In this document: positions 1-64,000 of the stretch, in pieces
How the letters are laid out: the number at the start of each line of letters is the position of its first letter
Position numbering within the stretch: position 1 is the first letter of the stretch
Origin: an uncultured Alphaproteobacteria bacterium
GTDB taxonomy: Bacteria; Pseudomonadota; Alphaproteobacteria; JAJFIK01
NCBI GenBank assembly: GCA_964474635.1
Contig: CAYYTT010000002.1
Span: forward strand, 6,015-70,014
Direction of reading: 5' to 3'
DNA: 64,000 nt
Program-made: the position numbers and the translations under genes
Notes under the pieces: model-generated
Databases searched by the model: none
What the model saw: the letters and a program-made list of their open reading frames with translations, nothing else
What the model was told of the DNA's origin: nothing

Positions 1-1061
1 TTGGCCTGGATGGAGCGGCCGGAGGGCGTGTAATATTTGGCTGTCGTCAGGCGCAGGGCCCCGTTGGCCCCGTCATTGAGCGGGATGACCGTCTGGACGC
101 TGCCTTTGCCAAAGGACTGGGTCCCGAGCACGATGGCCCGGCGCTGGTCCTGCAGCGCGCCGGCCACGATTTCAGAGGCCGATGCCGACCCTCCATTAAT
201 TAAAACGATCACCGGCCGACCGTCGGTTAGATCGCCGCGCCGGGCGTTATACCGCTGGGTGTCCTCCGGATGGCGTCCCCGGGTTGAGACGATTTCGCCC
301 CGGTCGAGGAAGATGTCGGCCACATCGATGGCCTGGTCGAGCAGGCCGCCCGGATTGTTGCGCAGGTCCAGCACATAGCCGGCAAGCTTGCCACGCAGAT
401 CCCGGGACAGCCGACGGACTGCATCGCGCACATTCGCTTCGGTGTTTTCGTTGAAGGTGATGACACGGATATAGCCCACATCATTGCCTTCGGCGCGGTA
501 CCGCACGGCCTTCAGCTCAATGATCGCTCGCGTAATCGTGACGTCGAAGGGATCGCGCACGCCTTCGCGGTAGACCGTGATCTTGATGTCGGTACCCGGG
601 CGCCCGCGCATCAGGTCGATGGCCTCGTTGAGCGTCATGCCCAGGATCGGCGTGCCATCGAGGTGCGTGATGAGATCACCGGCCTTGATCCCGGCCCGGT
701 AGGCCGGCGTGTCGTCCATGGGCGCGACCACTTTGACCACGCCCTCGGCCAGCGTCACCTCGATTCCGAGGCCGCCGAATTCGCCGCGCGTCTGGACCTG
801 AATATCCCGGTAATTGCGCGGGCTCAGATAGCTTGAATGGGGATCGAGGCCCGCGAGCATGCCGTTTATGGCGTCCTCAATGAGCTTTTCGTCCTCAACC
901 TCGGTCACATAGTCGGACCGGACTCGCTCGAACACATCGCCAAACAGATTGAGCTGACGATAGGTTTCGGAGGTCGCCGCGGAGGCCCCTCCGGCCAGGA
1001 CCAGCAGGACCATGGCGAGCGACGCTGCGGGGAAGAGCTTTGAAACACCGTGCCTCATCAT
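1..1061 (-). CDS. ctpA: Carboxy-terminal processing peptidase, S41 family. The C-terminal end runs off the window start.
   Basis: Absent from the ORF track because it is open at the window edge. My reverse-strand translation from ATG 1061 (or 1058) reads MMRHGVSKLF, a signal peptide, YRQLNLFGDVFERVRSDY, GEFGGLGIEV, PAYRAGIKAGDLI (PDZ), LDLRNNPGGLL, VLINGGSASASEIVAGALQD and GTQSFGKGSVQ. These are typical S41A blocks. Confidence 0.9.
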   Translation of the reverse strand, partial: MMRHGVSKLFPAASLAMVLLVLAGGASAATSETYRQLNLFGDVFERVRSDYVTEVEDEKLIEDAINGMLAGLDPHSSYLSPRNYRDIQVQTRGEFGGLGIEVTLAEGVVKVVAPMDDTPAYRAGIKAGDLITHLDGTPILGMTLNEAIDLMRGRPGTDIKITVYREGVRDPFDVTITRAIIELKAVRYRAEGNDVGYIRVITFNENTEANVRDAVRRLSRDLRGKLAGYVLDLRNNPGGLLDQAIDVADIFLDRGEIVSTRGRHPEDTQRYNARRGDLTDGRPVIVLINGGSASASEIVAGALQDQRRAIVLGTQSFGKGSVQTVIPLNDGANGALRLTTAKYYTPSGRSIQA

Positions 1062-1227
1062 GGGCCACCAAGTCCTCTAGAACGTGTGAAGGCAGAGCCT
1101 GATCCTACCGACCGGCCTTTGATTTCAGTTTGACCATCCCGCGCCGTCCCGGCAAGGGAACCTCTTACAATCCAAACCGTCGTCTTCGCCCGCGCCTCGC
1201 CCGCCCCGTGTGACCGGCGCGCCGGGG

Positions 1228-2688
1228 CTAGCCACTGACATTCCGGGTCGCGCCCGTGAGCCAGGGCAGCGGATCGACCGGCTCGCCGTCTTTGCGCAAC
1301 TCGAAATACAGGGTCGGGCCCTGCGTGACCAGGGAGACGCCCGCACCGCCCGCCGAGGAGGCCCCGGCCACCGTCATGGCCAGGGTGCGGGCCATGGTGT
1401 CCTCGTCCTGCGCCGCCGGAACGGGGGCCGTGGCGCCCATGATTCCAATGGGCTCACCAGCCAGCAGTTCCTGTCCCACCACGGCGTAGATCTGCGCAAG
1501 GCCCGTTAAAACGAAGTGATAGCCGTCCCCGGCCGTGAGAATCAGCACCTGGCCATAATTGCGATAGGGCTGGGCGAAGGAGACCCGGGCGTCAAAGGGC
1601 GCGACGATCTGCGCGCCTGGGCGGGTGGCGAAGGTCAGGCCCTCGCTGATGTGCCCCGCATCGTCCTTGGTGCCGAAGCGCCTCACGATTCGGCCCGCCA
1701 CGGGCGCCCGCAGCCGCCCCTTGGCGGTGGCAAGGCCGGGACTGGCCGACGGACCAGGCGCGGGGGCTGGCGCCACCCGCCGCGCGCCGGAGGGGCGGGC
1801 GAGCGGCTGCAGTCCGGCGGCCCGCTCGGTGAGATCCTCAATAAGGCCCCGCAGGTCCCGGGCCTGTTCGGCGAGCTGCGCAAGACGCAGGGCCTCTTCC
1901 TTGGCGGCCTCGCGGGTCGCTTTTTCTAGGGCCTCTTTTTCCACCAGCAGCGCGGCGAGCTGTTTTTGCTCCGCGAGCAGATCGGCGCTGGCGATCTGGA
2001 GGTCGTCGCGTTCGGCCTCGATGCGGGCGCGCACATTGGTCAGGGCATCGAGTTCCCGGCCCAAGGCGGCCGCCTGTTCGTAAATGTCCGGCACGACAGA
2101 GCCCAGCAGCATGGCACTGCGCGCCGCGTTCACCGCATCGTCCGGATTGACGAGCAGGGCCGGCGGCTTGTTCTGCTCCATGGCCTGGAGCGCGGCCAGC
2201 ACGGAGACGAGGGCTTGCTTGCGGGTGCGCAGCCGGTCCACGACCGCGTTTTCCTCAACCAGAAGGCCGCCGAGGCGCGCCTCGATACGGTTCAGCCGGG
2301 CCTCGCGCTTTTGCACCTCGAATGCGGCCTCCACGGAGCGCGTCCGGATCTCCCGCATTTCCTGGGCCAGCCGCTCCGCATCGGCCTTCTGGCGGCGCAG
2401 CCTGCTGCGGCTTTCGCTGACCGTGTCCTCAAGTTCCTGGAGATGTTCAGCCGAGACATCGTCGCCCGTCGGCGGCGCGGAGACCGAGGACGGCATACCG
2501 AGTGCGAGAAAGGCGAGGGCCGCCCAGGCGCCGCGCAGCAGGCCGCTGCGGCGGGGACGGGGCCACCGGGCCGGAACGCAAGGCGTGATCAGGGGCGGGA
2601 ACGCGTGCACCGGGGGGCTCGGTCCTCGATCGGGGGGCGCGCCATGGTCGGCGGAGGCGGCCCGGTGAGCTTGCGCCGCTCCGGTCAC
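1228..2688 (-). CDS. EnvC-like murein hydrolase activator: coiled coil plus C-terminal M23/LytM peptidase domain
   Basis: 486-aa ORF. Coiled-coil middle (LQELEDTVSESRSRLRRQKADAERLAQEMREIR). C-terminal M23 block (GAQIVAPFDARVSFAQPYRNYGQVLILTAGDGYHFVLTGL, GEPIG, LYFELRKDGEPVDPLPWL). It starts 9 nt after the gpmI stop. The exact start is uncertain. Confidence 0.85.
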   Translation of the reverse strand: MTGAAQAHRAASADHGAPPDRGPSPPVHAFPPLITPCVPARWPRPRRSGLLRGAWAALAFLALGMPSSVSAPPTGDDVSAEHLQELEDTVSESRSRLRRQKADAERLAQEMREIRTRSVEAAFEVQKREARLNRIEARLGGLLVEENAVVDRLRTRKQALVSVLAALQAMEQNKPPALLVNPDDAVNAARSAMLLGSVVPDIYEQAAALGRELDALTNVRARIEAERDDLQIASADLLAEQKQLAALLVEKEALEKATREAAKEEALRLAQLAEQARDLRGLIEDLTERAAGLQPLARPSGARRVAPAPAPGPSASPGLATAKGRLRAPVAGRIVRRFGTKDDAGHISEGLTFATRPGAQIVAPFDARVSFAQPYRNYGQVLILTAGDGYHFVLTGLAQIYAVVGQELLAGEPIGIMGATAPVPAAQDEDTMARTLAMTVAGASSAGGAGVSLVTQGPTLYFELRKDGEPVDPLPWLTGATRNVSG

Positions 2689-2697
2689 GCCGTGCCG

Positions 2698-4251
2698 TCA
2701 GGACGCGGCCTTGAGAAGGGATTCGCCGGTCATCTCCGGCGGTTGAGGTTGCCCCATGAGGGCCAGAAGCGTCGGCGCGATGTCCGCCAACCGACCTTCC
2801 CTCAATGAAACCTGTGTGCCAAGTGATTCGGCGTTCACGAGCACGGCAGGCACGACAAAAGTGGTGTGAGCGGTGTGGGGCCCGCCGGTTTCCGGGTCGA
2901 GCATCAGTTCGCAATTGCCGTGATCGGCCGTGACCAGCATGCGCCCGCCGGCCTCACGCACCGACTCAATGAGCCGTCCCAAACCCTCATCGACCGCCTC
3001 AACGGCCTTGATGGCGGCCTCCAGGCTGCCCGTGTGTCCAACCATGTCCGGATTGGCGTAATTGATCACCACCAGATCGAAACCCAGGGAGCGGATGGCC
3101 TTCGTCACCGCGTCGGTCACTTCCCGGGCGGACATTTCCGGCTGCAGATCATAGGTGGCGACCTTCGGGCTCGGGATCATGATCCGCTCTTCGCCCTCGA
3201 AGACCTCTTCGCGCCCGCCATTGAGGAAAAAGGTGACATGCGGATATTTTTCGGTCTCCGCGATGCGCAGCTGCGTCAGCCCGGCCTGCGCCGTCACGCC
3301 GCCGAGGGTGTTGCTGAGGCTTTCCGGTGGAAAAAGGGCGGGCATGAATTCGGCAAGGCGCGTTGAGTACTCTACCATCCCCGCCACCGACCCCAGGCGC
3401 GGCACGCGGCGGTCAAAGCCGTCGAACTCCGGGTCGAGAAGCGCGCCCAGGATCTGACGGGCCCGGTCGGCGCGGAAATTGATGAAGATCAGCGCATCCC
3501 CGTCTTTCATGCCGCCATAACCATCGACCACCGTCGGCAGAACGAATTCGTCCGTGGTGCCCGCCGCATAGGCGGCCTCGATGGCGCCGCGCCAGTCGGC
3601 GGCGCGCTCGCCCTGTCCATCGACCAGGCAGGCATAGGCCTTTTCCACCCGTTCCCAGCGTTTGTCCCGGTCCATGGCATAATACCGTCCACAGACGGTT
3701 ACGATGCGCCCCCGCGCTTCTGGCGTCAGGCTCTCTTCAAAACGGTCGATATAGCTGGCCGCGCTTTGGGGCGGGGTGTCCCGGCCATCGAGGAAGGCGT
3801 GGATTGCGACGGGGACGTCGAATTTGTGCAAGGTATTCACAAGGGCCGTAATGTGGCGCTGATGGGAGTGCACGCCCCCGGGGCTCATGAGGCCGGCCAC
3901 ATGGACCGTACCGCCGGAGGCCTTGGCCGCATCGATGACCCCGTGCAGGGTGCCGTTCTGTTCAAAGGTGCCGGTTTCGATGGCGTGATCGATGCGGGGC
4001 AGGTCCTGCATGACCACGCGCCCGGCGCCGATGTTCATATGTCCGACTTCGGAGTTTCCCATCTGTCCTTGCGGCAGGCCCACATCGAGGCCGGACGTGT
4101 GCAGGAAGGTGCGCGGGCAACTGCTCCAGATCCGGTCGAAATTCGGCGTGTTTGCGAGGGCGACGGCATTGTTGTCCTGCGCGTCGCGCCAGCCCCAGCC
4201 ATCCAGAATGCACAGGACAACGGGGCGTTTCTGCGGGATGTCAGCGGCCAT
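2698..4251 (-). CDS. gpmI: 2,3-bisphosphoglycerate-independent phosphoglycerate mutase
   Basis: The ORF is open to 4599, but the family-typical N-terminus MAADIPQKRPVVLCILDGWGW begins at ATG 4251. Also GNSEVGHMNIGAGR, PGGVHSH, NYANPDMVGHTG and TADHGN motifs. Confidence 0.92.
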   Translation of the reverse strand: MAADIPQKRPVVLCILDGWGWRDAQDNNAVALANTPNFDRIWSSCPRTFLHTSGLDVGLPQGQMGNSEVGHMNIGAGRVVMQDLPRIDHAIETGTFEQNGTLHGVIDAAKASGGTVHVAGLMSPGGVHSHQRHITALVNTLHKFDVPVAIHAFLDGRDTPPQSAASYIDRFEESLTPEARGRIVTVCGRYYAMDRDKRWERVEKAYACLVDGQGERAADWRGAIEAAYAAGTTDEFVLPTVVDGYGGMKDGDALIFINFRADRARQILGALLDPEFDGFDRRVPRLGSVAGMVEYSTRLAEFMPALFPPESLSNTLGGVTAQAGLTQLRIAETEKYPHVTFFLNGGREEVFEGEERIMIPSPKVATYDLQPEMSAREVTDAVTKAIRSLGFDLVVINYANPDMVGHTGSLEAAIKAVEAVDEGLGRLIESVREAGGRMLVTADHGNCELMLDPETGGPHTAHTTFVVPAVLVNAESLGTQVSLREGRLADIAPTLLALMGQPQPPEMTGESLLKAAS

Positions 4252-4496
4252 GGGTGAGGGCTCCTCGGCAGATCCGTCGGCGGCGCCAAGGGGCGCGCCG
4301 GAGACACGGGAAAACGCCGAAGCGCGGTGCCCCGACGCGAAAATGTTGCAATGCACAACACCATAAGCCCGTTGACGACACGTGTCCATCGGGACGCGGG
4401 CGAAGCACCTGAGGAGCGGCGGCGCGGACCAGCCCTGATCAGGATCGACTTTGCACGAAATCGGCTGTGCGCGATTGGCGTTGTGCGTGTTCGAGG

Positions 4497-4580
4497 CCAA
4501 ACGCCAAACGCCAAACGCCAAACGCCAAACGCCAAACGCCAAACGCCAAACGCCTGACGCCTGACGCCTGACGCCTGATG
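4497..4580. repeat. Heptanucleotide microsatellite: 8 x CCAAACG, 3 x CCTGACG, 1 x CCTGATG
   Basis: Counted directly in the sequence. 12 contiguous 7-bp units in the intergenic space between gpmI and the curli operon. Confidence 0.95.
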
Positions 4581-4594
4581 GAGGGGGCGGCCAT

Positions 4595-4624
4595 GGCACC
4601 TGGGCAGCTGGGCACCTGGGCAGC
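4595..4624. repeat. Perfect 15-bp tandem duplication (GGCACCTGGGCAGCT x 2)
   Basis: Read directly. It lies 15 nt after the heptamer array. Confidence 0.9.
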
Positions 4625-5009
4625 TGAAGCGGTGCACGGGGCCGGTGATCTATTTGGCGCGCCGACGCTGGCGTTTCTGTCCCGATTTGGCACCCGATGA
4701 AGGCAGCCGGCCCCTGGGTTCAGGTCCGCAACGATCCGTGGCCAGGAAGGCGAAAATGATCCCCTTTGCCTCAAAAATCCTGGCGAAAAGTCCCGTTTTC
4801 CCGCCCCGGCGGTTTGACCCTTCCTTGACACCCGAAACCGACACCAACGTGCAGTGTGGCGAGAAGTGTGTCTTTTGTGCACGTCTTCACATTCATTGTG
4901 AAATTTCATTCATTTGGATGATGTCCAATCCGGGACAGTCCGGTACATCTCTACCAGTCCTCTCAAGCGAGGGCGGCGAGAAATTCACCGAATGGAACGG
5001 GGACGACCT

Positions 5010-5933
5010 ATGAAAAAGTTGATGATGACGGCTTCGGCCGCAGTGCTGTTGATTGCCGGCGCAACGGCTGCCCAGGCAACCGACAACGAAGTGTACATTG
5101 CGCAAACTGGCACGGGTAATAACACGGCCAATGTTTCCCAGACATTCGAGGGTAACGCGGGGCAAGCCAGCAACCGAGTTAGTGGTGAGTTTAACAAAGA
5201 CACCAAAGCGGTCCAGAACGGTGCGTGGAATAACGCCGATATTGTGCAGAACGGTCGCGATAACGTCTTGGCGTTTGGCCAGGACGGGGCAGGCACTTCA
5301 GAAACCTTCAATGATATCGACGCCACCTTTAATGGTGCCGGAAACAAATTTGAAATTTTCCAAAGTGGCGGCGTTGCGAACACAGCGTTTGTTGATGTTG
5401 ACGGCAGCTCAAACGGCGGAAATGCAAACAGAAATGTTCTGACGCAGACCGGCGGAGACAACGATATCAATCTTGATATTGGTGGTTCTGTGAACGGAAT
5501 TGATGTCACGCAGACTGGAAACTTCAACGACGCGGATGTGGATGTTGTGGGTAGCACGAACAGCTTCACTGTTACGCAGTTGCAAGACTCCAATAGCGCG
5601 GTGGTTGACATTACCGGAAGCGAAAATGGTATCGATTTCGGTGGCGAGCCTCGCAGCGGTAACAATGCTGATAGCAATTTCTCCGGCGCTGCGGCGTCTG
5701 TTGGTGTTGACGAAGCTGTTGTGCTCCAGGACGGTTTTGATAACGTCGCAAACTATCAAGTTACCGGCGATCAAAACCTGTTTGGTTTCAAGCAGAGCGG
5801 AAATCTGAATACCATCACTGGCGTGACGACTGGTAACAACAACGAAGTTGCTGTCCTTCAGTCGAGCAATGGAAATACGGCTGATTTCAGCCAGAGCGGA
5901 AATGGTAACAACATGGCGGTCGTCCAAAACTAA
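5010..5933 (+). CDS. csgA: Major curlin subunit-like protein (CsgA-like) with many imperfect curlin repeats
   Basis: Start at ATG 5010 (MKKLMMTASAAVLLIAGATAAQA signal peptide, GGAACGGGGA upstream). The rest is built from Q-x-G-x-x-N-x-A-x-x-x-Q type units (IAQTGTGNNTANVSQ, AVQNGAWNNADIVQNG, VTQTGNFNDADVDV, VLQDGFDNVANYQVTG, FKQSGNLNTITG, VLQSSNGNTADFSQSGNGNNMAVVQN). Confidence 0.8.
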   Translation: MKKLMMTASAAVLLIAGATAAQATDNEVYIAQTGTGNNTANVSQTFEGNAGQASNRVSGEFNKDTKAVQNGAWNNADIVQNGRDNVLAFGQDGAGTSETFNDIDATFNGAGNKFEIFQSGGVANTAFVDVDGSSNGGNANRNVLTQTGGDNDINLDIGGSVNGIDVTQTGNFNDADVDVVGSTNSFTVTQLQDSNSAVVDITGSENGIDFGGEPRSGNNADSNFSGAAASVGVDEAVVLQDGFDNVANYQVTGDQNLFGFKQSGNLNTITGVTTGNNNEVAVLQSSNGNTADFSQSGNGNNMAVVQN

Positions 5934-5963
5934 GGGGACATAACGCCATTACATCATAGGTAT

Positions 5964-5992
5964 TTGGGGGTGATTTTGTATATCACCCCCAA
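5964..5992 (+). terminator. Stem-loop between csgA-like and csgB-like genes
   Basis: Perfect 11-bp inverted repeat TTGGGGGTGAT / ATCACCCCCAA with the 7-nt loop TTTGTAT, 31 nt after the csgA-like stop. The T-tract after it is weak. Confidence 0.45.
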
Positions 5993-6071
5993 GTCTTGCG
6001 TGACAGGATAATTCATTTGTGAATATAGTGCCGCCATTTCCATATGCTGAGCTTGGCAAAAGGAGGGTTAA

Positions 6072-6623
6072 ATGACCATTTTTGCGCGTATGTGTCTCCT
6101 GCTGCTGTGCCTTTTTCCTGCGCTGAGTACGGCTCAGGACAGTGGGCCGCCCAGTGACTGTGTGGCGCGTACGGATGGGTCCCGCGGACAATGCGGCGGT
6201 GTCGCCCGTGTGGTGGAGCGCCGCTCCCAGTCCTTTGAAGACGCGATGCTCGACACCTTCAGCACGGAACCGCAAAGCGCGCCCCTCGACTTGCTTCCGG
6301 CCTATTCCGCAACGGGCAACCAGTCGGCCGTAGTTCAGAATGGTCAGAACAATGACGCCTTCGTCTTCATGGAGGGGCAGGGTAATCGCGCCTTCGTGCA
6401 ACAAGTGGGCGATGGCAACCAGTCATCCGTCGACATGCGGGGCACTGACCTGGGCGTGGCGGTTGTGCAACAAGGTGATCAAAATCTTTCGGATATAGGC
6501 GTGTCCGGGCGCAATCTCCTTGTGGAGCATTCCCAGATCGGAAATAGTCTCAGTTACAGTATGGATGTGGAAGGTTCGAATAAAACGATCCGTGTGAACC
6601 AGACGGGGCAAGTTTCCCCATGA
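6072..6623 (+). CDS. csgB: Minor curlin / nucleator-like protein (CsgB-like)
   Basis: Signal peptide MTIFARMCLLLLCLFPALSTAQ. Curlin-type repeats NQSAVVQNGQNNDAFVFMEGQGNRAFVQQVGDGNQSSVDM and VAVVQQGDQNLSDIG. The A versus B assignment is by size and position only. Confidence 0.6.
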   Translation: MTIFARMCLLLLCLFPALSTAQDSGPPSDCVARTDGSRGQCGGVARVVERRSQSFEDAMLDTFSTEPQSAPLDLLPAYSATGNQSAVVQNGQNNDAFVFMEGQGNRAFVQQVGDGNQSSVDMRGTDLGVAVVQQGDQNLSDIGVSGRNLLVEHSQIGNSLSYSMDVEGSNKTIRVNQTGQVSP

Positions 6624-6660
6624 GAGAATGGGTTCGCAGGGTGAGGTAAGGGGTTGCGTT

Positions 6661-7101
6661 ATGGGTTCGGATTTTAAGGTTTACAATTGCTTGTGGTGCC
6701 TCTTCGCACTCCTTGGCGCAGTTTGTTTGTCAGGCGCCGCCCACGCCGGTGAATTGGTGTATCGACCGATTAGTCCGTCTTTCGGTGGAAACCCTTTTAT
6801 TTCGAGCAATCAACTTGCCGTCGCCAATATTGAAAATCGCTTTGTCGAGGAGCCGCAATCTTTTCAAAGCGACCCTCTCGACGATTTCACAGATTCAATC
6901 CAACGCCGGATTTTGTCGGAACTGTCACGAGATATCACTGACGCCATATTTGGCGACAACGCGGAAGAAAGTGGTGTGTTCGAAATCGAAGGCACAATCA
7001 TTTCCTTCGAGACAGTGGGCGATGAAATCAACATTGCAATCACCGACGATACCGGTGCCTCAACCAGCATCACCGTTCCGAGCATCCAGTCGACTTTCTG
7101 A
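6661..7101 (+). CDS. csgF: Curli assembly component CsgF
   Basis: Signal peptide, then GELVYRPISPSFGGNPFISSNQLAVANIENRF. This parallels the E. coli CsgF N-terminus (NPNFGGNP, LLNSAQAQN). An alternative start is at 6628. Confidence 0.75.
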   Translation: MGSDFKVYNCLWCLFALLGAVCLSGAAHAGELVYRPISPSFGGNPFISSNQLAVANIENRFVEEPQSFQSDPLDDFTDSIQRRILSELSRDITDAIFGDNAEESGVFEIEGTIISFETVGDEINIAITDDTGASTSITVPSIQSTF

Positions 7102-7193
7102 GGCAATCCGTCGGGGTGCGAATCCGGTCTGAGCATGTGATCCGCAGGCGCCATGATGATGGCGGGCGCAGCGCGGAACCATCCGAGAGTTAG

Positions 7194-8243
7194 GTGAGTT
7201 TCAGTGTGATGGTCAGGAAGCGAACCGTTGTCCTGCCTTTGGTGCGGACAGTCTGTGCTTTGCTGACCCTTGGCATGGTGTCGGCGTGCTCCCTCAATGG
7301 GACGCCCCCGACGGGCACCCCGCCGAAAGTCGCTCGGACCCTGCCCGTCACAAAGCAACTCATGCTGTTGCCGCCGCCGGAACGCGTGGTCGATGTGGGC
7401 GTGTACAGTTTCCCGGATCTCACGGGACAGAATAAGCCCGGCGAGAATTTCGCGAATTTCTCCAAGGCCGTCACGCAAGGCGCCTCGGCCTATTTGACCG
7501 AGGCCCTGCTGCGCGCGGGGCAAGGCAGCTGGTTCTCCGTGACCGAGCGCAGTGGCCTGAACAATCTGCTCCAGGAGCGGCGGATTATTCGAGGGACCCG
7601 CGAGGAATATGAGGGCAAGGGCAATGGCCTCCTGCCGCCCCTGCGCTTTGCCGGGATCATGCTTGAGGGCGGGGTCATTGCCTATGACTCCAATGTCCGA
7701 ACCGGCGGGATCGGGGCGCGCTGGCTCGGCATCGGGTCCGATATTCAGTATCGCCGCGATATTGTGACCGTGGCCTTGCGGGCGGTGAGTGTCAGCACGG
7801 GGAAGGTCCTTGCAGCCGTCAGCACGACGAAGACGGTGTATTCCATTGCGGCGCGGACGAATGTGTTCCGCTTCATTGCCGTCGATGAGATATTGGATGC
7901 GGATGCCGGCTTTTCGATCAATGAACCGCCCCAGCTCGCCGTGCGCCAGGCCGTTGAATTGGCGGTCTATTCCCTTGTTCTCGAAGGGGCCCTGAACGGT
8001 CTATGGTCCTTTGAAGACAAGAGGCAGGCACGCGGCATCCTGAAACGCTTCATTGAGACGCGCTATGATGGGTTCGGCCCGGGAGATCTGCTTGGCATCA
8101 ATGAAAAATTCGAACGGGCCACAAATCCGAATTTCGGCATGGCCACGGTGGAGATGCAAGGTGTTGAGGTCGTTCTGTCCTCACCCAATGGGGAGGCGTC
8201 CGCAGCAACGGTCCGAGACAACCGGCTCCCGAAATTGTTCTGA
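7194..8243 (+). CDS. csgG: Curli secretion channel lipoprotein CsgG
   Basis: Lipobox LTLGMVSAC. CsgG-family core VGVYSFPDLTGQNKP, KAVTQGASAYLTEALLRAGQGSWFSVTERSGLNNLLQERRI. GTG start at 7194, alternative ATG at 7209. Confidence 0.85.
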   Translation: MSFSVMVRKRTVVLPLVRTVCALLTLGMVSACSLNGTPPTGTPPKVARTLPVTKQLMLLPPPERVVDVGVYSFPDLTGQNKPGENFANFSKAVTQGASAYLTEALLRAGQGSWFSVTERSGLNNLLQERRIIRGTREEYEGKGNGLLPPLRFAGIMLEGGVIAYDSNVRTGGIGARWLGIGSDIQYRRDIVTVALRAVSVSTGKVLAAVSTTKTVYSIAARTNVFRFIAVDEILDADAGFSINEPPQLAVRQAVELAVYSLVLEGALNGLWSFEDKRQARGILKRFIETRYDGFGPGDLLGINEKFERATNPNFGMATVEMQGVEVVLSSPNGEASAATVRDNRLPKLF

Positions 8244-8307
8244 GCGGTCATGCCTGTCTCCTCGGTTGCTCGCGCCTGCTGCGCGGACAGCGGTTTGTTT
8301 CTTTTTG

Positions 8308-9003
8308 ATGGGCGGCGTTGGTACGGCGCAGGATCTTGTTGAAGGGCAGGATCTTGTTGACACGGACGATCTGGTGGCGACGGACGACCAAATTTCGGAT
8401 CCGGATGAATTTGGCAGCGATCCGCCTTTCTCGATCGGCGGATTGCATTTGGGGATGACCCTTGAGGAGATCGCGAGGGTCCACCCGTCCCTCTCGACAC
8501 AGAACGCCCCTTTCTCGGATGCCATCGACCGGTCAGTGCCTTTGCAAGCGGATGTGGAATCCAGTGTGGCGCGCTTTGGCTACCGGAATGTGACCTTGAA
8601 CGACGATGGGGCGGGCGCTGACCAGTCGGGGTTGACGGCGCAGTCCCTCTACCTGCCGACCGGCCTTGAAATCGCGGAGTTGACAGGGACCCTTCGCGCC
8701 ACGGGGGAGGGGGTTGTCTTCTCGATCACCTTGGAGATGGCCAGCATGATGCTCGACTGCACGGCGGTGGCTCAGGCCATGGTCCGTGACATGGGTGAGC
8801 CCACGGGACAACGCGCCGACACCGTTTTCACGTGGCGCTCCTTTACGGTCACGCGCCGTGAGACCCTCGATATGCGGTGCCAATCCGGGCAAACCCTCCT
8901 CTTGGAGCTGAGCGACCCGGGCATTTTCGAACGATTCTTACAGGGCATCGAAACAATGCGGGACGAGGCGCTTCAACGCCGTATTCCGACGCCGCGCTAT
9001 TGA
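8308..9003 (+). CDS. Hypothetical exported protein with an acidic 6-aa repeat N-terminus, directly downstream of csgG
   Basis: Frame is open from 8053 but overlaps csgG until 8243. Plausible starts are TTG 8266 (gives a signal-like LAPAARTAVCFFLMGGVGTAQ) or ATG 8308. I recognise no family. Confidence 0.5.
   Translation: MGGVGTAQDLVEGQDLVDTDDLVATDDQISDPDEFGSDPPFSIGGLHLGMTLEEIARVHPSLSTQNAPFSDAIDRSVPLQADVESSVARFGYRNVTLNDDGAGADQSGLTAQSLYLPTGLEIAELTGTLRATGEGVVFSITLEMASMMLDCTAVAQAMVRDMGEPTGQRADTVFTWRSFTVTRRETLDMRCQSGQTLLLELSDPGIFERFLQGIETMRDEALQRRIPTPRY
8329..8389 (+). repeat. 18-bp in-frame tandem repeat (about 3.4 units) encoding QDLVEG/QDLVDT/DDLVAT/DD
   Basis: CAGGATCTTGTTGAAGGG, CAGGATCTTGTTGACACG, GACGATCTGGTGGCGACG, then a partial GACGACC. 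Read directly. Confidence 0.8.
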
Positions 9004-9130
9004 AGCGGTTTGCGTTCAAAGCCCGTGCGGCGCACCGATGCCCTGGGGCATGAGAGAGAACAACAACAAGGCAATGCGGGCATTCAGATCGCCGCTTTGC
9101 CACTTGGCCAAAAGTGGTGATACCGTGAGT

Positions 9131-10114
9131 ATGCTGAAGAGTTTGATGGGGGGCAACAGATCGCGTCTTTTCTCAGTTCTCTTCGCGATTCTGCCGATTG
9201 CTCCGATTGCGGCAAGTCTGTCCGTGACGCCCGCTCCGGATGCCTCCAGTGACCAGGGCACGGGCCCGGCTCCCCAGGCGGCGCCGGCCCGCGCGCCGGG
9301 CTTTCAGGAATGCGGCGATTGCCCCCGGATGGTGGTTGTTCCGCCGGGCACCATGACCATTGGCAAATCCGGCAATCAGGGCGAGCCGGACGAACGTCCT
9401 AGCCGGGTCGTGGCCTTCTCCGCGCCCTTTGCGGTCAGCGAAACGGAGGTCACCGTTGAACAATTCGCCGCCTTCGTGAACGACACCGGATATGAGATGG
9501 GCTTGGGCTGTTGGACCTACGAAAACGATGTCTTCGCCGAACGTGTCGATCGCTCCTGGATCAATCCGGGTTATGCAAGAACCGGGGCAAGCCCGGTGAC
9601 TTGCGTGTCGTGGATCGATGCCATGACATATGCCAAATGGCTCAGTGCAAAGACCAAAGCGACCTATCGTCTTCTTTCCGAGAGCGAATGGGAATACGCG
9701 GCACGGGGCGGGCGCACGACGCCTTTCAGTTGGGGCAGCGAGCCGTCCTCATGCCGGCGCGGGGCCGTTGACGGGGCCTCGAACCGTCTGTGCGGTGGGC
9801 AGGGGCCACTCCCGGTCGGGACATTTCAACGCAATCGGTTCGGACTTTTCGACGTGCATGGCAATGTTTGGGAATGGGTTCTCGATTGCTGGAATGGGTC
9901 CTACGCAACTTTGGCCGCCAACGGTGCACCTAATGGCAATGGCGACTGTCAGCGGGCCGTTTTGCGCGGCGGCTCGTGGCTCACTTATCCCGCCGCTCAA
10001 CGCTTAGGGCTGCGCAATTGGTTGAGCCGTACGGAGCGTCAAAGCCATGTGGGATTTCGGATCCTTCGCCCCTTCTCCGCACAGGAACTAAACGCCAATC
10101 GCATCGGGTTATGA
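9131..10114 (+). CDS. Exported formylglycine-generating-enzyme family (SUMF1/EgtB/PvdO-like) domain protein
   Basis: Start at ATG 9131 gives the signal-like MLKSLMGGNRSRLFSVLFAILPIAPIAASL. FGE-sulfatase domain blocks: MVVVPPGTMTIG, ERPSRVVAFSAPFAVSETEVTVEQFAAFV, PVTCVSWIDAMTYAKWLS, YRLLSESEWEYAARGG, FGLFDVHGNVWEW, LRGGSW, GFRILR. Confidence 0.8.
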   Translation: MLKSLMGGNRSRLFSVLFAILPIAPIAASLSVTPAPDASSDQGTGPAPQAAPARAPGFQECGDCPRMVVVPPGTMTIGKSGNQGEPDERPSRVVAFSAPFAVSETEVTVEQFAAFVNDTGYEMGLGCWTYENDVFAERVDRSWINPGYARTGASPVTCVSWIDAMTYAKWLSAKTKATYRLLSESEWEYAARGGRTTPFSWGSEPSSCRRGAVDGASNRLCGGQGPLPVGTFQRNRFGLFDVHGNVWEWVLDCWNGSYATLAANGAPNGNGDCQRAVLRGGSWLTYPAAQRLGLRNWLSRTERQSHVGFRILRPFSAQELNANRIGL

Positions 10115-10179
10115 AGGGGGCAAGGGAGTTTGATAGGGGAAGTCTGGTAGGGGGAGTTTGATAAGGCGACGTGGGCCCG

Positions 10180-10890
10180 TCACACCCTGAGTGATTGGAG
10201 CAAAAACGTCGCCAATTCGCTTTGCCGCGATGTCCCGGTTTTGGCAAACAAGGAACGCAATTGCGTACGGATTGTGGTCGCGGCGACATTCCGATGTTGA
10301 GCGATCTCAGCGACGCTGGACCCCTTCAGCAAGAGACGACCAAGTTCCAGTTCACTGGATGTAAAAGAAAAAAGTGTTTTCCAATGATTACAGTATGAGA
10401 TATCAATTTTATTCATTCTGCAGATGGAAATTTGCAATCCTCCGATGTCACCGTCTTTTATCACAAAGCAAAAGGATGCAAGTGCGTTTAGTCCTTTGTC
10501 CCGTATAGAAATATAATGGGGTGCGGGGAATTTCTTTAATTCCTTTGGTCCTTGAATAATATCTCGAATTTTGGACTCAAAAGATGGAATTTGAAAATCA
10601 ATGACTCCAGACGGCGTGCTGGACCAAATTTTTTTATTTAAGCTATCACTCAATGCTTGCCTATTCGCCATCAGAATTTTTCTGTCTCTTCTGATCCAAA
10701 TCCGGGAAATGGATTGATGATCTTCAATTACAGGAAAAGACCAGGTCTGATCAGAATTGACCAGCATATCGCCGGCAGAGTCGCTTATATCAAGAGAGTA
10801 GCATTCATGATTGGATGAAAATGCAGGAGATCCTTTCTTGCTCTTCAAAGGTTGTTTTTTGCGAGAGTATTTTTCCCCCTGAACGCTCAT
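10180..10890 (-). CDS. LuxR/FixJ-family HTH transcriptional regulator with an unassigned N-terminal domain, in an AT-rich gene
   Basis: C-terminal GerE/LuxR HTH (SSELELGRLLLKGSSVAEIAQHRNVAATTIRTQLRSLFAKTGTSRQSELATFLL). I prefer ATG 10890 because of the strong SD (CAAGGGGAGAAAAATG). The ORF is open to GTG 11043. Confidence 0.75.
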   Translation of the reverse strand: MSVQGEKYSRKKQPLKSKKGSPAFSSNHECYSLDISDSAGDMLVNSDQTWSFPVIEDHQSISRIWIRRDRKILMANRQALSDSLNKKIWSSTPSGVIDFQIPSFESKIRDIIQGPKELKKFPAPHYISIRDKGLNALASFCFVIKDGDIGGLQISICRMNKIDISYCNHWKTLFSFTSSELELGRLLLKGSSVAEIAQHRNVAATTIRTQLRSLFAKTGTSRQSELATFLLQSLRV

Positions 10891-11285
10891 TTTTCTCCCC
10901 TTGAACGAAGCGCCGGCAAATTTATGGCTCGATATGTAAAAAGCGATGAACACGGTTCGCATCTTTTCCGGGCGATTTTCAATATAATTGGTATATGGAT
11001 AAGGACGGTCAAGAAAAAAGTAAAACCCGCCGCGAAGTGCCACTCTTATAAGTAATACCGGCCACCTTCATTTTTCAAAAATAGTGACACTGAAGACCGG
11101 TGCCGGACGTTAGACTGTTCTGTGGTAAGAGGAAATGGCAGCGAATGGTGCTCCCGAAAACCACGTAGTCCGGCGAATTTCAGACGCTCTGCGTCTAATT
11201 CGAAGCATCGTGTATTTCAAAGCACCGGGAAAAAGTGGCGTTCGGCCGAAAAAATAAGTCTTTATACTGACTGCAGTATGGTTTC

Positions 11286-11774
11286 TCACTCCCGGTGATA
11301 CGGGTGGCCTGCTAAAATTGTTGCGGCGCGGTATATCTGCTCAAGGACCATCACGCGGGCGAGCATATGGGGCCAGGTGGCCGCTCCGAAGCTCACTGTG
11401 AGGTCGGCGTCCTCGCGCAAATCCGGGTCGAGGCCGGCGGCCCCGCCAATGAGGAGCGTCGTGGCCGGCGAGCCCTGGTCGCGCCAGGCGGCGATGCGCT
11501 CGGCGAAACCTTTGGAGGGCAGGGGGGCGCCCCGTTCATCAAGGGCAATGACTTTGCCGCCGGGCACGAGGGCCTTGCGCAGCTTGTCTGCTTCGCCGGC
11601 CTTGGCCTCGCGCGAGCCGGGTTTTGCCCCCCCGCCGTCCTCCCATTCCATCACCTCAAGGGGCTTTAGTCCGAGCGGGCGGGCGAGCGCGTCGAAGCGG
11701 GTGCGGTAATCTTCACATAGACTGCGTTCAGGCGACCGGCGCATCCGGCCGATCGCCGCCACAATAAGTTTCAC
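11286..11774 (-). CDS. rlmH: 23S rRNA (pseudouridine1915-N3)-methyltransferase RlmH (SPOUT)
   Basis: MKLIVAAIGRMRRSPE, KVIALDERG, TLLIGGAAGL, SFGAATWPHMLARVMVLEQIYRAATILAGHPYHRE. Typical size of 162 aa. Confidence 0.9.
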   Translation of the reverse strand: MKLIVAAIGRMRRSPERSLCEDYRTRFDALARPLGLKPLEVMEWEDGGGAKPGSREAKAGEADKLRKALVPGGKVIALDERGAPLPSKGFAERIAAWRDQGSPATTLLIGGAAGLDPDLREDADLTVSFGAATWPHMLARVMVLEQIYRAATILAGHPYHRE

Positions 11775-11916
11775 AATGAATTCCCATGCCGACCGGAGGT
11801 GGCAGGCGCAAGCACAGCATCACGGGCCCGCCGGTGCCGGGCGATTCAGGGACCCACCGCGCACGGTTTTAACGCCGAGCAACGGACGCCCAACGCAAAC
11901 CGCCGTGCCCAAGGCA

Positions 11917-12372
11917 TCAGGACGCGGTGCGCGCGGCCTCCACACCCCAGATCTTCTCAAGATTGTAGAATTCGCGCACCTCGGGGCGGAACAGGTGGAC
12001 GATCACATCGCCCACATCGATCAGCACCCAGTCGCAATGGGGCAAGCCCTCAACCTGCACGGTCCCAAGACCAGCGTCTTTAAGATTCCGGGCAAGGCGA
12101 TCGGCAATGGCGCCCACATGGCGATGGGAGCGGCCGGAAGCGATGACCATATAATCGGCCACGCTTGATTTGCCGGTCAGATCAATGGTCACCAGATCCT
12201 CAGCCTTATCATCGTCGAGGGAGGTGAGGATCAGATCCTTTAATCCCGCTCCCGAAGGCGCCGCCTTCTCAGGAGCTGGGGGTCTATCGTCGCCGGGTGC
12301 GGCGCGATTCAGAGTGGCAAGGCTCAGAGTTCCGGTCCTCTCGCTTGGGCATCTTGCACCGAGATGCATCAA
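11917..12372 (-). CDS. rsfS: Ribosome silencing factor RsfS (Iojap-like)
   Basis: LILTSLDDDKAEDLVTIDLTGKSSVADYMVIASGRSHRHVGAIADRL, DWVLIDVGDVIVHLFRPEVREFYNLEKIW. The N-terminal extension and start are uncertain. Confidence 0.85.
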   Translation of the reverse strand: MMHLGARCPSERTGTLSLATLNRAAPGDDRPPAPEKAAPSGAGLKDLILTSLDDDKAEDLVTIDLTGKSSVADYMVIASGRSHRHVGAIADRLARNLKDAGLGTVQVEGLPHCDWVLIDVGDVIVHLFRPEVREFYNLEKIWGVEAARTAS

Positions 12373-12453
12373 ACCACATGGGACGATAGCATAGGTGCCG
12401 GTTTATGAAAATCACCGTCGGTCCCGCACCGTTCCAACCAGGGGAGCCACACC

Positions 12454-13482
12454 ATGCCCGAGCGCGCAAACACTGATGTTGCCGCCTATGGGGGCCGTTT
12501 TGCCGAGGATGTGCTGCCCTTTTTGGAACCGGGGCGGGCGCTCATTTCGCTTGTGGGAATCGAGGGATCCACACCCCGGCCGTTGGGCGCGCAGATGGTT
12601 GTCGCGCCGGCAAACCCCGCGAGAGGCGAGAGCGATGGCGCCAGTCCCTTAAGTGTCGGTCCATGGGGCGGCGAGGGCGTATGGGGCTATCTGACGGGCG
12701 GCTGCGTCGAAGAGGCCATCGTGACCGAGGCGCGCCAGGCCCTGGCCGAGGGCACCAACCGGCGCCAACGCTATGGCGCCGGCTCGCCCTACCGCGACCT
12801 TGTGCTGCCCTGCGGCAGCGCCGTCGAGCTGTTCTTCGATGTGGGGGTGGACCCGGCCACCGTGACGGCGCTGAAGGCGGCGCGTGATGAACGCCGGGCC
12901 GTTGCCACACGGACGGATTTTGCCGCCCTGCGCTCGGCCCGCCTCGTGGCCGATCCGGCCGGCGAAGGGATATCGGCGAGCAGTTGCGAGAACGGCCAGC
13001 TGCTGCGCCTGCACACACCGCCTTTGCGGCTGGTCATGGCGGGGGCTGGCCCGGTTTGTTTGTTTCTGGGCCGTTTTGCGCGCGAAGCGGGGATGGAGGT
13101 GAGCCTGCTGACCCCGGACGCGGTGACGGCGGATTTGGCACACGGCATGACTGTCCGGCGATTGACGAGCCCGCGCGAGCCCCTCGACCTGGGCGCTGAT
13201 CCGTGGACGGCCATTGCGGTGCTGTTCCACGACCACGACTGGGAACCCGTGGTGCTGCAGGCGGCCTTGGCCTCGACGGCCTGCTATATCGGCGCCATGG
13301 GCAGCGCCCGCACCCACGCCGCCCGCCTTGCCACGCTGGAGGCGCTGGGCGTCGCGTCGCAAGAGGCCGCGCGCATCAAGGGCCCGGCCGGGGTGACCTC
13401 CGGCGCGCGGTCGGCGCCGGAGATCGCGTTGTCAATCCTCACGGAAATTCAGTATGAGGCACGGCAAGGCGCCCAAATGTAA
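12454..13482 (+). CDS. XdhC/CoxI-family molybdenum-cofactor insertion accessory protein
   Basis: N-terminal XdhC_CoxI block (LISLVGIEGSTPRPLGAQMVV, GYLTGGCVE). C-terminal Rossmann block (LVMAGAGPVCLFLGRFAREAGMEVSLLTPD, YIGAMGSARTHAARL). Confidence 0.75.
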   Translation: MPERANTDVAAYGGRFAEDVLPFLEPGRALISLVGIEGSTPRPLGAQMVVAPANPARGESDGASPLSVGPWGGEGVWGYLTGGCVEEAIVTEARQALAEGTNRRQRYGAGSPYRDLVLPCGSAVELFFDVGVDPATVTALKAARDERRAVATRTDFAALRSARLVADPAGEGISASSCENGQLLRLHTPPLRLVMAGAGPVCLFLGRFAREAGMEVSLLTPDAVTADLAHGMTVRRLTSPREPLDLGADPWTAIAVLFHDHDWEPVVLQAALASTACYIGAMGSARTHAARLATLEALGVASQEAARIKGPAGVTSGARSAPEIALSILTEIQYEARQGAQM

Positions 13483-13517
13483 GGGCCCCTGCCGCCGCCG
13501 CACAAAAATCGACCCGC

Positions 13518-14645
13518 TTAGGAGTCGAATTCGGCGATGATCCGCACAAAGCGGTTCACCTGGGATTTAACCCCGTCCGCCGTGGTCAGGCGAAGAGCGC
13601 TTTCACCCTTAGGCTGAAGGGTGATGTTCCGGTCGGGCACCCCCCGGCTGATCAGGCCGGCGCGCACCGCTTCGGCCCGTGCCCGCGACAGGCGCAGATT
13701 ATAAGCCGGATTGCCGGATGAGTCCGTGTGACCTTCCAGGATGATCGACTTGACGTTCCGCTGACGGATCACGATCGCGGCGGCATCAAGCACTTTGTCC
13801 GCCTCCGCATTGAGGCTGGAGCTGTTGAAGTCGAAAAAGACGAGTTCGAGCAGTTCCCGGTCCGGAACTTCCGGTGCCGGCGGCGGCGGAGGCGTGGGCG
13901 CCGGCGCGGGCGGCGGGGCCGGTTGCGGCTCGGGCTGGGCCGTGCGCACGGGCGGCAGGTCCTGTCGAGGCGAGGAGCGCTGTCCGCCAAGGGTGTAGCG
14001 CAGGCCTGCCAGGAAGGCGTGGTTGGCAAACTCGCCCTCGCCGGACGGCCCGAAATCGTAATCGCCGGCAGATATATAACGGTAGCGGGTTTCGATGGCG
14101 ACCGTGTCGGTCAGGTCCGCCGCGATGCCGGTCGTGCCCTGCCAGGCGAACTTCACATCGGAGTCCGAGGGGCCCGCGCCGCCCATGCCGGCCAACGTGT
14201 AGTCCGGGGTGAGGCGGGCGAGACCCACACCGAAGCCCACAAAGGGACGGATGTTTTGAAACGGTGTGAAATCCCGATAGATCGAGGTGAATGCCGTCAG
14301 GGCATTCAGGTCACCCGCCGCGGCAAAGCCGCCGCTCGCCCCCAAAACGTCCTGGGACGTGTAGCCCACGCTCACCTCCGCGCGGGTCTTCGGTAAAAAG
14401 TAGTAGCCGGCCGCGCCGTCGACGGCCCAGGAGCCATCCACATCCACTGTGCTTGCCGGGCCGCCGGTGACATCGCTGTCGAAGCCGAGGACATAGCCGC
14501 CTTCGAGTTTGAGATATGTGGCGCCTTCCGCCGTGGCGGCCTCGCTGCGCGGGTCCCCCGCCTGGGCAGGAGCGGACAGGGCGAGAAACGCGCAGCCCAT
14601 CATGACTGCACGCAGCCCCGGAGGTGGTGTGTTGAGCCGGTTCAT
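13518..14645 (-). CDS. OmpA-family outer membrane protein: beta-barrel N-domain, Pro-rich linker, OmpA_C peptidoglycan-binding domain
   Basis: Signal peptide. Barrel-like alternating strands ending in RYTLG. Linker PEPQPAPPPAPAPTPPPPPAPEVP. OmpA_C block FFDFNSSSLNAEADKVLD, LEGHTDSSGNPAYNLRLSRARAEAV. Confidence 0.85.
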   Translation of the reverse strand: MNRLNTPPPGLRAVMMGCAFLALSAPAQAGDPRSEAATAEGATYLKLEGGYVLGFDSDVTGGPASTVDVDGSWAVDGAAGYYFLPKTRAEVSVGYTSQDVLGASGGFAAAGDLNALTAFTSIYRDFTPFQNIRPFVGFGVGLARLTPDYTLAGMGGAGPSDSDVKFAWQGTTGIAADLTDTVAIETRYRYISAGDYDFGPSGEGEFANHAFLAGLRYTLGGQRSSPRQDLPPVRTAQPEPQPAPPPAPAPTPPPPPAPEVPDRELLELVFFDFNSSSLNAEADKVLDAAAIVIRQRNVKSIILEGHTDSSGNPAYNLRLSRARAEAVRAGLISRGVPDRNITLQPKGESALRLTTADGVKSQVNRFVRIIAEFDS

Positions 14646-15013
14646 GGTTCCCTTTCCCCCGGCACGCTGATGCGGCCGGTCGTTTCAGTGGCACTGGCGG
14701 GGCGAGTGTACGAACGTCGCCCAATTCAACCATATTAAGAGTGAGTCGCGGATCAGGGGAGCAGCGGCCTCGCGCAGCGCCCGACTCGGCGTTCAATGGC
14801 CGTAGAGCGCTCTTGCCCCTGGTCTTTTTGCCGGATCACGCGGACAGGGCGGGGCGACCTGGAGCGGTTGTTGCACACTCGTAAGGTCAAAGATCGTGCG
14901 TGTGTTCGAAAATCGGATGCCGGATGGATGGCCGCATGGTATATTCTAGTACAGGATGTACTGACGCATCGGGATGCGGGTGGAGACGCCACAAGCGTCC
15001 AGGGAGAAAGAGC

Positions 15014-16120
15014 ATGAATTTTAGGGGGTTGGCTCTCGGCCTGCTTGGCACGGTGAGCGCGCTTGCCTGGTCTGGCGACAGCGCTGCTGAGGGCATCGAC
15101 TTATCCAAGTTATATGTGAAGGGTGAGGGTGGTTACGTGTTCGGCGGGTCGGCCGACGTGGACGATCCCCTTTTCCTCGGCGTCGATCCGGTTGCAAATC
15201 CGGATGCGGGTATCGATCTGGATTTTGACAGCGGTTTCGTCTTTGGCGGTGCCGTTGGTTACCAAATCCTGGAACAGTGGCGGGTCGAACTTGGCGCCAC
15301 TTATGAAGGGCGTGACCTGGACGCAGCCGACAGCCTGCTCCTGCTGGACAGCGGGGACGTGGACGTGCTGGCCGTGATGGCGTCTTTCTATCGGGATTTC
15401 TCGCTCAAAATTGGCGGTGACATCATCAAACCGTTCATTGGTGGCGGTATTGGTGTGGCGCGGCTTGAGCTCGACAATCTGGTCCCGGCCTTCCCGAATG
15501 GCCCGGTTCCGGACGAGCAGGACACCAACTTCGCTTGGACCGGTACGGCCGGCGTTGGCTATCAGCTGACGGAACAATTGGCGCTCGATTTCCGGTATCG
15601 CTACATGGACGCCGGGGCCTTTACGGTCGACACGACGTTCGAGACATCGGAAGGCGATTATCGCAGCCACGCCATCATGGTCGGCATGCGTTACTTCCTC
15701 GGCCGCGCGGCTCCAGAGCCTGCGGCAAAGGCGGTTCCGGCAGCCGTGGCGCCGCCGCCCCCGCCGCCCGAGCCCCAGGTGATGACGAAGGTCGTGTATT
15801 TCGATTTCGACGAAAGTGCGATCCGTCCGGAAGCGGCTTCAACGCTGGATGATGTCGCCACGATCCTTGGTCGTAACCCTGAGTTCCAGCGGGTCAGCAT
15901 CGAAGCCCATGCGGACACCAAAGGGCCCGCCGGGTACAACATGCGCCTCTCCAAGCGCCGGGCTGAATCCGTTCGCAGCTACCTGGTTGACCAAAGAGGG
16001 ATCGACGGGGCGCGGGTAAGCATCGACTGGAAAGGCGAGTCCAATCCCGTTGTGGCCACCGGAGACGGCGTGATTGAGCCGCAAAACCGCCGTGCCGAAG
16101 TGGTGATCCGGATCCGCTGA
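15014..16120 (+). CDS. OmpA-family outer membrane protein, paralog of 13518..14645
   Basis: Start at ATG 15014 after GGGAGAAAGAGC. MNFRGLALGLLGTVSALAWSG signal. Same barrel, Pro-rich linker (VAPPPPPPEPQV) and OmpA_C (IEAHADTKGPAGYNMRLSKRRAESV) architecture. Confidence 0.85.
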   Translation: MNFRGLALGLLGTVSALAWSGDSAAEGIDLSKLYVKGEGGYVFGGSADVDDPLFLGVDPVANPDAGIDLDFDSGFVFGGAVGYQILEQWRVELGATYEGRDLDAADSLLLLDSGDVDVLAVMASFYRDFSLKIGGDIIKPFIGGGIGVARLELDNLVPAFPNGPVPDEQDTNFAWTGTAGVGYQLTEQLALDFRYRYMDAGAFTVDTTFETSEGDYRSHAIMVGMRYFLGRAAPEPAAKAVPAAVAPPPPPPEPQVMTKVVYFDFDESAIRPEAASTLDDVATILGRNPEFQRVSIEAHADTKGPAGYNMRLSKRRAESVRSYLVDQRGIDGARVSIDWKGESNPVVATGDGVIEPQNRRAEVVIRIR

Positions 16121-16295
16121 TCAGCACGGATCTTAGGTTTTTCGTGCAAAGGCGAGCCCCTGGGGATTTGATCTCCGGGGGCTTTTCTCTTGGCCGCGCG
16201 CTGGTCTACCGTTTTCGCGCCGTCGATGAAGCCTTGGCCTCCGGTGGGCCATCATCCGGCGCGCTAAAAAGCACGTCAACTGGGAGACACGTTTC

Positions 16296-16931
16296 ATGGC
16301 CCTCACGCTTTACGATTGCGCTCCGGCGCCAAGCCCACGCCGCGCCCGTATCCTGCTTACCGAAAAAGGCATCGAGGTCGAAACGGTGCAGGTCGATCTG
16401 GCCAATCAGGAACAACTCTCCGAAAGCTTCCGCGCCATCAACCCGTCCTGCACCGTCCCGGCCCTGAAGACCGAGGACGGAACCGTCCTGACCGAGAATG
16501 TCGGCATTGCCGCCTTTGCCGAGGCCTACAAGCCCGAGCCGCCGCTGCTCGGCACCACGCCGGAGGAAAAGGGCCTTGTGTGGTCCTGGAACGCCCGGAT
16601 CGAATTTGAGGGGCTGACGGCAGTCGCCGAGGCCTTGCGCAATTCCGCCGGCCGGATGGCGGGGCGTGCGCTGACGGGCCCCCACGCGGTGGAACAGATC
16701 CCCGCCCTCGCCGAGCGGGGACGCATGCGCCTTGACCATTTCTTCACCATGCTGAACGCCCGTCTGGAAGACCGCGAGTTTATCGCGATTGATCGTTATT
16801 CCCTTGCCGACATCACCGCTCTTGTCACGGTGGATTTTGCAAAATGGGTGAAGGCGGAGCCCGCGGCGGATCACACGGCGCTGAAGCGCTGGCACGACGC
16901 CGTCTCGGCCCGACCCAGTGCCAAGGCCTGA
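16296..16931 (+). CDS. Glutathione S-transferase family protein
   Basis: N-terminal thioredoxin-like GST fold (MALTLYDCAPAPSPRRARILLTEKGIEVETVQVDL, INPSCTVPALKTEDGTVLTEN) and a helical C-domain. Confidence 0.8.
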   Translation: MALTLYDCAPAPSPRRARILLTEKGIEVETVQVDLANQEQLSESFRAINPSCTVPALKTEDGTVLTENVGIAAFAEAYKPEPPLLGTTPEEKGLVWSWNARIEFEGLTAVAEALRNSAGRMAGRALTGPHAVEQIPALAERGRMRLDHFFTMLNARLEDREFIAIDRYSLADITALVTVDFAKWVKAEPAADHTALKRWHDAVSARPSAKA

Positions 16932-17455
16932 GGTGGCCCCTTGAGAGCGCGGGGTGATTAATCGGCACCGCGCTTAAGGCCGCGACGGCGGCCCGGCGCC
17001 GCCCCCGCCGCTCTCGCGGAGCGCCCCCAACGCCCTCGCGGAGCGAACCCAAAAGGTCAGATGGGGGCGCGTGAGCAAAGCAGAGCAGCGGCGCACTGGA
17101 CTAAGACTGATCTGGATTGCTCGCCCGCGGCTCAAGGCGCGGCGCTGTCGATCCGCATCGCGCCCAAATCGGCCTCCCGTGAAAAGGTCCTGACGGCCAC
17201 CATCGCCGGCACACGGCCGAGTGTGACAGGCGCTTTGCTGCAATTAAACTGAATTTGAATAAGATCCCGGTACGGTATTTTTTCCTATTCCCCTTTGGTG
17301 CCGATGTGCCGTGCAAAAGACGCGGGGAATCGAAACGCTCCTTATACTGGGCTGTGTCATCCTTCCGGATATGGTTTGCGCCGACTGACACCCTTCGCCG
17401 CTTGAACGGCGCTGTTGGGGTCAGGCGCGCGCGTGTATCTTGCGCACCGGAGCCC

Positions 17456-19054
17456 ATGCTCGTGATCCTGTCCCATGCCACGCCCACAAAATCATCCGCC
17501 CCGGTGCAAAAGATGGCGCATCAGCGGTCCGGGTCCCAAGAGGATCCGGATGCGGTAAAGCCTGGGCACTCGCAAGGCAGCACAGACTTTGCCGCTCTAA
17601 CCGCTGATCTCGTGAGCCAAGGCGCAGGCCCGCGGACGCCCCATCCCAACACCGTCGCAGTCCCGTCGGCTCCCCGGGGCGCGCCGGGTGACGGGCACCC
17701 ACCAGCCCATGGCGGGTCCGCAGCCGCCCCATCGCCCCGTCTTGTCACGGCGCTGCACATTGAGCCGCAAGGCCCGGTCCTTTCGAGCCCTCCTCCGGTC
17801 AGTGATCCGGATGCGGCAGACACCAATGCAGCAACACCCTCTCTGCACCCCAGCGCTGCGTCGTTTGCGGAGCAAAAACACGCGACGACCCCTCGCGCCG
17901 TGGTGACAGGATCAAAGGGGATCCCGCCGCAAGGCGGCGAACCGATGATCCCAACGCAGGCCAACCATACGAGCCCTGCGCAAAAGACCGTGGGCGCCCA
18001 AGTCCCCCAACAGTCAAGCGCGACGCCACTCGAAACGGCAGGCCCCGCTCCCAATAGGGGGCAAAGTGAGACATCCGATCGCCTTGCATCAGGACACCCA
18101 ATCGGCGGCGCCGTGGACTCCGCTGAACGAGGCACGGGCAGGGCTGCTTCCGCAGCGCCCCCGCCCACTGTTGTCCAAGGCCGGCATGGCGATCAGGCCG
18201 GCGCCAAGGATGCAGGTCTCGACGCGCCAGGCAATCCTGACAAATCCGTAGGCGAAGCGGATCTGCACAGTGTTCAGCCGAGTTCGCGCGGATTGACCGA
18301 CGAAAGCTATTCCGTCTCCGGAGCGCCCCATCCCGCCGCCGGAGCGCTACATTCCGCCGCCGGAGCGCCCCATCCCGCCGCCGCAGCGCTAAGGCGTGAT
18401 GCCAAACCGGCCCAGTCGGAAAGCGCGGCCCAACTGCTCCGCTCCGAGGGCATGCCGTCTGTCCATGGCACCAAGGACGCCGGGCCCGATGCGACCATGC
18501 GTGCCCTTGAACCCCTTGCGCCGCCGGCCCCGAACGCAGCGGGCCCCGGACCGGCGCGGCCCCCTGCAATTGACGCGCCCGTGCCGGCGCCACCATCACC
18601 ATCGTCATCACCGCCACCGCCACCAACCGCGCAGCTCGCCGAAGCCTTCCAGGCCAGGTCCATGGCAAGCGGCACTCGCTTTGTCCTGGAACTGGTCCCC
18701 GCAACACTGGGGCGTATTGGTGTTTCTGTCCTCATCAAGGATGGGCAGATGCGTGTGAATATCCGCAGTGAGCGGACGGATGTTCTAGCGGCCCTGCAAG
18801 GGGAGACCCGGGTCCTTGAGCGCCAATTGGAGCCCCACCTGGCCCGTGGCAATCAGGCGCTGCTGGAGTTCGAACTCGACCATCGTGGTGAAGGCAGTCA
18901 TAGTCATCAAGAGGCGGACGAAAAGGCTAGGGAGACCCGGCCCGGCCCCGAGGTTCGACAGAACGTCGTCCCCGATGTCCCCTCCGCCGAGGCGCCCCGC
19001 CCCGGTCGGCCCGCCATGGATCGCACCATTTCCACCATTGATGTCACATTGTAA
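17456..19054 (+). CDS. fliK: Flagellar hook-length control protein FliK (MotD-like), Pro/Ala-rich
   Basis: C-terminal Flg_hook block FVLELVPATLGRIGVSVLIKDGQMRVNIRSERTDVLAALQGETRVLERQLE. Immediately upstream of flgD. The start is uncertain: ATG 17456 follows GGAG, but the ORF is open from 17255. Confidence 0.7.
   Translation: MLVILSHATPTKSSAPVQKMAHQRSGSQEDPDAVKPGHSQGSTDFAALTADLVSQGAGPRTPHPNTVAVPSAPRGAPGDGHPPAHGGSAAAPSPRLVTALHIEPQGPVLSSPPPVSDPDAADTNAATPSLHPSAASFAEQKHATTPRAVVTGSKGIPPQGGEPMIPTQANHTSPAQKTVGAQVPQQSSATPLETAGPAPNRGQSETSDRLASGHPIGGAVDSAERGTGRAASAAPPPTVVQGRHGDQAGAKDAGLDAPGNPDKSVGEADLHSVQPSSRGLTDESYSVSGAPHPAAGALHSAAGAPHPAAAALRRDAKPAQSESAAQLLRSEGMPSVHGTKDAGPDATMRALEPLAPPAPNAAGPGPARPPAIDAPVPAPPSPSSSPPPPPTAQLAEAFQARSMASGTRFVLELVPATLGRIGVSVLIKDGQMRVNIRSERTDVLAALQGETRVLERQLEPHLARGNQALLEFELDHRGEGSHSHQEADEKARETRPGPEVRQNVVPDVPSAEAPRPGRPAMDRTISTIDVTL
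18320..18391 (+). repeat. 21-bp in-frame tandem repeat (about 3.4 units) inside fliK encoding GAPHPAA/GALHSAA/GAPHPAA/AAL
   Basis: GGAGCGCCCCATCCCGCCGCC, GGAGCGCTACATTCCGCCGCC, GGAGCGCCCCATCCCGCCGCC, GCAGCGCTA. Read directly. Confidence 0.9.
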
Positions 19055-19065
19055 GGAGAGGACCG

Positions 19066-19758
19066 ATGACGGATCCAATTTCAAGTCTTACTGCCCAGAC
19101 AACAGCCGGGGCACGGAGCACCGATGGGCGCTCGGGGACGTCTTCCCCTGGCAATCCGCTCCTCGACAATGAGGACTTTTCGACCTTTCTCGGCCTCCTG
19201 ACCGCGCAACTCCAATACCAGGACCCCATGGATCCCATGAACACGGATCAATTCGTGACCCAGCTTACCCAGTTCAGTCAGTTGGAACAGAGTGTCCGGG
19301 GCAACGATACGTTGGATGCCATCCGTGCGGACCTGGCGGGGCGCGGCGTTCAATCGGACGTGTCCCTGATTGGCCGGTCCGTCTTGACGGCGAGTAACGA
19401 GATCATTCTGGGTAAGGATGGCGCGACCATACGTTTTGAAGACGTCCCGGCGGGCGAGACGGTCGAGGTCCAGATTTCGGACGGGAATGGTGAGGCCGTC
19501 TCGACGTTTCCCGTCACGGCGACGCAGGGTGAAACTGTGGTGGAATGGTCCGGACGCACTGCTTCCGGTGACCAGATTGCGGAAGGGACGTATAAGGTGG
19601 ACCTGCGCCGCAAAGGTGTGGATGGCGCAGGTACCAGCCCTGTTCAGCCGTTGACCTTTGCCGCCGTCACCGAAGTGCGCCTTGTCGGCGGCACCGCCGA
19701 GCTTGTCCTCGACGGCGGCCTTCGCATCCCCGCATCCGAGGTCAGAGCGGTCCGCTAG
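19066..19758 (+). CDS. flgD: Flagellar hook capping/assembly protein FlgD
   Basis: FSTFLGLLTAQLQYQDPMDPMNTDQFVTQLTQFSQLEQ signature plus a C-terminal FlgD Ig-like region. Confidence 0.92.
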   Translation: MTDPISSLTAQTTAGARSTDGRSGTSSPGNPLLDNEDFSTFLGLLTAQLQYQDPMDPMNTDQFVTQLTQFSQLEQSVRGNDTLDAIRADLAGRGVQSDVSLIGRSVLTASNEIILGKDGATIRFEDVPAGETVEVQISDGNGEAVSTFPVTATQGETVVEWSGRTASGDQIAEGTYKVDLRRKGVDGAGTSPVQPLTFAAVTEVRLVGGTAELVLDGGLRIPASEVRAVR

Positions 19759-20212
19759 AGGGTTCCTGGAGCAAAAGCCGGTCAAAAAGGACGGCCGTGA
19801 TCGGGACAGTGTCTTGATACACCGTTTCCAGGTGACGTTTGAGATCGTCCCCCAGATCTTTCGGCGAAACGCTTCCCTTTGCGAACCTGCCTTTCGCTGA
19901 AAGATCGAATAACCCTTCCAGAAGGGCATGCCGCAGCACAGGACGGGACAGGGCGAGGGTCCGGTTGCCCTTACTCTCCGGCGGCACAGCAAGATTGATT
20001 TCCGCAAGGAGCAAGGCGTCGAACCCACCGCCCGGACCCGCCACAGGCACCACGAATTGACCGGCGGGCACGATGATACTGCGCGACAGGGCCGGGGCAA
20101 GGTCTGTTTCCACAGCGTTGGCCGGCGCCAAGTGTCGGCCTGTCATGAAACCATAAGCGGCACCAGTCAAGCCTAGTACCAAGCAGAGAGCCACAATATG
20201 GAAAAGACGCAT
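19742..20212 (-). CDS. fliL: FliL-family flagellar basal-body-associated protein (paralog 1)
   Basis: Start at ATG 20212 after GGAGA. Single N-terminal TM (MRLFHIVALCLVLGLTGAAYGF). FliL-like C-terminus (ITAVLFDRLLLQE). Sits after flgH, as in Rhizobiales clusters. Confidence 0.65.
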   Translation of the reverse strand: MRLFHIVALCLVLGLTGAAYGFMTGRHLAPANAVETDLAPALSRSIIVPAGQFVVPVAGPGGGFDALLLAEINLAVPPESKGNRTLALSRPVLRHALLEGLFDLSAKGRFAKGSVSPKDLGDDLKRHLETVYQDTVPITAVLFDRLLLQEPSSGPL

Positions 20213-20256
20213 TCCGGATAATCTCCAGCATGAAGGAAAGGGAGGGGTGGCACCCC

Positions 20257-21006
20257 TCAAAAGGGCATGATGATGTCGTAGACCTGCTGGCCGATCCGCG
20301 GCTGTGCCACATTGGAAATCTGACCCCGGCCACCATAGGCGACCCGCGCCTCGGCGATCTGGTCGTACTGGATCGTGTTGTTCTGGGCGATGTCCTCGCG
20401 GCGGATGACCCCGGCAATCCGCAACTCTCGCAGTTCAAAATTGACGCGAACCTCCTGGCGGCCCGCGATGACCAGATTGCCGTTGGGCAATTGCTGGGTC
20501 ACAACGGCCGCGACGCGCAAGGAAATGGACTCGTTCCGGTCGATGGTTCCGCTGCCGTCGCTCCGGCTGGCCGAGCCAATATCAACAGCCGTGTCCGGAT
20601 CAAAACTCTCCGGCAAGGCCTTGGACAGGCTCGACTGCAAGCCGAAAAGGTCGCCCACATCCAATTCCTCGCGGCCATCGCGCGCCCTGGATGTGGAATT
20701 GCGCAAGGTTGCCTCGTCATCGATTTCGATCAGGACCGTCAGCAGGTCCCCAACCTGGCGGGCTCGCTGATCCTGAAAGAAACTCGTACGTCCGGCCGTC
20801 CAGATGGCGCCGCGTGTCCGGACGGAATGGATGGGGGCCGGCATGGGCATGGACACGATCCGGGCTTCCTCCTGTTGGGCCGGGTCGCCAATGGCCGAAA
20901 TGTCGGGCGGTCGGCCGAGGCTGTTCAACTGGCCCGCACAGCCCGCCGCGAGCGTGCCTAGGCAGATGACCGCCACGCAACGATGAAACGAACCTACAAC
21001 GCTCAC
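20257..21006 (-). CDS. flgH: Flagellar L-ring lipoprotein FlgH
   Basis: Lipobox LGTLAAGCAG. FFQDQRARQVGDLLTVLI, GNLVIAGRQEVRVNFELRELRIAGVIR, YGGRG blocks. Confidence 0.92.
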   Translation of the reverse strand: MSVVGSFHRCVAVICLGTLAAGCAGQLNSLGRPPDISAIGDPAQQEEARIVSMPMPAPIHSVRTRGAIWTAGRTSFFQDQRARQVGDLLTVLIEIDDEATLRNSTSRARDGREELDVGDLFGLQSSLSKALPESFDPDTAVDIGSASRSDGSGTIDRNESISLRVAAVVTQQLPNGNLVIAGRQEVRVNFELRELRIAGVIRREDIAQNNTIQYDQIAEARVAYGGRGQISNVAQPRIGQQVYDIIMPF

Positions 21007-21740
21007 GGATGGCCTCCATTGCCGATCAGGGAAACCGTGTCCGGGCCCGTGACGACGGCCTGCACCACGCGGCCACTCTCAAGATTAGCCACGCGGACGA
21101 CTTCCCGTCGCCCGCCGTCCTCAAGCGCCTTGCCTTGAATTTCGATCCGAAGGCCGCCTTTTGCAAAGATCATGCGCACAAGCCTGTTGCGCGCCACAAG
21201 ACGCGGCGGCCGGAGCATCCGCGCCTGCAACGGCCGCCCGGGCATGAGCACCCGCCGAGCCTCATGGCCAAGGGCGTCATCTTCGCTTGTGAGGGATTGG
21301 GGTGGGAGGTCGGCCAGATTGAGGCGTACCATCTCAATATCGGCCGCTGCGATCATTTCCCCTGGCTCGATGCGTCGTACCGGGACGGGTACAAGAATCT
21401 GGCGCACCGCCCGGCCGAGCACCGCATGTCGCCTCACAATGCCTTGAGCATCCCGGTAAAGAGCATTCACACGAAAACGACCTGTACGCCGTTCGAAGCG
21501 GACACGGCCAATTTCATCGATTTTCCTCGGCGGCAGGGAAAAAAACTCCACCGAGAGATGGCCGGCGCTCTCGTCATGAGGTCCTTCAGAGGCCAAAATG
21601 GCCTGGCGCACCAGGGCCTCAAGTGACGCGTGTGTCCCGTCATCGGCTCTGGCGGCCGGTGTAACGGCCATGACTGCGGCAATCACGATACACAGGCGAT
21701 ATACCGTCCGCTTCATGATAGATCTGATTTCAAAGGGCAT
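21003..21740 (-). CDS. flgA: Flagellar P-ring assembly chaperone FlgA
   Basis: Signal peptide. SAF/FlgA C-terminus (RIEPGEMIAAADIEMV, LVRMIFAKGGLRIEIQGKALEDGGRREVVRVANLESGRVVQAVV). 4-nt overlap with flgH. Confidence 0.85.
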   Translation of the reverse strand: MPFEIRSIMKRTVYRLCIVIAAVMAVTPAARADDGTHASLEALVRQAILASEGPHDESAGHLSVEFFSLPPRKIDEIGRVRFERRTGRFRVNALYRDAQGIVRRHAVLGRAVRQILVPVPVRRIEPGEMIAAADIEMVRLNLADLPPQSLTSEDDALGHEARRVLMPGRPLQARMLRPPRLVARNRLVRMIFAKGGLRIEIQGKALEDGGRREVVRVANLESGRVVQAVVTGPDTVSLIGNGGHP

Positions 21741-21744
21741 GGGC

Positions 21745-22530
21745 TCAGCGCAGATTGGAGACCGTTGCGGACATCTGATCGCCCGTCTCGATGACTTTCG
21801 CGTTCATTTCATAGGCGCGCTGGACGGTGATCAAATCGGTGATTTCCTCGACGATGTTCACATTGGCTGCCTCCACATATCCCTGACGGACGGATCCGAA
21901 ACCGTCCTGGCCCGGCGTTCCTGGAATGGGTTCACCCGAGCCCTGTGTCGCGCGGTAGAGATTGTCACCCATGGCCTCAAGGCCGGCTTCATTGATGAAC
22001 CGTATGGTTTGAATTTCGCCGATCAGACGTTGTTCCGTCTCACCACTGACCACCGCGAACACTTCACCGGACCGGTTGATGACCACGTCAGTCGCGGCGT
22101 CCGGAATGACGATTCCCGGCTCGACCTGATAGCCGTCCACAGTGACGATCAACCCTTCCGGCGAACGTTGAAACGTTCCAGCCCGGGAGTAGGCCGTCTC
22201 ACCGCTCGGCAATTCAATGGCGAAGAAACCGGGGCCGTCCATGGCAAGATCAAGCGGATTGCCGGTGGATGTGAGCGCGCCTTGCGTTTCAATTCGGGCC
22301 ACGGCCGATGGTTTCACGCCAAGGCCAATCTCGACGCCCACCGGTACGATCGTACCGGCATCGGATGAAAATGTTCCCTGGCGCCGCTCCGACTGGTACA
22401 TGAGGTCGGTGAATTCCGCACGGGCTCTTTTGAAGGCGGTCGTATTGGCATTGGCAATGTTGTTGGCGATAACCTCGATGCTCATCTGCTGCGCCATCAT
22501 GCCGGTTGCCGCCGTTTTCAAGACTTGCAT
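21745..22530 (-). CDS. flgG: Flagellar distal rod protein FlgG
   Basis: MQVLKTAATGMMAQQMSIEVIANNIANANTTAFKRARAEF N-terminus and VEAANVNIVEEITDLITVQRAYEMNAKVIETGDQM C-terminus. Confidence 0.95.
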   Translation of the reverse strand: MQVLKTAATGMMAQQMSIEVIANNIANANTTAFKRARAEFTDLMYQSERRQGTFSSDAGTIVPVGVEIGLGVKPSAVARIETQGALTSTGNPLDLAMDGPGFFAIELPSGETAYSRAGTFQRSPEGLIVTVDGYQVEPGIVIPDAATDVVINRSGEVFAVVSGETEQRLIGEIQTIRFINEAGLEAMGDNLYRATQGSGEPIPGTPGQDGFGSVRQGYVEAANVNIVEEITDLITVQRAYEMNAKVIETGDQMSATVSNLR

Positions 22531-22576
22531 GGAACCTTATCCTCTTTGTGGAAACGCTAGCAATCAATCGGTCAGA

Positions 22577-23308
22577 TCAGCTGCTGGGCCGGCCAAGGCG
22601 GCTGATGCTGTCCTTTTTCAATTCATGGCCGTCCGTTGCGGTCCGGCTCGAGTTCTCATAGGCGCGTGCCAGCTCGATCATCCGTGTCATTTCCAGGATG
22701 GGACGCACATTGGACCCCTCCAACGCACCTTGAACAATTGAGGTTTCAAAGGCGGGCAGGGGGGCGACATTGCCCGGTGCCTTGTACAGACTGTTGGCCT
22801 CGCGCTCGAGCATGCTGACATTATCGAACTCATAAAGGCCGATCCGGCCAATAAGCTGTCCGTCCGCTGTCAAAGTTCCGTCTCGACCGATATCGATGCG
22901 TTCGGTCTCCGGCGGAAGCGGAATGGCGGCGCCTCCGTCGTCAAGAATGACACCGCCATGAACATTGATTAAAAAGCCATCCGTTGAAAGAGTGAGACGA
23001 CCATCCCGGGAGTAACGCACGCTGCCGTCCTCCGCCTCTACCTGGAACCAGCCGGGCCCGCGCAGGGCAATATCGAGCGGGCGCCCGGTCTGGCTCATGG
23101 TGCCGGCCGTGACATCCGTATACGTGGCGCGATCAATCACGAAGGAGACCGGGTTGTCGCGGTTCGCCCGGCTCAAGGCGGTGTCGAACAAGGAGCGTTC
23201 CGCCCGAAAGGCCGTGGTGTTCATGTTGGCGAGGTTGTGGGCGATGACCTGCAACTCCCGCCGCAAGGCCACCTGTCCGGACAAGCTGACATAGAGCGAC
23301 GTATCCAC
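22577..23308 (-). CDS. flgF: Flagellar proximal rod protein FlgF
   Basis: MDTSLYVSLSGQVALRRELQVIAHNLANMNTTAFRAE N-terminus. LEGSNVRPILEMTRMIELARAYE C-terminus. Confidence 0.9.
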   Translation of the reverse strand: MDTSLYVSLSGQVALRRELQVIAHNLANMNTTAFRAERSLFDTALSRANRDNPVSFVIDRATYTDVTAGTMSQTGRPLDIALRGPGWFQVEAEDGSVRYSRDGRLTLSTDGFLINVHGGVILDDGGAAIPLPPETERIDIGRDGTLTADGQLIGRIGLYEFDNVSMLEREANSLYKAPGNVAPLPAFETSIVQGALEGSNVRPILEMTRMIELARAYENSSRTATDGHELKKDSISRLGRPSS

Positions 23309-23429
23309 GGTTTTCGACTCCCCTCCAGGCTTGACATTGTCTGATTTGAACTCGGCCTTAAACTAGGCGAGCTAGATTAAACCCGCGTTTCTATTCACGG
23401 GCGCAAATAAAAACGAGTTTTTCGGAAAA

Positions 23430-24986
23430 GTGGGGGCAACTTTGCTTCGAATTGTTCTTTTCGCGGTCTGTCTGGTCGGTACCAGTGCAGTGGGCGCGCC
23501 GCAGGCTGGCATGGCGGCCGATCTTCCCTGTCCGGACATGGTGGGTCTCCTGGCGTCCGGATCGCCGGACGGCAACGCGCGGCAGGCGCCCTTTACGCAA
23601 ACGCTAAAGGCTCTTGTTGGATCATCAGCACACCGCTTTGTAGATCATGAGCCTGACCCCGCGGTACAGGGTGACCGCGCTGTCCTGAAGGCCGCGGCCC
23701 ATTATGCTGCCCACGGGCTTTTTCAAGAAGTCCACGGGCTAAGACGCGGGATCGAGCCGGCTTGTGCAAATGCCAACTGGTTGCTGGGGGCTTCCCTCAT
23801 TGCGGCCGGCGCGCCGGCGGCCCAACGAGACCTTGAAATGCGGGCGGAGGCGGGGGATGGGGCCGCCGCCCTGTGGTTGATTTTGGGCATGTCGATCCGG
23901 ACCAAGAGTGCTCTTGGACCCTCTGGATTTCAGGCCGCGGCCCCGCATCTGGCGGATCTTCCGGTCACCTTGCGCGATGCGGGGCGCCTCCATCTTGCCT
24001 TCGCGGCCGCACAGGAGGGCGAAACGCAATTTGCAAAACGGCTTGTGGAGCAGTCGCCCTCACCGTCCGCGCGGGCCATCGCTTTGACCGGGGCCTTTGC
24101 GCTGAACAGTCTCCAGTCTCTTGTCGCTGGGATGCTTGCGGAGCATGCCGGCGCGTTCGATGCGGCCAAGGGCCATTATGACGCCGCCATCGCATCCGGC
24201 GGACGGCCCGGCGCGGAAGCGGCCTTGCGCTGTGCCAATCTGCTTTGGCAGGAAACACCGGAACTCTTGCCACAAACCATCCAGCGCCTGGAGGACCTGC
24301 GCTGGGCCTGGCGCGGCGATGAGGTGGAAGCGCGCACGCTGCTGACCTTGATCCGCGCCTATTCCCTGCGGGGGAACGACACCATCGCTTTGGATCTGGC
24401 GGTGACCTTTGCCGCCCGGTTTCCCGAACGCGCCGATCGGGCACGGACAATCATTGATGCCATTGTGGAAACCAAATTCGTAAAGGCGCCGGAGACAGAG
24501 CAGGACACTCTGATGCGGTTTGAAGGGCTTGCCCGTCTCATGCGCCGGGGGGCGTCCGAGACGTCAGGCTCCGGGTCGGTCAGGCAGGCTTTGCAGATAC
24601 TGTCCGAAACATATCATCTGCCAACGGATCTGGTGACTTATGGGGCCGCGGTCGCACCGGTTCGTTTAGCATTGCGGGGGTTAAAGGGCACGAGCACCGC
24701 CCAAAGCCCATCCCTCGAAACCCAAGAGTACGAGCCCCTCACGGGGCATACCGAGAAGCCAGGTGCGGTCGTTGATGCAACCGATCTGCCGCAACGGGAC
24801 AAAATGCTCCTCTCACTGCTCAATATTCCCGATGCTCCGGACGTCCCCGCGGCGGATGAAGAAAGGGGTTTGAGCGCCATCGATAGGGCTTTGCAGTACA
24901 GCCGGAACCTTGAAACCCTGGTCCGTGTCCATCTCTCGGGCCGTCTGAACGCGAGCACCACCCCAGAAGGAGGAGAAGGTCCATGA
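23430..24986 (+). CDS. Hypothetical exported Ala-rich helical-repeat protein, translationally coupled to motA (candidate MotC-like stator accessory)
   Basis: GTG start. Signal-like MGATLLRIVLFAVCLVGTSAVGAPQAG. 518 aa. Its stop overlaps the motA ATG (ATGA at 24983-24986). I recognise no family motif. Confidence 0.5.
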   Translation: MGATLLRIVLFAVCLVGTSAVGAPQAGMAADLPCPDMVGLLASGSPDGNARQAPFTQTLKALVGSSAHRFVDHEPDPAVQGDRAVLKAAAHYAAHGLFQEVHGLRRGIEPACANANWLLGASLIAAGAPAAQRDLEMRAEAGDGAAALWLILGMSIRTKSALGPSGFQAAAPHLADLPVTLRDAGRLHLAFAAAQEGETQFAKRLVEQSPSPSARAIALTGAFALNSLQSLVAGMLAEHAGAFDAAKGHYDAAIASGGRPGAEAALRCANLLWQETPELLPQTIQRLEDLRWAWRGDEVEARTLLTLIRAYSLRGNDTIALDLAVTFAARFPERADRARTIIDAIVETKFVKAPETEQDTLMRFEGLARLMRRGASETSGSGSVRQALQILSETYHLPTDLVTYGAAVAPVRLALRGLKGTSTAQSPSLETQEYEPLTGHTEKPGAVVDATDLPQRDKMLLSLLNIPDAPDVPAADEERGLSAIDRALQYSRNLETLVRVHLSGRLNASTTPEGGEGP

Positions 24987-25867
24987 GACCGGTTTTGGGC
25001 ATGACCATCGTCATTGCAAGTATCTTGGGGGGATATGCGGCCCTGGGAGGAAATCTTGGCGTGTTGTGGAACCCTTTCGAAATCCTGATCATTTGTGGGT
25101 CGGCATTCGGGGCCTTTGTCATCGCCAACCCTGCAAAACTCTTAACGGATACGGCCTCCGGCCTCGATCAGTTGCGCCGGGGTCGGCGGTTCAAGAAGCA
25201 GGACTATCTCGATCTTTTGTCCCTCCTGTTTGCGATCGTCAAGCAGGCCAGAACCCGCGGCCTTATGCAGCTTGAAAAGGATATCGAAAATCCATCCGAA
25301 AGTGCCTTGTTTGCCCAATATCCAAGCGTCATGGCGCACAAAAAGGGTCTTACGTTTCTAACCGACTATCTTCGCTTGATGTCTCTTGGTACGGAGAAAA
25401 GCTTTGAAATCGAAACCCTCATGGATGAGGAAATCGAAGTCATTGCGCGGGAGCGCACCAAAGCACCAAAGGCATTGAAGGCCCTGGGCGAAAGTTTACC
25501 CGCCCTTGGAATTGTCGCCGCCGTCCTCGGTGTCATCAAGGCCATGTCCGCTCTCAATCAGCCGCCGGATATTCTTGGCGCGCTGATCGCGGGGGCATTG
25601 GTGGGAACCTTCCTGGGTGTCCTGCTGTCCTACGGGCTGGTCAGCCCCCTCGCCATGGCTATTCGGGCCGATCGGGAGGACGAGTTGATGTATTTCCAGT
25701 GTATTCGCTCCGGCCTCGGCGCATATTTGCGCGGCGATCCGCCCCAAATCTGCGTGGAGTTTGCCCGGAAAGTCTTGCCCGAAAGCGCGCAGCCCCAATT
25801 CGATGAGGTCGAGGCAGCGATCAAGACAACCACACTTGCCAATCAGAGCGCCGCCACGGCCGCCTGA
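24983..25867 (+). CDS. motA: Flagellar stator protein MotA (set 1)
   Basis: 294 aa. MRPVLGMTIVIASILGGYAALGGNLGVLWNPFEILIICG, ALGIVAAVLGVIKAM and ALVGTFLGVLLSYGLVSPLA blocks. Confidence 0.92.
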   Translation: MRPVLGMTIVIASILGGYAALGGNLGVLWNPFEILIICGSAFGAFVIANPAKLLTDTASGLDQLRRGRRFKKQDYLDLLSLLFAIVKQARTRGLMQLEKDIENPSESALFAQYPSVMAHKKGLTFLTDYLRLMSLGTEKSFEIETLMDEEIEVIARERTKAPKALKALGESLPALGIVAAVLGVIKAMSALNQPPDILGALIAGALVGTFLGVLLSYGLVSPLAMAIRADREDELMYFQCIRSGLGAYLRGDPPQICVEFARKVLPESAQPQFDEVEAAIKTTTLANQSAATAA

Positions 25868-25896
25868 CGGACCAAATCAGGAAGAGAGCCTTAACC

Positions 25897-26760
25897 ATGA
25901 CCAAACCAGATCGGCCCGTTTTGGTCCGCCGCCGGAAAGTCCTGCTCGACACCCAGGACGAGGATGGTGGTGGAAGTTGGAAAATCGCCTATGCGGATTT
26001 TACCACCGCAATGATGGCACTCTTTATCGTGCTATGGCTCACATCCATCACGTCCGAAGAGCAACGCGATAAGCTGGCTGAGTTTTTCAATCCCATATCG
26101 GTCTCCCGATCCCATTCGGGCAGCGATGCGGTGCTCAACGGCCGAACAATCGATACGGAGGGTGCGCTCGATAAGGCTGCGCAAGAGACCAAGGCGTCAG
26201 CGCAGCAAAATGGGGGTGCTCCTGATGCCGATCGGCAACCCGGATGGTTGCCCGGTGATGCGCCGGGCGCTTCGCAACTGGCCGAACGCCTGGCCCAGGC
26301 GCTCCGGCAGAACGCCTCCCTAGCGGGCCTCGCGGACCAAGTGCGCATGGCCGTGGACGGGGACCGTCTGTCTGTCAGCATTCTTGATTCGCCCTCCGTG
26401 TCCATGTTCCAGGTGGGCAGTGCGGACCTGGCGCCGGAGGCTGAAACTCTCATCGGGACCATTGCCGAAACCCTTATGGCCGGATCCGGAATGATCCGGA
26501 TCGAGGGGCATACGGATGGGCGGACCTTCCCGCGCGGAGCCCGGTATTCCAATTGGGAATTGTCCGGTGACCGGGCGAACACGGCACGCCGTGCCCTCGA
26601 ACGGGCTGGTTTCCCCGCCGAGCGCATTGACCGGGTCGAGGGGTATGCGGACCGAATGCTGCTAAACCCTGAGGATCCGCTGCAGGATCAAAATCGGCGG
26701 GTCGTCATTCATCTTTATGGGCCTAAGGGCGCGGCACGTCCTTCCCTGTTGCCGGATTAA
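25897..26760 (+). CDS. motB: Flagellar stator protein MotB (set 1)
   Basis: GGGSWKIAYADFTTAMMALFIVLWL plug/TM with the conserved Asp. C-terminal OmpA-like block (IEGHTDGRTFPRGARYSNWELSGDRANTARRAL). Confidence 0.92.
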   Translation: MTKPDRPVLVRRRKVLLDTQDEDGGGSWKIAYADFTTAMMALFIVLWLTSITSEEQRDKLAEFFNPISVSRSHSGSDAVLNGRTIDTEGALDKAAQETKASAQQNGGAPDADRQPGWLPGDAPGASQLAERLAQALRQNASLAGLADQVRMAVDGDRLSVSILDSPSVSMFQVGSADLAPEAETLIGTIAETLMAGSGMIRIEGHTDGRTFPRGARYSNWELSGDRANTARRALERAGFPAERIDRVEGYADRMLLNPEDPLQDQNRRVVIHLYGPKGAARPSLLPD

Positions 26761-26857
26761 AAATGATCCGGGATTGATGAAAATGCCAGATTTTCCCTGG
26801 CTTTAAACCCGTTCGCTTAAGCTGATCGGGTTGCCAATCCTTGAGCGGGAGGACCAA

Positions 26858-28144
26858 ATGGCCATTTCGACGGCGCTGCAGGCCGGTGTCAGTGGGCTGC
26901 GCACCCAGGGCATGAAGCTCGCGACAATTTCGGACAATATCGCGAATTCAAACACGGTGGGCTACAAGCGCCGTGATGTCCAGTTCGCCAATCTCGTTAC
27001 GAGCCAGGGCGTCGCCACAGACTATACCGCCGGTGGATCGACGGGCCGCATTCGAACCGATATCGCGGCCGAGGCCGGTCAAATTGCCTCCGGTGGCATC
27101 ACGGATTTTGCGATTGGCGGGCAGGGTTTTTTCGTGGTCGCAGAGCAGAGCGAACCCGGGCCGGCGGGCAACAGCTATGCCCTTACACGGGCTGGCGCTT
27201 TTGGTCCCGATGAGGACGGAAATCTGCGAAATGCGAGCGGCTATTTCCTTCAAGGGTTTCCGCTTAATCCGGATGGATCCTACACGAACGGAACGCCTTT
27301 TCTTGATGGCTTTACGTCCGCTGAGACTGTGAATATTGGCAATCTCTCCTTCACGGGCGCTCCAACGACACAAATCGGGTTCACTGGCAATCTGCCGGCC
27401 CAGCAGACGGGACTTGCAACGCCGCCAGCCCCCCTGGTGACGAGTATGGAGTATTTCGACGAACTCGGAGGGTCGAACCGCATTACCGCGCAATGGCAGC
27501 CGGGCGCCGTGGCCAATGAATGGACCTTATCCCTTTATAATGGACCGGACACGGCATCACCGCTGCTTGCCAGCGATACGGTGACTTTCAGCGGAGGCGG
27601 TGCCAATGCAGGTGCCCCATCGGCCTACGGACCGGGCCTCGGCGTTGGGCCCGACGGTACCATCCCCTTGGCGGTCAGCGCTACACAGACGATCAATTTC
27701 GCCATCGGCGCCATTGGAACCTATGAGGGGATGACGCAATTCGACGGGGACTACACGCCGACCACGTCCCGGGATGGTGCCCGGTCAGGTCAACTCACCA
27801 CATTGGACATGCAGGATGATGGCACACTGATTGCGCTGTTTGACAATGGCGGCCAAAGACCAGTCTGGCAGATTCCCCTGGCGCATGTTGAAAATCCCAA
27901 TGGTATGACGGCCCTGAGCGGCAGTGCCTTCGTTCCGGATACCGATAGCGGTGTTGTGCGTTTGCACCGTGCCGGTGAGGGACCGACCGGTCAGATCATC
28001 GCGGGTGCCCTTGAAAATGCGGATGTGGATATCGCAACCGAACTCACTGAGTTGATCCAGACCCAGAGAACATACTCCTCCAATGCGACCATTATACGGA
28101 CGGCGGATGAAATGCTGGAAGAAGCCATCCGGTTGAAGCGGTAA
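26858..28144 (+). CDS. flgE: Flagellar hook protein FlgE (set 1)
   Basis: ATG 26858 after GGGAGGA. MAISTALQAGVSGLRTQGMKLATISDNIANSNTVGYKR N-terminus. LENADVDIATELTELIQTQRTYSSNATIIRTADEMLEEAIRLKR C-terminus. Confidence 0.92.
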   Translation: MAISTALQAGVSGLRTQGMKLATISDNIANSNTVGYKRRDVQFANLVTSQGVATDYTAGGSTGRIRTDIAAEAGQIASGGITDFAIGGQGFFVVAEQSEPGPAGNSYALTRAGAFGPDEDGNLRNASGYFLQGFPLNPDGSYTNGTPFLDGFTSAETVNIGNLSFTGAPTTQIGFTGNLPAQQTGLATPPAPLVTSMEYFDELGGSNRITAQWQPGAVANEWTLSLYNGPDTASPLLASDTVTFSGGGANAGAPSAYGPGLGVGPDGTIPLAVSATQTINFAIGAIGTYEGMTQFDGDYTPTTSRDGARSGQLTTLDMQDDGTLIALFDNGGQRPVWQIPLAHVENPNGMTALSGSAFVPDTDSGVVRLHRAGEGPTGQIIAGALENADVDIATELTELIQTQRTYSSNATIIRTADEMLEEAIRLKR

Positions 28145-28174
28145 CGCAGTGAGACGATTGGGGAGCAAACCATC

Positions 28175-29653
28175 ATGGGGTTGACGAGCGCCCTCCACGC
28201 AGCGTCATCGGGCCTGACCGCCCAGGGTCAACGCTCGGCAGTGGTCTCCGACAACATCGCCAATGCGTCGACGCCCGGTTATGTGCGCACGGACTCTGTT
28301 GCGCGCTCGCTTGTCCTGGGCGGTTATGGCGTGGGCGTCACGATGGACGATGTGCGTGCCGAAGCGGGTCAGGGCCTGCTTCGGGACCTGCGCCAGGCGC
28401 TGTCGGATCGCGAGGGGGCGGCCGCCGAGGCAGGGGCCCTTGCCCGATTGACGGCGGTCCACGGCGATCCGAATGAGGAGCGTTCACTGGCGGCAAAGAT
28501 CCAAGAGCTCGAAAGCGCAGTGCAGGGGGCGGCCGCGTCGCCGGGCAGTCAGACGGCGCTGCGCACGGTGGTGGATGCAGCACACTCCGTGACACAGACT
28601 TTCGCGGCCGTCTCCGACAGCATCGCGGCCGAGCGGACCGACGCGGAGGCCGCCATCGCGCAGCGGGTCACGGCCCTCCAGGACACTTTGGGCCAGATTT
28701 CCACACTGAACGAACAGATCTCGACCATGGCCAATGGCGGGCGTGACCCCTCGGACCTGCTCGATGAGCGAGACCGGCTCGTCAATGCCGTGGCCGAGGA
28801 TGTTCCGATCCGCACCTATGAGCGGGAGATGGGGGATCTTGTCATCATGACCAAGGGCGGCGCGACTTTGCTCGATGGTCGGGTGGCGCAGATTTCTTTT
28901 ACAGCACTGCCAACGCTTTCACCGGACTTGACCTATCCGGCTTCTTCACCGCCGATAAGCGGTCTGCTGATCGACGGTGTGGATATTGCGCCGGCGAGCG
29001 GCGCGGCCGGGGCTCTCGATAGCGGGCGGCTCGCCGGTTTGTTTGAAGTGCGGGACAGTTGGGGCCCCCATTTCCAGGAGCAGATTGACGGGCTTGCCGC
29101 GCATCTTGCCGATGCGTTCGAGGCAGCGGATCTATCCGTACCCGGCGCCGGAGTGACGGGGCTGTTCGTCGACGCCGCGTCACCGGCGAATGGCATCGAC
29201 CCGGCCACTGTCACGCCAGGCCTGGCCGGTCGCCTCATGGTCAATCCAATTGTCGATCCGGCCGCCGGCGGAGACGTGACGAAACTGCGCGACGGTCTGC
29301 ATGGCCCTGTAACGGCCACGGGCGATCCGACCCAATTGATGCAGTTTTTGGATGCCTTCGCCGCGCCGCAACCCTTCGACCCGGCCTTGAGTCTCGGTAC
29401 GGATCGAACTCTTGGTGCAGCGGCTGGCGCCTTCATCGCGGGCCAGCAGGCGGAACGGACGGGCCGGGAGGCGGATATGGAAACCGCGTCGATCACTCTC
29501 GGGACCTATGAGACCGCGCTCGCCAATCGCACAGGCGTCAATCTCGATCTTCAATTGAAGACCCTCCAAGACATTGAAACCGCCTATGGCGCCAATGCGC
29601 AGGTTCTCCAGGTGATCAACCGCATGTATGACGCGCTGCTGGCCATTGTGTAG
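28175..29653 (+). CDS. flgK: Hook-associated protein 1 FlgK
   Basis: MGLTSALHAASSGLTAQGQRSAVVSDNIANASTPGYVR N-terminus. C-terminal LKTLQDIETAYGANAQVLQVINRMYDALL. Confidence 0.9.
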   Translation: MGLTSALHAASSGLTAQGQRSAVVSDNIANASTPGYVRTDSVARSLVLGGYGVGVTMDDVRAEAGQGLLRDLRQALSDREGAAAEAGALARLTAVHGDPNEERSLAAKIQELESAVQGAAASPGSQTALRTVVDAAHSVTQTFAAVSDSIAAERTDAEAAIAQRVTALQDTLGQISTLNEQISTMANGGRDPSDLLDERDRLVNAVAEDVPIRTYEREMGDLVIMTKGGATLLDGRVAQISFTALPTLSPDLTYPASSPPISGLLIDGVDIAPASGAAGALDSGRLAGLFEVRDSWGPHFQEQIDGLAAHLADAFEAADLSVPGAGVTGLFVDAASPANGIDPATVTPGLAGRLMVNPIVDPAAGGDVTKLRDGLHGPVTATGDPTQLMQFLDAFAAPQPFDPALSLGTDRTLGAAAGAFIAGQQAERTGREADMETASITLGTYETALANRTGVNLDLQLKTLQDIETAYGANAQVLQVINRMYDALLAIV

Positions 29654-29715
29654 CGCTTGGCGGTGCAGGTCGAAGCGGCCAAGTGGTATCGTGATTATCG
29701 GTAAGGGATTTAATC

Positions 29716-30786
29716 ATGTCGGATCCGCTGTCCACACTTTCAATGAATCGACAGCTATCCTCCCAGATTGTCAAAGTTCAAAGCGAACTTGCGACCAAGG
29801 GGGAGGAGCTGGGCTCCGGCCGCCATGCGGACCTGCCCGGGGTTTTGAAGGGCCAATATGCCGACCTCATCGATATGCGTGCGGAGTTTGGCCGCCTTGA
29901 CAGCCAAAGTCGTGGCCTTGATGCCTTTAACCGGGCGGCGCAGGCCAAGCAAATGATCATGGGTGAGGTCTCGGCGTCCGTCCAGGAGTTCATGGCGTCC
30001 ATGGCCCCGGCAATCAGCGATACGGCGACGGTCAGCGAGGAACTGCCGAACCTGGCGCGGCAGTTGATTGATCAAGTGACGGACCTTCTAAACACGGCGG
30101 ACACGGATGGGTATCTTTTTTCCGGCATTGCGCGGGAGGCGCGTCCGATTCTGGGGGCCACTGAGGGACCAGCGCCGACGCCGCTTGACGTGGTGGCGGG
30201 CGCAGCCGTCCCCAATCCGCCGGCGACGCTTGCGGATGTCGCCGCGTTGGGCGCATCCTTCGATACACTCTTTGATACGCCGTCCTTTGACACTGTTTTT
30301 TACAGGGGGGCGGTGGGCACCCCCGGGACCGCGCGCTGGACCATTCCCATCGGGTTGCAGACATCCCTAGACCTTGGTCTGCAGGCCAATGATGGGGCGA
30401 TCCGCGATGTGTTGCAGGGCCTGCATATGATCGCGTCGGTCGATGTGGCCAGTCTGCCGAACGAGCCAGAGGCTCCCCTTGGCGATGGCGATGCGCGGAA
30501 CTCGCCCTATTGGGCATTCATGGCGCACGCCCATGACAAGATCGCGGCGGGGGCTGACGCCTTAACCCGGGCGCAAGGTGATCTTGGCCGGGAACAGACG
30601 ACAGCGCAAAGTATGAGAAGTGTCCTGAACGCCCAAAAAGTCCTGCTCAACGGTTCGATCAATGATCTGGAACGTGTTGACCCCTTCGAGGCTCAGGTCC
30701 AATTCGCGACATTGCAATCCCAATTGGAGCAGAGTTTTCAGGTTACGGCACGCCTGGCGAGTCTGTCACTGAGCAATTATCTCTAA
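29716..30786 (+). CDS. flgL: Hook-associated protein 3 FlgL
   Basis: Follows flgK. Flagellin-like N-terminal helix (LSTLSMNRQLSSQIVKVQSELATKGEELGSG) and C-terminal helix (DPFEAQVQFATLQSQLEQSFQVTARLASLSLSNYL). Confidence 0.8.
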   Translation: MSDPLSTLSMNRQLSSQIVKVQSELATKGEELGSGRHADLPGVLKGQYADLIDMRAEFGRLDSQSRGLDAFNRAAQAKQMIMGEVSASVQEFMASMAPAISDTATVSEELPNLARQLIDQVTDLLNTADTDGYLFSGIAREARPILGATEGPAPTPLDVVAGAAVPNPPATLADVAALGASFDTLFDTPSFDTVFYRGAVGTPGTARWTIPIGLQTSLDLGLQANDGAIRDVLQGLHMIASVDVASLPNEPEAPLGDGDARNSPYWAFMAHAHDKIAAGADALTRAQGDLGREQTTAQSMRSVLNAQKVLLNGSINDLERVDPFEAQVQFATLQSQLEQSFQVTARLASLSLSNYL

Positions 30787-30975
30787 GTACGTGAAAACCG
30801 CCGCCGGGCCCAGCGCGATTGCAGTGTATTGGGTCCGGCGAGCTGACGCCGGGCCCGTGCTTCTCGGTCAGCCCAGTGCTGTGTTCCCAAGCGAGAGTGG
30901 CGTTGAATGTCCATCCAAAAGAAAAAAGAGCGATCCGGAGAATGGCCGGACGGCAGGCCGGCGGCGTCCACGGCG

Positions 30976-31689
30976 CTATGCGACGGCACGTGACCGCTCG
31001 GCCACAGCCCCCAGATGGGCGAGTCGATATCCCCGCCCCACAACGGTTTCGATGAAACGCTCCCCTTGCGTTGCATCGGCAAGTTTGCGTCGCAGTTTGC
31101 AGATGTAAACATCAATGACCTTGTCGAAGGGCTGTGACCCGGTGAGGCCATAGACCGCCTCGAACAGGGTTTCTTTGGAAATCACGCGGCCCTGACGATG
31201 GGCAAGGGCCATGAATGTACTGTGCTCGCGGCGGCTGAGTTTGATGGGTCGTCCGTTCACCTCTGGATCCCGGCCGTCCAGGAAGATGGTCAGTGGTCCC
31301 AAGTCGAAGGTCTCGTCACGCTGCTCCGTTCCCCGGCGCCGAATGGCACGAATGCGGGCGGCAATTTCCTTGGCCTTGACCGGGCGAATGAGGCAATCAT
31401 CGGCGCCAGCGTCGAGCAGACGGACGATTTTGTCCGACTGGCGAAGATCAAGAAAACACAAGATCGGCAGGCCCGGTGCATTTTTTCGGGCCCGCGCCAC
31501 CATCAACGCGGTCTCCTCTTCATCCCCAAGGAGAATGGCCAAATAGGGTGAGGGGGCCGTTCCCGTCCATGGCGGGGCATCGTCCAAATGCGAAAGCTCG
31601 GCCCGGTCAATGTCGATACGGATGGCTTTGAACGCCGTTGTCAGACTGTTCGCAATTAGATCGTCCGATTCCACCAGAAGTATACGCAT
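30976..31689 (-). CDS. OmpR-family winged-helix response regulator with an atypical receiver (Rem/FtcR-like flagellar regulator candidate)
   Basis: ATG 31689 gives MRILLVESDD. Trans_reg_C block LSRREHSTFMALAHRQGRVISKETLFEAVYG, DVYICKLRRKL, IETVVGRGYRL. The receiver lacks the usual T/S and the K of the KP motif (reads LIRPV). Confidence 0.7.
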   Translation of the reverse strand: MRILLVESDDLIANSLTTAFKAIRIDIDRAELSHLDDAPPWTGTAPSPYLAILLGDEEETALMVARARKNAPGLPILCFLDLRQSDKIVRLLDAGADDCLIRPVKAKEIAARIRAIRRRGTEQRDETFDLGPLTIFLDGRDPEVNGRPIKLSRREHSTFMALAHRQGRVISKETLFEAVYGLTGSQPFDKVIDVYICKLRRKLADATQGERFIETVVGRGYRLAHLGAVAERSRAVA

Positions 31690-31952
31690 CCATATCACCC
31701 AATTTGAGAAAAACGGACCAAGTGGAGGTACTTGAGTGTTGGGACGGCACGAATAACGCACGGCCAGCAAAAAGAGTGTAGTCCGGATACAGCAAATATT
31801 GATTGAATATGGATAAAATCACGTACGGGTAGGTGTTTGATTGATTTGTTGAAAATCCCAGTGTAAGCGATGAGAGAAGTGCAAGGCCCTCCGGCATAGC
31901 ATCCCTTGCCATGAGCGAACCGCTTCACGTCGCCATTAACAAGGGTGGGTTC

Positions 31953-33065
31953 ATGCCAAGGCAGGTTGTGCTGGCGTGTGTGCTGTTGCTTCTTTTCACC
32001 ACAAAGGTGGCCACCGCGAATGAATTGCGGATCAAGGACATCGTGTCCCTGGAGGGGGTACGGTCGAACCAGCTGATCGGCTACGGCCTGGTCGTTGGTC
32101 TTCCGGGTACGGGCGACCGGCTCAACAACACACCTTTCACGCAGCGCAGTCTGTCCAGCATGCTGGAGCGACTGGGCATCTCAGTGAATGCGGATGATAT
32201 CCGTACACGCAATGTCGCGGCAGTGATGGTAACGGCCATGCTGCCGGCCTTTGCCAATGCCGGCACGCGGCTCGATGTCCAGATCGCCGCTCTCGGGGAC
32301 GCCTCAAGCCTTCTGGGCGGGACCCTTCTGGTGACACCGCTGCTTGGGGCCGACGGGCAGGCCTATGCCCTCGCCCAAGGGCCCGTTGTGGTGGCCGGCT
32401 TCAGCGCGCAAGGTGAGGCATCCTCGGTGAGTAAGGGCGTGCCGACCAACGCGCGCATTCCCAATGGCGCCGTGGTGGAGCATGAAGTCGACTTTACCTT
32501 GGATGATGTCCGTGCACTGCAGTTATCCCTACGCAATCCAGATTTCACGACGGCCATTCGCATTGCCGACCGGATTAATGGTGAAATTGGCGATGGCGTG
32601 GCCCATCCCAGCGACGCGGCGACGGTGGATCTGACGGTTCCGTCCCGTTTTGAGGGCAAGGTGGTCCGGTTCATCGCAGCCATTGAGATGCTGAAGGTCG
32701 TTACGGATCAGATCGCGCGCGTGGTCGTTGACGAGCGCTCCGGAACCATCCTGATTGGTGAAAACGTTCGAATAAGCCGGGTCGCGATCACCCAGGGCTC
32801 TATCATGATCGAGGTCGATGAGACTCCTGTCGTTTCCCAGCCCGCTCCCTTTTCCGACAGTGGTGAAACAACGGTTCTTCCGCGCTCACGGGTGCGTGTC
32901 ACCGAGGAGTTGGGCGGCGGTTTTCGGATCGTGGAAAACGGCACGACACTGCAGGATCTTGTGAACGGATTGAATGTTCTGGGGGTGCAGCCTCGCGACA
33001 CCATCGCCATTTTGCAGGCGATCAAGTCTGCCGGTGCGCTCCATGCCGATCTTATTGTCGAATGA
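31953..33065 (+). CDS. flgI: Flagellar P-ring protein FlgI
   Basis: ATG 31953 after GGGTGGG. Signal peptide, then RIKDIVSLEGVRSNQLIGYGLVVGLPGTGD, NVAAVMVTAMLP and LQAIKSAGALHADLIV. Confidence 0.93.
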   Translation: MPRQVVLACVLLLLFTTKVATANELRIKDIVSLEGVRSNQLIGYGLVVGLPGTGDRLNNTPFTQRSLSSMLERLGISVNADDIRTRNVAAVMVTAMLPAFANAGTRLDVQIAALGDASSLLGGTLLVTPLLGADGQAYALAQGPVVVAGFSAQGEASSVSKGVPTNARIPNGAVVEHEVDFTLDDVRALQLSLRNPDFTTAIRIADRINGEIGDGVAHPSDAATVDLTVPSRFEGKVVRFIAAIEMLKVVTDQIARVVVDERSGTILIGENVRISRVAITQGSIMIEVDETPVVSQPAPFSDSGETTVLPRSRVRVTEELGGGFRIVENGTTLQDLVNGLNVLGVQPRDTIAILQAIKSAGALHADLIVE

Positions 33066-33409
33066 GGACAAGCATGGTGGACACACTCTCCCCCCTCACC
33101 GCGAACCTAGATTTGAACACGCCCTCCGGACCCGGAGCGGTCAAGACACGCCAAGAGGCATGGGAGGCGGCCCAAGCCTTCGAAGGCATGATGCTGGGCC
33201 AATTGATGCGCCACATGATGACTGGCCTGAAGGCGGACGGTCCCTTTGCTGGTGGTTTTGCTGAAACGATGTGGCGGGACATGCTCGTTGAGGAGGCCGG
33301 TGAACAGGCCGCAGCCGCGGGCGGCATTGGCCTTGCGGGTGACGTTTACCGGGTCTTGGTGGCAACACTGCCGGATGAGGGTACTCAGAAACCAGAAGGA
33401 AACGGATAA
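33062..33409 (+). CDS. flgJ: Rod-binding protein (FlgJ N-terminal domain only, no muramidase domain)
   Basis: 115 aa. AQAFEGMMLGQLMRHMM, FAETMWRDMLVEEAGEQAA rod-binding block. ATGA overlap with flgI. Confidence 0.8.
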   Translation: MRTSMVDTLSPLTANLDLNTPSGPGAVKTRQEAWEAAQAFEGMMLGQLMRHMMTGLKADGPFAGGFAETMWRDMLVEEAGEQAAAAGGIGLAGDVYRVLVATLPDEGTQKPEGNG

Positions 33410-33411
33410 TC

Positions 33412-33924
33412 ATGGCGTGGTCTGAACGGTTCAAGGTGTTCGCCTCCACACGGCGGTCCGACGATGTCGTTGAGCCGTCGGTCCACCGTGCCGGCGAGGC
33501 GGACCAGGAGGGCGTACGCCCAGAAGAAAAGCGGCTTTTGGAATTGGTCGAAATCCTCACACTCTCCGTGCAGGCCGATGGGGAGGCGCTTGCCCATGGC
33601 CGGATCGAGGAGGTCCTTGAGCGCGTGGCCGAACACCGCGCCCTTCTCCATGACCTTGAAGCCGTACTCCTGGAGCATCGCGAAGAGATCCGCCTGTGGC
33701 CAGAGGCGAAAAAGCATTCCATTGAGGGTGCCTTCAGCCGGCTTTCAAGTCAGGCCGAAGCCACGGGGCGCCATCTTGGTGTGCTGCATAGTGCGTCCCA
33801 AACAATTTGTGCCCATATGCTTCAGGCAGCCGAGCGTCAGCTTTCGGATGGAACATATCGGCGCAGCGGGGAGAAACAAAAGTCCAAACAGCTCTCCTTG
33901 AGCCAATTTTCAGCTAAACTCTAG
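33412..33924 (+). CDS. Hypothetical helical protein in the flgI operon (possible FlgN-like export chaperone)
   Basis: 170 aa. Starts 2 nt after the flgJ-like stop. Helical, Leu/Glu-rich (RLLELVEILTLSVQADGEALAHGRIEEVLERVAEHRALLHDLEAVLLEH). The family call is a guess from position and composition. Confidence 0.35.
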   Translation: MAWSERFKVFASTRRSDDVVEPSVHRAGEADQEGVRPEEKRLLELVEILTLSVQADGEALAHGRIEEVLERVAEHRALLHDLEAVLLEHREEIRLWPEAKKHSIEGAFSRLSSQAEATGRHLGVLHSASQTICAHMLQAAERQLSDGTYRRSGEKQKSKQLSLSQFSAKL

Positions 33925-34042
33925 ATTTTACGTCGTTGAAAACGCTCCGGTTTAGTCTTGTTCGTGCTGGAAACACGAAGGGCGTGTCCTCCAAGCCTCG
34001 CGTCAGAAGGCGCCGAAACAGACCTGTAGAAATGGGAGTTTG

Positions 34043-35509
34043 ATGATGGTCTCTATCTTGACGAACCAGTCGGCGCAGGTGGCCCTCCAGACCATGCGCA
34101 ATGTGTCCTCCAACTTGCAGGAAACGCAAAACCGGATTTCCACCGGCCTTGAAGTGCGGTCGGCCAAGGACAATGCGGCCTACTTTCTCGTTGCGCAAAC
34201 GGTTCGCGGCGATTTGTCCGTTCTCGAAGGACTGCGCGACAACCTGACCCTTTCGGTCAATGCGGCAAAGACGGCGACGAACGGTATCAACTCGATTTCC
34301 GAAAACCTCAACGAGATACAGAAGGCGCTGACGACGGCCGATACGGGCCAGGCGCTCGAAGAGTTGCAGTTCGCCGTCAACAATCTCGTGGAGGAAGTCG
34401 AAGGCACCATCAACGCCACGTCCTTCAACGGCGTAAACCTGCTCAAGGGAAGCGGAACACAGACGGTGACCACCTCCATCGTGCGCGATGGTGGGGACTT
34501 CCAGATCAACACCTTCACCCTGAAGTCCCAGGACCTCGACAATATTGTCGAGGATGCCAATCTCGATGTTCTGTACCGCACCTATTCGCCTGAAGCCGCG
34601 GAACGGTTCGATGTGGATGGGAACGGATCGGTGGATTTCACCAGTGCCGCCGACTCCAGTTTCTTCTCACGGACGGTTCGTGAGGCACTTGATACGGACG
34701 GGAGTGGAACCATCGACGGCCCAGATCTGGCGGTCAATTTCGATATCGATGGCGACACCACCGACGATGCACTGCAACTGTCGGCCGAAGCCGTTGCACA
34801 AGGGGCCGTGGACCAGTTCGAAGCCCTCGGCATTACCTTTTTTGATCGGGATGCCGGCATCATCGAGGATGCGGGCGCCAGCCAATTCGCCGGCGTGACG
34901 AACAGGAACATCCTGGATGCGGTCGCCACGGAAGTCGCAGCAGCCGATACCTTCCTGATTTCGGCCGACGAAAACTTCCGGCAACAGCTTGAGGACAATG
35001 GTATCGTTTTCAAGCATGATGCGGCGGTGACAAGTGGCGCCGAGGCGGTGCAACGGTTCTCGATCGATCTGACCGCCAACTCGTCCGTTATCGACCCGTC
35101 GTCTGGCACAGCCTTCACCAACCGGGAACTCCTGGAGCGGACCATCGACTCCTCCTTCCTGCGCGGTGCGGCCGAAGCGTCCGGCTTCTCCGCAGTACTT
35201 CGGAAAATCCAGGTCAATGGTCCCGACGGAAACGTTCAGGCGGGTCTTGTGTTGGCGGAATCGCTCATCTCCCGCGTGAACGTCAATTCCTCGACGCTCG
35301 GGACATTTGAGCGCACGCTCGAGAGCCGTCAGAACTTCCTGGAAAATCTGACCGATTCGCTTGAAACGGGTGTCTCCTCCCTGGTGGAAGCGGACCTCGA
35401 TGAGGAATCGACGCGGCTTCAGGCTCTTCAGACCCAAGAGCAGTTGGCCATCCAGGCCCTGACGATCGCCAATTCCCGGCCCCAGAACGTTCTCTCCCTG
35501 TTCCGGTAA
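34043..35509 (+). CDS. Flagellin (set 1)
   Basis: N-terminal D0/D1 (MVSILTNQSAQVALQTMRNVSSNLQETQNRISTGLEVRSAKDNAAYF). C-terminal D1/D0 (LVEADLDEESTRLQALQTQEQLAIQALTIANSRPQNVLSLFR). Starts at 34040, 34043 or 34046 are all possible. Confidence 0.93.
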   Translation: MMVSILTNQSAQVALQTMRNVSSNLQETQNRISTGLEVRSAKDNAAYFLVAQTVRGDLSVLEGLRDNLTLSVNAAKTATNGINSISENLNEIQKALTTADTGQALEELQFAVNNLVEEVEGTINATSFNGVNLLKGSGTQTVTTSIVRDGGDFQINTFTLKSQDLDNIVEDANLDVLYRTYSPEAAERFDVDGNGSVDFTSAADSSFFSRTVREALDTDGSGTIDGPDLAVNFDIDGDTTDDALQLSAEAVAQGAVDQFEALGITFFDRDAGIIEDAGASQFAGVTNRNILDAVATEVAAADTFLISADENFRQQLEDNGIVFKHDAAVTSGAEAVQRFSIDLTANSSVIDPSSGTAFTNRELLERTIDSSFLRGAAEASGFSAVLRKIQVNGPDGNVQAGLVLAESLISRVNVNSSTLGTFERTLESRQNFLENLTDSLETGVSSLVEADLDEESTRLQALQTQEQLAIQALTIANSRPQNVLSLFR

Positions 35510-35531
35510 GGCCCGATCGCCCCTGGAAGGT

Positions 35532-35553
35532 CGGCGTCCCATGTGGGCGCCGG
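35532..35553 (+). terminator. GC-rich hairpin after the flagellin gene
   Basis: CGGCGTCCCA-TG-TGGGCGCCGG (one bulge) followed by CTTTCC. Begins 23 nt after the flagellin stop. Confidence 0.35.
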
Positions 35554-35590
35554 CTTTCCACTCGCATAATCTTGTTCAGGAAGTCCCGCC

Positions 35591-36004
35591 ATGCCGCACC
35601 CACACGCTGCAAAATCGAGCGCCTACAAACAAACGATCCGGGAGACCGAGACACCGCGTCAAATCGAGCGCAGGGTCTTTGCGCAAATCACCCGGGAGTT
35701 GGAGACCTATGACCGCGATTACACGACCGCGCAGGACCGTTTTGCGGCCCACGATGCCCTTGCGCGCAACCAGACCCTTTGGGGACATTTGATGTTCGAT
35801 GTGATGGACACGGCCAATGCCCTGCCCGATGCCATCAAGGCACGGATCATCTCTCTCGCGCTTTTCGTGGATCGCCACACGGGCGATGTGCTGCGCGGCG
35901 AAAAATCTGTATCGCCGTTGATTGAATTGAACAAATGCATCATGCAGGGGCTCGATCAGCGCGCGCCGGAGCCATCGGCCGTGGAGCAGGCCCATGGGGC
36001 TTAG
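35591..36004 (+). CDS. flaF: Flagellar biosynthesis regulator FlaF
   Basis: SAYKQTIRETETPRQIERRVFAQITRELE and LWGHLMFDVMDTANALPDAIKARIISLALFVDRHT. Typical FlaF, paired with flbT. Confidence 0.88.
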   Translation: MPHPHAAKSSAYKQTIRETETPRQIERRVFAQITRELETYDRDYTTAQDRFAAHDALARNQTLWGHLMFDVMDTANALPDAIKARIISLALFVDRHTGDVLRGEKSVSPLIELNKCIMQGLDQRAPEPSAVEQAHGA

Positions 36005-36434
36005 GCTGCGCTTGCGCCCCCATGAAAAATTCGTGGTCAATGGTTGCGTTCTCCAGAACGGCGACCGCCGGACCACCATGACTGTCTCAAGTTTCGGACA
36101 GGTGCTGCGCGGGCGCGACATTCTCCAGCCGGATCAGGCGAAAACACCGATTGCGCGGCTTTATCTTGCAGTCCAGTCGCTCCTCCTGGAACCGGCGCAG
36201 ACGGATGATCTTGTCCCGAACCTGAATGTGGTCGCAGCCCGCCTGATTGCGCGAACCATGGATCTGGAAGCGCGCCAGCGTCTTCACAGGGCCGTTGAGC
36301 ATGTTCACAGGGGGGATTATTACGGCGCGCTGGCATGGCTGCGCCCCCTGTTGACGGACGCATCATCGGGTTCCAGTGTGCACCGTGCCACGGGTCCGGT
36401 TTGTGCAAGCCAATGTGCGGATGCGCAGCCATGA
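35994..36434 (+). CDS. flbT: Flagellin translational regulator FlbT
   Basis: MGLRLRLRPHEKFVVNGCVLQNGDRRTTMTVSSFGQVLRGRDIL N-terminus, typical of FlbT. Overlaps the flaF stop by 11 nt. Confidence 0.88.
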   Translation: MGLRLRLRPHEKFVVNGCVLQNGDRRTTMTVSSFGQVLRGRDILQPDQAKTPIARLYLAVQSLLLEPAQTDDLVPNLNVVAARLIARTMDLEARQRLHRAVEHVHRGDYYGALAWLRPLLTDASSGSSVHRATGPVCASQCADAQP

Positions 36435-37222
36435 CATCGACATTCCTGACCTATCAAAGAATTTCACGCGATTATACCCAGACGGCCGAACGGCTTGCGG
36501 AGCGCACTGAAACGGCCCGGCAGATCGATGAGTGGCGCTCCACCATCACCAGCGTGAAGAGCGTCGACGAGTTCGTCGACAATCCCCGCCTCTATCGCTT
36601 TGCCATGACGGCCTTCGGTCTCGAAAGTCAGATTTTCGCGAAAGGTCTTATTCGGAAGGTCCTGGAGGAGGGGACCGACGATCCCCTGGCCATGGCCAAT
36701 CGGCTCACCGATAAGCGCTTCAAGGAGTTTGCGGAGGCCTTTTCCTTTAAGGAAGGGGAGGCGCCATCCACGGCCGATCCGGTGAAGATGGAGCAGATCG
36801 TCAACCGTTTTGTCGTCCACAAGCTTGAAACATCCGTTGGCGAAGAAACCCCCGGAGCTCGCCTTGCGCTCTATTTTGAGCGCGAGGCGCCCAAACTGAC
36901 CTCCTGGTTTCAGGTGCTGGCGGACCGGGCGTTGTCGGAGGTCGTGCGGACTGTCTTGCGCCTGCCGGCGGAGGTGGCGGGTCTCAATATCGACCGGTAT
37001 GCCGCCATCCTGGAGGAGCGTCTCGACTTTGAGGATTTCAAAGATCCCGCCAAGCTCGACGACTTCATCAAGCGTTTTACGATCCTCCATGATCTGGACA
37101 ATGCGCCGGCCCCGGGGCTTTCGGCGCGTGCCGCGCTTGCCGCGCCCCTTGATCCGCGTGGGGCCGGCTTCGGTCTGTCGGCGGATTTGATGCTCACCCT
37201 GGCGCAGATTCGCCGTCGATAG
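36431..37222 (+). CDS. DUF1217-family flagellar-cluster protein
   Basis: ATG 36431 overlaps the flbT stop (ATGA). MTSTFLTYQRISRDYTQTAERLAERTE, SVDEFVDNPRLYRFAMTAFGLE. The family call is from memory of the DUF1217 N-terminal pattern. Confidence 0.65.
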   Translation: MTSTFLTYQRISRDYTQTAERLAERTETARQIDEWRSTITSVKSVDEFVDNPRLYRFAMTAFGLESQIFAKGLIRKVLEEGTDDPLAMANRLTDKRFKEFAEAFSFKEGEAPSTADPVKMEQIVNRFVVHKLETSVGEETPGARLALYFEREAPKLTSWFQVLADRALSEVVRTVLRLPAEVAGLNIDRYAAILEERLDFEDFKDPAKLDDFIKRFTILHDLDNAPAPGLSARAALAAPLDPRGAGFGLSADLMLTLAQIRRR

Positions 37223-38657
37223 CGCCTGTCGGCAGGGCAGTTGGCCCCGTGGGGCCGGCCTCAGGCTCCATGATTTCCACGCGGGCGTCATCGGGCTCAT
37301 AGCTCGACATGTCCATCTGGGGGCCGTCTGGATTCTCGATCCCCAGAATTCCGCTCAGGCGTTCGAAACTCTGGGTCGCCGTCGTTGCCTCAAATTCGCC
37401 CTGGGCGAAAAAGGCCTGCAGCTTGGGTTGCTGGTCAATCGCCTTATCCGTTTCCGGATCGCTTCCCTGTCGATAAGCCCCCATACGGATCAGTTCCTCA
37501 CGATCCTCGTAGGTGGCCATGGATTTGCGGGCGGCAAGGCGCACCGCATTTTCCCAATCGGAGTGGGCGCCGGGAAGGGTACGGGAAATGGAGCGCACCA
37601 GATCAATGGCGGGATAGCGGCCCTGCTCGCCGATGCTGCGCGAGAGCACAAGGTGCCCGTCCAGCAGGCCTCTCACGGCGTCCGCGATGGGTTCATTATG
37701 GTCATCGCCTTCAACGAGAACCGTGAAAATGCCCGTGATATCGCCCTGGGTCCCCATGCCCGGACCGGCCCGCTCGAAAAGGCGCGGCAATTCGGAAAAG
37801 ACCGTCGGCGGATAACCCTTGGCAAGGGGAGGCTCACCGGCGGATAATCCAATCTCCCGCTGGGCCATGGCAAAGCGTGTGATGCTATCGATCATGCACA
37901 GAACCTGGCGGCCCCGTTTGCGTTGATCCTCAGCGATCGCCATTGTCAGATAGGCCGCCCGCCGGCGCATGAGGGGCATTTCATCGGCCGTGGCGACCAC
38001 CACCACGGAGCGGGCAAGCCCGCTTTCGCCCAAATTCTTGATAATAAACTCATTAACCTCGCGGCCGCGCTCACCTATCAGACCAATGACATTAATATCG
38101 GCTGAAGATCGGCGCGCCAGCATGGACAAAAGCGTTGATTTACCAACTCCCGAGCCGGCGAAAATACCCATGCGTTGGCCCTCGCAAAGGGGGGCCATGG
38201 TGTCCAGGGCGCGGATCGATGTCTCGATCTTGCGGCCGATGGGGCGCCGGGCGCAGGCATTGGGCGGCGTGTTGATCAGGGGCACGACGAATTCGCCGCG
38301 GGGAAGGGGGCCTTTGCCATCAATGGGCGCGCCCTTGGCATCGATAATGCGGCCGAGCCAGCCATCGCATGGGCGGATGGACGCTATGGTTTCGCTAAAG
38401 TTGACGCCGCAACCGACGGAAATGCCGTGAAGGTCTTCGGTGGCCATCAGAATGGCCCGGTCGCCGCGAAAGCCAACGGTCTCACAGACGACCATGGCGC
38501 CGGAGCGGGTCTGAACCTCGCATTGATCGCCGACGGCCAGCACCCGTTCAAGGCCAACGACCTCGATGGTCATGCCGAGCGCGCCGGCCACCTGCCCGCG
38601 CCAGGTGGGTTTGGGCAGGGACCGGAATTCGGATGCCAACTCGTCGAGAATTTTCAT
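37194..38657 (-). CDS. fliI: Flagellum-specific ATPase FliI
   Basis: Walker A GIFAGSGVGKSTLLSMLAR, Walker B VLCMIDSITRFA. Rho/F1-like core. Confidence 0.95.
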   Translation of the reverse strand: MKILDELASEFRSLPKPTWRGQVAGALGMTIEVVGLERVLAVGDQCEVQTRSGAMVVCETVGFRGDRAILMATEDLHGISVGCGVNFSETIASIRPCDGWLGRIIDAKGAPIDGKGPLPRGEFVVPLINTPPNACARRPIGRKIETSIRALDTMAPLCEGQRMGIFAGSGVGKSTLLSMLARRSSADINVIGLIGERGREVNEFIIKNLGESGLARSVVVVATADEMPLMRRRAAYLTMAIAEDQRKRGRQVLCMIDSITRFAMAQREIGLSAGEPPLAKGYPPTVFSELPRLFERAGPGMGTQGDITGIFTVLVEGDDHNEPIADAVRGLLDGHLVLSRSIGEQGRYPAIDLVRSISRTLPGAHSDWENAVRLAARKSMATYEDREELIRMGAYRQGSDPETDKAIDQQPKLQAFFAQGEFEATTATQSFERLSGILGIENPDGPQMDMSSYEPDDARVEIMEPEAGPTGPTALPTGAIDGESAPG

Positions 38658-38790
38658 CGATCACGCCCTTCTTCGTTTCCATGAAGATTACGCGCCAGAT
38701 GTAAAAAGACCATCAGCAGAACCCGGCAGATCGACACAAGCAGCGACCGCGAAGCGATCTGTACGGCAAAGGTAAGGTGAGATAGCAGCG

Positions 38791-39186
38791 ATGATCACGC
38801 ACGGCATCGGCCTGTTCGACTTGACGGAAACACGGCTTGATTATCTGGAGACGCGCCATGCGCTGATCGCGCAGAATGTGGCCAACGGCAACACACCGGG
38901 TTACCAGGCAAAGGATCTTGTGGCTTTTGAAAAGGTCATGGATACAACACGCCATGTGACGGTTGGCCGGACCCATACGGATCACCTGGTCCAGGACCGG
39001 CAGACCGATCCGTTTCGGGCCGACCGTCGGCCGGCCGTCTGGGAAACGGTGCCGAGCGGCAATTCCGTGAATATGGAAGCTGAAATGCTGAAAGCATCGC
39101 AGGTGGCCGGCGCCCACTCCCTGGTCTCGAACATCTATGCCAAGCACATGTCCATGCTGCGGATGGGATTTTCCGGCGCAGCCTAA
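38791..39186 (+). CDS. flgB: Flagellar proximal rod protein FlgB
   Basis: LDYLETRHALIAQNVANGNTPGYQAKDL signature. 131 aa. Confidence 0.9.
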   Translation: MITHGIGLFDLTETRLDYLETRHALIAQNVANGNTPGYQAKDLVAFEKVMDTTRHVTVGRTHTDHLVQDRQTDPFRADRRPAVWETVPSGNSVNMEAEMLKASQVAGAHSLVSNIYAKHMSMLRMGFSGAA

Positions 39187-39213
39187 CACAGATTTTCCGG
39201 CACAGGAGAAACT

Positions 39214-39630
39214 ATGGATCCGCTCGCCATGACCATGCGCGTGGCCGCCGCAGGCCTTGAAGCGCAGAGCACGCGCATGCGTGTGGTGTCTGAGAACATC
39301 GCCAACGTCAATTCCACCGGCTCATCGCAGAATGATGACCCGTTCCGCCGAAAGACGATCCAGTTCGAAAACATCCTGGATCGGCGTGCCGGCGTGAATT
39401 TCGTACAGGTGAAGGAGATTGGCGTCGACAAAAGCCCGTTTCGCACCGTTCACAGCCCCGGGCATCCGGGAGCGGACGAAAATGGTTATGTGCGCCATCC
39501 CAATGTCAATGCCCTGATCGAAATGACGGATCTGCGGGAGGCCAGCCGAAGCTACGAGGCCAACCTGAATGTTATCGAGCAGGCGCGCAGCATGTTGACC
39601 CGCACGATTGGCCTGCTGGAGCGGACGTGA
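39214..39630 (+). CDS. flgC: Flagellar rod protein FlgC
   Basis: MRVAAAGLEAQSTRMRVVSENIANVNST and NALIEMTDLREASRSYEANLNVIEQARSMLTRTIGLL. Confidence 0.93.
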   Translation: MDPLAMTMRVAAAGLEAQSTRMRVVSENIANVNSTGSSQNDDPFRRKTIQFENILDRRAGVNFVQVKEIGVDKSPFRTVHSPGHPGADENGYVRHPNVNALIEMTDLREASRSYEANLNVIEQARSMLTRTIGLLERT

Positions 39631-39650
39631 TGCCGGCGGCCGGGACCATG

Positions 39651-39692
39651 GAGCGGACACGTGGGAGCGGACACGTGGGGGCGGACACGTGA
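39651..39692. repeat. 14-bp tandem repeat x 3 (GAGCGGACACGTGG-like), each unit carrying a CACGTG palindrome
   Basis: Read directly in the flgC-fliE spacer. The units resemble the last codons of flgC (CTGGAGCGGACGTGA, 39616-39630). Confidence 0.9.
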
Positions 39693-39724
39693 TTGATCGG
39701 ATTTGAGGGACAGGAGCGGGCATT

Positions 39725-40042
39725 ATGATTACGCCGTCCATTGGCGCGGTGGCGCAGCTTTACTCGCAGGCGCGCAGTTTGGGCGCCGACGGTCCCGGAG
39801 CGTCGGCCGACACCCAGGCCATTGCGGCCGATTTTGGTGCCGCCATGAAAACCGCAGCCACCAGGGCCGTCGAGACGGTCAGCGATGCGGAACGGATGAG
39901 TGCCGCCGCGGCGCAGGGGAAGGCGAGCGTGAAGGACACCGTCCATGCCCTCGTCGAGGCGGAAATGACGGTTCAGGCGATTGTTTCGGTCCGCAACAAA
40001 CTTGTGGAAGCCTATCAGGAAATCATGCGTATGCCAATTTGA
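39725..40042 (+). CDS. fliE: Flagellar hook-basal body protein FliE
   Basis: C-terminal VHALVEAEMTVQAIVSVRNKLVEAYQEIMRMPI. 105 aa. Confidence 0.9.
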   Translation: MITPSIGAVAQLYSQARSLGADGPGASADTQAIAADFGAAMKTAATRAVETVSDAERMSAAAAQGKASVKDTVHALVEAEMTVQAIVSVRNKLVEAYQEIMRMPI

Positions 40043-40050
40043 GGGAGACA

Positions 40051-40320
40051 ATGACGGAGGCGGATATCATCCAAATTGTGCGCGATGGGTTGTGGACCAC
40101 TCTGCTGGTCTCGCTTCCCGTCCTGCTCACCGCGACGGGGGTGGGGCTCGTCATTGCGCTTTTACAGGCCTTGACCCAGATCCAGGAAATGACCCTGACC
40201 TTCGTGCCCAAGATCATCGCCATCTTGATGACCCTGGGACTGTCGTTACCCTTCATGATGCTCACCTTACGCCGGTTCGTAGATCTTCTGTCGGAACGGA
40301 TGACCTCCTTCCATCCATAA
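40051..40320 (+). CDS. fliQ: Flagellar export apparatus protein FliQ
   Basis: ATG 40051 after GAGGGAGA. 89 aa. MTEADIIQIVRDGLWTTLLVSLPVLLTATGVGLVIALLQALTQIQEMTLTFVPKI. Confidence 0.9.
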   Translation: MTEADIIQIVRDGLWTTLLVSLPVLLTATGVGLVIALLQALTQIQEMTLTFVPKIIAILMTLGLSLPFMMLTLRRFVDLLSERMTSFHP

Positions 40321-40356
40321 ACGTCGTCATCGTTTTTCCTTGGGCACGGGTGCATC

Positions 40357-42426
40357 ATGGCTCATATGCTGTCCCTTCGCGGCGGTTTCGGTCACCGGGA
40401 CGTCCTGTTCGCCGTTGGAATTCTCTTTGTTCTTACCATTCTATTCCTGCCCATCCCGGCCTGGGCCCTTGATCTGGGGCTGGCCCTGTCTTTGTCGCTG
40501 AGTGTCCTGATCCTTATGGTGGTCCTGTGGATTGAGAAGCCGATCGCCTTCTCGTCCTTTCCCATGGTCCTCCTTGTGGCGACAATGCTGCGTCTGGCCC
40601 TCAATATCGCGTCGACACGGTTGATTTTGTCCCAGGGTCACAATGGGACCAACGCGGCCGGCGGCGTCATCGAAGGCTTTTCCCAGTTCATCATGGGCGG
40701 GAATTTCGTTATCGGGATCATTGTCTTTGCGATTCTGGTGATTGTGAACTTCGTCGTAATCACCAAGGGTGCCACGCGGATTGCCGAAGTGGGGGCGCGC
40801 TTCACGCTTGATGCGATCCCCGGAAAACAGATGGCCATCGATGCGGACCTGTCGGCGGGTCTGATCGACGAGACCCAGGCCCGGGTCCGGCGCAAGGAAT
40901 TGGAAGACGAAAGCACTTTTTTCGGGTCCATGGACGGCGCATCGAAGTTCGTCCGCGGCGATGCGGTTGCGGGCTTGATCATCACCTTCATCAATGTGCT
41001 TGGGGGGATGATCATCGGTGTTGCGCAGATGGGCATGGAAACCGGCGCGGCCGCGGCGGCCTACACCACACTGACGGTCGGCGACGGGCTTGCGAGCCAG
41101 GTCCCCGCCGTGATCGTGTCCCTGGCGGCTGGCCTGCTCGTTGCCAAGGGCGGCACGCTCGGCCGGGCCGAACAGGCGGTCATGGACCAGCTTGGCGGTT
41201 ATCCAAAGGCGCTGGCAATGGTCAGTGTCTTGCTGCTGATTTTCGCGGCCGTGCCGGGACTGCCCTCCCTGCCATTTCTGCTCATTGCCGTCGGCGTGGG
41301 CAGTCTGAGCTGGGTTCTCTTTCGCAAGGCGGCGGCGGAAACTGGGGAGGAAAGCGGCCAGGATGACGAGCAAGTTCTCGATGCATCGTCATCAGATGAA
41401 CGGGCGGAGGATGCCCTCCATGTGGAAGACATTCAGCTCGATGTGAACCCCCAATTGGTGAGCCATATTTCACAGCCCGACAAGGGCCTCTCACCGAAAA
41501 TCAAATCGCTACGCCGCCGATTTGCCAGGGAATATGGTTTCCTTCTGCCGCCGGTTCGGATCCGCGACAATGTCTATTTGCCCCACGAAACCTATCGGAT
41601 TTCGGTCCAGGACGTGGAGGTGGCAACGGGGAAGATCCGCATGCAGCACTGCCTCGTGATCGATCCGGCGGGGGAGAAAATCGATATGCCGGGCGAAGAA
41701 ACCCGGGAGCCCACCTTTAACATGCCCGCCGTCTGGATCGATCCGGCCCGGGCCGAGGAAGCCGAGGCCAAGGGGTATACGGTCATTGACCCCGACAGTG
41801 TGATGGCGACCCATTTGGCCGAAGTGATCCGGGATCATCTGCCGCGCTTGTTGACCTATTCCGCGCTGCAACGCCTGCTCGACAGCTTACCGGTGGAATA
41901 CCATAAGCTGCTCCACGAGCTTGTCCCCGGACAGATCAGTGCGGTGATGCTGCAACGGGTGCTGCAGGTGCTGCTGGAGGAGCGCCTGTCCATCCGTAAT
42001 CTTCCCCTTATCCTTGAGGCGGTCACCGAGGCGGTATCCTGGACGCGCAATGTCACGATGATCGCGGAACATGTTCGCTCCCGCCTGGGCCCTCAGATCT
42101 GCGGCGGGCTAATCGCGGGCGATGGGTTCATTCCCGTGATCACGGTCTCGCCGGCCTGGGAGCAGAGTTTCCTGGAAGCCATCCATGTGCAGGGGCAGGA
42201 TCGAACCCTGGCCATGGCGCCGAGCCGGGTCAATGACTTCATCAACCAGGCCCGGGCGCGGATCCAGGAATACACAACCATGGACTGCTGGCCCGCGATT
42301 CTGACGAGTGCGGAAACACGGCCCTTCATTCGCTCCGTTTTGGAGCGGGTGAGCGCCATGACCCCAGTCATTTCCCATGCGGAACTTCATGCCAAGGCAG
42401 CCATTCGCACCGTTGGTCAAATCTGA
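40357..42426 (+). CDS. flhA: Flagellar export gate protein FlhA (set 1)
   Basis: 689 aa. FSSFPMVLLVATMLRLALNIASTRLIL, VITKGATRIAEVGARFTLDAIPGKQMAIDADL, FFGSMDGASKFVRGDAVAG. Confidence 0.95.
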   Translation: MAHMLSLRGGFGHRDVLFAVGILFVLTILFLPIPAWALDLGLALSLSLSVLILMVVLWIEKPIAFSSFPMVLLVATMLRLALNIASTRLILSQGHNGTNAAGGVIEGFSQFIMGGNFVIGIIVFAILVIVNFVVITKGATRIAEVGARFTLDAIPGKQMAIDADLSAGLIDETQARVRRKELEDESTFFGSMDGASKFVRGDAVAGLIITFINVLGGMIIGVAQMGMETGAAAAAYTTLTVGDGLASQVPAVIVSLAAGLLVAKGGTLGRAEQAVMDQLGGYPKALAMVSVLLLIFAAVPGLPSLPFLLIAVGVGSLSWVLFRKAAAETGEESGQDDEQVLDASSSDERAEDALHVEDIQLDVNPQLVSHISQPDKGLSPKIKSLRRRFAREYGFLLPPVRIRDNVYLPHETYRISVQDVEVATGKIRMQHCLVIDPAGEKIDMPGEETREPTFNMPAVWIDPARAEEAEAKGYTVIDPDSVMATHLAEVIRDHLPRLLTYSALQRLLDSLPVEYHKLLHELVPGQISAVMLQRVLQVLLEERLSIRNLPLILEAVTEAVSWTRNVTMIAEHVRSRLGPQICGGLIAGDGFIPVITVSPAWEQSFLEAIHVQGQDRTLAMAPSRVNDFINQARARIQEYTTMDCWPAILTSAETRPFIRSVLERVSAMTPVISHAELHAKAAIRTVGQI

Positions 42427-42434
42427 GGCATGCC

Positions 42435-43196
42435 ATGGATATTGAGGGTGCCTTTCTTGCATTTGTCTTTCCCATTTTGATCGTTTTCGCGCGGATTGGC
42501 ACCTTTACCATGGTCATGCCGGCCATCTCGTCGAGCTTTGTATCGGCGCGTTTCAGGCTCGCCCTGGCGATGGCCCTGTCCATTGCCCTGGCGCCCAGCG
42601 TGGCCCCTGTGCCGGGCGCGGCGGCGACGGATTTGGCGCGGCTTTTGCCACTTGTGGCCAGTGAAATGGTGATTGGCCTGTTTTTGGGCTCGATCAGCCG
42701 TTTTCTGATTTACGCCCTCGCCATGGCCGGGCAAATCATTGGGCAGAGCATCGGCTTGTCGAACATTTTTGTTTTGCCGGGCATGGGCGATGAGGTGGCC
42801 TCGGCCCTTTCGTCCTTGTTTGCGGTGACGGGCCTTGTTCTCTTCTTCGTCACTGATCTCCACCATCTGGCAATCGAAGCAGCGGCAGCGAGCTTTCAGA
42901 TTTTGCCCATTGGCGCACCCTTCGAGATCGGCCTTCTGGCGGAGCGCCTGGCCCATACACTTCAGTACAGCCTCACACTGGCTGCTGCTCTCTCCGCGCC
43001 ATTCCTGGTCCTTGGGTTTGTCTTTTATCTCGCTGTCGGTCTGATCAACCGTATGATGATGAGTCTTCCAGTCTTCTTTATCAGTCTGCCCGTAGCCCTT
43101 GGCGGCGGCATTGGAGTCCTCATGCTGCTTACCGGCGCGGTGTTGAGCGGTTTTGCCCAGGGGATGAGACAAGGCATCCTTTTGTTCGGTCCGTAG
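42435..43196 (+). CDS. fliR: Flagellar export apparatus protein FliR
   Basis: 253-aa polytopic membrane protein between flhA and flhB. FARIGTFTMVMPAISSSFVSARFRLALAMALS. Confidence 0.88.
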   Translation: MDIEGAFLAFVFPILIVFARIGTFTMVMPAISSSFVSARFRLALAMALSIALAPSVAPVPGAAATDLARLLPLVASEMVIGLFLGSISRFLIYALAMAGQIIGQSIGLSNIFVLPGMGDEVASALSSLFAVTGLVLFFVTDLHHLAIEAAAASFQILPIGAPFEIGLLAERLAHTLQYSLTLAAALSAPFLVLGFVFYLAVGLINRMMMSLPVFFISLPVALGGGIGVLMLLTGAVLSGFAQGMRQGILLFGP

Positions 43197-43204
43197 GGGG
43201 GGCT

Positions 43205-44287
43205 ATGAGTGAGGATCAGGACGAAAGCCAAAAGACCGAGGAACCGACCGAAAAGCGCCTGCGGGAGGCACGGGGCAAGGGAAACCTGCCGGTCTCGCGT
43301 GAGGCGGCAACGGTGCTGTCTATTTTCGTCATGGCTGTCCTTGCAAGTTTCAGCGGACCGGCCGCTGCCACCCATATTTTCCTGGTGCTGAGGGGCGTTT
43401 TCGGAAATGCCCATGACATTTCCATCGGCGATGTGTCCGCCGATCCGGCGGCCGTCAGTGGTGATATTCTTTGGGCGCTGCTGCCCTCGCTGGCGTTCAT
43501 TTTTGGTGCGTTTGCCCTTGGCGGTCTTGCGGCCGCGGCCGGGCAAAATGCACTCGTTTTCGCCAGCGACCGCATAAAGCCAAAATTCGATAATATCAGT
43601 GTGGTGAAGGGCGTTGGACGCCTTTTCTCCTGGTCTTCGATTGTAGAGTTTCTTAAAGGGGTGGCGAAAATTGCCGTTGTCGGAACGGTGGCGGGAGTGC
43701 TCGTCCTGTCCGATCTGGAGCACATGGAATTGATGGTCGGGACCGATGTGTCTTCAATCCCCGGGTTGATCCGGGATGCGGCCATTGAGCTTCTTCTCGT
43801 CACGTTGATTGCCAGTTCCGTCATTGCAGCGGCGGATATTCTGTGGCGCCGGTGGGACTGGCGCAAGAAGCTGCGCATGACCCGTCAGGAGATCAAGGAC
43901 GAGCACAAACATTCCGAAGGGGATCCACAGGTCAAGGCTCGGGTGCGAGAGATCCGGCGCGAAAGGGCGCGAAAGCGGATGATGGCGGCCGTGCCCAGTT
44001 CAACCGTCGTAATTGCCAACCCCACCCATGTGGCCATCGCCCTGAAATATGATCGGGGCAAGATGCCGGCGCCGGTCTGTGTGGCGAAGGGGGTTGATCG
44101 CACAGCCCTGCGGATCAAGGACGTCGCCAGGGACCACAATGTTCCCATTGTGGAGAACCGGATCCTGGCGCGGGCCCTTTATGCGGCCGTGGAACTCGAC
44201 CAGATCATTCCGCGTGAGCATTTCGAGGCGGTGGCCGAAATCATCACCTATGTCTACAAGATCGACCAGCGCGCCGTACACAAATAA
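43205..44287 (+). CDS. flhB: Flagellar export switch protein FlhB
   Basis: SQKTEEPTEKRLREARGKGNLPVSRE N-terminus and the NPTH autocleavage site (VVIANPTHVAIALKY). Confidence 0.95.
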   Translation: MSEDQDESQKTEEPTEKRLREARGKGNLPVSREAATVLSIFVMAVLASFSGPAAATHIFLVLRGVFGNAHDISIGDVSADPAAVSGDILWALLPSLAFIFGAFALGGLAAAAGQNALVFASDRIKPKFDNISVVKGVGRLFSWSSIVEFLKGVAKIAVVGTVAGVLVLSDLEHMELMVGTDVSSIPGLIRDAAIELLLVTLIASSVIAAADILWRRWDWRKKLRMTRQEIKDEHKHSEGDPQVKARVREIRRERARKRMMAAVPSSTVVIANPTHVAIALKYDRGKMPAPVCVAKGVDRTALRIKDVARDHNVPIVENRILARALYAAVELDQIIPREHFEAVAEIITYVYKIDQRAVHK

Positions 44288-44316
44288 GGGACCAATTAAG
44301 ATGCGCCTGCGGCCTT

Positions 44317-45012
44317 TCACGTGGGCTTGGGGCGGTGACGTTCCGCAAAGACCTGCATGACGGCCCGCGCGAGGTCCACGGGCAGGTTGGAGAGAATGGG
44401 TGCCGCGCGGCGATCGGGCATGCGGTCAAGAACCTGCACGATGATTGCCACATCCATGGATTTCAGAATATCCGCGGCGGCCTTGGGCTTCATCGTTTCA
44501 TACAGCGAGCGCATCCGCTCGATATCTTCGTCGGCCTTGGCATCAAGGGTCGTCAGAAGGCCTTCTATATCCTGGCGCAGGGTCCTCAGTTCACGCACAT
44601 GGGTGTCGGCCCGAAGGATTGCGGCGTCCGCGAGTGCGCGCTTTTCGGCAATGGTTTGGGCCTCGGCGGCGAGGCGCTGCCGTTCCTTTTCAAGGGCTCT
44701 CATGGTCTCGATGGGGGCCACATAGGCGTTGGCGATGGCCGCATCGAGCGTGTCGAGAAACGAGCACTGCGGGGCGGTCCCTGCCTCGGGGTCGGGCCCT
44801 TTGGTCCCTGGATCCGTATGCGCTCCATCGGCGGTTGCGTCCTTCAGCAGGTCCCGCGCCCAGGGTCGGTCATGGGTGCCGAATTCCGTTGCCGCGCGAC
44901 GGGCGGTACGCGCCGTATCCGTTTCGGACCGGGCGATCACGTCGCCAGCCTTGCCGAGCGACAGGGCCGCAAGACTGACGGCCGCAAGGGACATCAAGCG
45001 TTTGGGCATCAT
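44317..45012 (-). CDS. motE: MotE/FlbB-like protein with an MgtE_N-like domain (periplasmic, signal peptide)
   Basis: MMPKRLMSLAAVSLAALSLG signal, a coiled coil, then MKPKAAADILKSMDVAIIVQVLDRMPDRRAAPILSNLPVDLARAVM. Confidence 0.65.
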   Translation of the reverse strand: MMPKRLMSLAAVSLAALSLGKAGDVIARSETDTARTARRAATEFGTHDRPWARDLLKDATADGAHTDPGTKGPDPEAGTAPQCSFLDTLDAAIANAYVAPIETMRALEKERQRLAAEAQTIAEKRALADAAILRADTHVRELRTLRQDIEGLLTTLDAKADEDIERMRSLYETMKPKAAADILKSMDVAIIVQVLDRMPDRRAAPILSNLPVDLARAVMQVFAERHRPKPT

Positions 45013-45662
45013 GGACGGGCTCCCCCATCGGTTCCTGTCATCGGCGCTGGATCATCGTCCGTATCACGAGCAGTATAGTTGCGCATGGACGCGAGGAGTT
45101 CCTGGACATCCGGCCGGCCGGCGGCCGATGGCGCGGGCGGCACCCATCGGCGCAAAGGCCCGTCGCGCGGCGGTGAAAATGACGTGACGGCAGCCTCACG
45201 TGATGCCGGGTCAGACAGGGGGGCGCCAGACAGGGGTGCGCCAGACAGGGGCGCGCCAGGTGTGGGCGCGGGTGGCTTGGGCGCGATGGACGCCGGAGAC
45301 GGGGAGGGCGCCGGCTCCTCGGCCAGAAGCTCCGGATTGGCTCGCGCCGCATCGCTGGAGGCCGCGCGCAGGCGGCGTTCCGCGCGGCGGCAATGGGCAA
45401 GCAGGACCCGAAGTTCCCGGTTCTGGCGGGCACAGGCCTCCATGGATTGCTCCAGGGTCTGGCCCACGGTCTCACCGGCGGTCCGCATACGATCAAAGAG
45501 CGTCTGTGAGGCGTCGACCTGGGCCGAGAAATCCTGAAGCAGGCCACGCATGGCCCCGAAACTCACCTGCATTCTGCGCAAACGTCGTTCAACGCGCAAA
45601 ATCTGCCAAATGAGCGCCATGATGACGAATACGATCAGTCCGTCGAAGATAAGGGCCATCAT
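45009..45662 (-). CDS. Hypothetical membrane-anchored coiled-coil protein with a Pro-rich, repeat-containing tail (flagellar operon member)
   Basis: N-terminal TM MMALIFDGLIVFVIMALIWQIL. Helical middle. PSPSPASIAPKPPAPTPGAPLSGAPLSGAPLS tail. 4-nt overlaps with fliM upstream and the motE-like gene downstream. Confidence 0.55.
   Translation of the reverse strand: MMALIFDGLIVFVIMALIWQILRVERRLRRMQVSFGAMRGLLQDFSAQVDASQTLFDRMRTAGETVGQTLEQSMEACARQNRELRVLLAHCRRAERRLRAASSDAARANPELLAEEPAPSPSPASIAPKPPAPTPGAPLSGAPLSGAPLSDPASREAAVTSFSPPRDGPLRRWVPPAPSAAGRPDVQELLASMRNYTARDTDDDPAPMTGTDGGARP
45212..45260. repeat. 15-bp in-frame tandem repeat x 3.3 (CAGACAGGGGNGCGC on the plus strand) encoding GAPLS x 3
   Basis: Read directly inside CDS 45009..45662. 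Confidence 0.9.
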
Positions 45663-46744
45663 GTTGGCAGCACTCCACTCAGGGATTGTTGATCAACCAG
45701 GGATTCGTCCACTTTAACGGCGATGTTGCCATTGCGCTGTCCCATCTCGCCGCGGAGCAATTCCTGACCGCGCAAGAGCAGACGCACCGTTGAGTCCGGG
45801 GACATGTCGAGGATGATCTGCGTGCCCTTGGTCCAGCCGAGTGCCTCGCCAAGCGTGATGCGCGACTGGGAGAGGATGGCGCGCAGGTCCACCGTCATTT
45901 TCATCAACTCGTTCTTGAAATGATGTTCCCAGGCGCAATCGCCGCCGAAACTCTCCCCCATGAAGACCTGGAGCAGCATGGCGCGCACGGGCTCAAGAGT
46001 GGCGTAGGGAATGACCAGATCGAGATATCCCGGCAGGTCATTGACATTGACACGGATGCGGACCAGCGCGGCGACATTCGTTGCACGGCAGATCTGCGCC
46101 AGTTGCGGCGTCGTCTCGAACTGGTCGACATCGAAGGAGACGGACGACACCGGCTCGAACGCGGCGCCCAGACAATCCGCCAGGTGCTTTGATACCCGGC
46201 GCATGAGGCGTTGTTCAATGGATGTCAGGGGGCGGATTTCCGGCGTCTTCTGGCGCTTGTTTCCGGCACCGAGCAGCACCTCGACCATGTTGCCGACAAG
46301 CCGCGTGTCAAACACGAACATGCTGGAGCCGTCCCATTCCGGCGCCTTCAGCACCGCCATGGCGGTTGGCATAGGGACGGTAGAGATGTACTCCCCAAAC
46401 CGGATCGGCCCAATCGACTCCACGTCCATCAGAACGCTCGCGCCCATGAGCTGGCGCAGATTGTCGGTGGCGGTCCGAACAAAACGGTCCATGACGACAT
46501 CCAGCATGGGAAGTCGTTCATAGTTGACGATTGTTGAATCGGCGATGAGCTGCATCACCGAAGGGGTGGGCTGGCCCCCGGTGCCGGCGGGCGTGTCGAG
46601 CAGGCGGTCGATGTCGTTCTGCTGCAGATGGGGATCGACGCCGGAAGGGGAGGCACCGGCCGAGGGAGGCGTCGCGGCGTCCGCCGCGTCCTCGACTGCG
46701 TCGTCAAAAGAGGCCGGGGCTGTGTCGGGATGATCCATGGTCAT
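45659..46744 (-). CDS. fliM: Flagellar motor switch protein FliM (set 1)
   Basis: 361 aa. ERLPMLDVVMDRFVR middle domain. C-terminal FliN-like SpoA block (ITLGEALGWTKGTQIILD, GEMGQRNGNIAVKV). Confidence 0.88.
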   Translation of the reverse strand: MTMDHPDTAPASFDDAVEDAADAATPPSAGASPSGVDPHLQQNDIDRLLDTPAGTGGQPTPSVMQLIADSTIVNYERLPMLDVVMDRFVRTATDNLRQLMGASVLMDVESIGPIRFGEYISTVPMPTAMAVLKAPEWDGSSMFVFDTRLVGNMVEVLLGAGNKRQKTPEIRPLTSIEQRLMRRVSKHLADCLGAAFEPVSSVSFDVDQFETTPQLAQICRATNVAALVRIRVNVNDLPGYLDLVIPYATLEPVRAMLLQVFMGESFGGDCAWEHHFKNELMKMTVDLRAILSQSRITLGEALGWTKGTQIILDMSPDSTVRLLLRGQELLRGEMGQRNGNIAVKVDESLVDQQSLSGVLPT

Positions 46745-47262
46745 TTGATCAGCAGCTCCTGTATCAACACGTCGGAGACGATCTCCCGGTCCAGGATGAG
46801 GTTGAACCGGTGGCGAAGATCGAAGCGTAACCGCGTTAACCCTGCAGAACCCCGAAGATCCGTATCTGTCAGTTCAGGGAGATACGCATGCAGCATGTCC
46901 AGAAGATAGGGTTGCCGCTCCCCTAAGAGATCGCCGTGATGCGGTTCGATCACAACGGCGATCCGCAGGCGCATGTGCCCGCTTTGGGGCGGCGCGCGGT
47001 TCAGGATGAGGATCGGCAGATCAATCACGCTCGCCTTCGGCTCCGCGCCGATGGGGGTCGGCTCAGGGGCCGGCGCCAGGGCGTTCTCGACCCCTGCCAG
47101 CCACGCATCGACCGCTTTGCCGCCGCCCGCCGCGAACAGGCCGGCCAGGATGCCCCCGATCCCGACCGCCAGAACGCAAAGAACCACGGCCGCAAGGGTC
47201 CCGATGCGACGATGCATCGAGTTTTTGGAAGATTTTTCAAGAGTGTCGTCCGGTGCTGCCAT
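46741..47262 (-). CDS. fliL: FliL-family flagellar basal-body-associated protein (paralog 2)
   Basis: Single TM (IGTLAAVVLCVLAVGIGGILAGLF). IDLPILILNRAPPQSGHMRLRIAVVIE, LRFDLRHRFNLILDREIVSDVLIQELLIK. Upstream of fliM. Confidence 0.8.
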   Translation of the reverse strand: MAAPDDTLEKSSKNSMHRRIGTLAAVVLCVLAVGIGGILAGLFAAGGGKAVDAWLAGVENALAPAPEPTPIGAEPKASVIDLPILILNRAPPQSGHMRLRIAVVIEPHHGDLLGERQPYLLDMLHAYLPELTDTDLRGSAGLTRLRFDLRHRFNLILDREIVSDVLIQELLIK

Positions 47263-47421
47263 AAGACTGAAAGCCCTGATCCTGTATCGCTGGGTCCATC
47301 GCCCGCCGCACCCGGATGTTCCTAGAGGAAACGGGTTTCGGGCGGTTTAAGTCGGACGATCAAAGACTAGTCCTTTCCAGGATAAAATCAGCGTAATCGG
47401 GTTTTGGGGGTAAGGCGTCGG

Positions 47422-49137
47422 ATGACGGCAGTGACCGCGGACAAGACCGAGTTCGACAGTTTTGTTCGAACCATGCGTTCTCTTGGAGATACACGGCTCG
47501 TTCTTTTGGCCGCTCTTGGCCTTGGCATGGTCGCGCTGATCGTGCTCATGGCTTACTCGATTTCGCGCCCCAGTTTCTCTCTTCTTTACAGTGATCTTCA
47601 GCCAGAAGATGCCGCCGGGGTTGTTGCCGAAATCGAACGTCTGGGCGTGCCGGTCAGGATCGGCGCCGATGGCACGCGCATCGAAGTGCCCGAGCAGCAG
47701 GTCAGCCGCGTCCGTCTGGAGTTGGCCGGTCGCGGTCTGCCGGTCAGCGGTGCGGCGGGCTATGAGCTGTTCGATGAACAAGGATCCCTCGGCCTGACCA
47801 GCTTTATGCAGCAGGTCAACCGGGTCAGGGCCCTGGAGGGCGAGTTGGCCCGCACCATTCAGTCACTTGAGGCCGTGAAGGCCGCGCGCGTCCATCTTGT
47901 GCTCTCCGAACGCGATGCCTTTACGCGGGAGCGGACGGACCCCAGCGCGTCCGTCGTGGTTAGGGTCAAGCGGGGCGGTGCCCTGGGTCAGGCGCAGGCC
48001 CGAACGATCCGCCATCTCGTCGCCGCCGCCGTTCCAGGATTAGAGCTCAGTAAGGTGACGGTTCTTGATGCGCGCGGAAACACGCTGCTCGCCGAGGATC
48101 AAGGCGCGTTCCCGGGCGCAGGTGCGGTGTCCGACCGGGCATCGGCGCTTGAGGCATCCTTGACCTCGGCCATTGAGCGGTTGCTCATTCCCCGCCTGGG
48201 GGCCGGCAATGTGCGTGTACAGGCCAATGTGGACCTGTCCATGGATCGCGAAGTCATTCGTGAAAAGATTTTCGATCCGTCCCGTACGGCCCTGCGCTCC
48301 AGTCAGATTGTGGAGGAGACCGAAGAGTCCCGGGAACTCTCCAGCGATCAGGCGACGACGGTGGAGCAGAACCTGCCCGAAGCCGATATTCCTGTCGGTG
48401 ATGCGGGCACCAACCGCAATGATCTCTATAGAACCGAGGAAACAACCAATTACGAGATTTCCTCCGTGGCAAGAGAGCGTGTGCGTGAACCCGGCGAGGT
48501 GAAACGCGTGAGCGTGGCGGTGATGGTCAATGGAACGCGCACGACGGCGCCGGACGGGACCTCTGTTTACGCACCGCGTTCCGCCGAGGAATTGCAGCGC
48601 ATCGAGGCCCTTGTGAAATCGGCCATTGGCTTTGATGAGGCGCGGGGCGACCGGGTCACGATCGAAAACCTCGAGTTCGTAGCCCTCGAGACGACCCTGC
48701 CGCCGGTGACCGATGTCTCGGTGACACAGGTCCTGAGCCGAAACATCGTGACCGTCATCCAGTGGCTTGTCCTGCTGACAATCTCCGTACTTGTTTTGAT
48801 GATTGGTGTGCGTCCTGTCGTGGACCGGCTCATCGCGGCCATGCCTGCCGCTGGCGCGGGATCCCCATCCCCGTCCGAGGCACCGGCGGAGAATGCGGAG
48901 GCCCTGGCCCTGCCGGATCAGGCCGGGCCGGAGATCCCGCAACTGGAGTCCATGTCGGACAGTCGCGCCGTCTCGGCCGCGTCTGTTGATGTTGCCCTGG
49001 AACAGATGATGGAACTGCGCGCGGTGAAGGGGGAGGTGCGTGCAAGCTCAATCCGCAAGCTGGGCCAGATTGTCGACGAGAACCCCGAGGAGATGCTCGC
49101 CATCATGAGAAGCTGGATCCACGAGGAGGCCGTTTGA
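47422..49137 (+). CDS. fliF: Flagellar MS-ring protein FliF (set 1)
   Basis: FVRTMRSLGDTRLVLLAALGLGMVALIVLM, LYSDLQPEDAAGVVAEIERLGVPVRIGADGTRIEVPEQQV, GYELFD. Alternative TTG start at 47404. Confidence 0.92.
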   Translation: MTAVTADKTEFDSFVRTMRSLGDTRLVLLAALGLGMVALIVLMAYSISRPSFSLLYSDLQPEDAAGVVAEIERLGVPVRIGADGTRIEVPEQQVSRVRLELAGRGLPVSGAAGYELFDEQGSLGLTSFMQQVNRVRALEGELARTIQSLEAVKAARVHLVLSERDAFTRERTDPSASVVVRVKRGGALGQAQARTIRHLVAAAVPGLELSKVTVLDARGNTLLAEDQGAFPGAGAVSDRASALEASLTSAIERLLIPRLGAGNVRVQANVDLSMDREVIREKIFDPSRTALRSSQIVEETEESRELSSDQATTVEQNLPEADIPVGDAGTNRNDLYRTEETTNYEISSVARERVREPGEVKRVSVAVMVNGTRTTAPDGTSVYAPRSAEELQRIEALVKSAIGFDEARGDRVTIENLEFVALETTLPPVTDVSVTQVLSRNIVTVIQWLVLLTISVLVLMIGVRPVVDRLIAAMPAAGAGSPSPSEAPAENAEALALPDQAGPEIPQLESMSDSRAVSAASVDVALEQMMELRAVKGEVRASSIRKLGQIVDENPEEMLAIMRSWIHEEAV

Positions 49138-49141
49138 TCCC

Positions 49142-49768
49142 ATGCGCGCTTTTCTCTTCGAACGGTCCTTCGACAAACCTGTTCCGCCGCCGCCCGATCC
49201 CGGACCTCCGCCCGAACCCACCGTCACGGTGCGCGAAGCGGAGGAAATGGTCAGCGCCGCGCGTCAGGAAAGTTATGACAAGGGGTATGCGGAGGGCGTA
49301 GCCCAGGCGCGCGAGGACCTCAGCGAGCAGGTCAAGACTCGGATCGCCGAAAGCCTGGAGGCGGTACGCCGCGAACTGCCAAAGGTCGACAGTGATCTGG
49401 CCGAGGTGTTGACCGATATCGAGGTAAGGGCGACCCGGGTAATCTTGAGCCTGGTCTCCCACTTCGCGCCGCGTCTGTCGGATGTCATCGCGCAAGGCTT
49501 GGCGCGGGATCTGGTGGCAAAGGCATTATCCGTAGCAGGAAATAAGCCGGATCTGATCGTGGAATGTTCACAAGAGGTGAGTGCCTTCATCAAAGAGGCC
49601 TTCGATTGGGACGGCGACGGGCAGGCCATCACGGTGCGCACGGACGCGGACCTGAAGGGTGCGGCCGTCAAGGTGCGCTGGGAGCACGGCGAGGTCTTCT
49701 GGGATCCGGCCGATACCCAAAGCGAAGTCGACGCCCTTCTGGCCGCCGCCGCTGAGACTTTGGAATAG
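49142..49768 (+). CDS. fliH: FliH-like flagellar assembly protein (set 1)
   Basis: 208 aa. Follows fliF. Charged helix EAEEMVSAARQESYDKGYAEGVAQAREDL typical of FliH/FlbE, and a C-terminal globular part. Confidence 0.6.
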   Translation: MRAFLFERSFDKPVPPPPDPGPPPEPTVTVREAEEMVSAARQESYDKGYAEGVAQAREDLSEQVKTRIAESLEAVRRELPKVDSDLAEVLTDIEVRATRVILSLVSHFAPRLSDVIAQGLARDLVAKALSVAGNKPDLIVECSQEVSAFIKEAFDWDGDGQAITVRTDADLKGAAVKVRWEHGEVFWDPADTQSEVDALLAAAAETLE

Positions 49769-49824
49769 GGTGATCCTTCCAAGGCAAAGGCCTAAGACTA
49801 TCATCAATCAGGGGAGAGACTTAC

Positions 49825-50244
49825 ATGGCAAACGATCCGCATCAGACGGATAATTCTTTCACCAAGGGAACGCGAGGCGTTGAGGCCGAAACGGGCGAGC
49901 CGGCCAAGGGGGACGCATCGGCCACTGGCGGTGCATCCGCGCAGCCCGGTCAAAAAGATGCTTCGGGGGAGGACGGACGGCTGCAGGCGCTTCATGCGGT
50001 GCCTGTGGACCTGCAGGTTGTTCTCGGTCATGCCTCCCTGCCCGTGGCGCAACTTTTGAAGCTGTCCCGCGGCGCCGTGGTGGAGATTGACCGCAAGGTG
50101 GGCGAAAGCGTCGACATTCATGTGAACAGCCACCTGGTCGCCCGCGGCGAGGTGGTGATCCTCGACGATAACAAGCTCGGCATTACACTGACGGATATTG
50201 CCGGAGCGCAGAGCCTTGCGGGTCTGCCCGGGCGGGTCGCATGA
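49825..50244 (+). CDS. fliN: Flagellar motor switch protein FliN (set 1)
   Basis: SpoA block VPVDLQVVLGHASLPVAQLLKLSRGAVVEIDRKVGESVDIHVNSHLVARGEVVILDDNKLGITLTDI. Confidence 0.92.
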   Translation: MANDPHQTDNSFTKGTRGVEAETGEPAKGDASATGGASAQPGQKDASGEDGRLQALHAVPVDLQVVLGHASLPVAQLLKLSRGAVVEIDRKVGESVDIHVNSHLVARGEVVILDDNKLGITLTDIAGAQSLAGLPGRVA

Positions 50245-51095
50245 GGGTCGCCCGGTTCATGGCACGTTTGAGCAGTCTGTCCATTTGTGTGCTGATGCTT
50301 TTGGCATCTGGGGACGTGGAGGCGGCGCCGATCACGCTGCAAATCGGCGATGAGCCGGCCGCCTTTACCGGCCGGCTGTTCCAGATCATTGCTCTGATGA
50401 CGGTATTGAGCCTCGCGCCATGGATTTTGATGACCGTGACGAGCTTCATCAGAATCGTGATCGTGTTGTCGCTGCTTCGCACGGCCCTGGGGCTGCAGCA
50501 GACCCCGCCCAATATGGTGGTCATCTCCCTGGCCCTGTTCCTGACGGCCTTCATTATGGCGCCGACCATGGACAGGGCGTGGCTCAATGGTGTCAACCCC
50601 ATGCTGAATGATACGGTGACACCGGAGCAGGGGATCGAGCGCACCATTGCCCCTTTTAGGGATTTCATGGAGCTGGAGGTGCGGCCCAAGGATCTTGCCC
50701 TCTTTCAAACCTTGCGCGGGAGTGCCGCTCAGTCTACGGATGGTGGAGATCTTCTTGGAGGGAGCGGCGAGGCGAGTGAAGCCGGCGACAGGGCGGGACT
50801 TGCCAGCACGCTCGATGCCTTGGAGCCCCAAAGGGGCGAGGACCGGGCGCCTTTGAGCGTCCTTGTGCCCGCGTTCATCATTTCCGAATTGCGGCGGGCC
50901 TTCGAGATTGGCTTTCTCGTCTTCATGCCGTTTCTGGTGGTGGACATCGTGGTTGCGGCCATATTGATGGCCATGGGCATGATGATGCTGCCCCCTGCCA
51001 TTGTGTCCTTACCCTTCAAGATTGTCTTCTTCGTGATGATTGATGGCTGGAACCTGATCGCCGGCAATCTCGTGAAGTCATTCGCAGGCGGATAG
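50241..51095 (+). CDS. fliP: Flagellar export apparatus protein FliP
   Basis: Signal peptide, then FQIIALMTVLSLAPWILMTVTSFIRIVIVLSLLRTALGLQQTPPN, SELRRAFEIGFLVFMPFLVVDIVVAAILMAMGMMMLPP. Confidence 0.93.
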   Translation: MRVARFMARLSSLSICVLMLLASGDVEAAPITLQIGDEPAAFTGRLFQIIALMTVLSLAPWILMTVTSFIRIVIVLSLLRTALGLQQTPPNMVVISLALFLTAFIMAPTMDRAWLNGVNPMLNDTVTPEQGIERTIAPFRDFMELEVRPKDLALFQTLRGSAAQSTDGGDLLGGSGEASEAGDRAGLASTLDALEPQRGEDRAPLSVLVPAFIISELRRAFEIGFLVFMPFLVVDIVVAAILMAMGMMMLPPAIVSLPFKIVFFVMIDGWNLIAGNLVKSFAGG

Positions 51096-51156
51096 ATCAC
51101 CTGGGCACAGCCCATAACTCCCAATCCCGATGTGAACGAAAGGACCCTGGTGCGCC

Positions 51157-52182
51157 ATGGGAGCGATCAAGATACGCGATAACTACCATGCCCTGACCGG
51201 GCCGGAAAAGGCGGCCATCATGTTCCTGACCATCGGCGAGGATCGTTCCTCCTCCATGATGGAACGGCTCGAAGAGGATGAAATCCGGATCGTGTCCCGG
51301 GCCATGGCGGGGCTCGGCACCATCACCGCGCCCCTGCTTGAGGAACTGATTTCCCAATTCACCGAACGTATGGCCCGGGGCGGCGCCGTCATCGGCAACT
51401 TTGACAGTGCCGAGCGCATGCTGAGCAGCTTCATGCCCAAGGACCGCGTCGCGGATATTATGAACTATATCCGGGGCCCCGGCGGGCGGTCCGCCTGGGA
51501 GCGGATGTCCAATGTCAACGAGACCCTGCTCGCCAAATATCTGCAAGGGGAGCATGAGCAAACCATCGCCGTTGTCCTGTCGAAGATCGCCCCGGACCAT
51601 GCGGCCAAGGTGCTGCCCTTGCTGCCAAGACCGCTCGTGCGCGACGTGATCCGGCGCATGGTGTCGCTCCAATCGGTGTCCCAGGAGATCCTGGCGGATA
51701 TCGAGGAAATGCTGCACCGGGAACTGATGATCGATTATGCCCAGAGCCGCGGCGGTGACACCCACGAGCACCTGGCCGAGGTGTTCAACAGGACCGGCCA
51801 GGACCTCCTGCAGGATTTGATGACCGATTTGGAGGAGGATGATCCGGAGGCCGTCGGCCGCATCAAGCAGCTGATGTTTACTTTTGAGGATCTGGTTGAA
51901 CTCGACCCCATCTCGCTTGGCACCGTCATTCGCTCCTGCGACACGGATCTGTTGGTCTACGCCCTGAAGGCCTGTGATGAGGAAACGCGGCAGATTTTCC
52001 TGTCCCACATGTCCCAAAGGGCTGGTGCAATCCTGATCGAGACGACCGAAAGCCTTGGTCCCGTGCTCAGCCGTGACGTGGAGGCGGCGAAGACGGCGAT
52101 CGTGCGCAAGGCTAAGGAACTGGCCGAGGCCGGAACGATTGTGATCCAGCGCGATGGCGAGGGGGACGGCATCATCTATTGA
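51157..52182 (+). CDS. fliG: Flagellar motor switch protein FliG (set 1)
   Basis: LTGPEKAAIMFLTIGEDRSSSMMERLEEDEI, LQGEHEQTIAVVLSKI, MFTFEDLVELD, C-terminal torque helix region. Confidence 0.93.
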   Translation: MGAIKIRDNYHALTGPEKAAIMFLTIGEDRSSSMMERLEEDEIRIVSRAMAGLGTITAPLLEELISQFTERMARGGAVIGNFDSAERMLSSFMPKDRVADIMNYIRGPGGRSAWERMSNVNETLLAKYLQGEHEQTIAVVLSKIAPDHAAKVLPLLPRPLVRDVIRRMVSLQSVSQEILADIEEMLHRELMIDYAQSRGGDTHEHLAEVFNRTGQDLLQDLMTDLEEDDPEAVGRIKQLMFTFEDLVELDPISLGTVIRSCDTDLLVYALKACDEETRQIFLSHMSQRAGAILIETTESLGPVLSRDVEAAKTAIVRKAKELAEAGTIVIQRDGEGDGIIY

Positions 52183-52205
52183 GGGCCGCCGGGCTTGCCA
52201 CACGT

Positions 52206-52233
52206 CCCGGGGTGCCGTGCGGCACGCCCGGGG
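52206..52233. terminator. GC-rich imperfect hairpin in the 59-nt convergent spacer between fliG (set 1) and flhG (set 2)
   Basis: CCCGGGGTGCCG .. CGGCACGCCCGGGG with one bulged G. No clear U-tract on either strand. Confidence 0.3.
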
Positions 52234-52241
52234 CTCTTGGC

Positions 52242-53102
52242 TCAATCGTCCGGGATGAGCTTTCTGGACAGATCTTCCACCGCCTTGGCCGCCGGCGCCT
52301 GGGGAAAGGTGGCGATGATGGGGGTTTGGCGCCGGATCGAGTCGCGCACCTTGGAATCGCGGGGCAGGATTCCGGCGAGGGGCGGTTCATGCTTCAGAAA
52401 ATTGCGGCAGGCATTGGCCAGGGCCTCGTAAGTGCGCTGGCCGGCCATTTTTCCCTCGGCCTGATTGATCACGATACGAATGTCACTGGAGCGATCACGC
52501 ATCATGGAAACCTTGATGAACGCGTAAGCGTCCGTCAGGGAGGTGGGCTCGTCGGTGGCCACCACCAGGATCATGTCGGACAGACTGCTCAAGGTGGTGA
52601 CGGCAGCGTCGATGCCGGCCGACAGATCCAGGATGATATGATCATAGGACTGACCGACTCGCTTCAGGCCCACGGCGAGTTCCACAAGGTCTTCCCGGCG
52701 CAGAAGGCTCAACGCGCCGGAACCCGAACGCCCCGCCAGTACGTCAAAGCCGCCCGGCGTTCCGGCACCGCCATGGAATTTGCTGACCGCATCCTGCAGT
52801 TCAAGGTGCCCCGCGACCACGGCGCCCAGATCGCGGTTCGGTGTGAGGCCCAATTGGACGTCCACATTGGCAAGGCCAAGATCACCGTCGAAGATCAAAA
52901 CACGGCGCGCCCGGTGGGCGAGGGCATGGGCAAGGCTTACGGCGAACCATGTCTTGCCGACCCCGCCCTTGCCGGACGCGACCGCGATGATCGCGCCCGC
53001 ACGGGGACGTGGCTCGGCTTCGGTCCGGCTTTGGGTGCGTTCGGACGGGTTCGTCGGCCCCAGGTCGGCGGTGGACGAGGGAATGGGCGCGGTCTCGCTC
53101 AT
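52242..53102 (-). CDS. flhG: MinD-type ATPase FlhG/FleN (flagellar number regulator)
   Basis: ATG 53102 overlaps the flhF stop (ATGA). Deviant Walker A AVASGKGGVGKTWFAVSLAHALA. VLIFDGDLGLANVDVQLGL. The ORF-track entry to 53666 is a spurious extension. Confidence 0.9.
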   Translation of the reverse strand: MSETAPIPSSTADLGPTNPSERTQSRTEAEPRPRAGAIIAVASGKGGVGKTWFAVSLAHALAHRARRVLIFDGDLGLANVDVQLGLTPNRDLGAVVAGHLELQDAVSKFHGGAGTPGGFDVLAGRSGSGALSLLRREDLVELAVGLKRVGQSYDHIILDLSAGIDAAVTTLSSLSDMILVVATDEPTSLTDAYAFIKVSMMRDRSSDIRIVINQAEGKMAGQRTYEALANACRNFLKHEPPLAGILPRDSKVRDSIRRQTPIIATFPQAPAAKAVEDLSRKLIPDD

Positions 53103-54376
53103 GGGATGGGGCTCTCCTTGTGCAGGCGCCGGGTCTGCGACGTGGATTGGGGCGTCGTCCGGGGTTCCGGTTCGGCCGGTGATGGGGGTGCGGAGTGTAT
53201 CGCCGGCTGACCGGCGCCACCGCCGGGAGCCTGTGGCCTGGCCGACGGTGGGACCGAAAGCACGAGCCGGGCGAGCAGGCCGGGATCCATGGGCGTCAGG
53301 CCCTCGGCGAGGTAGGGTGTGCGGCTCGCCTGGGCCAGTGCAAGGCCCGTGGACTGGAGCAGCCACAGGATACTGCCGAGCCGGCGTGCCGCGTCGATCC
53401 GTGTCACGATCAGTCTGCGTGCGCCCATTTCCTGAAAAATCCGGGCACTGTCGACGAGGTCGCCAATATCCGCGCCGGCGGCAAGCACGAGCACGGGCTC
53501 CATGTCGGCGGCTTTCAAAAAGGCGATCAGGTCCTCCCGTTCCGCCCGGTTGAACGGGTTGGTGCCCGGCGTGTCCACGATGATGGTGCGCGGCCCTTGC
53601 GCGGCGCCGGCCCGGGCCTTCGCCACCGCCGCCTGCAGTGCCTGGGGCGTGTCGGCGGCGGTGCACTCGGCCTCCAAAAGCCCGGCGAATGCCTCCATCT
53701 GCGCCACGCCCCCTGCCTTGACCGTGTCCGTCGTAATCAGGTCCACGTGACCGCCGGCAAGGACCGCGCGGGCGGCCAGTTTGGCGGCGCTTGCGGTCTT
53801 GCCAACGCCGGGTGGCCCGATCAAAAGAAGGGGGCGGCGCGGAACATCCGGCAGGGGCGAGAAACCGAACCGGGTTTCCATGGCGGCCGTGAGGGCGAGA
53901 GCGCCGGTTTCGGCGTCAAAGCGTTTGGCATCGGCCAGTATGGCTTTGCCGAGGGCGCTTGGCACCCGGTGAAAAACGAGGGCCTGCCCCACATCGCGCA
54001 GGTCCAGCGGCGCGCTCGGGGCCGGCGCGTGAGACTGCGCGGGGCCGGCATGGCGCTCCTGGGGCGGAGGAATCACGGCAGGTGTTTGGGGCTGGGGCGC
54101 CGCGCGCGCACCGCCCCGGGGTTCGATGGGCGTGCCCAGTTCGGCCTGGAGCCGGGCGCGCAAGGCCGCCTCTATGGCGCTGGTCTCATCGAGCGTGTGG
54201 GCAACGCGCCGGGTGGCGGCGGGGTCGGGGATTTGCTCCACGGCGGCCCGCACCTCCACCCCGCGCCCGCGCCGCCCTTCATAGGTCGACACGATGATGG
54301 CGTCATCGCCCATGGCCTCGCGAACCTGAGCCATGGCCTCGGCCATCGTAGGAGCGGTGAAGGTTCGAATACGCAT
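53099..54376 (-). CDS. flhF: SRP-type GTPase FlhF (flagellar placement)
   Basis: MRIRTFTAPTMAEAMAQVREAMGDDAIIVST N-terminus. G1 LLLIGPPGVGKTASAAKLAA, G3 IIVDTPGTNP, G4 LIVTRIDAA. Confidence 0.92.
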   Translation of the reverse strand: MRIRTFTAPTMAEAMAQVREAMGDDAIIVSTYEGRRGRGVEVRAAVEQIPDPAATRRVAHTLDETSAIEAALRARLQAELGTPIEPRGGARAAPQPQTPAVIPPPQERHAGPAQSHAPAPSAPLDLRDVGQALVFHRVPSALGKAILADAKRFDAETGALALTAAMETRFGFSPLPDVPRRPLLLIGPPGVGKTASAAKLAARAVLAGGHVDLITTDTVKAGGVAQMEAFAGLLEAECTAADTPQALQAAVAKARAGAAQGPRTIIVDTPGTNPFNRAEREDLIAFLKAADMEPVLVLAAGADIGDLVDSARIFQEMGARRLIVTRIDAARRLGSILWLLQSTGLALAQASRTPYLAEGLTPMDPGLLARLVLSVPPSARPQAPGGGAGQPAIHSAPPSPAEPEPRTTPQSTSQTRRLHKESPIP

Positions 54377-54397
54377 GGATGCCGGTCCCCTTCAGGC

Positions 54398-56518
54398 TCA
54401 GATCTGGGCCAGCGTTTTCAAACGCGCCTGGGGGTGAATTTCGTTTTGCGACATGACGACCGTCTGGGGGCGGAAACGCTCAATCACCGAGCGTACATAG
54501 GGCCGGGCAAGGGGACTGGTCAGCAGGACAGGCATTTCCCCCTGCGCGCCCAGTTGCTCGAAGGTGGTGCGGATCTGGTTGATGAAGTCCTGGAGCTGGG
54601 AGGGCGCCATGGCGAGTTGCCGTTCCTCACCCTGACCAACCAGGCTTTCCCCGAAGGCCTGTTCCCAGTCGGGCGAGAGGCAGACGAGCGGAAGATAACC
54701 GCCGCCCGGGTCCTGATTGGCCGCGCAGATCTGCCGCCCCAGCCGCATGCGCACATGCTCCGTTATCATCGTGATGGAGCTTGTGAACCCTGTGGCCTCG
54801 GAAATACCCTCAAGGATCGATGGCAGGTCGCGGATGGAAACGCGTTCACGCAAGAGGGCCTGCAGGATGCGCTGGATACCGGTCATGGAGATGTGTCCGG
54901 GCACCAGGTCTTCGATGAGTTTTTGATGATCGCCGGGCACGTCATCGAGCAGTTTTTTCGTCTCCGCATAGGAAAGCAGCTCGGGCATGTTGTCCTTCAG
55001 CACCTCGGTGAGGTGGGTGGTGAGCACCGTGGCCGGATCAACAACGGTGTAGCCGCGGAAAGCGGCTTCCTCACGCAGGCCCGCGTCGATCCACCGGGCC
55101 GGAAGGCCAAAGGCGGGTTCGGTCGTGTCCTCTCCAGGCAGGTCAACGGGCGCGCCGCGCGGATCCATGACAAGCAGGGCACCGACTTTCAGATTGCCCG
55201 CGCCCGCATCCATTTCCTTCACCTTGATGGCGTAGTGGTCGCTGCTAAGCTGCATGTTGTCCAGGATGCGCACCGATGGCATCACGAAACCCATGTCGCT
55301 CGCCAATTGGCGGCGCAGGGCCTTGATTTGATCCGTGAGGCGATAGCCTTCTGCATCGTTGATCAGGGGCAGGAGGCCATAGCCCAATTCCAGGCGCAGA
55401 TTGTCCATGGCGAGGGCCGAACTGATGGGCTCTTCGGCCGGTTTTGCCTCGTCGACCTTCACCGACTCCGCCTCGGTGGCCCGGCGGCGCTGCTCCTTTT
55501 GTTGCTTGCCAAGCCAATAGGCCCCGTAGGCGCACGCGCCCGCGAGGGCAATGAACGTGACCTTGGGCGTTCCGGGCAGAACGACGACAATGGCAAGCAC
55601 GGCCGAGGCCATCCCAAGGGCCTGCGGATAATTCGTAAACTGGCGGATCAGCGCCTGGTCAGTTGACCCATCCACTCCGGATTTGGACACAAGCAGGCCG
55701 GCGCCCACCGAAACGATCAGGGCGGGTATCTGGCTGACAAGGCCGTCGCCAACCGTCAAAAGGGTATAGGTGTTGGCGGCCGTGCCGATATCCATGCCCT
55801 TCTGCGCCATGCCGATGATCATCCCGCCGATCACATTGATAAACGTGATGATCAGACCGGCGACGGCGTCGCCGCGCACGAATTTGCTGGCACCGTCCAT
55901 GGCGCCGAAGAAATTGCTCTCGTCCTCCAGGTCTTTACGCTTTTTCTTTGCGGTGGCCTCATCGATCAGGCCCGCAGATAAATCGGCATCGATGGCCATC
56001 TGTTTGCCGGGCATGGAATCCAGGGTAAAGCGCGCGGCAACTTCCGCGATACGGCCCGAACCCTTGGTGATGACGATGAAATTGACCAGGACAAGAATGG
56101 CGAAAATGATCACTCCAATGATCACATTGCCCTGCATGATGAAGCTGCCGAAGGCCTGGATCACGTCGCCGGCCGCGTCCGTCCCCTCATGGCCGCGGCT
56201 CAGGATGAGGCGCGTCGAGGCCAGATTGAGCGACAGGCGCATCAGGGTCGCGATCAACAGGACGGTCGGGAAGGCACTGAATTCAAGCGGCCTCTGAATG
56301 AACAGGGAGACCATAAGGATCAAGACCGAGAACATCAGCGAGACGCCCAGGAAGAAATCCAGAAACAGCGGCCCCATGGGCAGCAGCAGCACCGCCAGGA
56401 TGCCCACAATGCCGCCCGCGACCATCAGGTCGCCGCGCTGGGTCAACTGGCGCATCAGCCCGATGATATCGAGCCCCGTACCGCCGCCGGCCGCCGATTG
56501 ATGTCCTGCCTCGCTCAC
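54398..56518 (-). CDS. flhA: Flagellar export gate protein FlhA (set 2)
   Basis: 706 aa. FSAFPTVLLIATLMRLSLNLASTRLIL, VITKGSGRIAEVAARFTLDSMPGKQMAIDADL, FFGAMDGASKFVRGDAVAG. Confidence 0.95.
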   Translation of the reverse strand: MSEAGHQSAAGGGTGLDIIGLMRQLTQRGDLMVAGGIVGILAVLLLPMGPLFLDFFLGVSLMFSVLILMVSLFIQRPLEFSAFPTVLLIATLMRLSLNLASTRLILSRGHEGTDAAGDVIQAFGSFIMQGNVIIGVIIFAILVLVNFIVITKGSGRIAEVAARFTLDSMPGKQMAIDADLSAGLIDEATAKKKRKDLEDESNFFGAMDGASKFVRGDAVAGLIITFINVIGGMIIGMAQKGMDIGTAANTYTLLTVGDGLVSQIPALIVSVGAGLLVSKSGVDGSTDQALIRQFTNYPQALGMASAVLAIVVVLPGTPKVTFIALAGACAYGAYWLGKQQKEQRRRATEAESVKVDEAKPAEEPISSALAMDNLRLELGYGLLPLINDAEGYRLTDQIKALRRQLASDMGFVMPSVRILDNMQLSSDHYAIKVKEMDAGAGNLKVGALLVMDPRGAPVDLPGEDTTEPAFGLPARWIDAGLREEAAFRGYTVVDPATVLTTHLTEVLKDNMPELLSYAETKKLLDDVPGDHQKLIEDLVPGHISMTGIQRILQALLRERVSIRDLPSILEGISEATGFTSSITMITEHVRMRLGRQICAANQDPGGGYLPLVCLSPDWEQAFGESLVGQGEERQLAMAPSQLQDFINQIRTTFEQLGAQGEMPVLLTSPLARPYVRSVIERFRPQTVVMSQNEIHPQARLKTLAQI

Positions 56519-56560
56519 CGTGGTGTTGTCCTTTGTCCGCCCTTGCGTGGTCTGCCGGGA

Positions 56561-57949
56561 TCAGGGATGGGCCGTGCGTGCATCGCCCGGCTGGGGAACG
56601 GGAACGCCTTCTTCGCTGTACTGTTTGAGCTTGTTCCGCAGGGTCCGGATGGAAATACCCAGAATATTGGCCGCATGGGTCCGATTGCCGAGGCAATGGT
56701 CGAGCGTGTCGAGGATCAGATCCCGTTCCACGTCCGCGACCGTTCGGCCCACTAGACTGCCGGCCGCCACGCGCACTTGCGCGGCTGCCTGTGCGGCGTG
56801 TTCCGCGGGCCCGCCCAGGGGCAGGAGCGCGGCCGCCCCGTCGACTTTCGAGCCATCCGGCAGGCGAATGGCGTCCTCGGTGATCTCATGGCCCGTCGAC
56901 AGCAGAACCGACCGGTGCATGGTGTTCTCCAGCTCCCGGACATTGCCCTTCCAGGGATGGGCCACAAGGGCGCGCTTGGCCCGCTCGGAGAGGGGCTTGG
57001 GCACGATATCATTCGCTTGGGAATATTTGGCGATGAAGAATTCCACCAGGGCGAGGATGTCCTTTGGGCGTTCCCTCAGGGGGGGGATCTTCAAATTGAC
57101 CACATTCAGGCGATAGAAGAGGTCTTCGCGGAACGTCCCTTCCTTAACGGAATCGGCCAGTTTCCGGTTCGAAGTCGCCAGGATGCGGATGTCCACCTTG
57201 ATGGGTTTGGAGCCGCCGACCCGGTCGATTTCCCGTTCCTGGATCGCGCGCAGGAGCTTGGCCTGCAGACGAATATCCATCTCGCTGATTTCGTCGAGCA
57301 GCAAGGTGCCGCCATCGGCTTCCTCGAACTTCCCGATGCGCCGGGCGAGTGCGCCGGTGAAGGCGCCTTTCTCATGGCCAAACAATTCCGATTCGAGCAG
57401 ATTTTCAGGGATCGCCGCACAGTTCACCGAAATTAAAGGGTGTTCGGCGCGCAGCGATTTGCTGTGCACATATTTCGCCATGACCTCCTTACCGACACCG
57501 GATTCTCCAGTGATCAGAATGCTGGCATTGCTCGGTGCCACCTGGTCCGCCAGGGCGATGACGTCGGCCATGACATCATCCCGGTAAATCATCTGCTGGC
57601 GGTCATCGGCCACGGCCGACAGAACCGCGCCGATTAACTCCGCATCGGGAGGAAGGGGGATGTATTCCTTCGCGCCGGCGCGGATGGCGTTGACGGCTGC
57701 CCGCGCGTCATTGCCGATGCCGCAAGCCACCAGGGGCACGACGATGTGTTCGCCGTTCAATGCTTCGATCAGCCGGCGGATGTCGAGGGCCACATCCACC
57801 ATCAGCAGGTCGGCGCCGCGCCCGGCCCGCAGGTGATCAAGGGCGCTCTCAACGCTGGTGACATGGGCGACCTTGGCGCCCCGGTCGCTCGCGATCTTGG
57901 TCGCGGTACTGAGCTGACCGTCCAGAATTCCCACAATGAGCAATCGCAT
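56561..57949 (-). CDS. flbD: Sigma-54-dependent transcriptional activator with an atypical receiver domain (FlbD/FleQ-like)
   Basis: ATG 57949 after GGAG. AAA+ Walker A GESGVGKEVMAKYVH. Sigma-54 contact loop ESELFGHEKGAFTGA. Fis-type HTH AANILGISIRTLRNKLKQY. The receiver lacks the N-terminal acidic pair (reads LIVGILDG). Confidence 0.88.
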   Translation of the reverse strand: MRLLIVGILDGQLSTATKIASDRGAKVAHVTSVESALDHLRAGRGADLLMVDVALDIRRLIEALNGEHIVVPLVACGIGNDARAAVNAIRAGAKEYIPLPPDAELIGAVLSAVADDRQQMIYRDDVMADVIALADQVAPSNASILITGESGVGKEVMAKYVHSKSLRAEHPLISVNCAAIPENLLESELFGHEKGAFTGALARRIGKFEEADGGTLLLDEISEMDIRLQAKLLRAIQEREIDRVGGSKPIKVDIRILATSNRKLADSVKEGTFREDLFYRLNVVNLKIPPLRERPKDILALVEFFIAKYSQANDIVPKPLSERAKRALVAHPWKGNVRELENTMHRSVLLSTGHEITEDAIRLPDGSKVDGAAALLPLGGPAEHAAQAAAQVRVAAGSLVGRTVADVERDLILDTLDHCLGNRTHAANILGISIRTLRNKLKQYSEEGVPVPQPGDARTAHP

Positions 57950-57967
57950 GGTTCTGCTCCTCAAAAA

Positions 57968-58831
57968 TCAGGTCGTGAAGCGGCGCGCCTGGTCCCGCGG
58001 CGCCAGATGGGCATTGATGGCAAGCTCCAGGTGACGCGGGCTCTCGCGCCGTGCGATGGCCAACGCCGCCAGCGCATGGATGATATTGATCTGTCCCATC
58101 AGGGTGCTGCGCTCCTCGAGACGCTGGGCAATGGGGGCAAAGACCATGTGCCCCAACACCGCGCCGTAAAGGGTTGTCAGCATGGCAAGGGCCATGGCCG
58201 GACCGATGGCGGCCGGGTCATCCAGCAGGCGGAGCATCTGGATCAAACCCACCATGGTTCCGATCAATCCCATGGCCGGTGCGATTTCGGCGGCGCGGCG
58301 AAAGACTACGGCCGTGCGCCGGTGACGCTCATCGATGGCGCGCAGCTCATTGCTCAGAACCCGTTCCATGTCCTCCGGCGGCAACCCGTCGATCACCATG
58401 GTCATGGCCTTCTGGATGAAGGGCCGGCCTTGAAATTTCGGCAGGGCCTGCTCAAGCAGGGGCAGCCCTTCCCGGCGCACCTGCTCGGCCATGCGGACGG
58501 CAGCCGTCGAGACGCTCCGCACCGATGCGGCCGGGGACAGGACCACAAAGCGCAGGCCACGCGTCGCGCTCATTAGATCGGTCGCCGGTGTGCCCGCGGC
58601 GGTGATGAAAAGCGTACCCCCCAGCACAATGAGGAGGGAGCGCAGGTCCAGGAAAGCATCCGCCGGACCGCCAAGCGCAATGGCCGTCATCAGTGTAATG
58701 AGCGCAAGACCGAGCGCGAGGGGTGTGGAGACGTCAAAGTGCAGACGTTCCGCCTCATGCACAAGGTTGGTCAAGCGCTGACCTGTCTTTGGGGCCGAAG
58801 GCGCGGCCGAGGATCCGGACGTCATGGTCAA
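57968..58831 (-). CDS. motA: MotA/PomA-type flagellar stator channel protein (set 2), with no adjacent motB
   Basis: EIAPAMGLIGTMVGLIQMLRLLDDPAAIGPAMALAMLTTLYGAVLGHMVFAPIAQRL matches the MotA/PomA TM3-TM4 signature. Four predicted TM segments. Confidence 0.8.
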   Translation of the reverse strand: MTMTSGSSAAPSAPKTGQRLTNLVHEAERLHFDVSTPLALGLALITLMTAIALGGPADAFLDLRSLLIVLGGTLFITAAGTPATDLMSATRGLRFVVLSPAASVRSVSTAAVRMAEQVRREGLPLLEQALPKFQGRPFIQKAMTMVIDGLPPEDMERVLSNELRAIDERHRRTAVVFRRAAEIAPAMGLIGTMVGLIQMLRLLDDPAAIGPAMALAMLTTLYGAVLGHMVFAPIAQRLEERSTLMGQINIIHALAALAIARRESPRHLELAINAHLAPRDQARRFTT

Positions 58832-59181
58832 ATGCCGCCCTTGACGATTTCGGTCATGGTAATCCCCAGGCGTTCCTCCACAAGCACCACTTCGCCGCGG
58901 GCGACCAGGCGGTCATTCACATAGATGTCGATGGCCTCACCGACCTTGCGATCCAGTTCCACGACGGCGCCCCGTCCGAGTTTCAGCAATTGACTGACTT
59001 CCATTTCCGTCTTGCCCAAGATGGCCGAAACCCGCACCGGTATGTCGTAAACGGCCTCAAGATCCGTTGCCGTCTTTTTGATATCGGCGCCTTCGGACTC
59101 CGCCTCGCTTTGGTCAGGTTCGGGAACCGGCTCGCCTTCCGGGTCCAGTTCCGGCAAGTCCACATTATCCCCGTCCGCCAT
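58828..59181 (-). CDS. fliN: Flagellar motor switch protein FliN (set 2)
   Basis: IPVRVSAILGKTEMEVSQLLKLGRGAVVELDRKVGEAIDIYVNDRLVARGEVVLVEERLGITMTEI. Confidence 0.92.
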   Translation of the reverse strand: MADGDNVDLPELDPEGEPVPEPDQSEAESEGADIKKTATDLEAVYDIPVRVSAILGKTEMEVSQLLKLGRGAVVELDRKVGEAIDIYVNDRLVARGEVVLVEERLGITMTEIVKGGI

Positions 59182-59204
59182 GATGTCCTCGATCGCTCCT
59201 CATG

Positions 59205-59855
59205 TTACTGATCAAACAGGTCAAGTTGAGTGTTGCCCTCCGCCTCCAGATGCTCCCGGATCATGGTGCGCAGGGCCTCAAGCCCTTCGGCCCAGTTGCT
59301 AAAGGCCCCGCCATCGGCCCAACTCAAGGCGCAATCGGCACTGTCCACGGTGTCGTCCGGCGTGATCTCCAGATGTCCGGTAAAACCGGCGGCCTGCGCC
59401 GCTGCCTCGATCCGGCCGGCAAGTTCCTCGGCCATGGCCGGCGCCAGACGGATGGTGACCTGGGACGTCGTGCGCAGGGTGGAGAGAGCCTCCTTGATAA
59501 TGGCCTCCAGATGATCCGCTCCGTGACGCTCCAGCGCTGTCTCCATGAGGTGACGGGTCGTCTCGAGGGACAGGCGAGCGCCTTCGGCGCGCACGCGGTC
59601 CACTTCACCCTGGAGCGTACCGATGATGTCGCCGAGCTGCGCCGTGATGGTGGCGAGGGCGGCGTTCACGGCCTGAGCCGTCGCTTCTTGTGTTTTGGCC
59701 TCCACGCTCGATTGACCCTCGGCGAAGCCGTCCGCACGCGCCGCCTCCACGTCTTCGGCGGTGAAGCGGGTCTTGGGTCTGGGCGGGCGTTCGCGCACGG
59801 TGTTGCCGTAGCGGTCGAACTCCGTGTCGAAGGTGTATTTGACGTGTTCACTCAT
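59205..59855 (-). CDS. fliH: FliH/FlbE-like flagellar assembly protein (set 2)
   Basis: 216 aa between fliG and fliN. FTAEDVEAARADGFAEGQSS charged helix. Confidence 0.6.
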   Translation of the reverse strand: MSEHVKYTFDTEFDRYGNTVRERPPRPKTRFTAEDVEAARADGFAEGQSSVEAKTQEATAQAVNAALATITAQLGDIIGTLQGEVDRVRAEGARLSLETTRHLMETALERHGADHLEAIIKEALSTLRTTSQVTIRLAPAMAEELAGRIEAAAQAAGFTGHLEITPDDTVDSADCALSWADGGAFSNWAEGLEALRTMIREHLEAEGNTQLDLFDQ

Positions 59856-59865
59856 GATCCGCCCA

Positions 59866-60906
59866 TCAATAAATCAGCTCATCTTCGCCGCCGGACTCGG
59901 CGATCATGATCTCGCCCTTGGCCGCCAGATCCTTGGCCAGGTTGACCATCTGGGTCTGGGCGTCGTCCACGTCCTTCAGGCGTACAGGCCCCATGGCTTC
60001 CATATCTTCGCGCATGATTTTGCCGGCGCGTTCGGACATGTTGGAAAAGAACAGGTCGCGCAATTGATCCGAGGCCCCCTTGAGGGCGAGCGCCAGCTTG
60101 TCCTTTTCCACACTGCGCAGCAGCGTCTGGATACTGCCCGGGTCAAGCTTGTTGAGATCCTCAAAGGTGAACATCAAGGCCTTGATCCGCTCCGCCGCAT
60201 CCCGGGATCGTTCCTCAAGGGACGTCAAAAAGCGCGCCTCGGTCTGCCGGTCAAAATTGTTGAAGATCTCCGCCATCATTTCGTGGGCGTCGCGTTTTTG
60301 CGTACGCGCCAGGTTGGACATGAATTCCACCCGCAAGGTGGATTCGATCTTGTCCAGGATGTCCTTTTGCACCGACTCCATGCGCAGCATGCGCATCACC
60401 ACCTCCAGGCCGAAATCCTCCGGCAGGGAGCCGAGCACCCGCGCCGCATGATCCGACTTGATCTTGGAGAGGACGACCGCGACGGTCTGCGGATATTCAT
60501 TCTTGAGATAATTTGCCAGAATGGCCTCGTTCACATTGGCCAGCTTGTCCCACATGGTCCGCCCCGCCGGCCCCCGGATTTCCTCCATCACATTCGTGAC
60601 TTTGTCATCGGGCAAAAAGCGTTTCAGCAACCGCTCGGTCGCTTCGTAGGACCCCATAAGGGCGCCCGTGCTCGACATCTTGCCGACGAAATCGATCAGC
60701 AGCTGCTCCACCACGGCCGAATTGATCGTGCCCAGATTGGACATTATCTGGGAAATCTCCTTCAACTCGTCGTCATCGAGCATGGCCCACAGGGGTTTGC
60801 CGTGTTCTTCCCCGAGCGACAGCAGCAGAACCGCCGCCCGTTCGGGACCGGACAGTTTGCGCACGTCGTCGATGACGGCCGGGACGGCTTTGGCGGCTCT
60901 TGCCAT
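59866..60906 (-). CDS. fliG: Flagellar motor switch protein FliG (set 2)
   Basis: [61 protein letters not shown]. Confidence 0.93.
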
Positions 60907-60917
60907 GGATTAGGTCC

Positions 60918-62603
60918 TCATGGGGTTTCGTGCAGCCAGCTGCGCAGGATCGACATGGATTCCTCCGGATGCGCCGTGACGATCTCGCCGACCTTGCGCA
61001 CGGAGGAGTCCTTGACCTGTCCCTGGATGTGGGCAAGGTCGATGGCCTTCATCACGTCCGTCGTCCCGTCGGGGGAGGGCAGGCCTGGAACGCCCTCCTC
61101 CGCCGCCGCGTCCTCCCCAACGGCGGGCGTTCCCGGACCGGTGAGTTGGGGCACGGCATCCGCGCCCTCGATGGCGGCGACCGGCAGGCCATCCGCGCCG
61201 ATGGCCTCGCCCATCGCCACGCCGCGCGGGCTCATGAGGCGCTTGATGAGCGGTTGCAGCGCCAGAAGGAAAATCAGGGCCAGGATGACCAGTGCGATCG
61301 ACTCCACCACCCGGTTGATGTCCAGGGTGTCCATGAACCCGCCGGGCTCCTCCGGCAGGTCCACTGGTTCGGGCTCGGCAAAGCGGGTCGAAATGATCCG
61401 GATCTGGTCCCCGCGCTCACTGTCAAATCCCACGGCCGCCTTGACGAGGTCCTCAAGGTTGGCGAGGGTTTGGGCGGGGCGGGCCTCGAAGGTCACCGTG
61501 CCATCCGCAGCCGTTGTTTTGATTTCATTCACCACGACCGCGACACTGAGGCGCTCCAGGCGGCCGGCTTCCTGCACTTCGGTGCGCTTCGTGAGCGAGT
61601 TTTCGTAGTTGATGGTCTCTTCGCTGCGGTTTTCCTGGGACGAGGACTCCGGGCCATCCGTATCCTGCGCGGCATCGGGCAGGTTGTTGCCCACCGAGAC
61701 CGCGCCGGTGTCTTCGCGGTCGCGGCTGTTGGCGGCTTCCTCGACCGTGCGTGTGGAGACCACCACCTGGCGATCGGGATCGAAACTGCGGGTTTCCTCC
61801 ACGACCCGGTTGTAGCTCATATCCGCCGTAACCCGCACCCGGGCATTACCGGCTCCGACAATCCGGGTCAGGATTTCTTCCGCTTCCGTCTGCAGCTGGC
61901 GCTCCAGTCCAAGACGCCGTTCGTCGAGCGTGCCAGCGATGGCGTCTGGTCCATCGCCCTGGCCGCTGGCCAGAACATTGCCCTCACTGTCAATCACCGA
62001 GACGCGCTGGGGCGACAGGCTTTCCACGGCAGAGGCAACCAGAAACTGGATACCCCGCACCTGGTTGCGCGTAAGGCTGCCATGGGTGGTTTCAAGCTGG
62101 ATGGACGCGGTCGCGGGCTTTTGTTCCCGGGCGAAGAGTTCCCGCTTGGGCAGATTGAGGAAGACCCGGGCCGTACGCACACTGTCAAGGGCACCGATGG
62201 TGCGCGCCAGTTCGCCCTCAAGGGCCCGGACATAGTTCACGTTCTGCAAAAAGCTTGTGGTGCCCAGAGCGCTTTGATTATCAAGAAGTTCGTATCCAAC
62301 AATGCCCCGCGCGGGCAGGCCTTCGCTCGCGAACGCCATGCGCAGGTCGAGCACATCGTCGCTCGGCACCAGGACGGTTGTGCCATTGTGGCGCTGCTCA
62401 TAGGGCACGTCGCGGCTGCGCAGTTCCTCGGTGATCCGGGCGGCGTCGCGCAGATCGAGATCGGTGAAAAGGACCGTCATGTCCTTGTCGGCGAGACGGA
62501 ACATGGCCGCCGCCAGCGCGCCGCCGAGCAGCGACAGGATCGCGATCCCGGCCACAAGGCGGGTCGTGCCGATCGAGCGCAAAAATTCCGAAACCCCGTT
62601 CAA
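60918..62603 (-). CDS. fliF: Flagellar MS-ring protein FliF (set 2)
   Basis: NGVSEFLRSIGTTRLVAGIAILSLLGG, LFTDLDLRDAARITEELRSRDVPYEQRHNGTTVLVPSDDV, GYELLD. I prefer TTG 62603 (GGGGG 6 nt upstream, family-typical N-terminus). The ORF is open to TTG 62696. Confidence 0.9.
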   Translation of the reverse strand: MNGVSEFLRSIGTTRLVAGIAILSLLGGALAAAMFRLADKDMTVLFTDLDLRDAARITEELRSRDVPYEQRHNGTTVLVPSDDVLDLRMAFASEGLPARGIVGYELLDNQSALGTTSFLQNVNYVRALEGELARTIGALDSVRTARVFLNLPKRELFAREQKPATASIQLETTHGSLTRNQVRGIQFLVASAVESLSPQRVSVIDSEGNVLASGQGDGPDAIAGTLDERRLGLERQLQTEAEEILTRIVGAGNARVRVTADMSYNRVVEETRSFDPDRQVVVSTRTVEEAANSRDREDTGAVSVGNNLPDAAQDTDGPESSSQENRSEETINYENSLTKRTEVQEAGRLERLSVAVVVNEIKTTAADGTVTFEARPAQTLANLEDLVKAAVGFDSERGDQIRIISTRFAEPEPVDLPEEPGGFMDTLDINRVVESIALVILALIFLLALQPLIKRLMSPRGVAMGEAIGADGLPVAAIEGADAVPQLTGPGTPAVGEDAAAEEGVPGLPSPDGTTDVMKAIDLAHIQGQVKDSSVRKVGEIVTAHPEESMSILRSWLHETP

Positions 62604-62713
62604 GGCAACCCCCGATCCCCACTTCGGGCCCCGCGCCTCCCCATGCCGGCGCCACTGGCCCTGCCGTCCGGATGTCTTCACCGGGCCGGTAGGCAAAAAA
62701 TGCCCCGGACGTC

Positions 62714-62729
62714 GTAAAGATCAGGTTAG
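62714..62729. promoter_or_regulatory. GTAA-N7-GTTA(G) box upstream of fliF (set 2), a degenerate TTAA-N7-TTAA (CtrA-type) candidate
   Basis: GTAAAGATCAGGTTAG. The same half-sites and spacing recur at 63334-63349 upstream of sciP. Confidence 0.3.
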
Positions 62730-62858
62730 TTGGCCAGGCAGGCTGCTCGGGCGGGCTGGCTTGCGTGGGGCCGGATGGGTCCGGAAAAGCCCTGATGTGG
62801 CAAGAAGACAGTCTTTGTAGGGAATGGTGGCACGGGCAAGAAAGGGAAAAACGGGATA

Positions 62859-62906
62859 CAGGAAGCCTGACTGCAGGGACCCCGGGCCCCGCAGTCAGGC
62901 TTCCTG
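62859..62906 (-). terminator. Rho-independent terminator of sciP
   Basis: Perfect 16-bp inverted repeat CAGGAAGCCTGACTGC / GCAGTCAGGCTTCCTG with a 16-nt loop. On the minus strand it is followed by TATCCCGTTTTTCCCTTTCTT. Confidence 0.75.
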
Positions 62907-62975
62907 CTGCGTCCGCGCTGTCACGTCCGCGTTGTCATCTCCGGCGCGCCGCAGCGCGACCGGCTCGAAGTGCCA

Positions 62976-63260
62976 TCAGGCCATCACCTGATTGCGATAG
63001 TGTTGAATACGGGTCGTACGCAAGCCGGCGAGGCCGTGCTTGTCGATGGCCGTTTCCCAGGCGGAGAATTCCTCCTCCGTCAGGGCATAGCGGGCGCAGG
63101 CCTCCTCCAGTGTCAAAAGCCCCCCACGGACGGCCAGCACCACCTGCGCCTTGCGCCGGATCACCCAGCGCTTCGTGTTGGCCGGCGGAAGATCGGCCGC
63201 TGTGAGCGGGCTCCCATCCGGTCCGATAATATAGTTCACCCTCTCTTTCACCTCCACCAT
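62976..63260 (-). CDS. sciP: DUF1153-family small HTH protein (SciP-like CtrA inhibitor)
   Basis: 94 aa. YIIGPDGSPLTAADLPPANTKRWVIRRKAQVVLAVRGGLLTLEEACARYALTEEEFSAWETAIDKHGLAGLRTTRIQHYR matches my recollection of the SciP/DUF1153 pattern. Confidence 0.8.
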   Translation of the reverse strand: MVEVKERVNYIIGPDGSPLTAADLPPANTKRWVIRRKAQVVLAVRGGLLTLEEACARYALTEEEFSAWETAIDKHGLAGLRTTRIQHYRNQVMA

Positions 63261-63310
63261 TGACTGCTCCCTCCGTCAGTCCCCCTTTTCTTCAGGCTAG
63301 ACTTGTCCAT

Positions 63311-63366
63311 TTAAGGAACGCATAAGTGAAATGGTAACCTGTGCGTTAGGGATAACATGCGTTTAC
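63311..63366. promoter_or_regulatory. Three TTAA-N7-TTAA-like boxes in the sciP upstream region (candidate CtrA sites)
   Basis: TTAA-GGAACGC-ATAA (63311-25), GTAA-CCTGTGC-GTTA (63334-48), ATAA-CATGCGT-TTAC (63352-66). TTACCAT at 63363-69 resembles the TTAACCAT half-site. Confidence 0.35.
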
Positions 63367-63455
63367 CATGAACGGACCGTATCGCGTTCGGTGAGCGCCG
63401 GCACGCCGGGCCCCGCGCGCGGCACAAACGCGCAAGGCCCGGGCGATGACTGCGC

Positions 63456-64000
63456 TTATCGCTTGATACGGATCATTTCCTCGAGCATCTGATCCGCCGT
63501 CGTGATGATTTTGGTGGAGGCGGAATAGGCCCTCTGTGTAGTGATGAGGCGTGTGAACTCCTCGGCAAGGTCGACGGTCGAGCTTTCGAGCGAAGACGCC
63601 GCGACGGATCCGGCGCCGCCGGTGTTGGCCTCCAGCAGGGTCACGTCGCCGGAAATATCCGTACGGATATAGGCGTTGCCATTCGCCGCCGAAAGGCCGT
63701 TGGGATTCTGGAAGGTAGCCATGGGCAGCTTGAAGACCGGCTGCTGAACACCGTTGTCGAACAGGGCCGTCACGACACCGTTCTCGTTGACCCGCACCCC
63801 GTTGATGCCGCCAAACAGGGCGCCGTTCACACCGCTCGAAATGAGGGTAGACGCACTATCGAACTGGGTGATCCCGTTGGCTTCGCCCACATTGCCGAAA
63901 TTGAGCGTGATGGGCTGGGCGGCAAGGCCAGTGGACGGCGTATCCCAAGGAATGGTCACATTGGCCGATCCGGTCGTGGGTGTGGCGAGGGTCCCGTCCG
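63456..64000 (-). CDS. flgE: Flagellar hook protein FlgE (set 2), C-terminal part; the N-terminus lies beyond the window end
   Basis: SLESSTVDLAEEFTRLITTQRAYSASTKIITTADQMLEEMIRIKR C-terminus. The frame stays open to position 64000. Confidence 0.88.
   Translation of the reverse strand, partial: DGTLATPTTGSANVTIPWDTPSTGLAAQPITLNFGNVGEANGITQFDSASTLISSGVNGALFGGINGVRVNENGVVTALFDNGVQQPVFKLPMATFQNPNGLSAANGNAYIRTDISGDVTLLEANTGGAGSVAASSLESSTVDLAEEFTRLITTQRAYSASTKIITTADQMLEEMIRIKR

Follow-up and report, generated by a model that had tools for sequence, protein, structure and literature searches.

What is the protein encoded immediately upstream of motA in this flagellar locus, and does it act on the stator? 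The stretch of DNA analysed (the window) comprises 64,000 nt, positions 6,015 to 70,014 of contig CAYYTT010000002.1 in assembly GCA_964474635.1, from an uncultured Alphaproteobacteria bacterium (JAJFIK01). For the frame in question, ORF518, the first-pass annotation had offered two identities, a counterpart of MotC or an unrelated periplasmic partner of the stator. The proteins PflA, MotK, FssB, MotC and FlcB have been tied together as the TPR partners of the E-ring protein only in 2024-2026. The large periplasmic scaffolds of the PflA/MotK/FssB type assist flagellar motors in retaining and activating their torque-generating units. We read ORF518 as a short form of this recently recognised kind of scaffold, and as neither MotC nor a new invention.

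The GTG-initiated frame of 518 codons reported at first pass is present on the plus strand in the ORF listing (Table 1). The frame is open, with a GC3 of 0.66 that is similar to that of the neighbour genes. The signal-like N-terminus and the Ala/Leu-rich character described for its product also hold. Ala makes up 17.2% and Leu 12.9% of the residues, and there is a single hydrophobic segment, at the N-terminus, in which the best 12-mer (residues 5-16) has a mean KD of 2.9; no further hydrophobic segment was found in the protein, all other 19-mers being at KD 1.6 or below. The −3/−1 rule predicts a cleavage site between residues 29 and 30, likely after GMA and before A, and the aligned sites in the orthologues are AWA followed by D and AEA followed by A. 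A signal-like N-terminus, with no hydrophobic segment elsewhere, is present in 3/3 orthologues, whose mature parts share two invariant Cys. On these sequence grounds, ORF518 would be a Sec-exported, periplasmic protein. Since the aligned hydrophobic N-terminus opens both other orthologues, we take the GTG start to be correct; the recorded form of 491 aa (P0002), which starts at M28, is without the signal.

Table 1. Features of the ORF518 locus, in window coordinates.
Feature	Position	Strand	Description
Intergenic region, divergent	23309..23429	.	Between flgF (minus strand) and ORF518; read directly
ORF518	23430..24986	+	518 aa, GTG start; putatively exported short TPR protein, filed under the PflA/MotK/FssB scaffold class
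Signal-peptide-like N-terminus	23430..23516	+	Residues 1-29; rule-based
Solenoid-homologous region	23514..24458	+	Residues 29-343; first half of the long-family TPR solenoid (~572-878 of 1144)
Motif LEDLRWAWRGDEVE	24288..24329	+	Residues 287-300; best-conserved block in the short and long families
Ser/Thr/Pro/Glu-rich stretch	24639..24785	+	Residues 404-452; predicted disordered
Conserved C-terminal helices	24792..24953	+	Residues 455-508; outside the hhalign match
Coupling signal	24967..24986	+	AAGGAGGAGAAGG within the ORF518 3' end, then ATGA overlap with the motA start
motA	24983..25867	+	TIGR03818, 355 bits (cut-off 304); Pfam MotA_N, MotA_ExbB
motB	25897..26760	+	MotB_plug E 1.6e-15, OmpA E 1.3e-14; conserved Asp in ...AYADFTTAMMALF...
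motE (MotE/FlgY family, COG3334-type)	44317..45012	-	MgtE_N match slightly below cut-off, weak FlbB match, orthologue name

ORF518 heads a predicted ORF518-motA-motB operon, in the gene order ORF518-motA-motB-flgE, and lies head-to-head with flgF-flgG-flgA-flgH. Direct reading of the junction, together with the family matches of MotA and MotB, bears out the earlier description of a stop codon that overlaps the motA start, with motB next. The junction reads ...GGT CCA TGA, in which the motA ATG occupies 24983-24985 and the ORF518 TGA 24984-24986, and a GGAGG lies upstream of the motA start at 24969-24973, inside ORF518. The same 4-nt overlap, in the same synteny, is found in genome G003 (ORF 7831..9474, motA from 9471; locus L011), and ATGA coupling to motA is thus present in 2/2 ORF518-bearing genomes with readable DNA. 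Among 48 motA loci surveyed, an overlapping upstream ORF was seen in this genome and G003 only, and BLASTP of ORF518 against all the ORFs at these loci gave matches in the same two only; among the nearest relatives of the MotA (47-54% identity), the three read in context (G027, G012 and G183) belong to stand-alone motAB pairs with housekeeping genes as neighbours. Judged from the letters of the junction, the synthesis of ORF518 is coupled to that of motA-motB. The promoters of both operons presumably lie in the divergent intergenic region, where no sigma-70-like site was detected; over the whole scanned stretch, a promoter/terminator scan gave sites that were not above shuffles (2 found vs 2.3 expected).

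It could be argued that the position before motA reflects shared expression timing only, and that ORF518 is a flagellar, periplasmic protein that does not act on the stator, being instead a chaperone or assembly factor (for the rod, the P/L rings or the E-ring) or a positioning factor. The head-to-head arrangement with non-stator flagellar genes would agree with this reading, TPR domains serve widely as platforms for protein binding, and ORF518 has generic fold matches. Chaperone-type relations do exist in such systems, as the MotE of Sinorhizobium meliloti was initially reported to act as a MotC chaperone (PMC13023049). However, the overlap with motA has been kept in both genomes in which it can be read, and for every studied or proposed member of the class, MotK, FssB and MotC, the published accounts describe loss as leaving cells flagellated and paralysed (PMC10954123, PMC7885107, PMC13023049). 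We regard a purely non-stator role as unlikely.

The ORF518 family is small. There are two other members, of 535 and 529 aa and 40-45% identity, so that the family counts three sequences in ~5.8 billion protein clusters; their alignment, A1, has more than 150 invariant columns and near-equal lengths (518, 535 and 529 aa). The full-length gene is present in 2 of the 12 genomes of the order, and a search with profile A1 found no further full-length orthologue in 401 class-level genomes. A related-locus pattern search of the genome contigs matched 49 stretches, of which 0 were confirmed. Few genes of the locus evolve as fast as ORF518, with 45% identity to its G003 counterpart vs 64-94% for eleven flanking genes, a pace of divergence that speaks against a scaffold. 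Pfam and NCBIfam scans of ORF518 gave no match at E<=1, nor did a profile search of PDB sequences; the matches in the ESM Atlas are to unnamed or TPR-labelled clusters only, with a recognition value under the Atlas's own mark, and the structure search gave generic fold matches. The TPR and Sel1 families, which the first-pass annotation had singled out for comparison, are likewise unmatched as Pfam repeat models; a TPR relationship does stand, through homology to the TPR domain of a family of long proteins.

This long family emerged from phmmer with ORF518 against 1.84 billion representatives, in which 21 proteins had E<=1e-3, including ORF518 itself and one orthologue. Fifteen of the remaining 19 align by BLASTP with a 1167-aa long-family protein of this same genome, and two more join A4, an alignment of 14 long-family members, by hhalign (P0007, 100%; P0022, itself a short form, 98.4%), for a total of 17/19. 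Aligned with each other by hhalign, A1 and A4 match with a probability of 99.6% (E 4e-24) over 301 columns, from residue 29 to residue 343 of ORF518. The motif LE.LR..WRGD[DE].E is common to both, and the two blocks are aligned in the hhalign match; invariant columns run from L287 to E300 in the ORF518 orthologues, and the long-family consensus is LE.LR..WRGDD.E, with W828, R829 and E834 invariant and G830 and D831 nearly so. When the long protein was compared with the 64-kb window by tblastn, the sole match (24117-24473, E 3e-6) fell inside ORF518, which is the only scaffold-family member found in its flagellar set by this search.

The long-family proteins, of ~1000-1400 aa, are conserved, and their genes follow motE at a distance of a few kb in alphaproteobacterial flagellar clusters. 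Of the 9 genomes with both positions listed, 8 have the ORF518-like segment on the motE strand, 2-5 kb downstream of that gene. In this genome the other flagellar cluster has the order flgH-A-G-F / fliL-fliM-DUF6468-motE-198 aa-261 aa (weak MotB_plug match)-1167 aa, and genomes G000 and G003 both encode two types of MotA, together with one scaffold gene of the long form and one of the short form. A search for MotK by context (motE-motA-large ORF) gave 0/30 motE loci, whose flanks were too short. An '823-aa ORF' at 53195-55666, a candidate for a MotK-like gene, was rejected as an artefact, since it runs antisense to flhF and flhA.

The AF2 model of the long family (pLDDT 80) has a signal/TM helix, beta regions at 57-147, 209-301 and 360-551, and then, at 582-1137, an alpha solenoid. 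In Foldseek it matches 9hmf_K best (E 5e-12 over 882 columns; next match 8e-8), a 773-residue chain of a C. jejuni periplasmic scaffold that we infer, from chain length and architecture, to be PflA. By synteny, architecture, the PflA match and the published descriptions, the long family is taken to be the counterpart of MotK/FssB. The alignment and the model place residue 29 of ORF518 at the start of the long-family solenoid, past the beta domains, and the predicted model of ORF518 is all-helical with zero strands, although residues 14-116 are at pLDDT <50. In both alignment and model, ORF518 thus lacks the N-terminal beta domains of the long class. Given a strand-free model and an hhalign match that starts after those domains, ORF518 is filed as a domain-reduced variant of the PflA/MotK/FssB class and not as a full member. 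Given this homology with the TPR domain of a known scaffold class, ORF518 is not a new stator accessory in kind; the idea of an unrelated periplasmic stator partner therefore survives as to the stator role, which homology and context favour, and fails as to "unrelated".

The AMIN/beta domain of MotK is a proposed peptidoglycan anchor, and its absence from ORF518 is a point against the scaffold reading. Beyond the solenoid, residues 404-452 have pLDDT <50 and no secondary structure, and are gapped and poorly conserved among the orthologues. They are followed by helices predicted with low confidence at 455-464, 474-490 and 494-508, a region with the invariant residues I484, L488, Q489, S491, L494 and T496-V498, for which hhalign found no long-family counterpart (residues 455-508).

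Such a reduced protein might instead be what remains, decaying or neutral, of a long scaffold gene that had been duplicated, or a periplasmic TPR protein of unrelated origin, in either case with no role in the motor. Relative to the long family, the N-terminal ~520 residues are lost, as is the solenoid's second half, and both the rapid divergence and the tiny family would fit this explanation. On the other hand, at 40-45% identity the three orthologues have kept their length, their signal-like N-terminus, the two Cys and those 150 and more columns; the frame remains open with neighbour-like GC3, the motA overlap is conserved, and the flagellar set has a MotE yet, in the window, no other member of the scaffold family. 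We consider a remnant or bystander quite improbable.

The proposal that ORF518 is the MotC counterpart did not withstand comparison. MotC, which binds and depends on MotE and is required for rotation, is grouped with the PflA/MotK/FssB class as a MotE partner (PMC13023049). The outlines of the two proteins are alike (Sec signal, all-helical, Ala-rich, no beta domain), and both genes adjoin stator genes in a MotE-bearing genome. Moreover, MotC aligns weakly with the part of the long family that ORF518 also matches, at an hhalign probability of 42.8% (E 2.5e-4; MotC 111-322 against long-family 711-967), which is suggestive only. Yet none of the NCBIfam families matches ORF518, hhalign of A1 against 27 MotC proteins gives a probability of 0.2%, and the best BLASTP match to the MotC of a motB-motC-fliK operon has an E of 0.008 over 51 residues; at the place of the WRGD of ORF518 and the long family, MotC has APGT. 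The MotC family NF009442 is also unmatched in this genome, a null that is weak on its own because the same search was silent in the control genomes as well (0/14 matched). That ORF518 is the orthologue of Sinorhizobium MotC is, on balance, very improbable.

The MotE-like gene that the first-pass annotation had connected with ORF518 is real and is on the minus strand. Its product matches MgtE_N (E 1.7e-5, 25.7 bits, slightly below the 25.9 cut-off) and, weakly, FlbB, and an orthologue (P0148) is named 'MotE family protein' by NCBI. It closes the run fliL-fliM-(217-aa membrane protein)-motE. It lies 19 kb from ORF518 on the opposite strand, a separation that also sits against the scaffold reading. 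The connection itself proved apt, in that the MotE orthologue shares a contig with the ORF518 orthologue in 3/3 ORF518-bearing genomes. MotE, FlgY and FlbB are described as pairing with the TPR partners MotC, MotK, PflA and FlcB (PMC13023049), and by analogy this MotE is expected to be the partner of ORF518. A complex prediction that paired ORF518 (30-518) with MotE (25-231) gave 'no answer' at a score of 0.00, which counts neither way.

We think it likely that ORF518 is a short scaffold of the PflA/MotK/FssB class, without beta domains, that serves the second flagellar set and acts on the stator. MotK has been found to bind MotE and MotB2, and its loss paralyses the Fla2 flagella (PMC10954123); likewise, deletion of fssB (CC_2058) yields flagellated, non-motile cells (PMC7885107). 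By analogy, ORF518 is probably a link between the MotE ring and MotB that this flagellar set needs in order to rotate. After export, it would bind MotE (the E-ring) and the periplasmic part of MotB and, so bound, would recruit, hold or activate this motor's MotAB stator units; cells that lose it would be flagellated but paralysed for this set. PflA consists of a beta-sandwich and a 16-TPR spoke and works with the E-ring protein FlgY (PMC12222027, PMC13023049); the C-terminal end of the spoke faces the motor axis, and a PflA deprived of its beta-sandwich is still present in the motor, where it forms a vestigial spoke (PMC12222027). Since only the first half of the solenoid is kept in ORF518, the part that would contact the E-ring may be absent or may be replaced by the unrelated C-terminal helices, which weighs against the scaffold reading.

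It is tempting, if doubtful, to go further and propose that ORF518 is a minimal spoke borne by the stator itself, which sorts stator types between two motors. In that case ORF518 would be made in step with MotA by means of the stop/start overlap, would travel with the MotAB unit rather than being seated in the motor beforehand, and would dock MotAB to no other MotE ring than that of its own set. The fast divergence of ORF518 would then represent co-evolution with its own MotE and MotB.

As a short scaffold, ORF518 represents a natural minimal form, in which a putative signal peptide is followed by half a solenoid and a short tail, with WRGD kept and the beta/AMIN part dropped. If rotation depends on it, it shows which part of the large scaffolds is sufficient and would be handy for binding and structure work with MotE and MotB. 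It also provides a sequence-level case of a long scaffold that shrinks to a MotC-like 'TPR-only' layout, which supports the proposal that MotC had the same origin. The genome has two flagellar sets, and since each brings a MotE and a scaffold homologue of its own, stator sorting between motors becomes testable. Should ORF518 prove dispensable, the finding would be an annotation correction only.

How does ORF518 compare with the known systems? It has in common with the long family a predicted Sec-type N-terminus, a TPR-like solenoid and the WRGD motif, as well as a place in a stator-gene operon and in a flagellar cluster with its own MotE. The long family has three beta regions, whereas ORF518 has none, retains just the solenoid's first half, and adds a linker and C-terminal helices of its own; its gene precedes and overlaps motA, whereas the long scaffold genes are downstream of motE, motA or motB. 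For MotK of Cereibacter sphaeroides Fla2 and FssB of Caulobacter crescentus, it is rotation and not assembly that is described as needing them (PMC10954123, PMC7885107). As for PflA (C. jejuni/H. pylori), the length of 9hmf_K is as expected of the mature protein, and the match is to the long homologue; ORF518 has roughly half as many TPR-like helices as PflA, and 9hmf is absent among its own best 50 structure matches listed. MotC of S. meliloti (NF009442, PRK12798) follows motB (motB-motC-next gene in control G099), while ORF518 precedes motA, and it is a protein of about 390-430 aa without WRGD, against 518 aa with WRGD. Nevertheless, MotC, exported and all-helical, has the same short 'TPR-only' layout as ORF518.

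ORF518, the gene directly ahead of motA, begins with GTG and encodes 518 amino acids rich in Ala (17%) and Leu (13%). Its N-terminus carries a single hydrophobic segment followed by sites obeying the -3/-1 rule near residue 29, and a scan of the whole protein finds no further hydrophobic 19-mer. The record form, P0002 (491 aa), begins at Met28 and therefore lacks this segment. Since both orthologues, P0003 and P0004, open with an aligned hydrophobic N-terminus, the upstream GTG start is favoured. The stop codon of ORF518 overlaps the start of the next gene, which has GGAGG 10 nt 5' of that start and encodes MotA (TIGR03818, 355 bits against a cut-off of 304); the second gene is motB, with MotB_plug and OmpA matches. 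Thus, the ORF listing, composition, hydrophobicity and orthologues bear out the Ala/Leu-rich, GTG-initiated ORF with a signal-like N-terminus described in the first-pass annotation, and the sequence and domain matches confirm its overlap with motA and the position of motB.

A full alphaproteobacterial flagellar set surrounds ORF518 (table). The MotE-like gene reported earlier is real, and lies on the minus strand; its product matches MgtE_N (E 1.7e-5) and, weakly, FlbB, and its orthologue P0148 is named 'MotE family protein' by NCBI. ORF518 and the MotE orthologue share a contig in three of three genomes. The 217-aa protein has an N-terminal membrane helix, a proline-rich tail and no Pfam match; its slot is taken by a DUF6468 protein in this genome's other flagellar cluster and by pflI in C. 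sphaeroides. The best match of the OmpR-type regulator is the CtrA model, at 129 bits, far under the cut-off of 350; Pfam finds its DNA-binding domain only, so its receiver-like N-terminus is divergent. The 339-aa ORF, whose translation is Arg-rich and 42% conserved in the congener G003, looks non-genic.

Features of the window and of the other flagellar cluster
Feature	Position	Strand	Remark
Full flagellar set	~17 to 52 kb
flgH-A-G-F		minus	first block of the set
339-aa ORF	19081-20100	minus	3' of flgH
ORF518	23430..24986	plus
Segment affected by the P0002 start	23430-23510
motA ATG	24983-24985
ORF518 TGA	24984-24986
ORF518-motA-motB-flgE-flgK-flgL			after flgH-A-G-F
CtrA-like regulator, flgI, flagellin, fliI, flgC, fliQ, flhA, fliR, flhB			in order after flgL
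OmpR-type regulator	30976-31770	minus	within the cluster
motE, 217-aa membrane protein, fliM, fliL		minus	after flhB
MotE-like gene	44317-45012	minus
217-aa protein	45009-45662	minus	between fliM and motE
fliF, fliH, fliN, fliP, fliG			end of the set
Portion of a different set	52.2 to 62.7 kb (52242-62696)	minus	adjoins the full set
fliF, fliG, 216-aa gene, fliN	within 52242-62696	minus
MotA/ExbB-family gene	57968-58831	minus
Sigma-54 activator; second flhA (706 aa)	within 52242-62696	minus
SRP54-type GTPase (FlhF-like); MinD/ParA-type ATPase (FlhG-like)	within 52242-62696	minus
343-aa ORF	52179-53210	plus	antisense over flhG
823-aa ORF	53195-55666	plus	antisense over flhF/flhA
motE and 198-, 261- and 1167-aa ORFs, other cluster	L109 (G000:C16:18000-37000) 9491-14277

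ORF518 is rare and divergent. Some 5.8 billion protein clusters yield, besides itself, two relatives only, P0003 (45% identity) and P0004 (40%), and no further full-length relative appears among 41 relatives, 12 genomes of the order and 401 genomes of the class. P0003 is a G003 gene whose neighbours, and whose 4-nt overlap with motA, are as for ORF518; among 48 motA loci, an upstream ORF overlapping motA is found at these two alone. Between this genome and G003, identity is 45% for ORF518 and 64-94% for 11 flanking flagellar genes; at the DNA level, ORF518 does not align at all.

What, then, is ORF518 related to? A phmmer search of 1.84 billion representatives gives 19 distant matches to residues ~75-390, and the same region matches ORFs of 983-1386 aa in whole genomes. 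The matches are no chance collection of TPR proteins: of the nine genomes where a MotE position is also listed, eight have the ORF518-like segment on the motE strand, 2-5 kb downstream of that gene. They form a motE-linked "long scaffold" family, whose 1167-aa member in this genome lies in the other flagellar cluster and is hit in BLASTP by 15 of the 19 matches; two more fit the long-family profile, and the last two, P0005 and P0014, are other types of repeat protein. Aligned by hhalign with 14 long-family members, the ORF518 family scores a probability of 99.6% (E 4e-24), residues 29-343 corresponding to 572-878 of the long protein. Each family is best conserved at one and the same motif, which reads LEDLRWAWRGDEVE for ORF518 and LE.LR..WRGDD.E for the long family. 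When the window is searched by tblastn with the long protein, ORF518 is the sole match.

In layout, the first half of the scaffold solenoid comes immediately after a predicted signal peptide. Some 60 helical residues lead on to a linker (404-452) that is rich in Ser/Thr/Pro/Glu and predicted to be disordered; then come conserved helices at the C-terminal end (455-508) that have no counterpart in the long family. The AF2 model, weak overall (pLDDT 56.9, from an input alignment of three rows), is all-helical and reaches pLDDT 70-89 over residues 120-400. A second, independent short form, P0022 (559 aa, from a different source), also starts with a signal-like segment and matches the same solenoid half (hhalign 98.4%), but WPQDD replaces WRGDD.

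The first-pass annotation had offered a MotC counterpart or an unrelated periplasmic stator partner. The NCBIfam MotC model, NF009442, matches neither ORF518 nor this genome, nor any of 14 control genomes; among 201 class genomes it finds one MotC, in a motB-motC-next-gene run. Against that protein the best BLASTP E value is 0.008 across 51 residues, and against the family gathered from it (289 proteins at E<=1e-10; 27 of the 120 listed aligned) the hhalign probability is 0.2%. Therefore, ORF518 is not a detectable MotC. MotC shows a weak match to the long family (42.8%, E 2.5e-4), near the motif which that family shares with ORF518. The earlier reading is partly supported: what stands of it is a flagellar motor accessory, by homology to the long scaffold.

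Because a partial set lies beside the complete one, the window has two FlhA, two FliF, two FliG and two MotA-family genes. Two Arg/Gly/His-rich ORFs antisense to the partial set, of 823 and 343 aa, are artefacts and not genes. The second MotA type occurs in this genome and in G003; three other congeners showed that type only, and window-type FlgE was not found in them. One of these three, G001 (G001:C92, L110+L120), has just the half of the window-type set from fliI to fliG, at 57-95% identity over 17 genes and 48% to an unnamed 158-aa ORF; the contig stops at the edge of the set. Searches of this assembly, which is 95% complete, gave no window-type motA or flgE and no ORF518.

The other cluster of this genome reads fliL-fliM-DUF6468-motE-198 aa-261 aa-1167 aa, the 261-aa ORF having a weak MotB_plug match, with no motA near the motE-to-1167-aa run. 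A MotE and a scaffold homologue of its own accompany each flagellar set here. In the AF2 model of the long family (pLDDT 80), a hydrophobic helix at the N-terminus is followed by beta domains (57-147, 209-301 and 360-551) and then by a solenoid that spans 582-1137. Foldseek ranks chain K of 9HMF first (773 residues; E 5e-12, 882 columns; runner-up 8e-8), a structure in which Drobnic et al. modelled the periplasmic scaffold of C. jejuni (PMC12222027); judged by its length, this chain is probably PflA, described there as a beta-sandwich plus a 16-TPR spoke.

Taken together, these alignments argue that ORF518 is a new, domain-reduced, fast-evolving form of a recently described type of flagellar motor accessory. 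By analogy with MotK, FssB and PflA, its most likely role is as a bridge between MotB and the MotE ring, and it would recruit or activate the stators of its own flagellar set. A TPR-only form is plausible because PflA without its beta-sandwich is reported to be still seated in the motor (PMC12222027).

MotK of C. sphaeroides Fla2 is a periplasmic protein of 652 aa, with an AMIN-like N-terminus and then a TPR-like region, that binds MotE and MotB2 and is required for rotation (PMC10954123). In Caulobacter, FssB (CC_2058) combines a Sec signal with a TPR domain, and cells deleted for it have paralysed flagella (PMC7885107). A review pairs MotE/FlgY/FlbB with MotC/MotK/PflA/FlcB (PMC13023049). 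The long family resembles MotK and FssB, as described in the literature, in its post-motE position, beta-then-TPR layout and PflA likeness; on these features we infer that it is their counterpart. The solenoid half kept by ORF518 is the outer half in PflA. Lacking a beta domain, ORF518 has a MotC-like outline but a sequence of long-family type.
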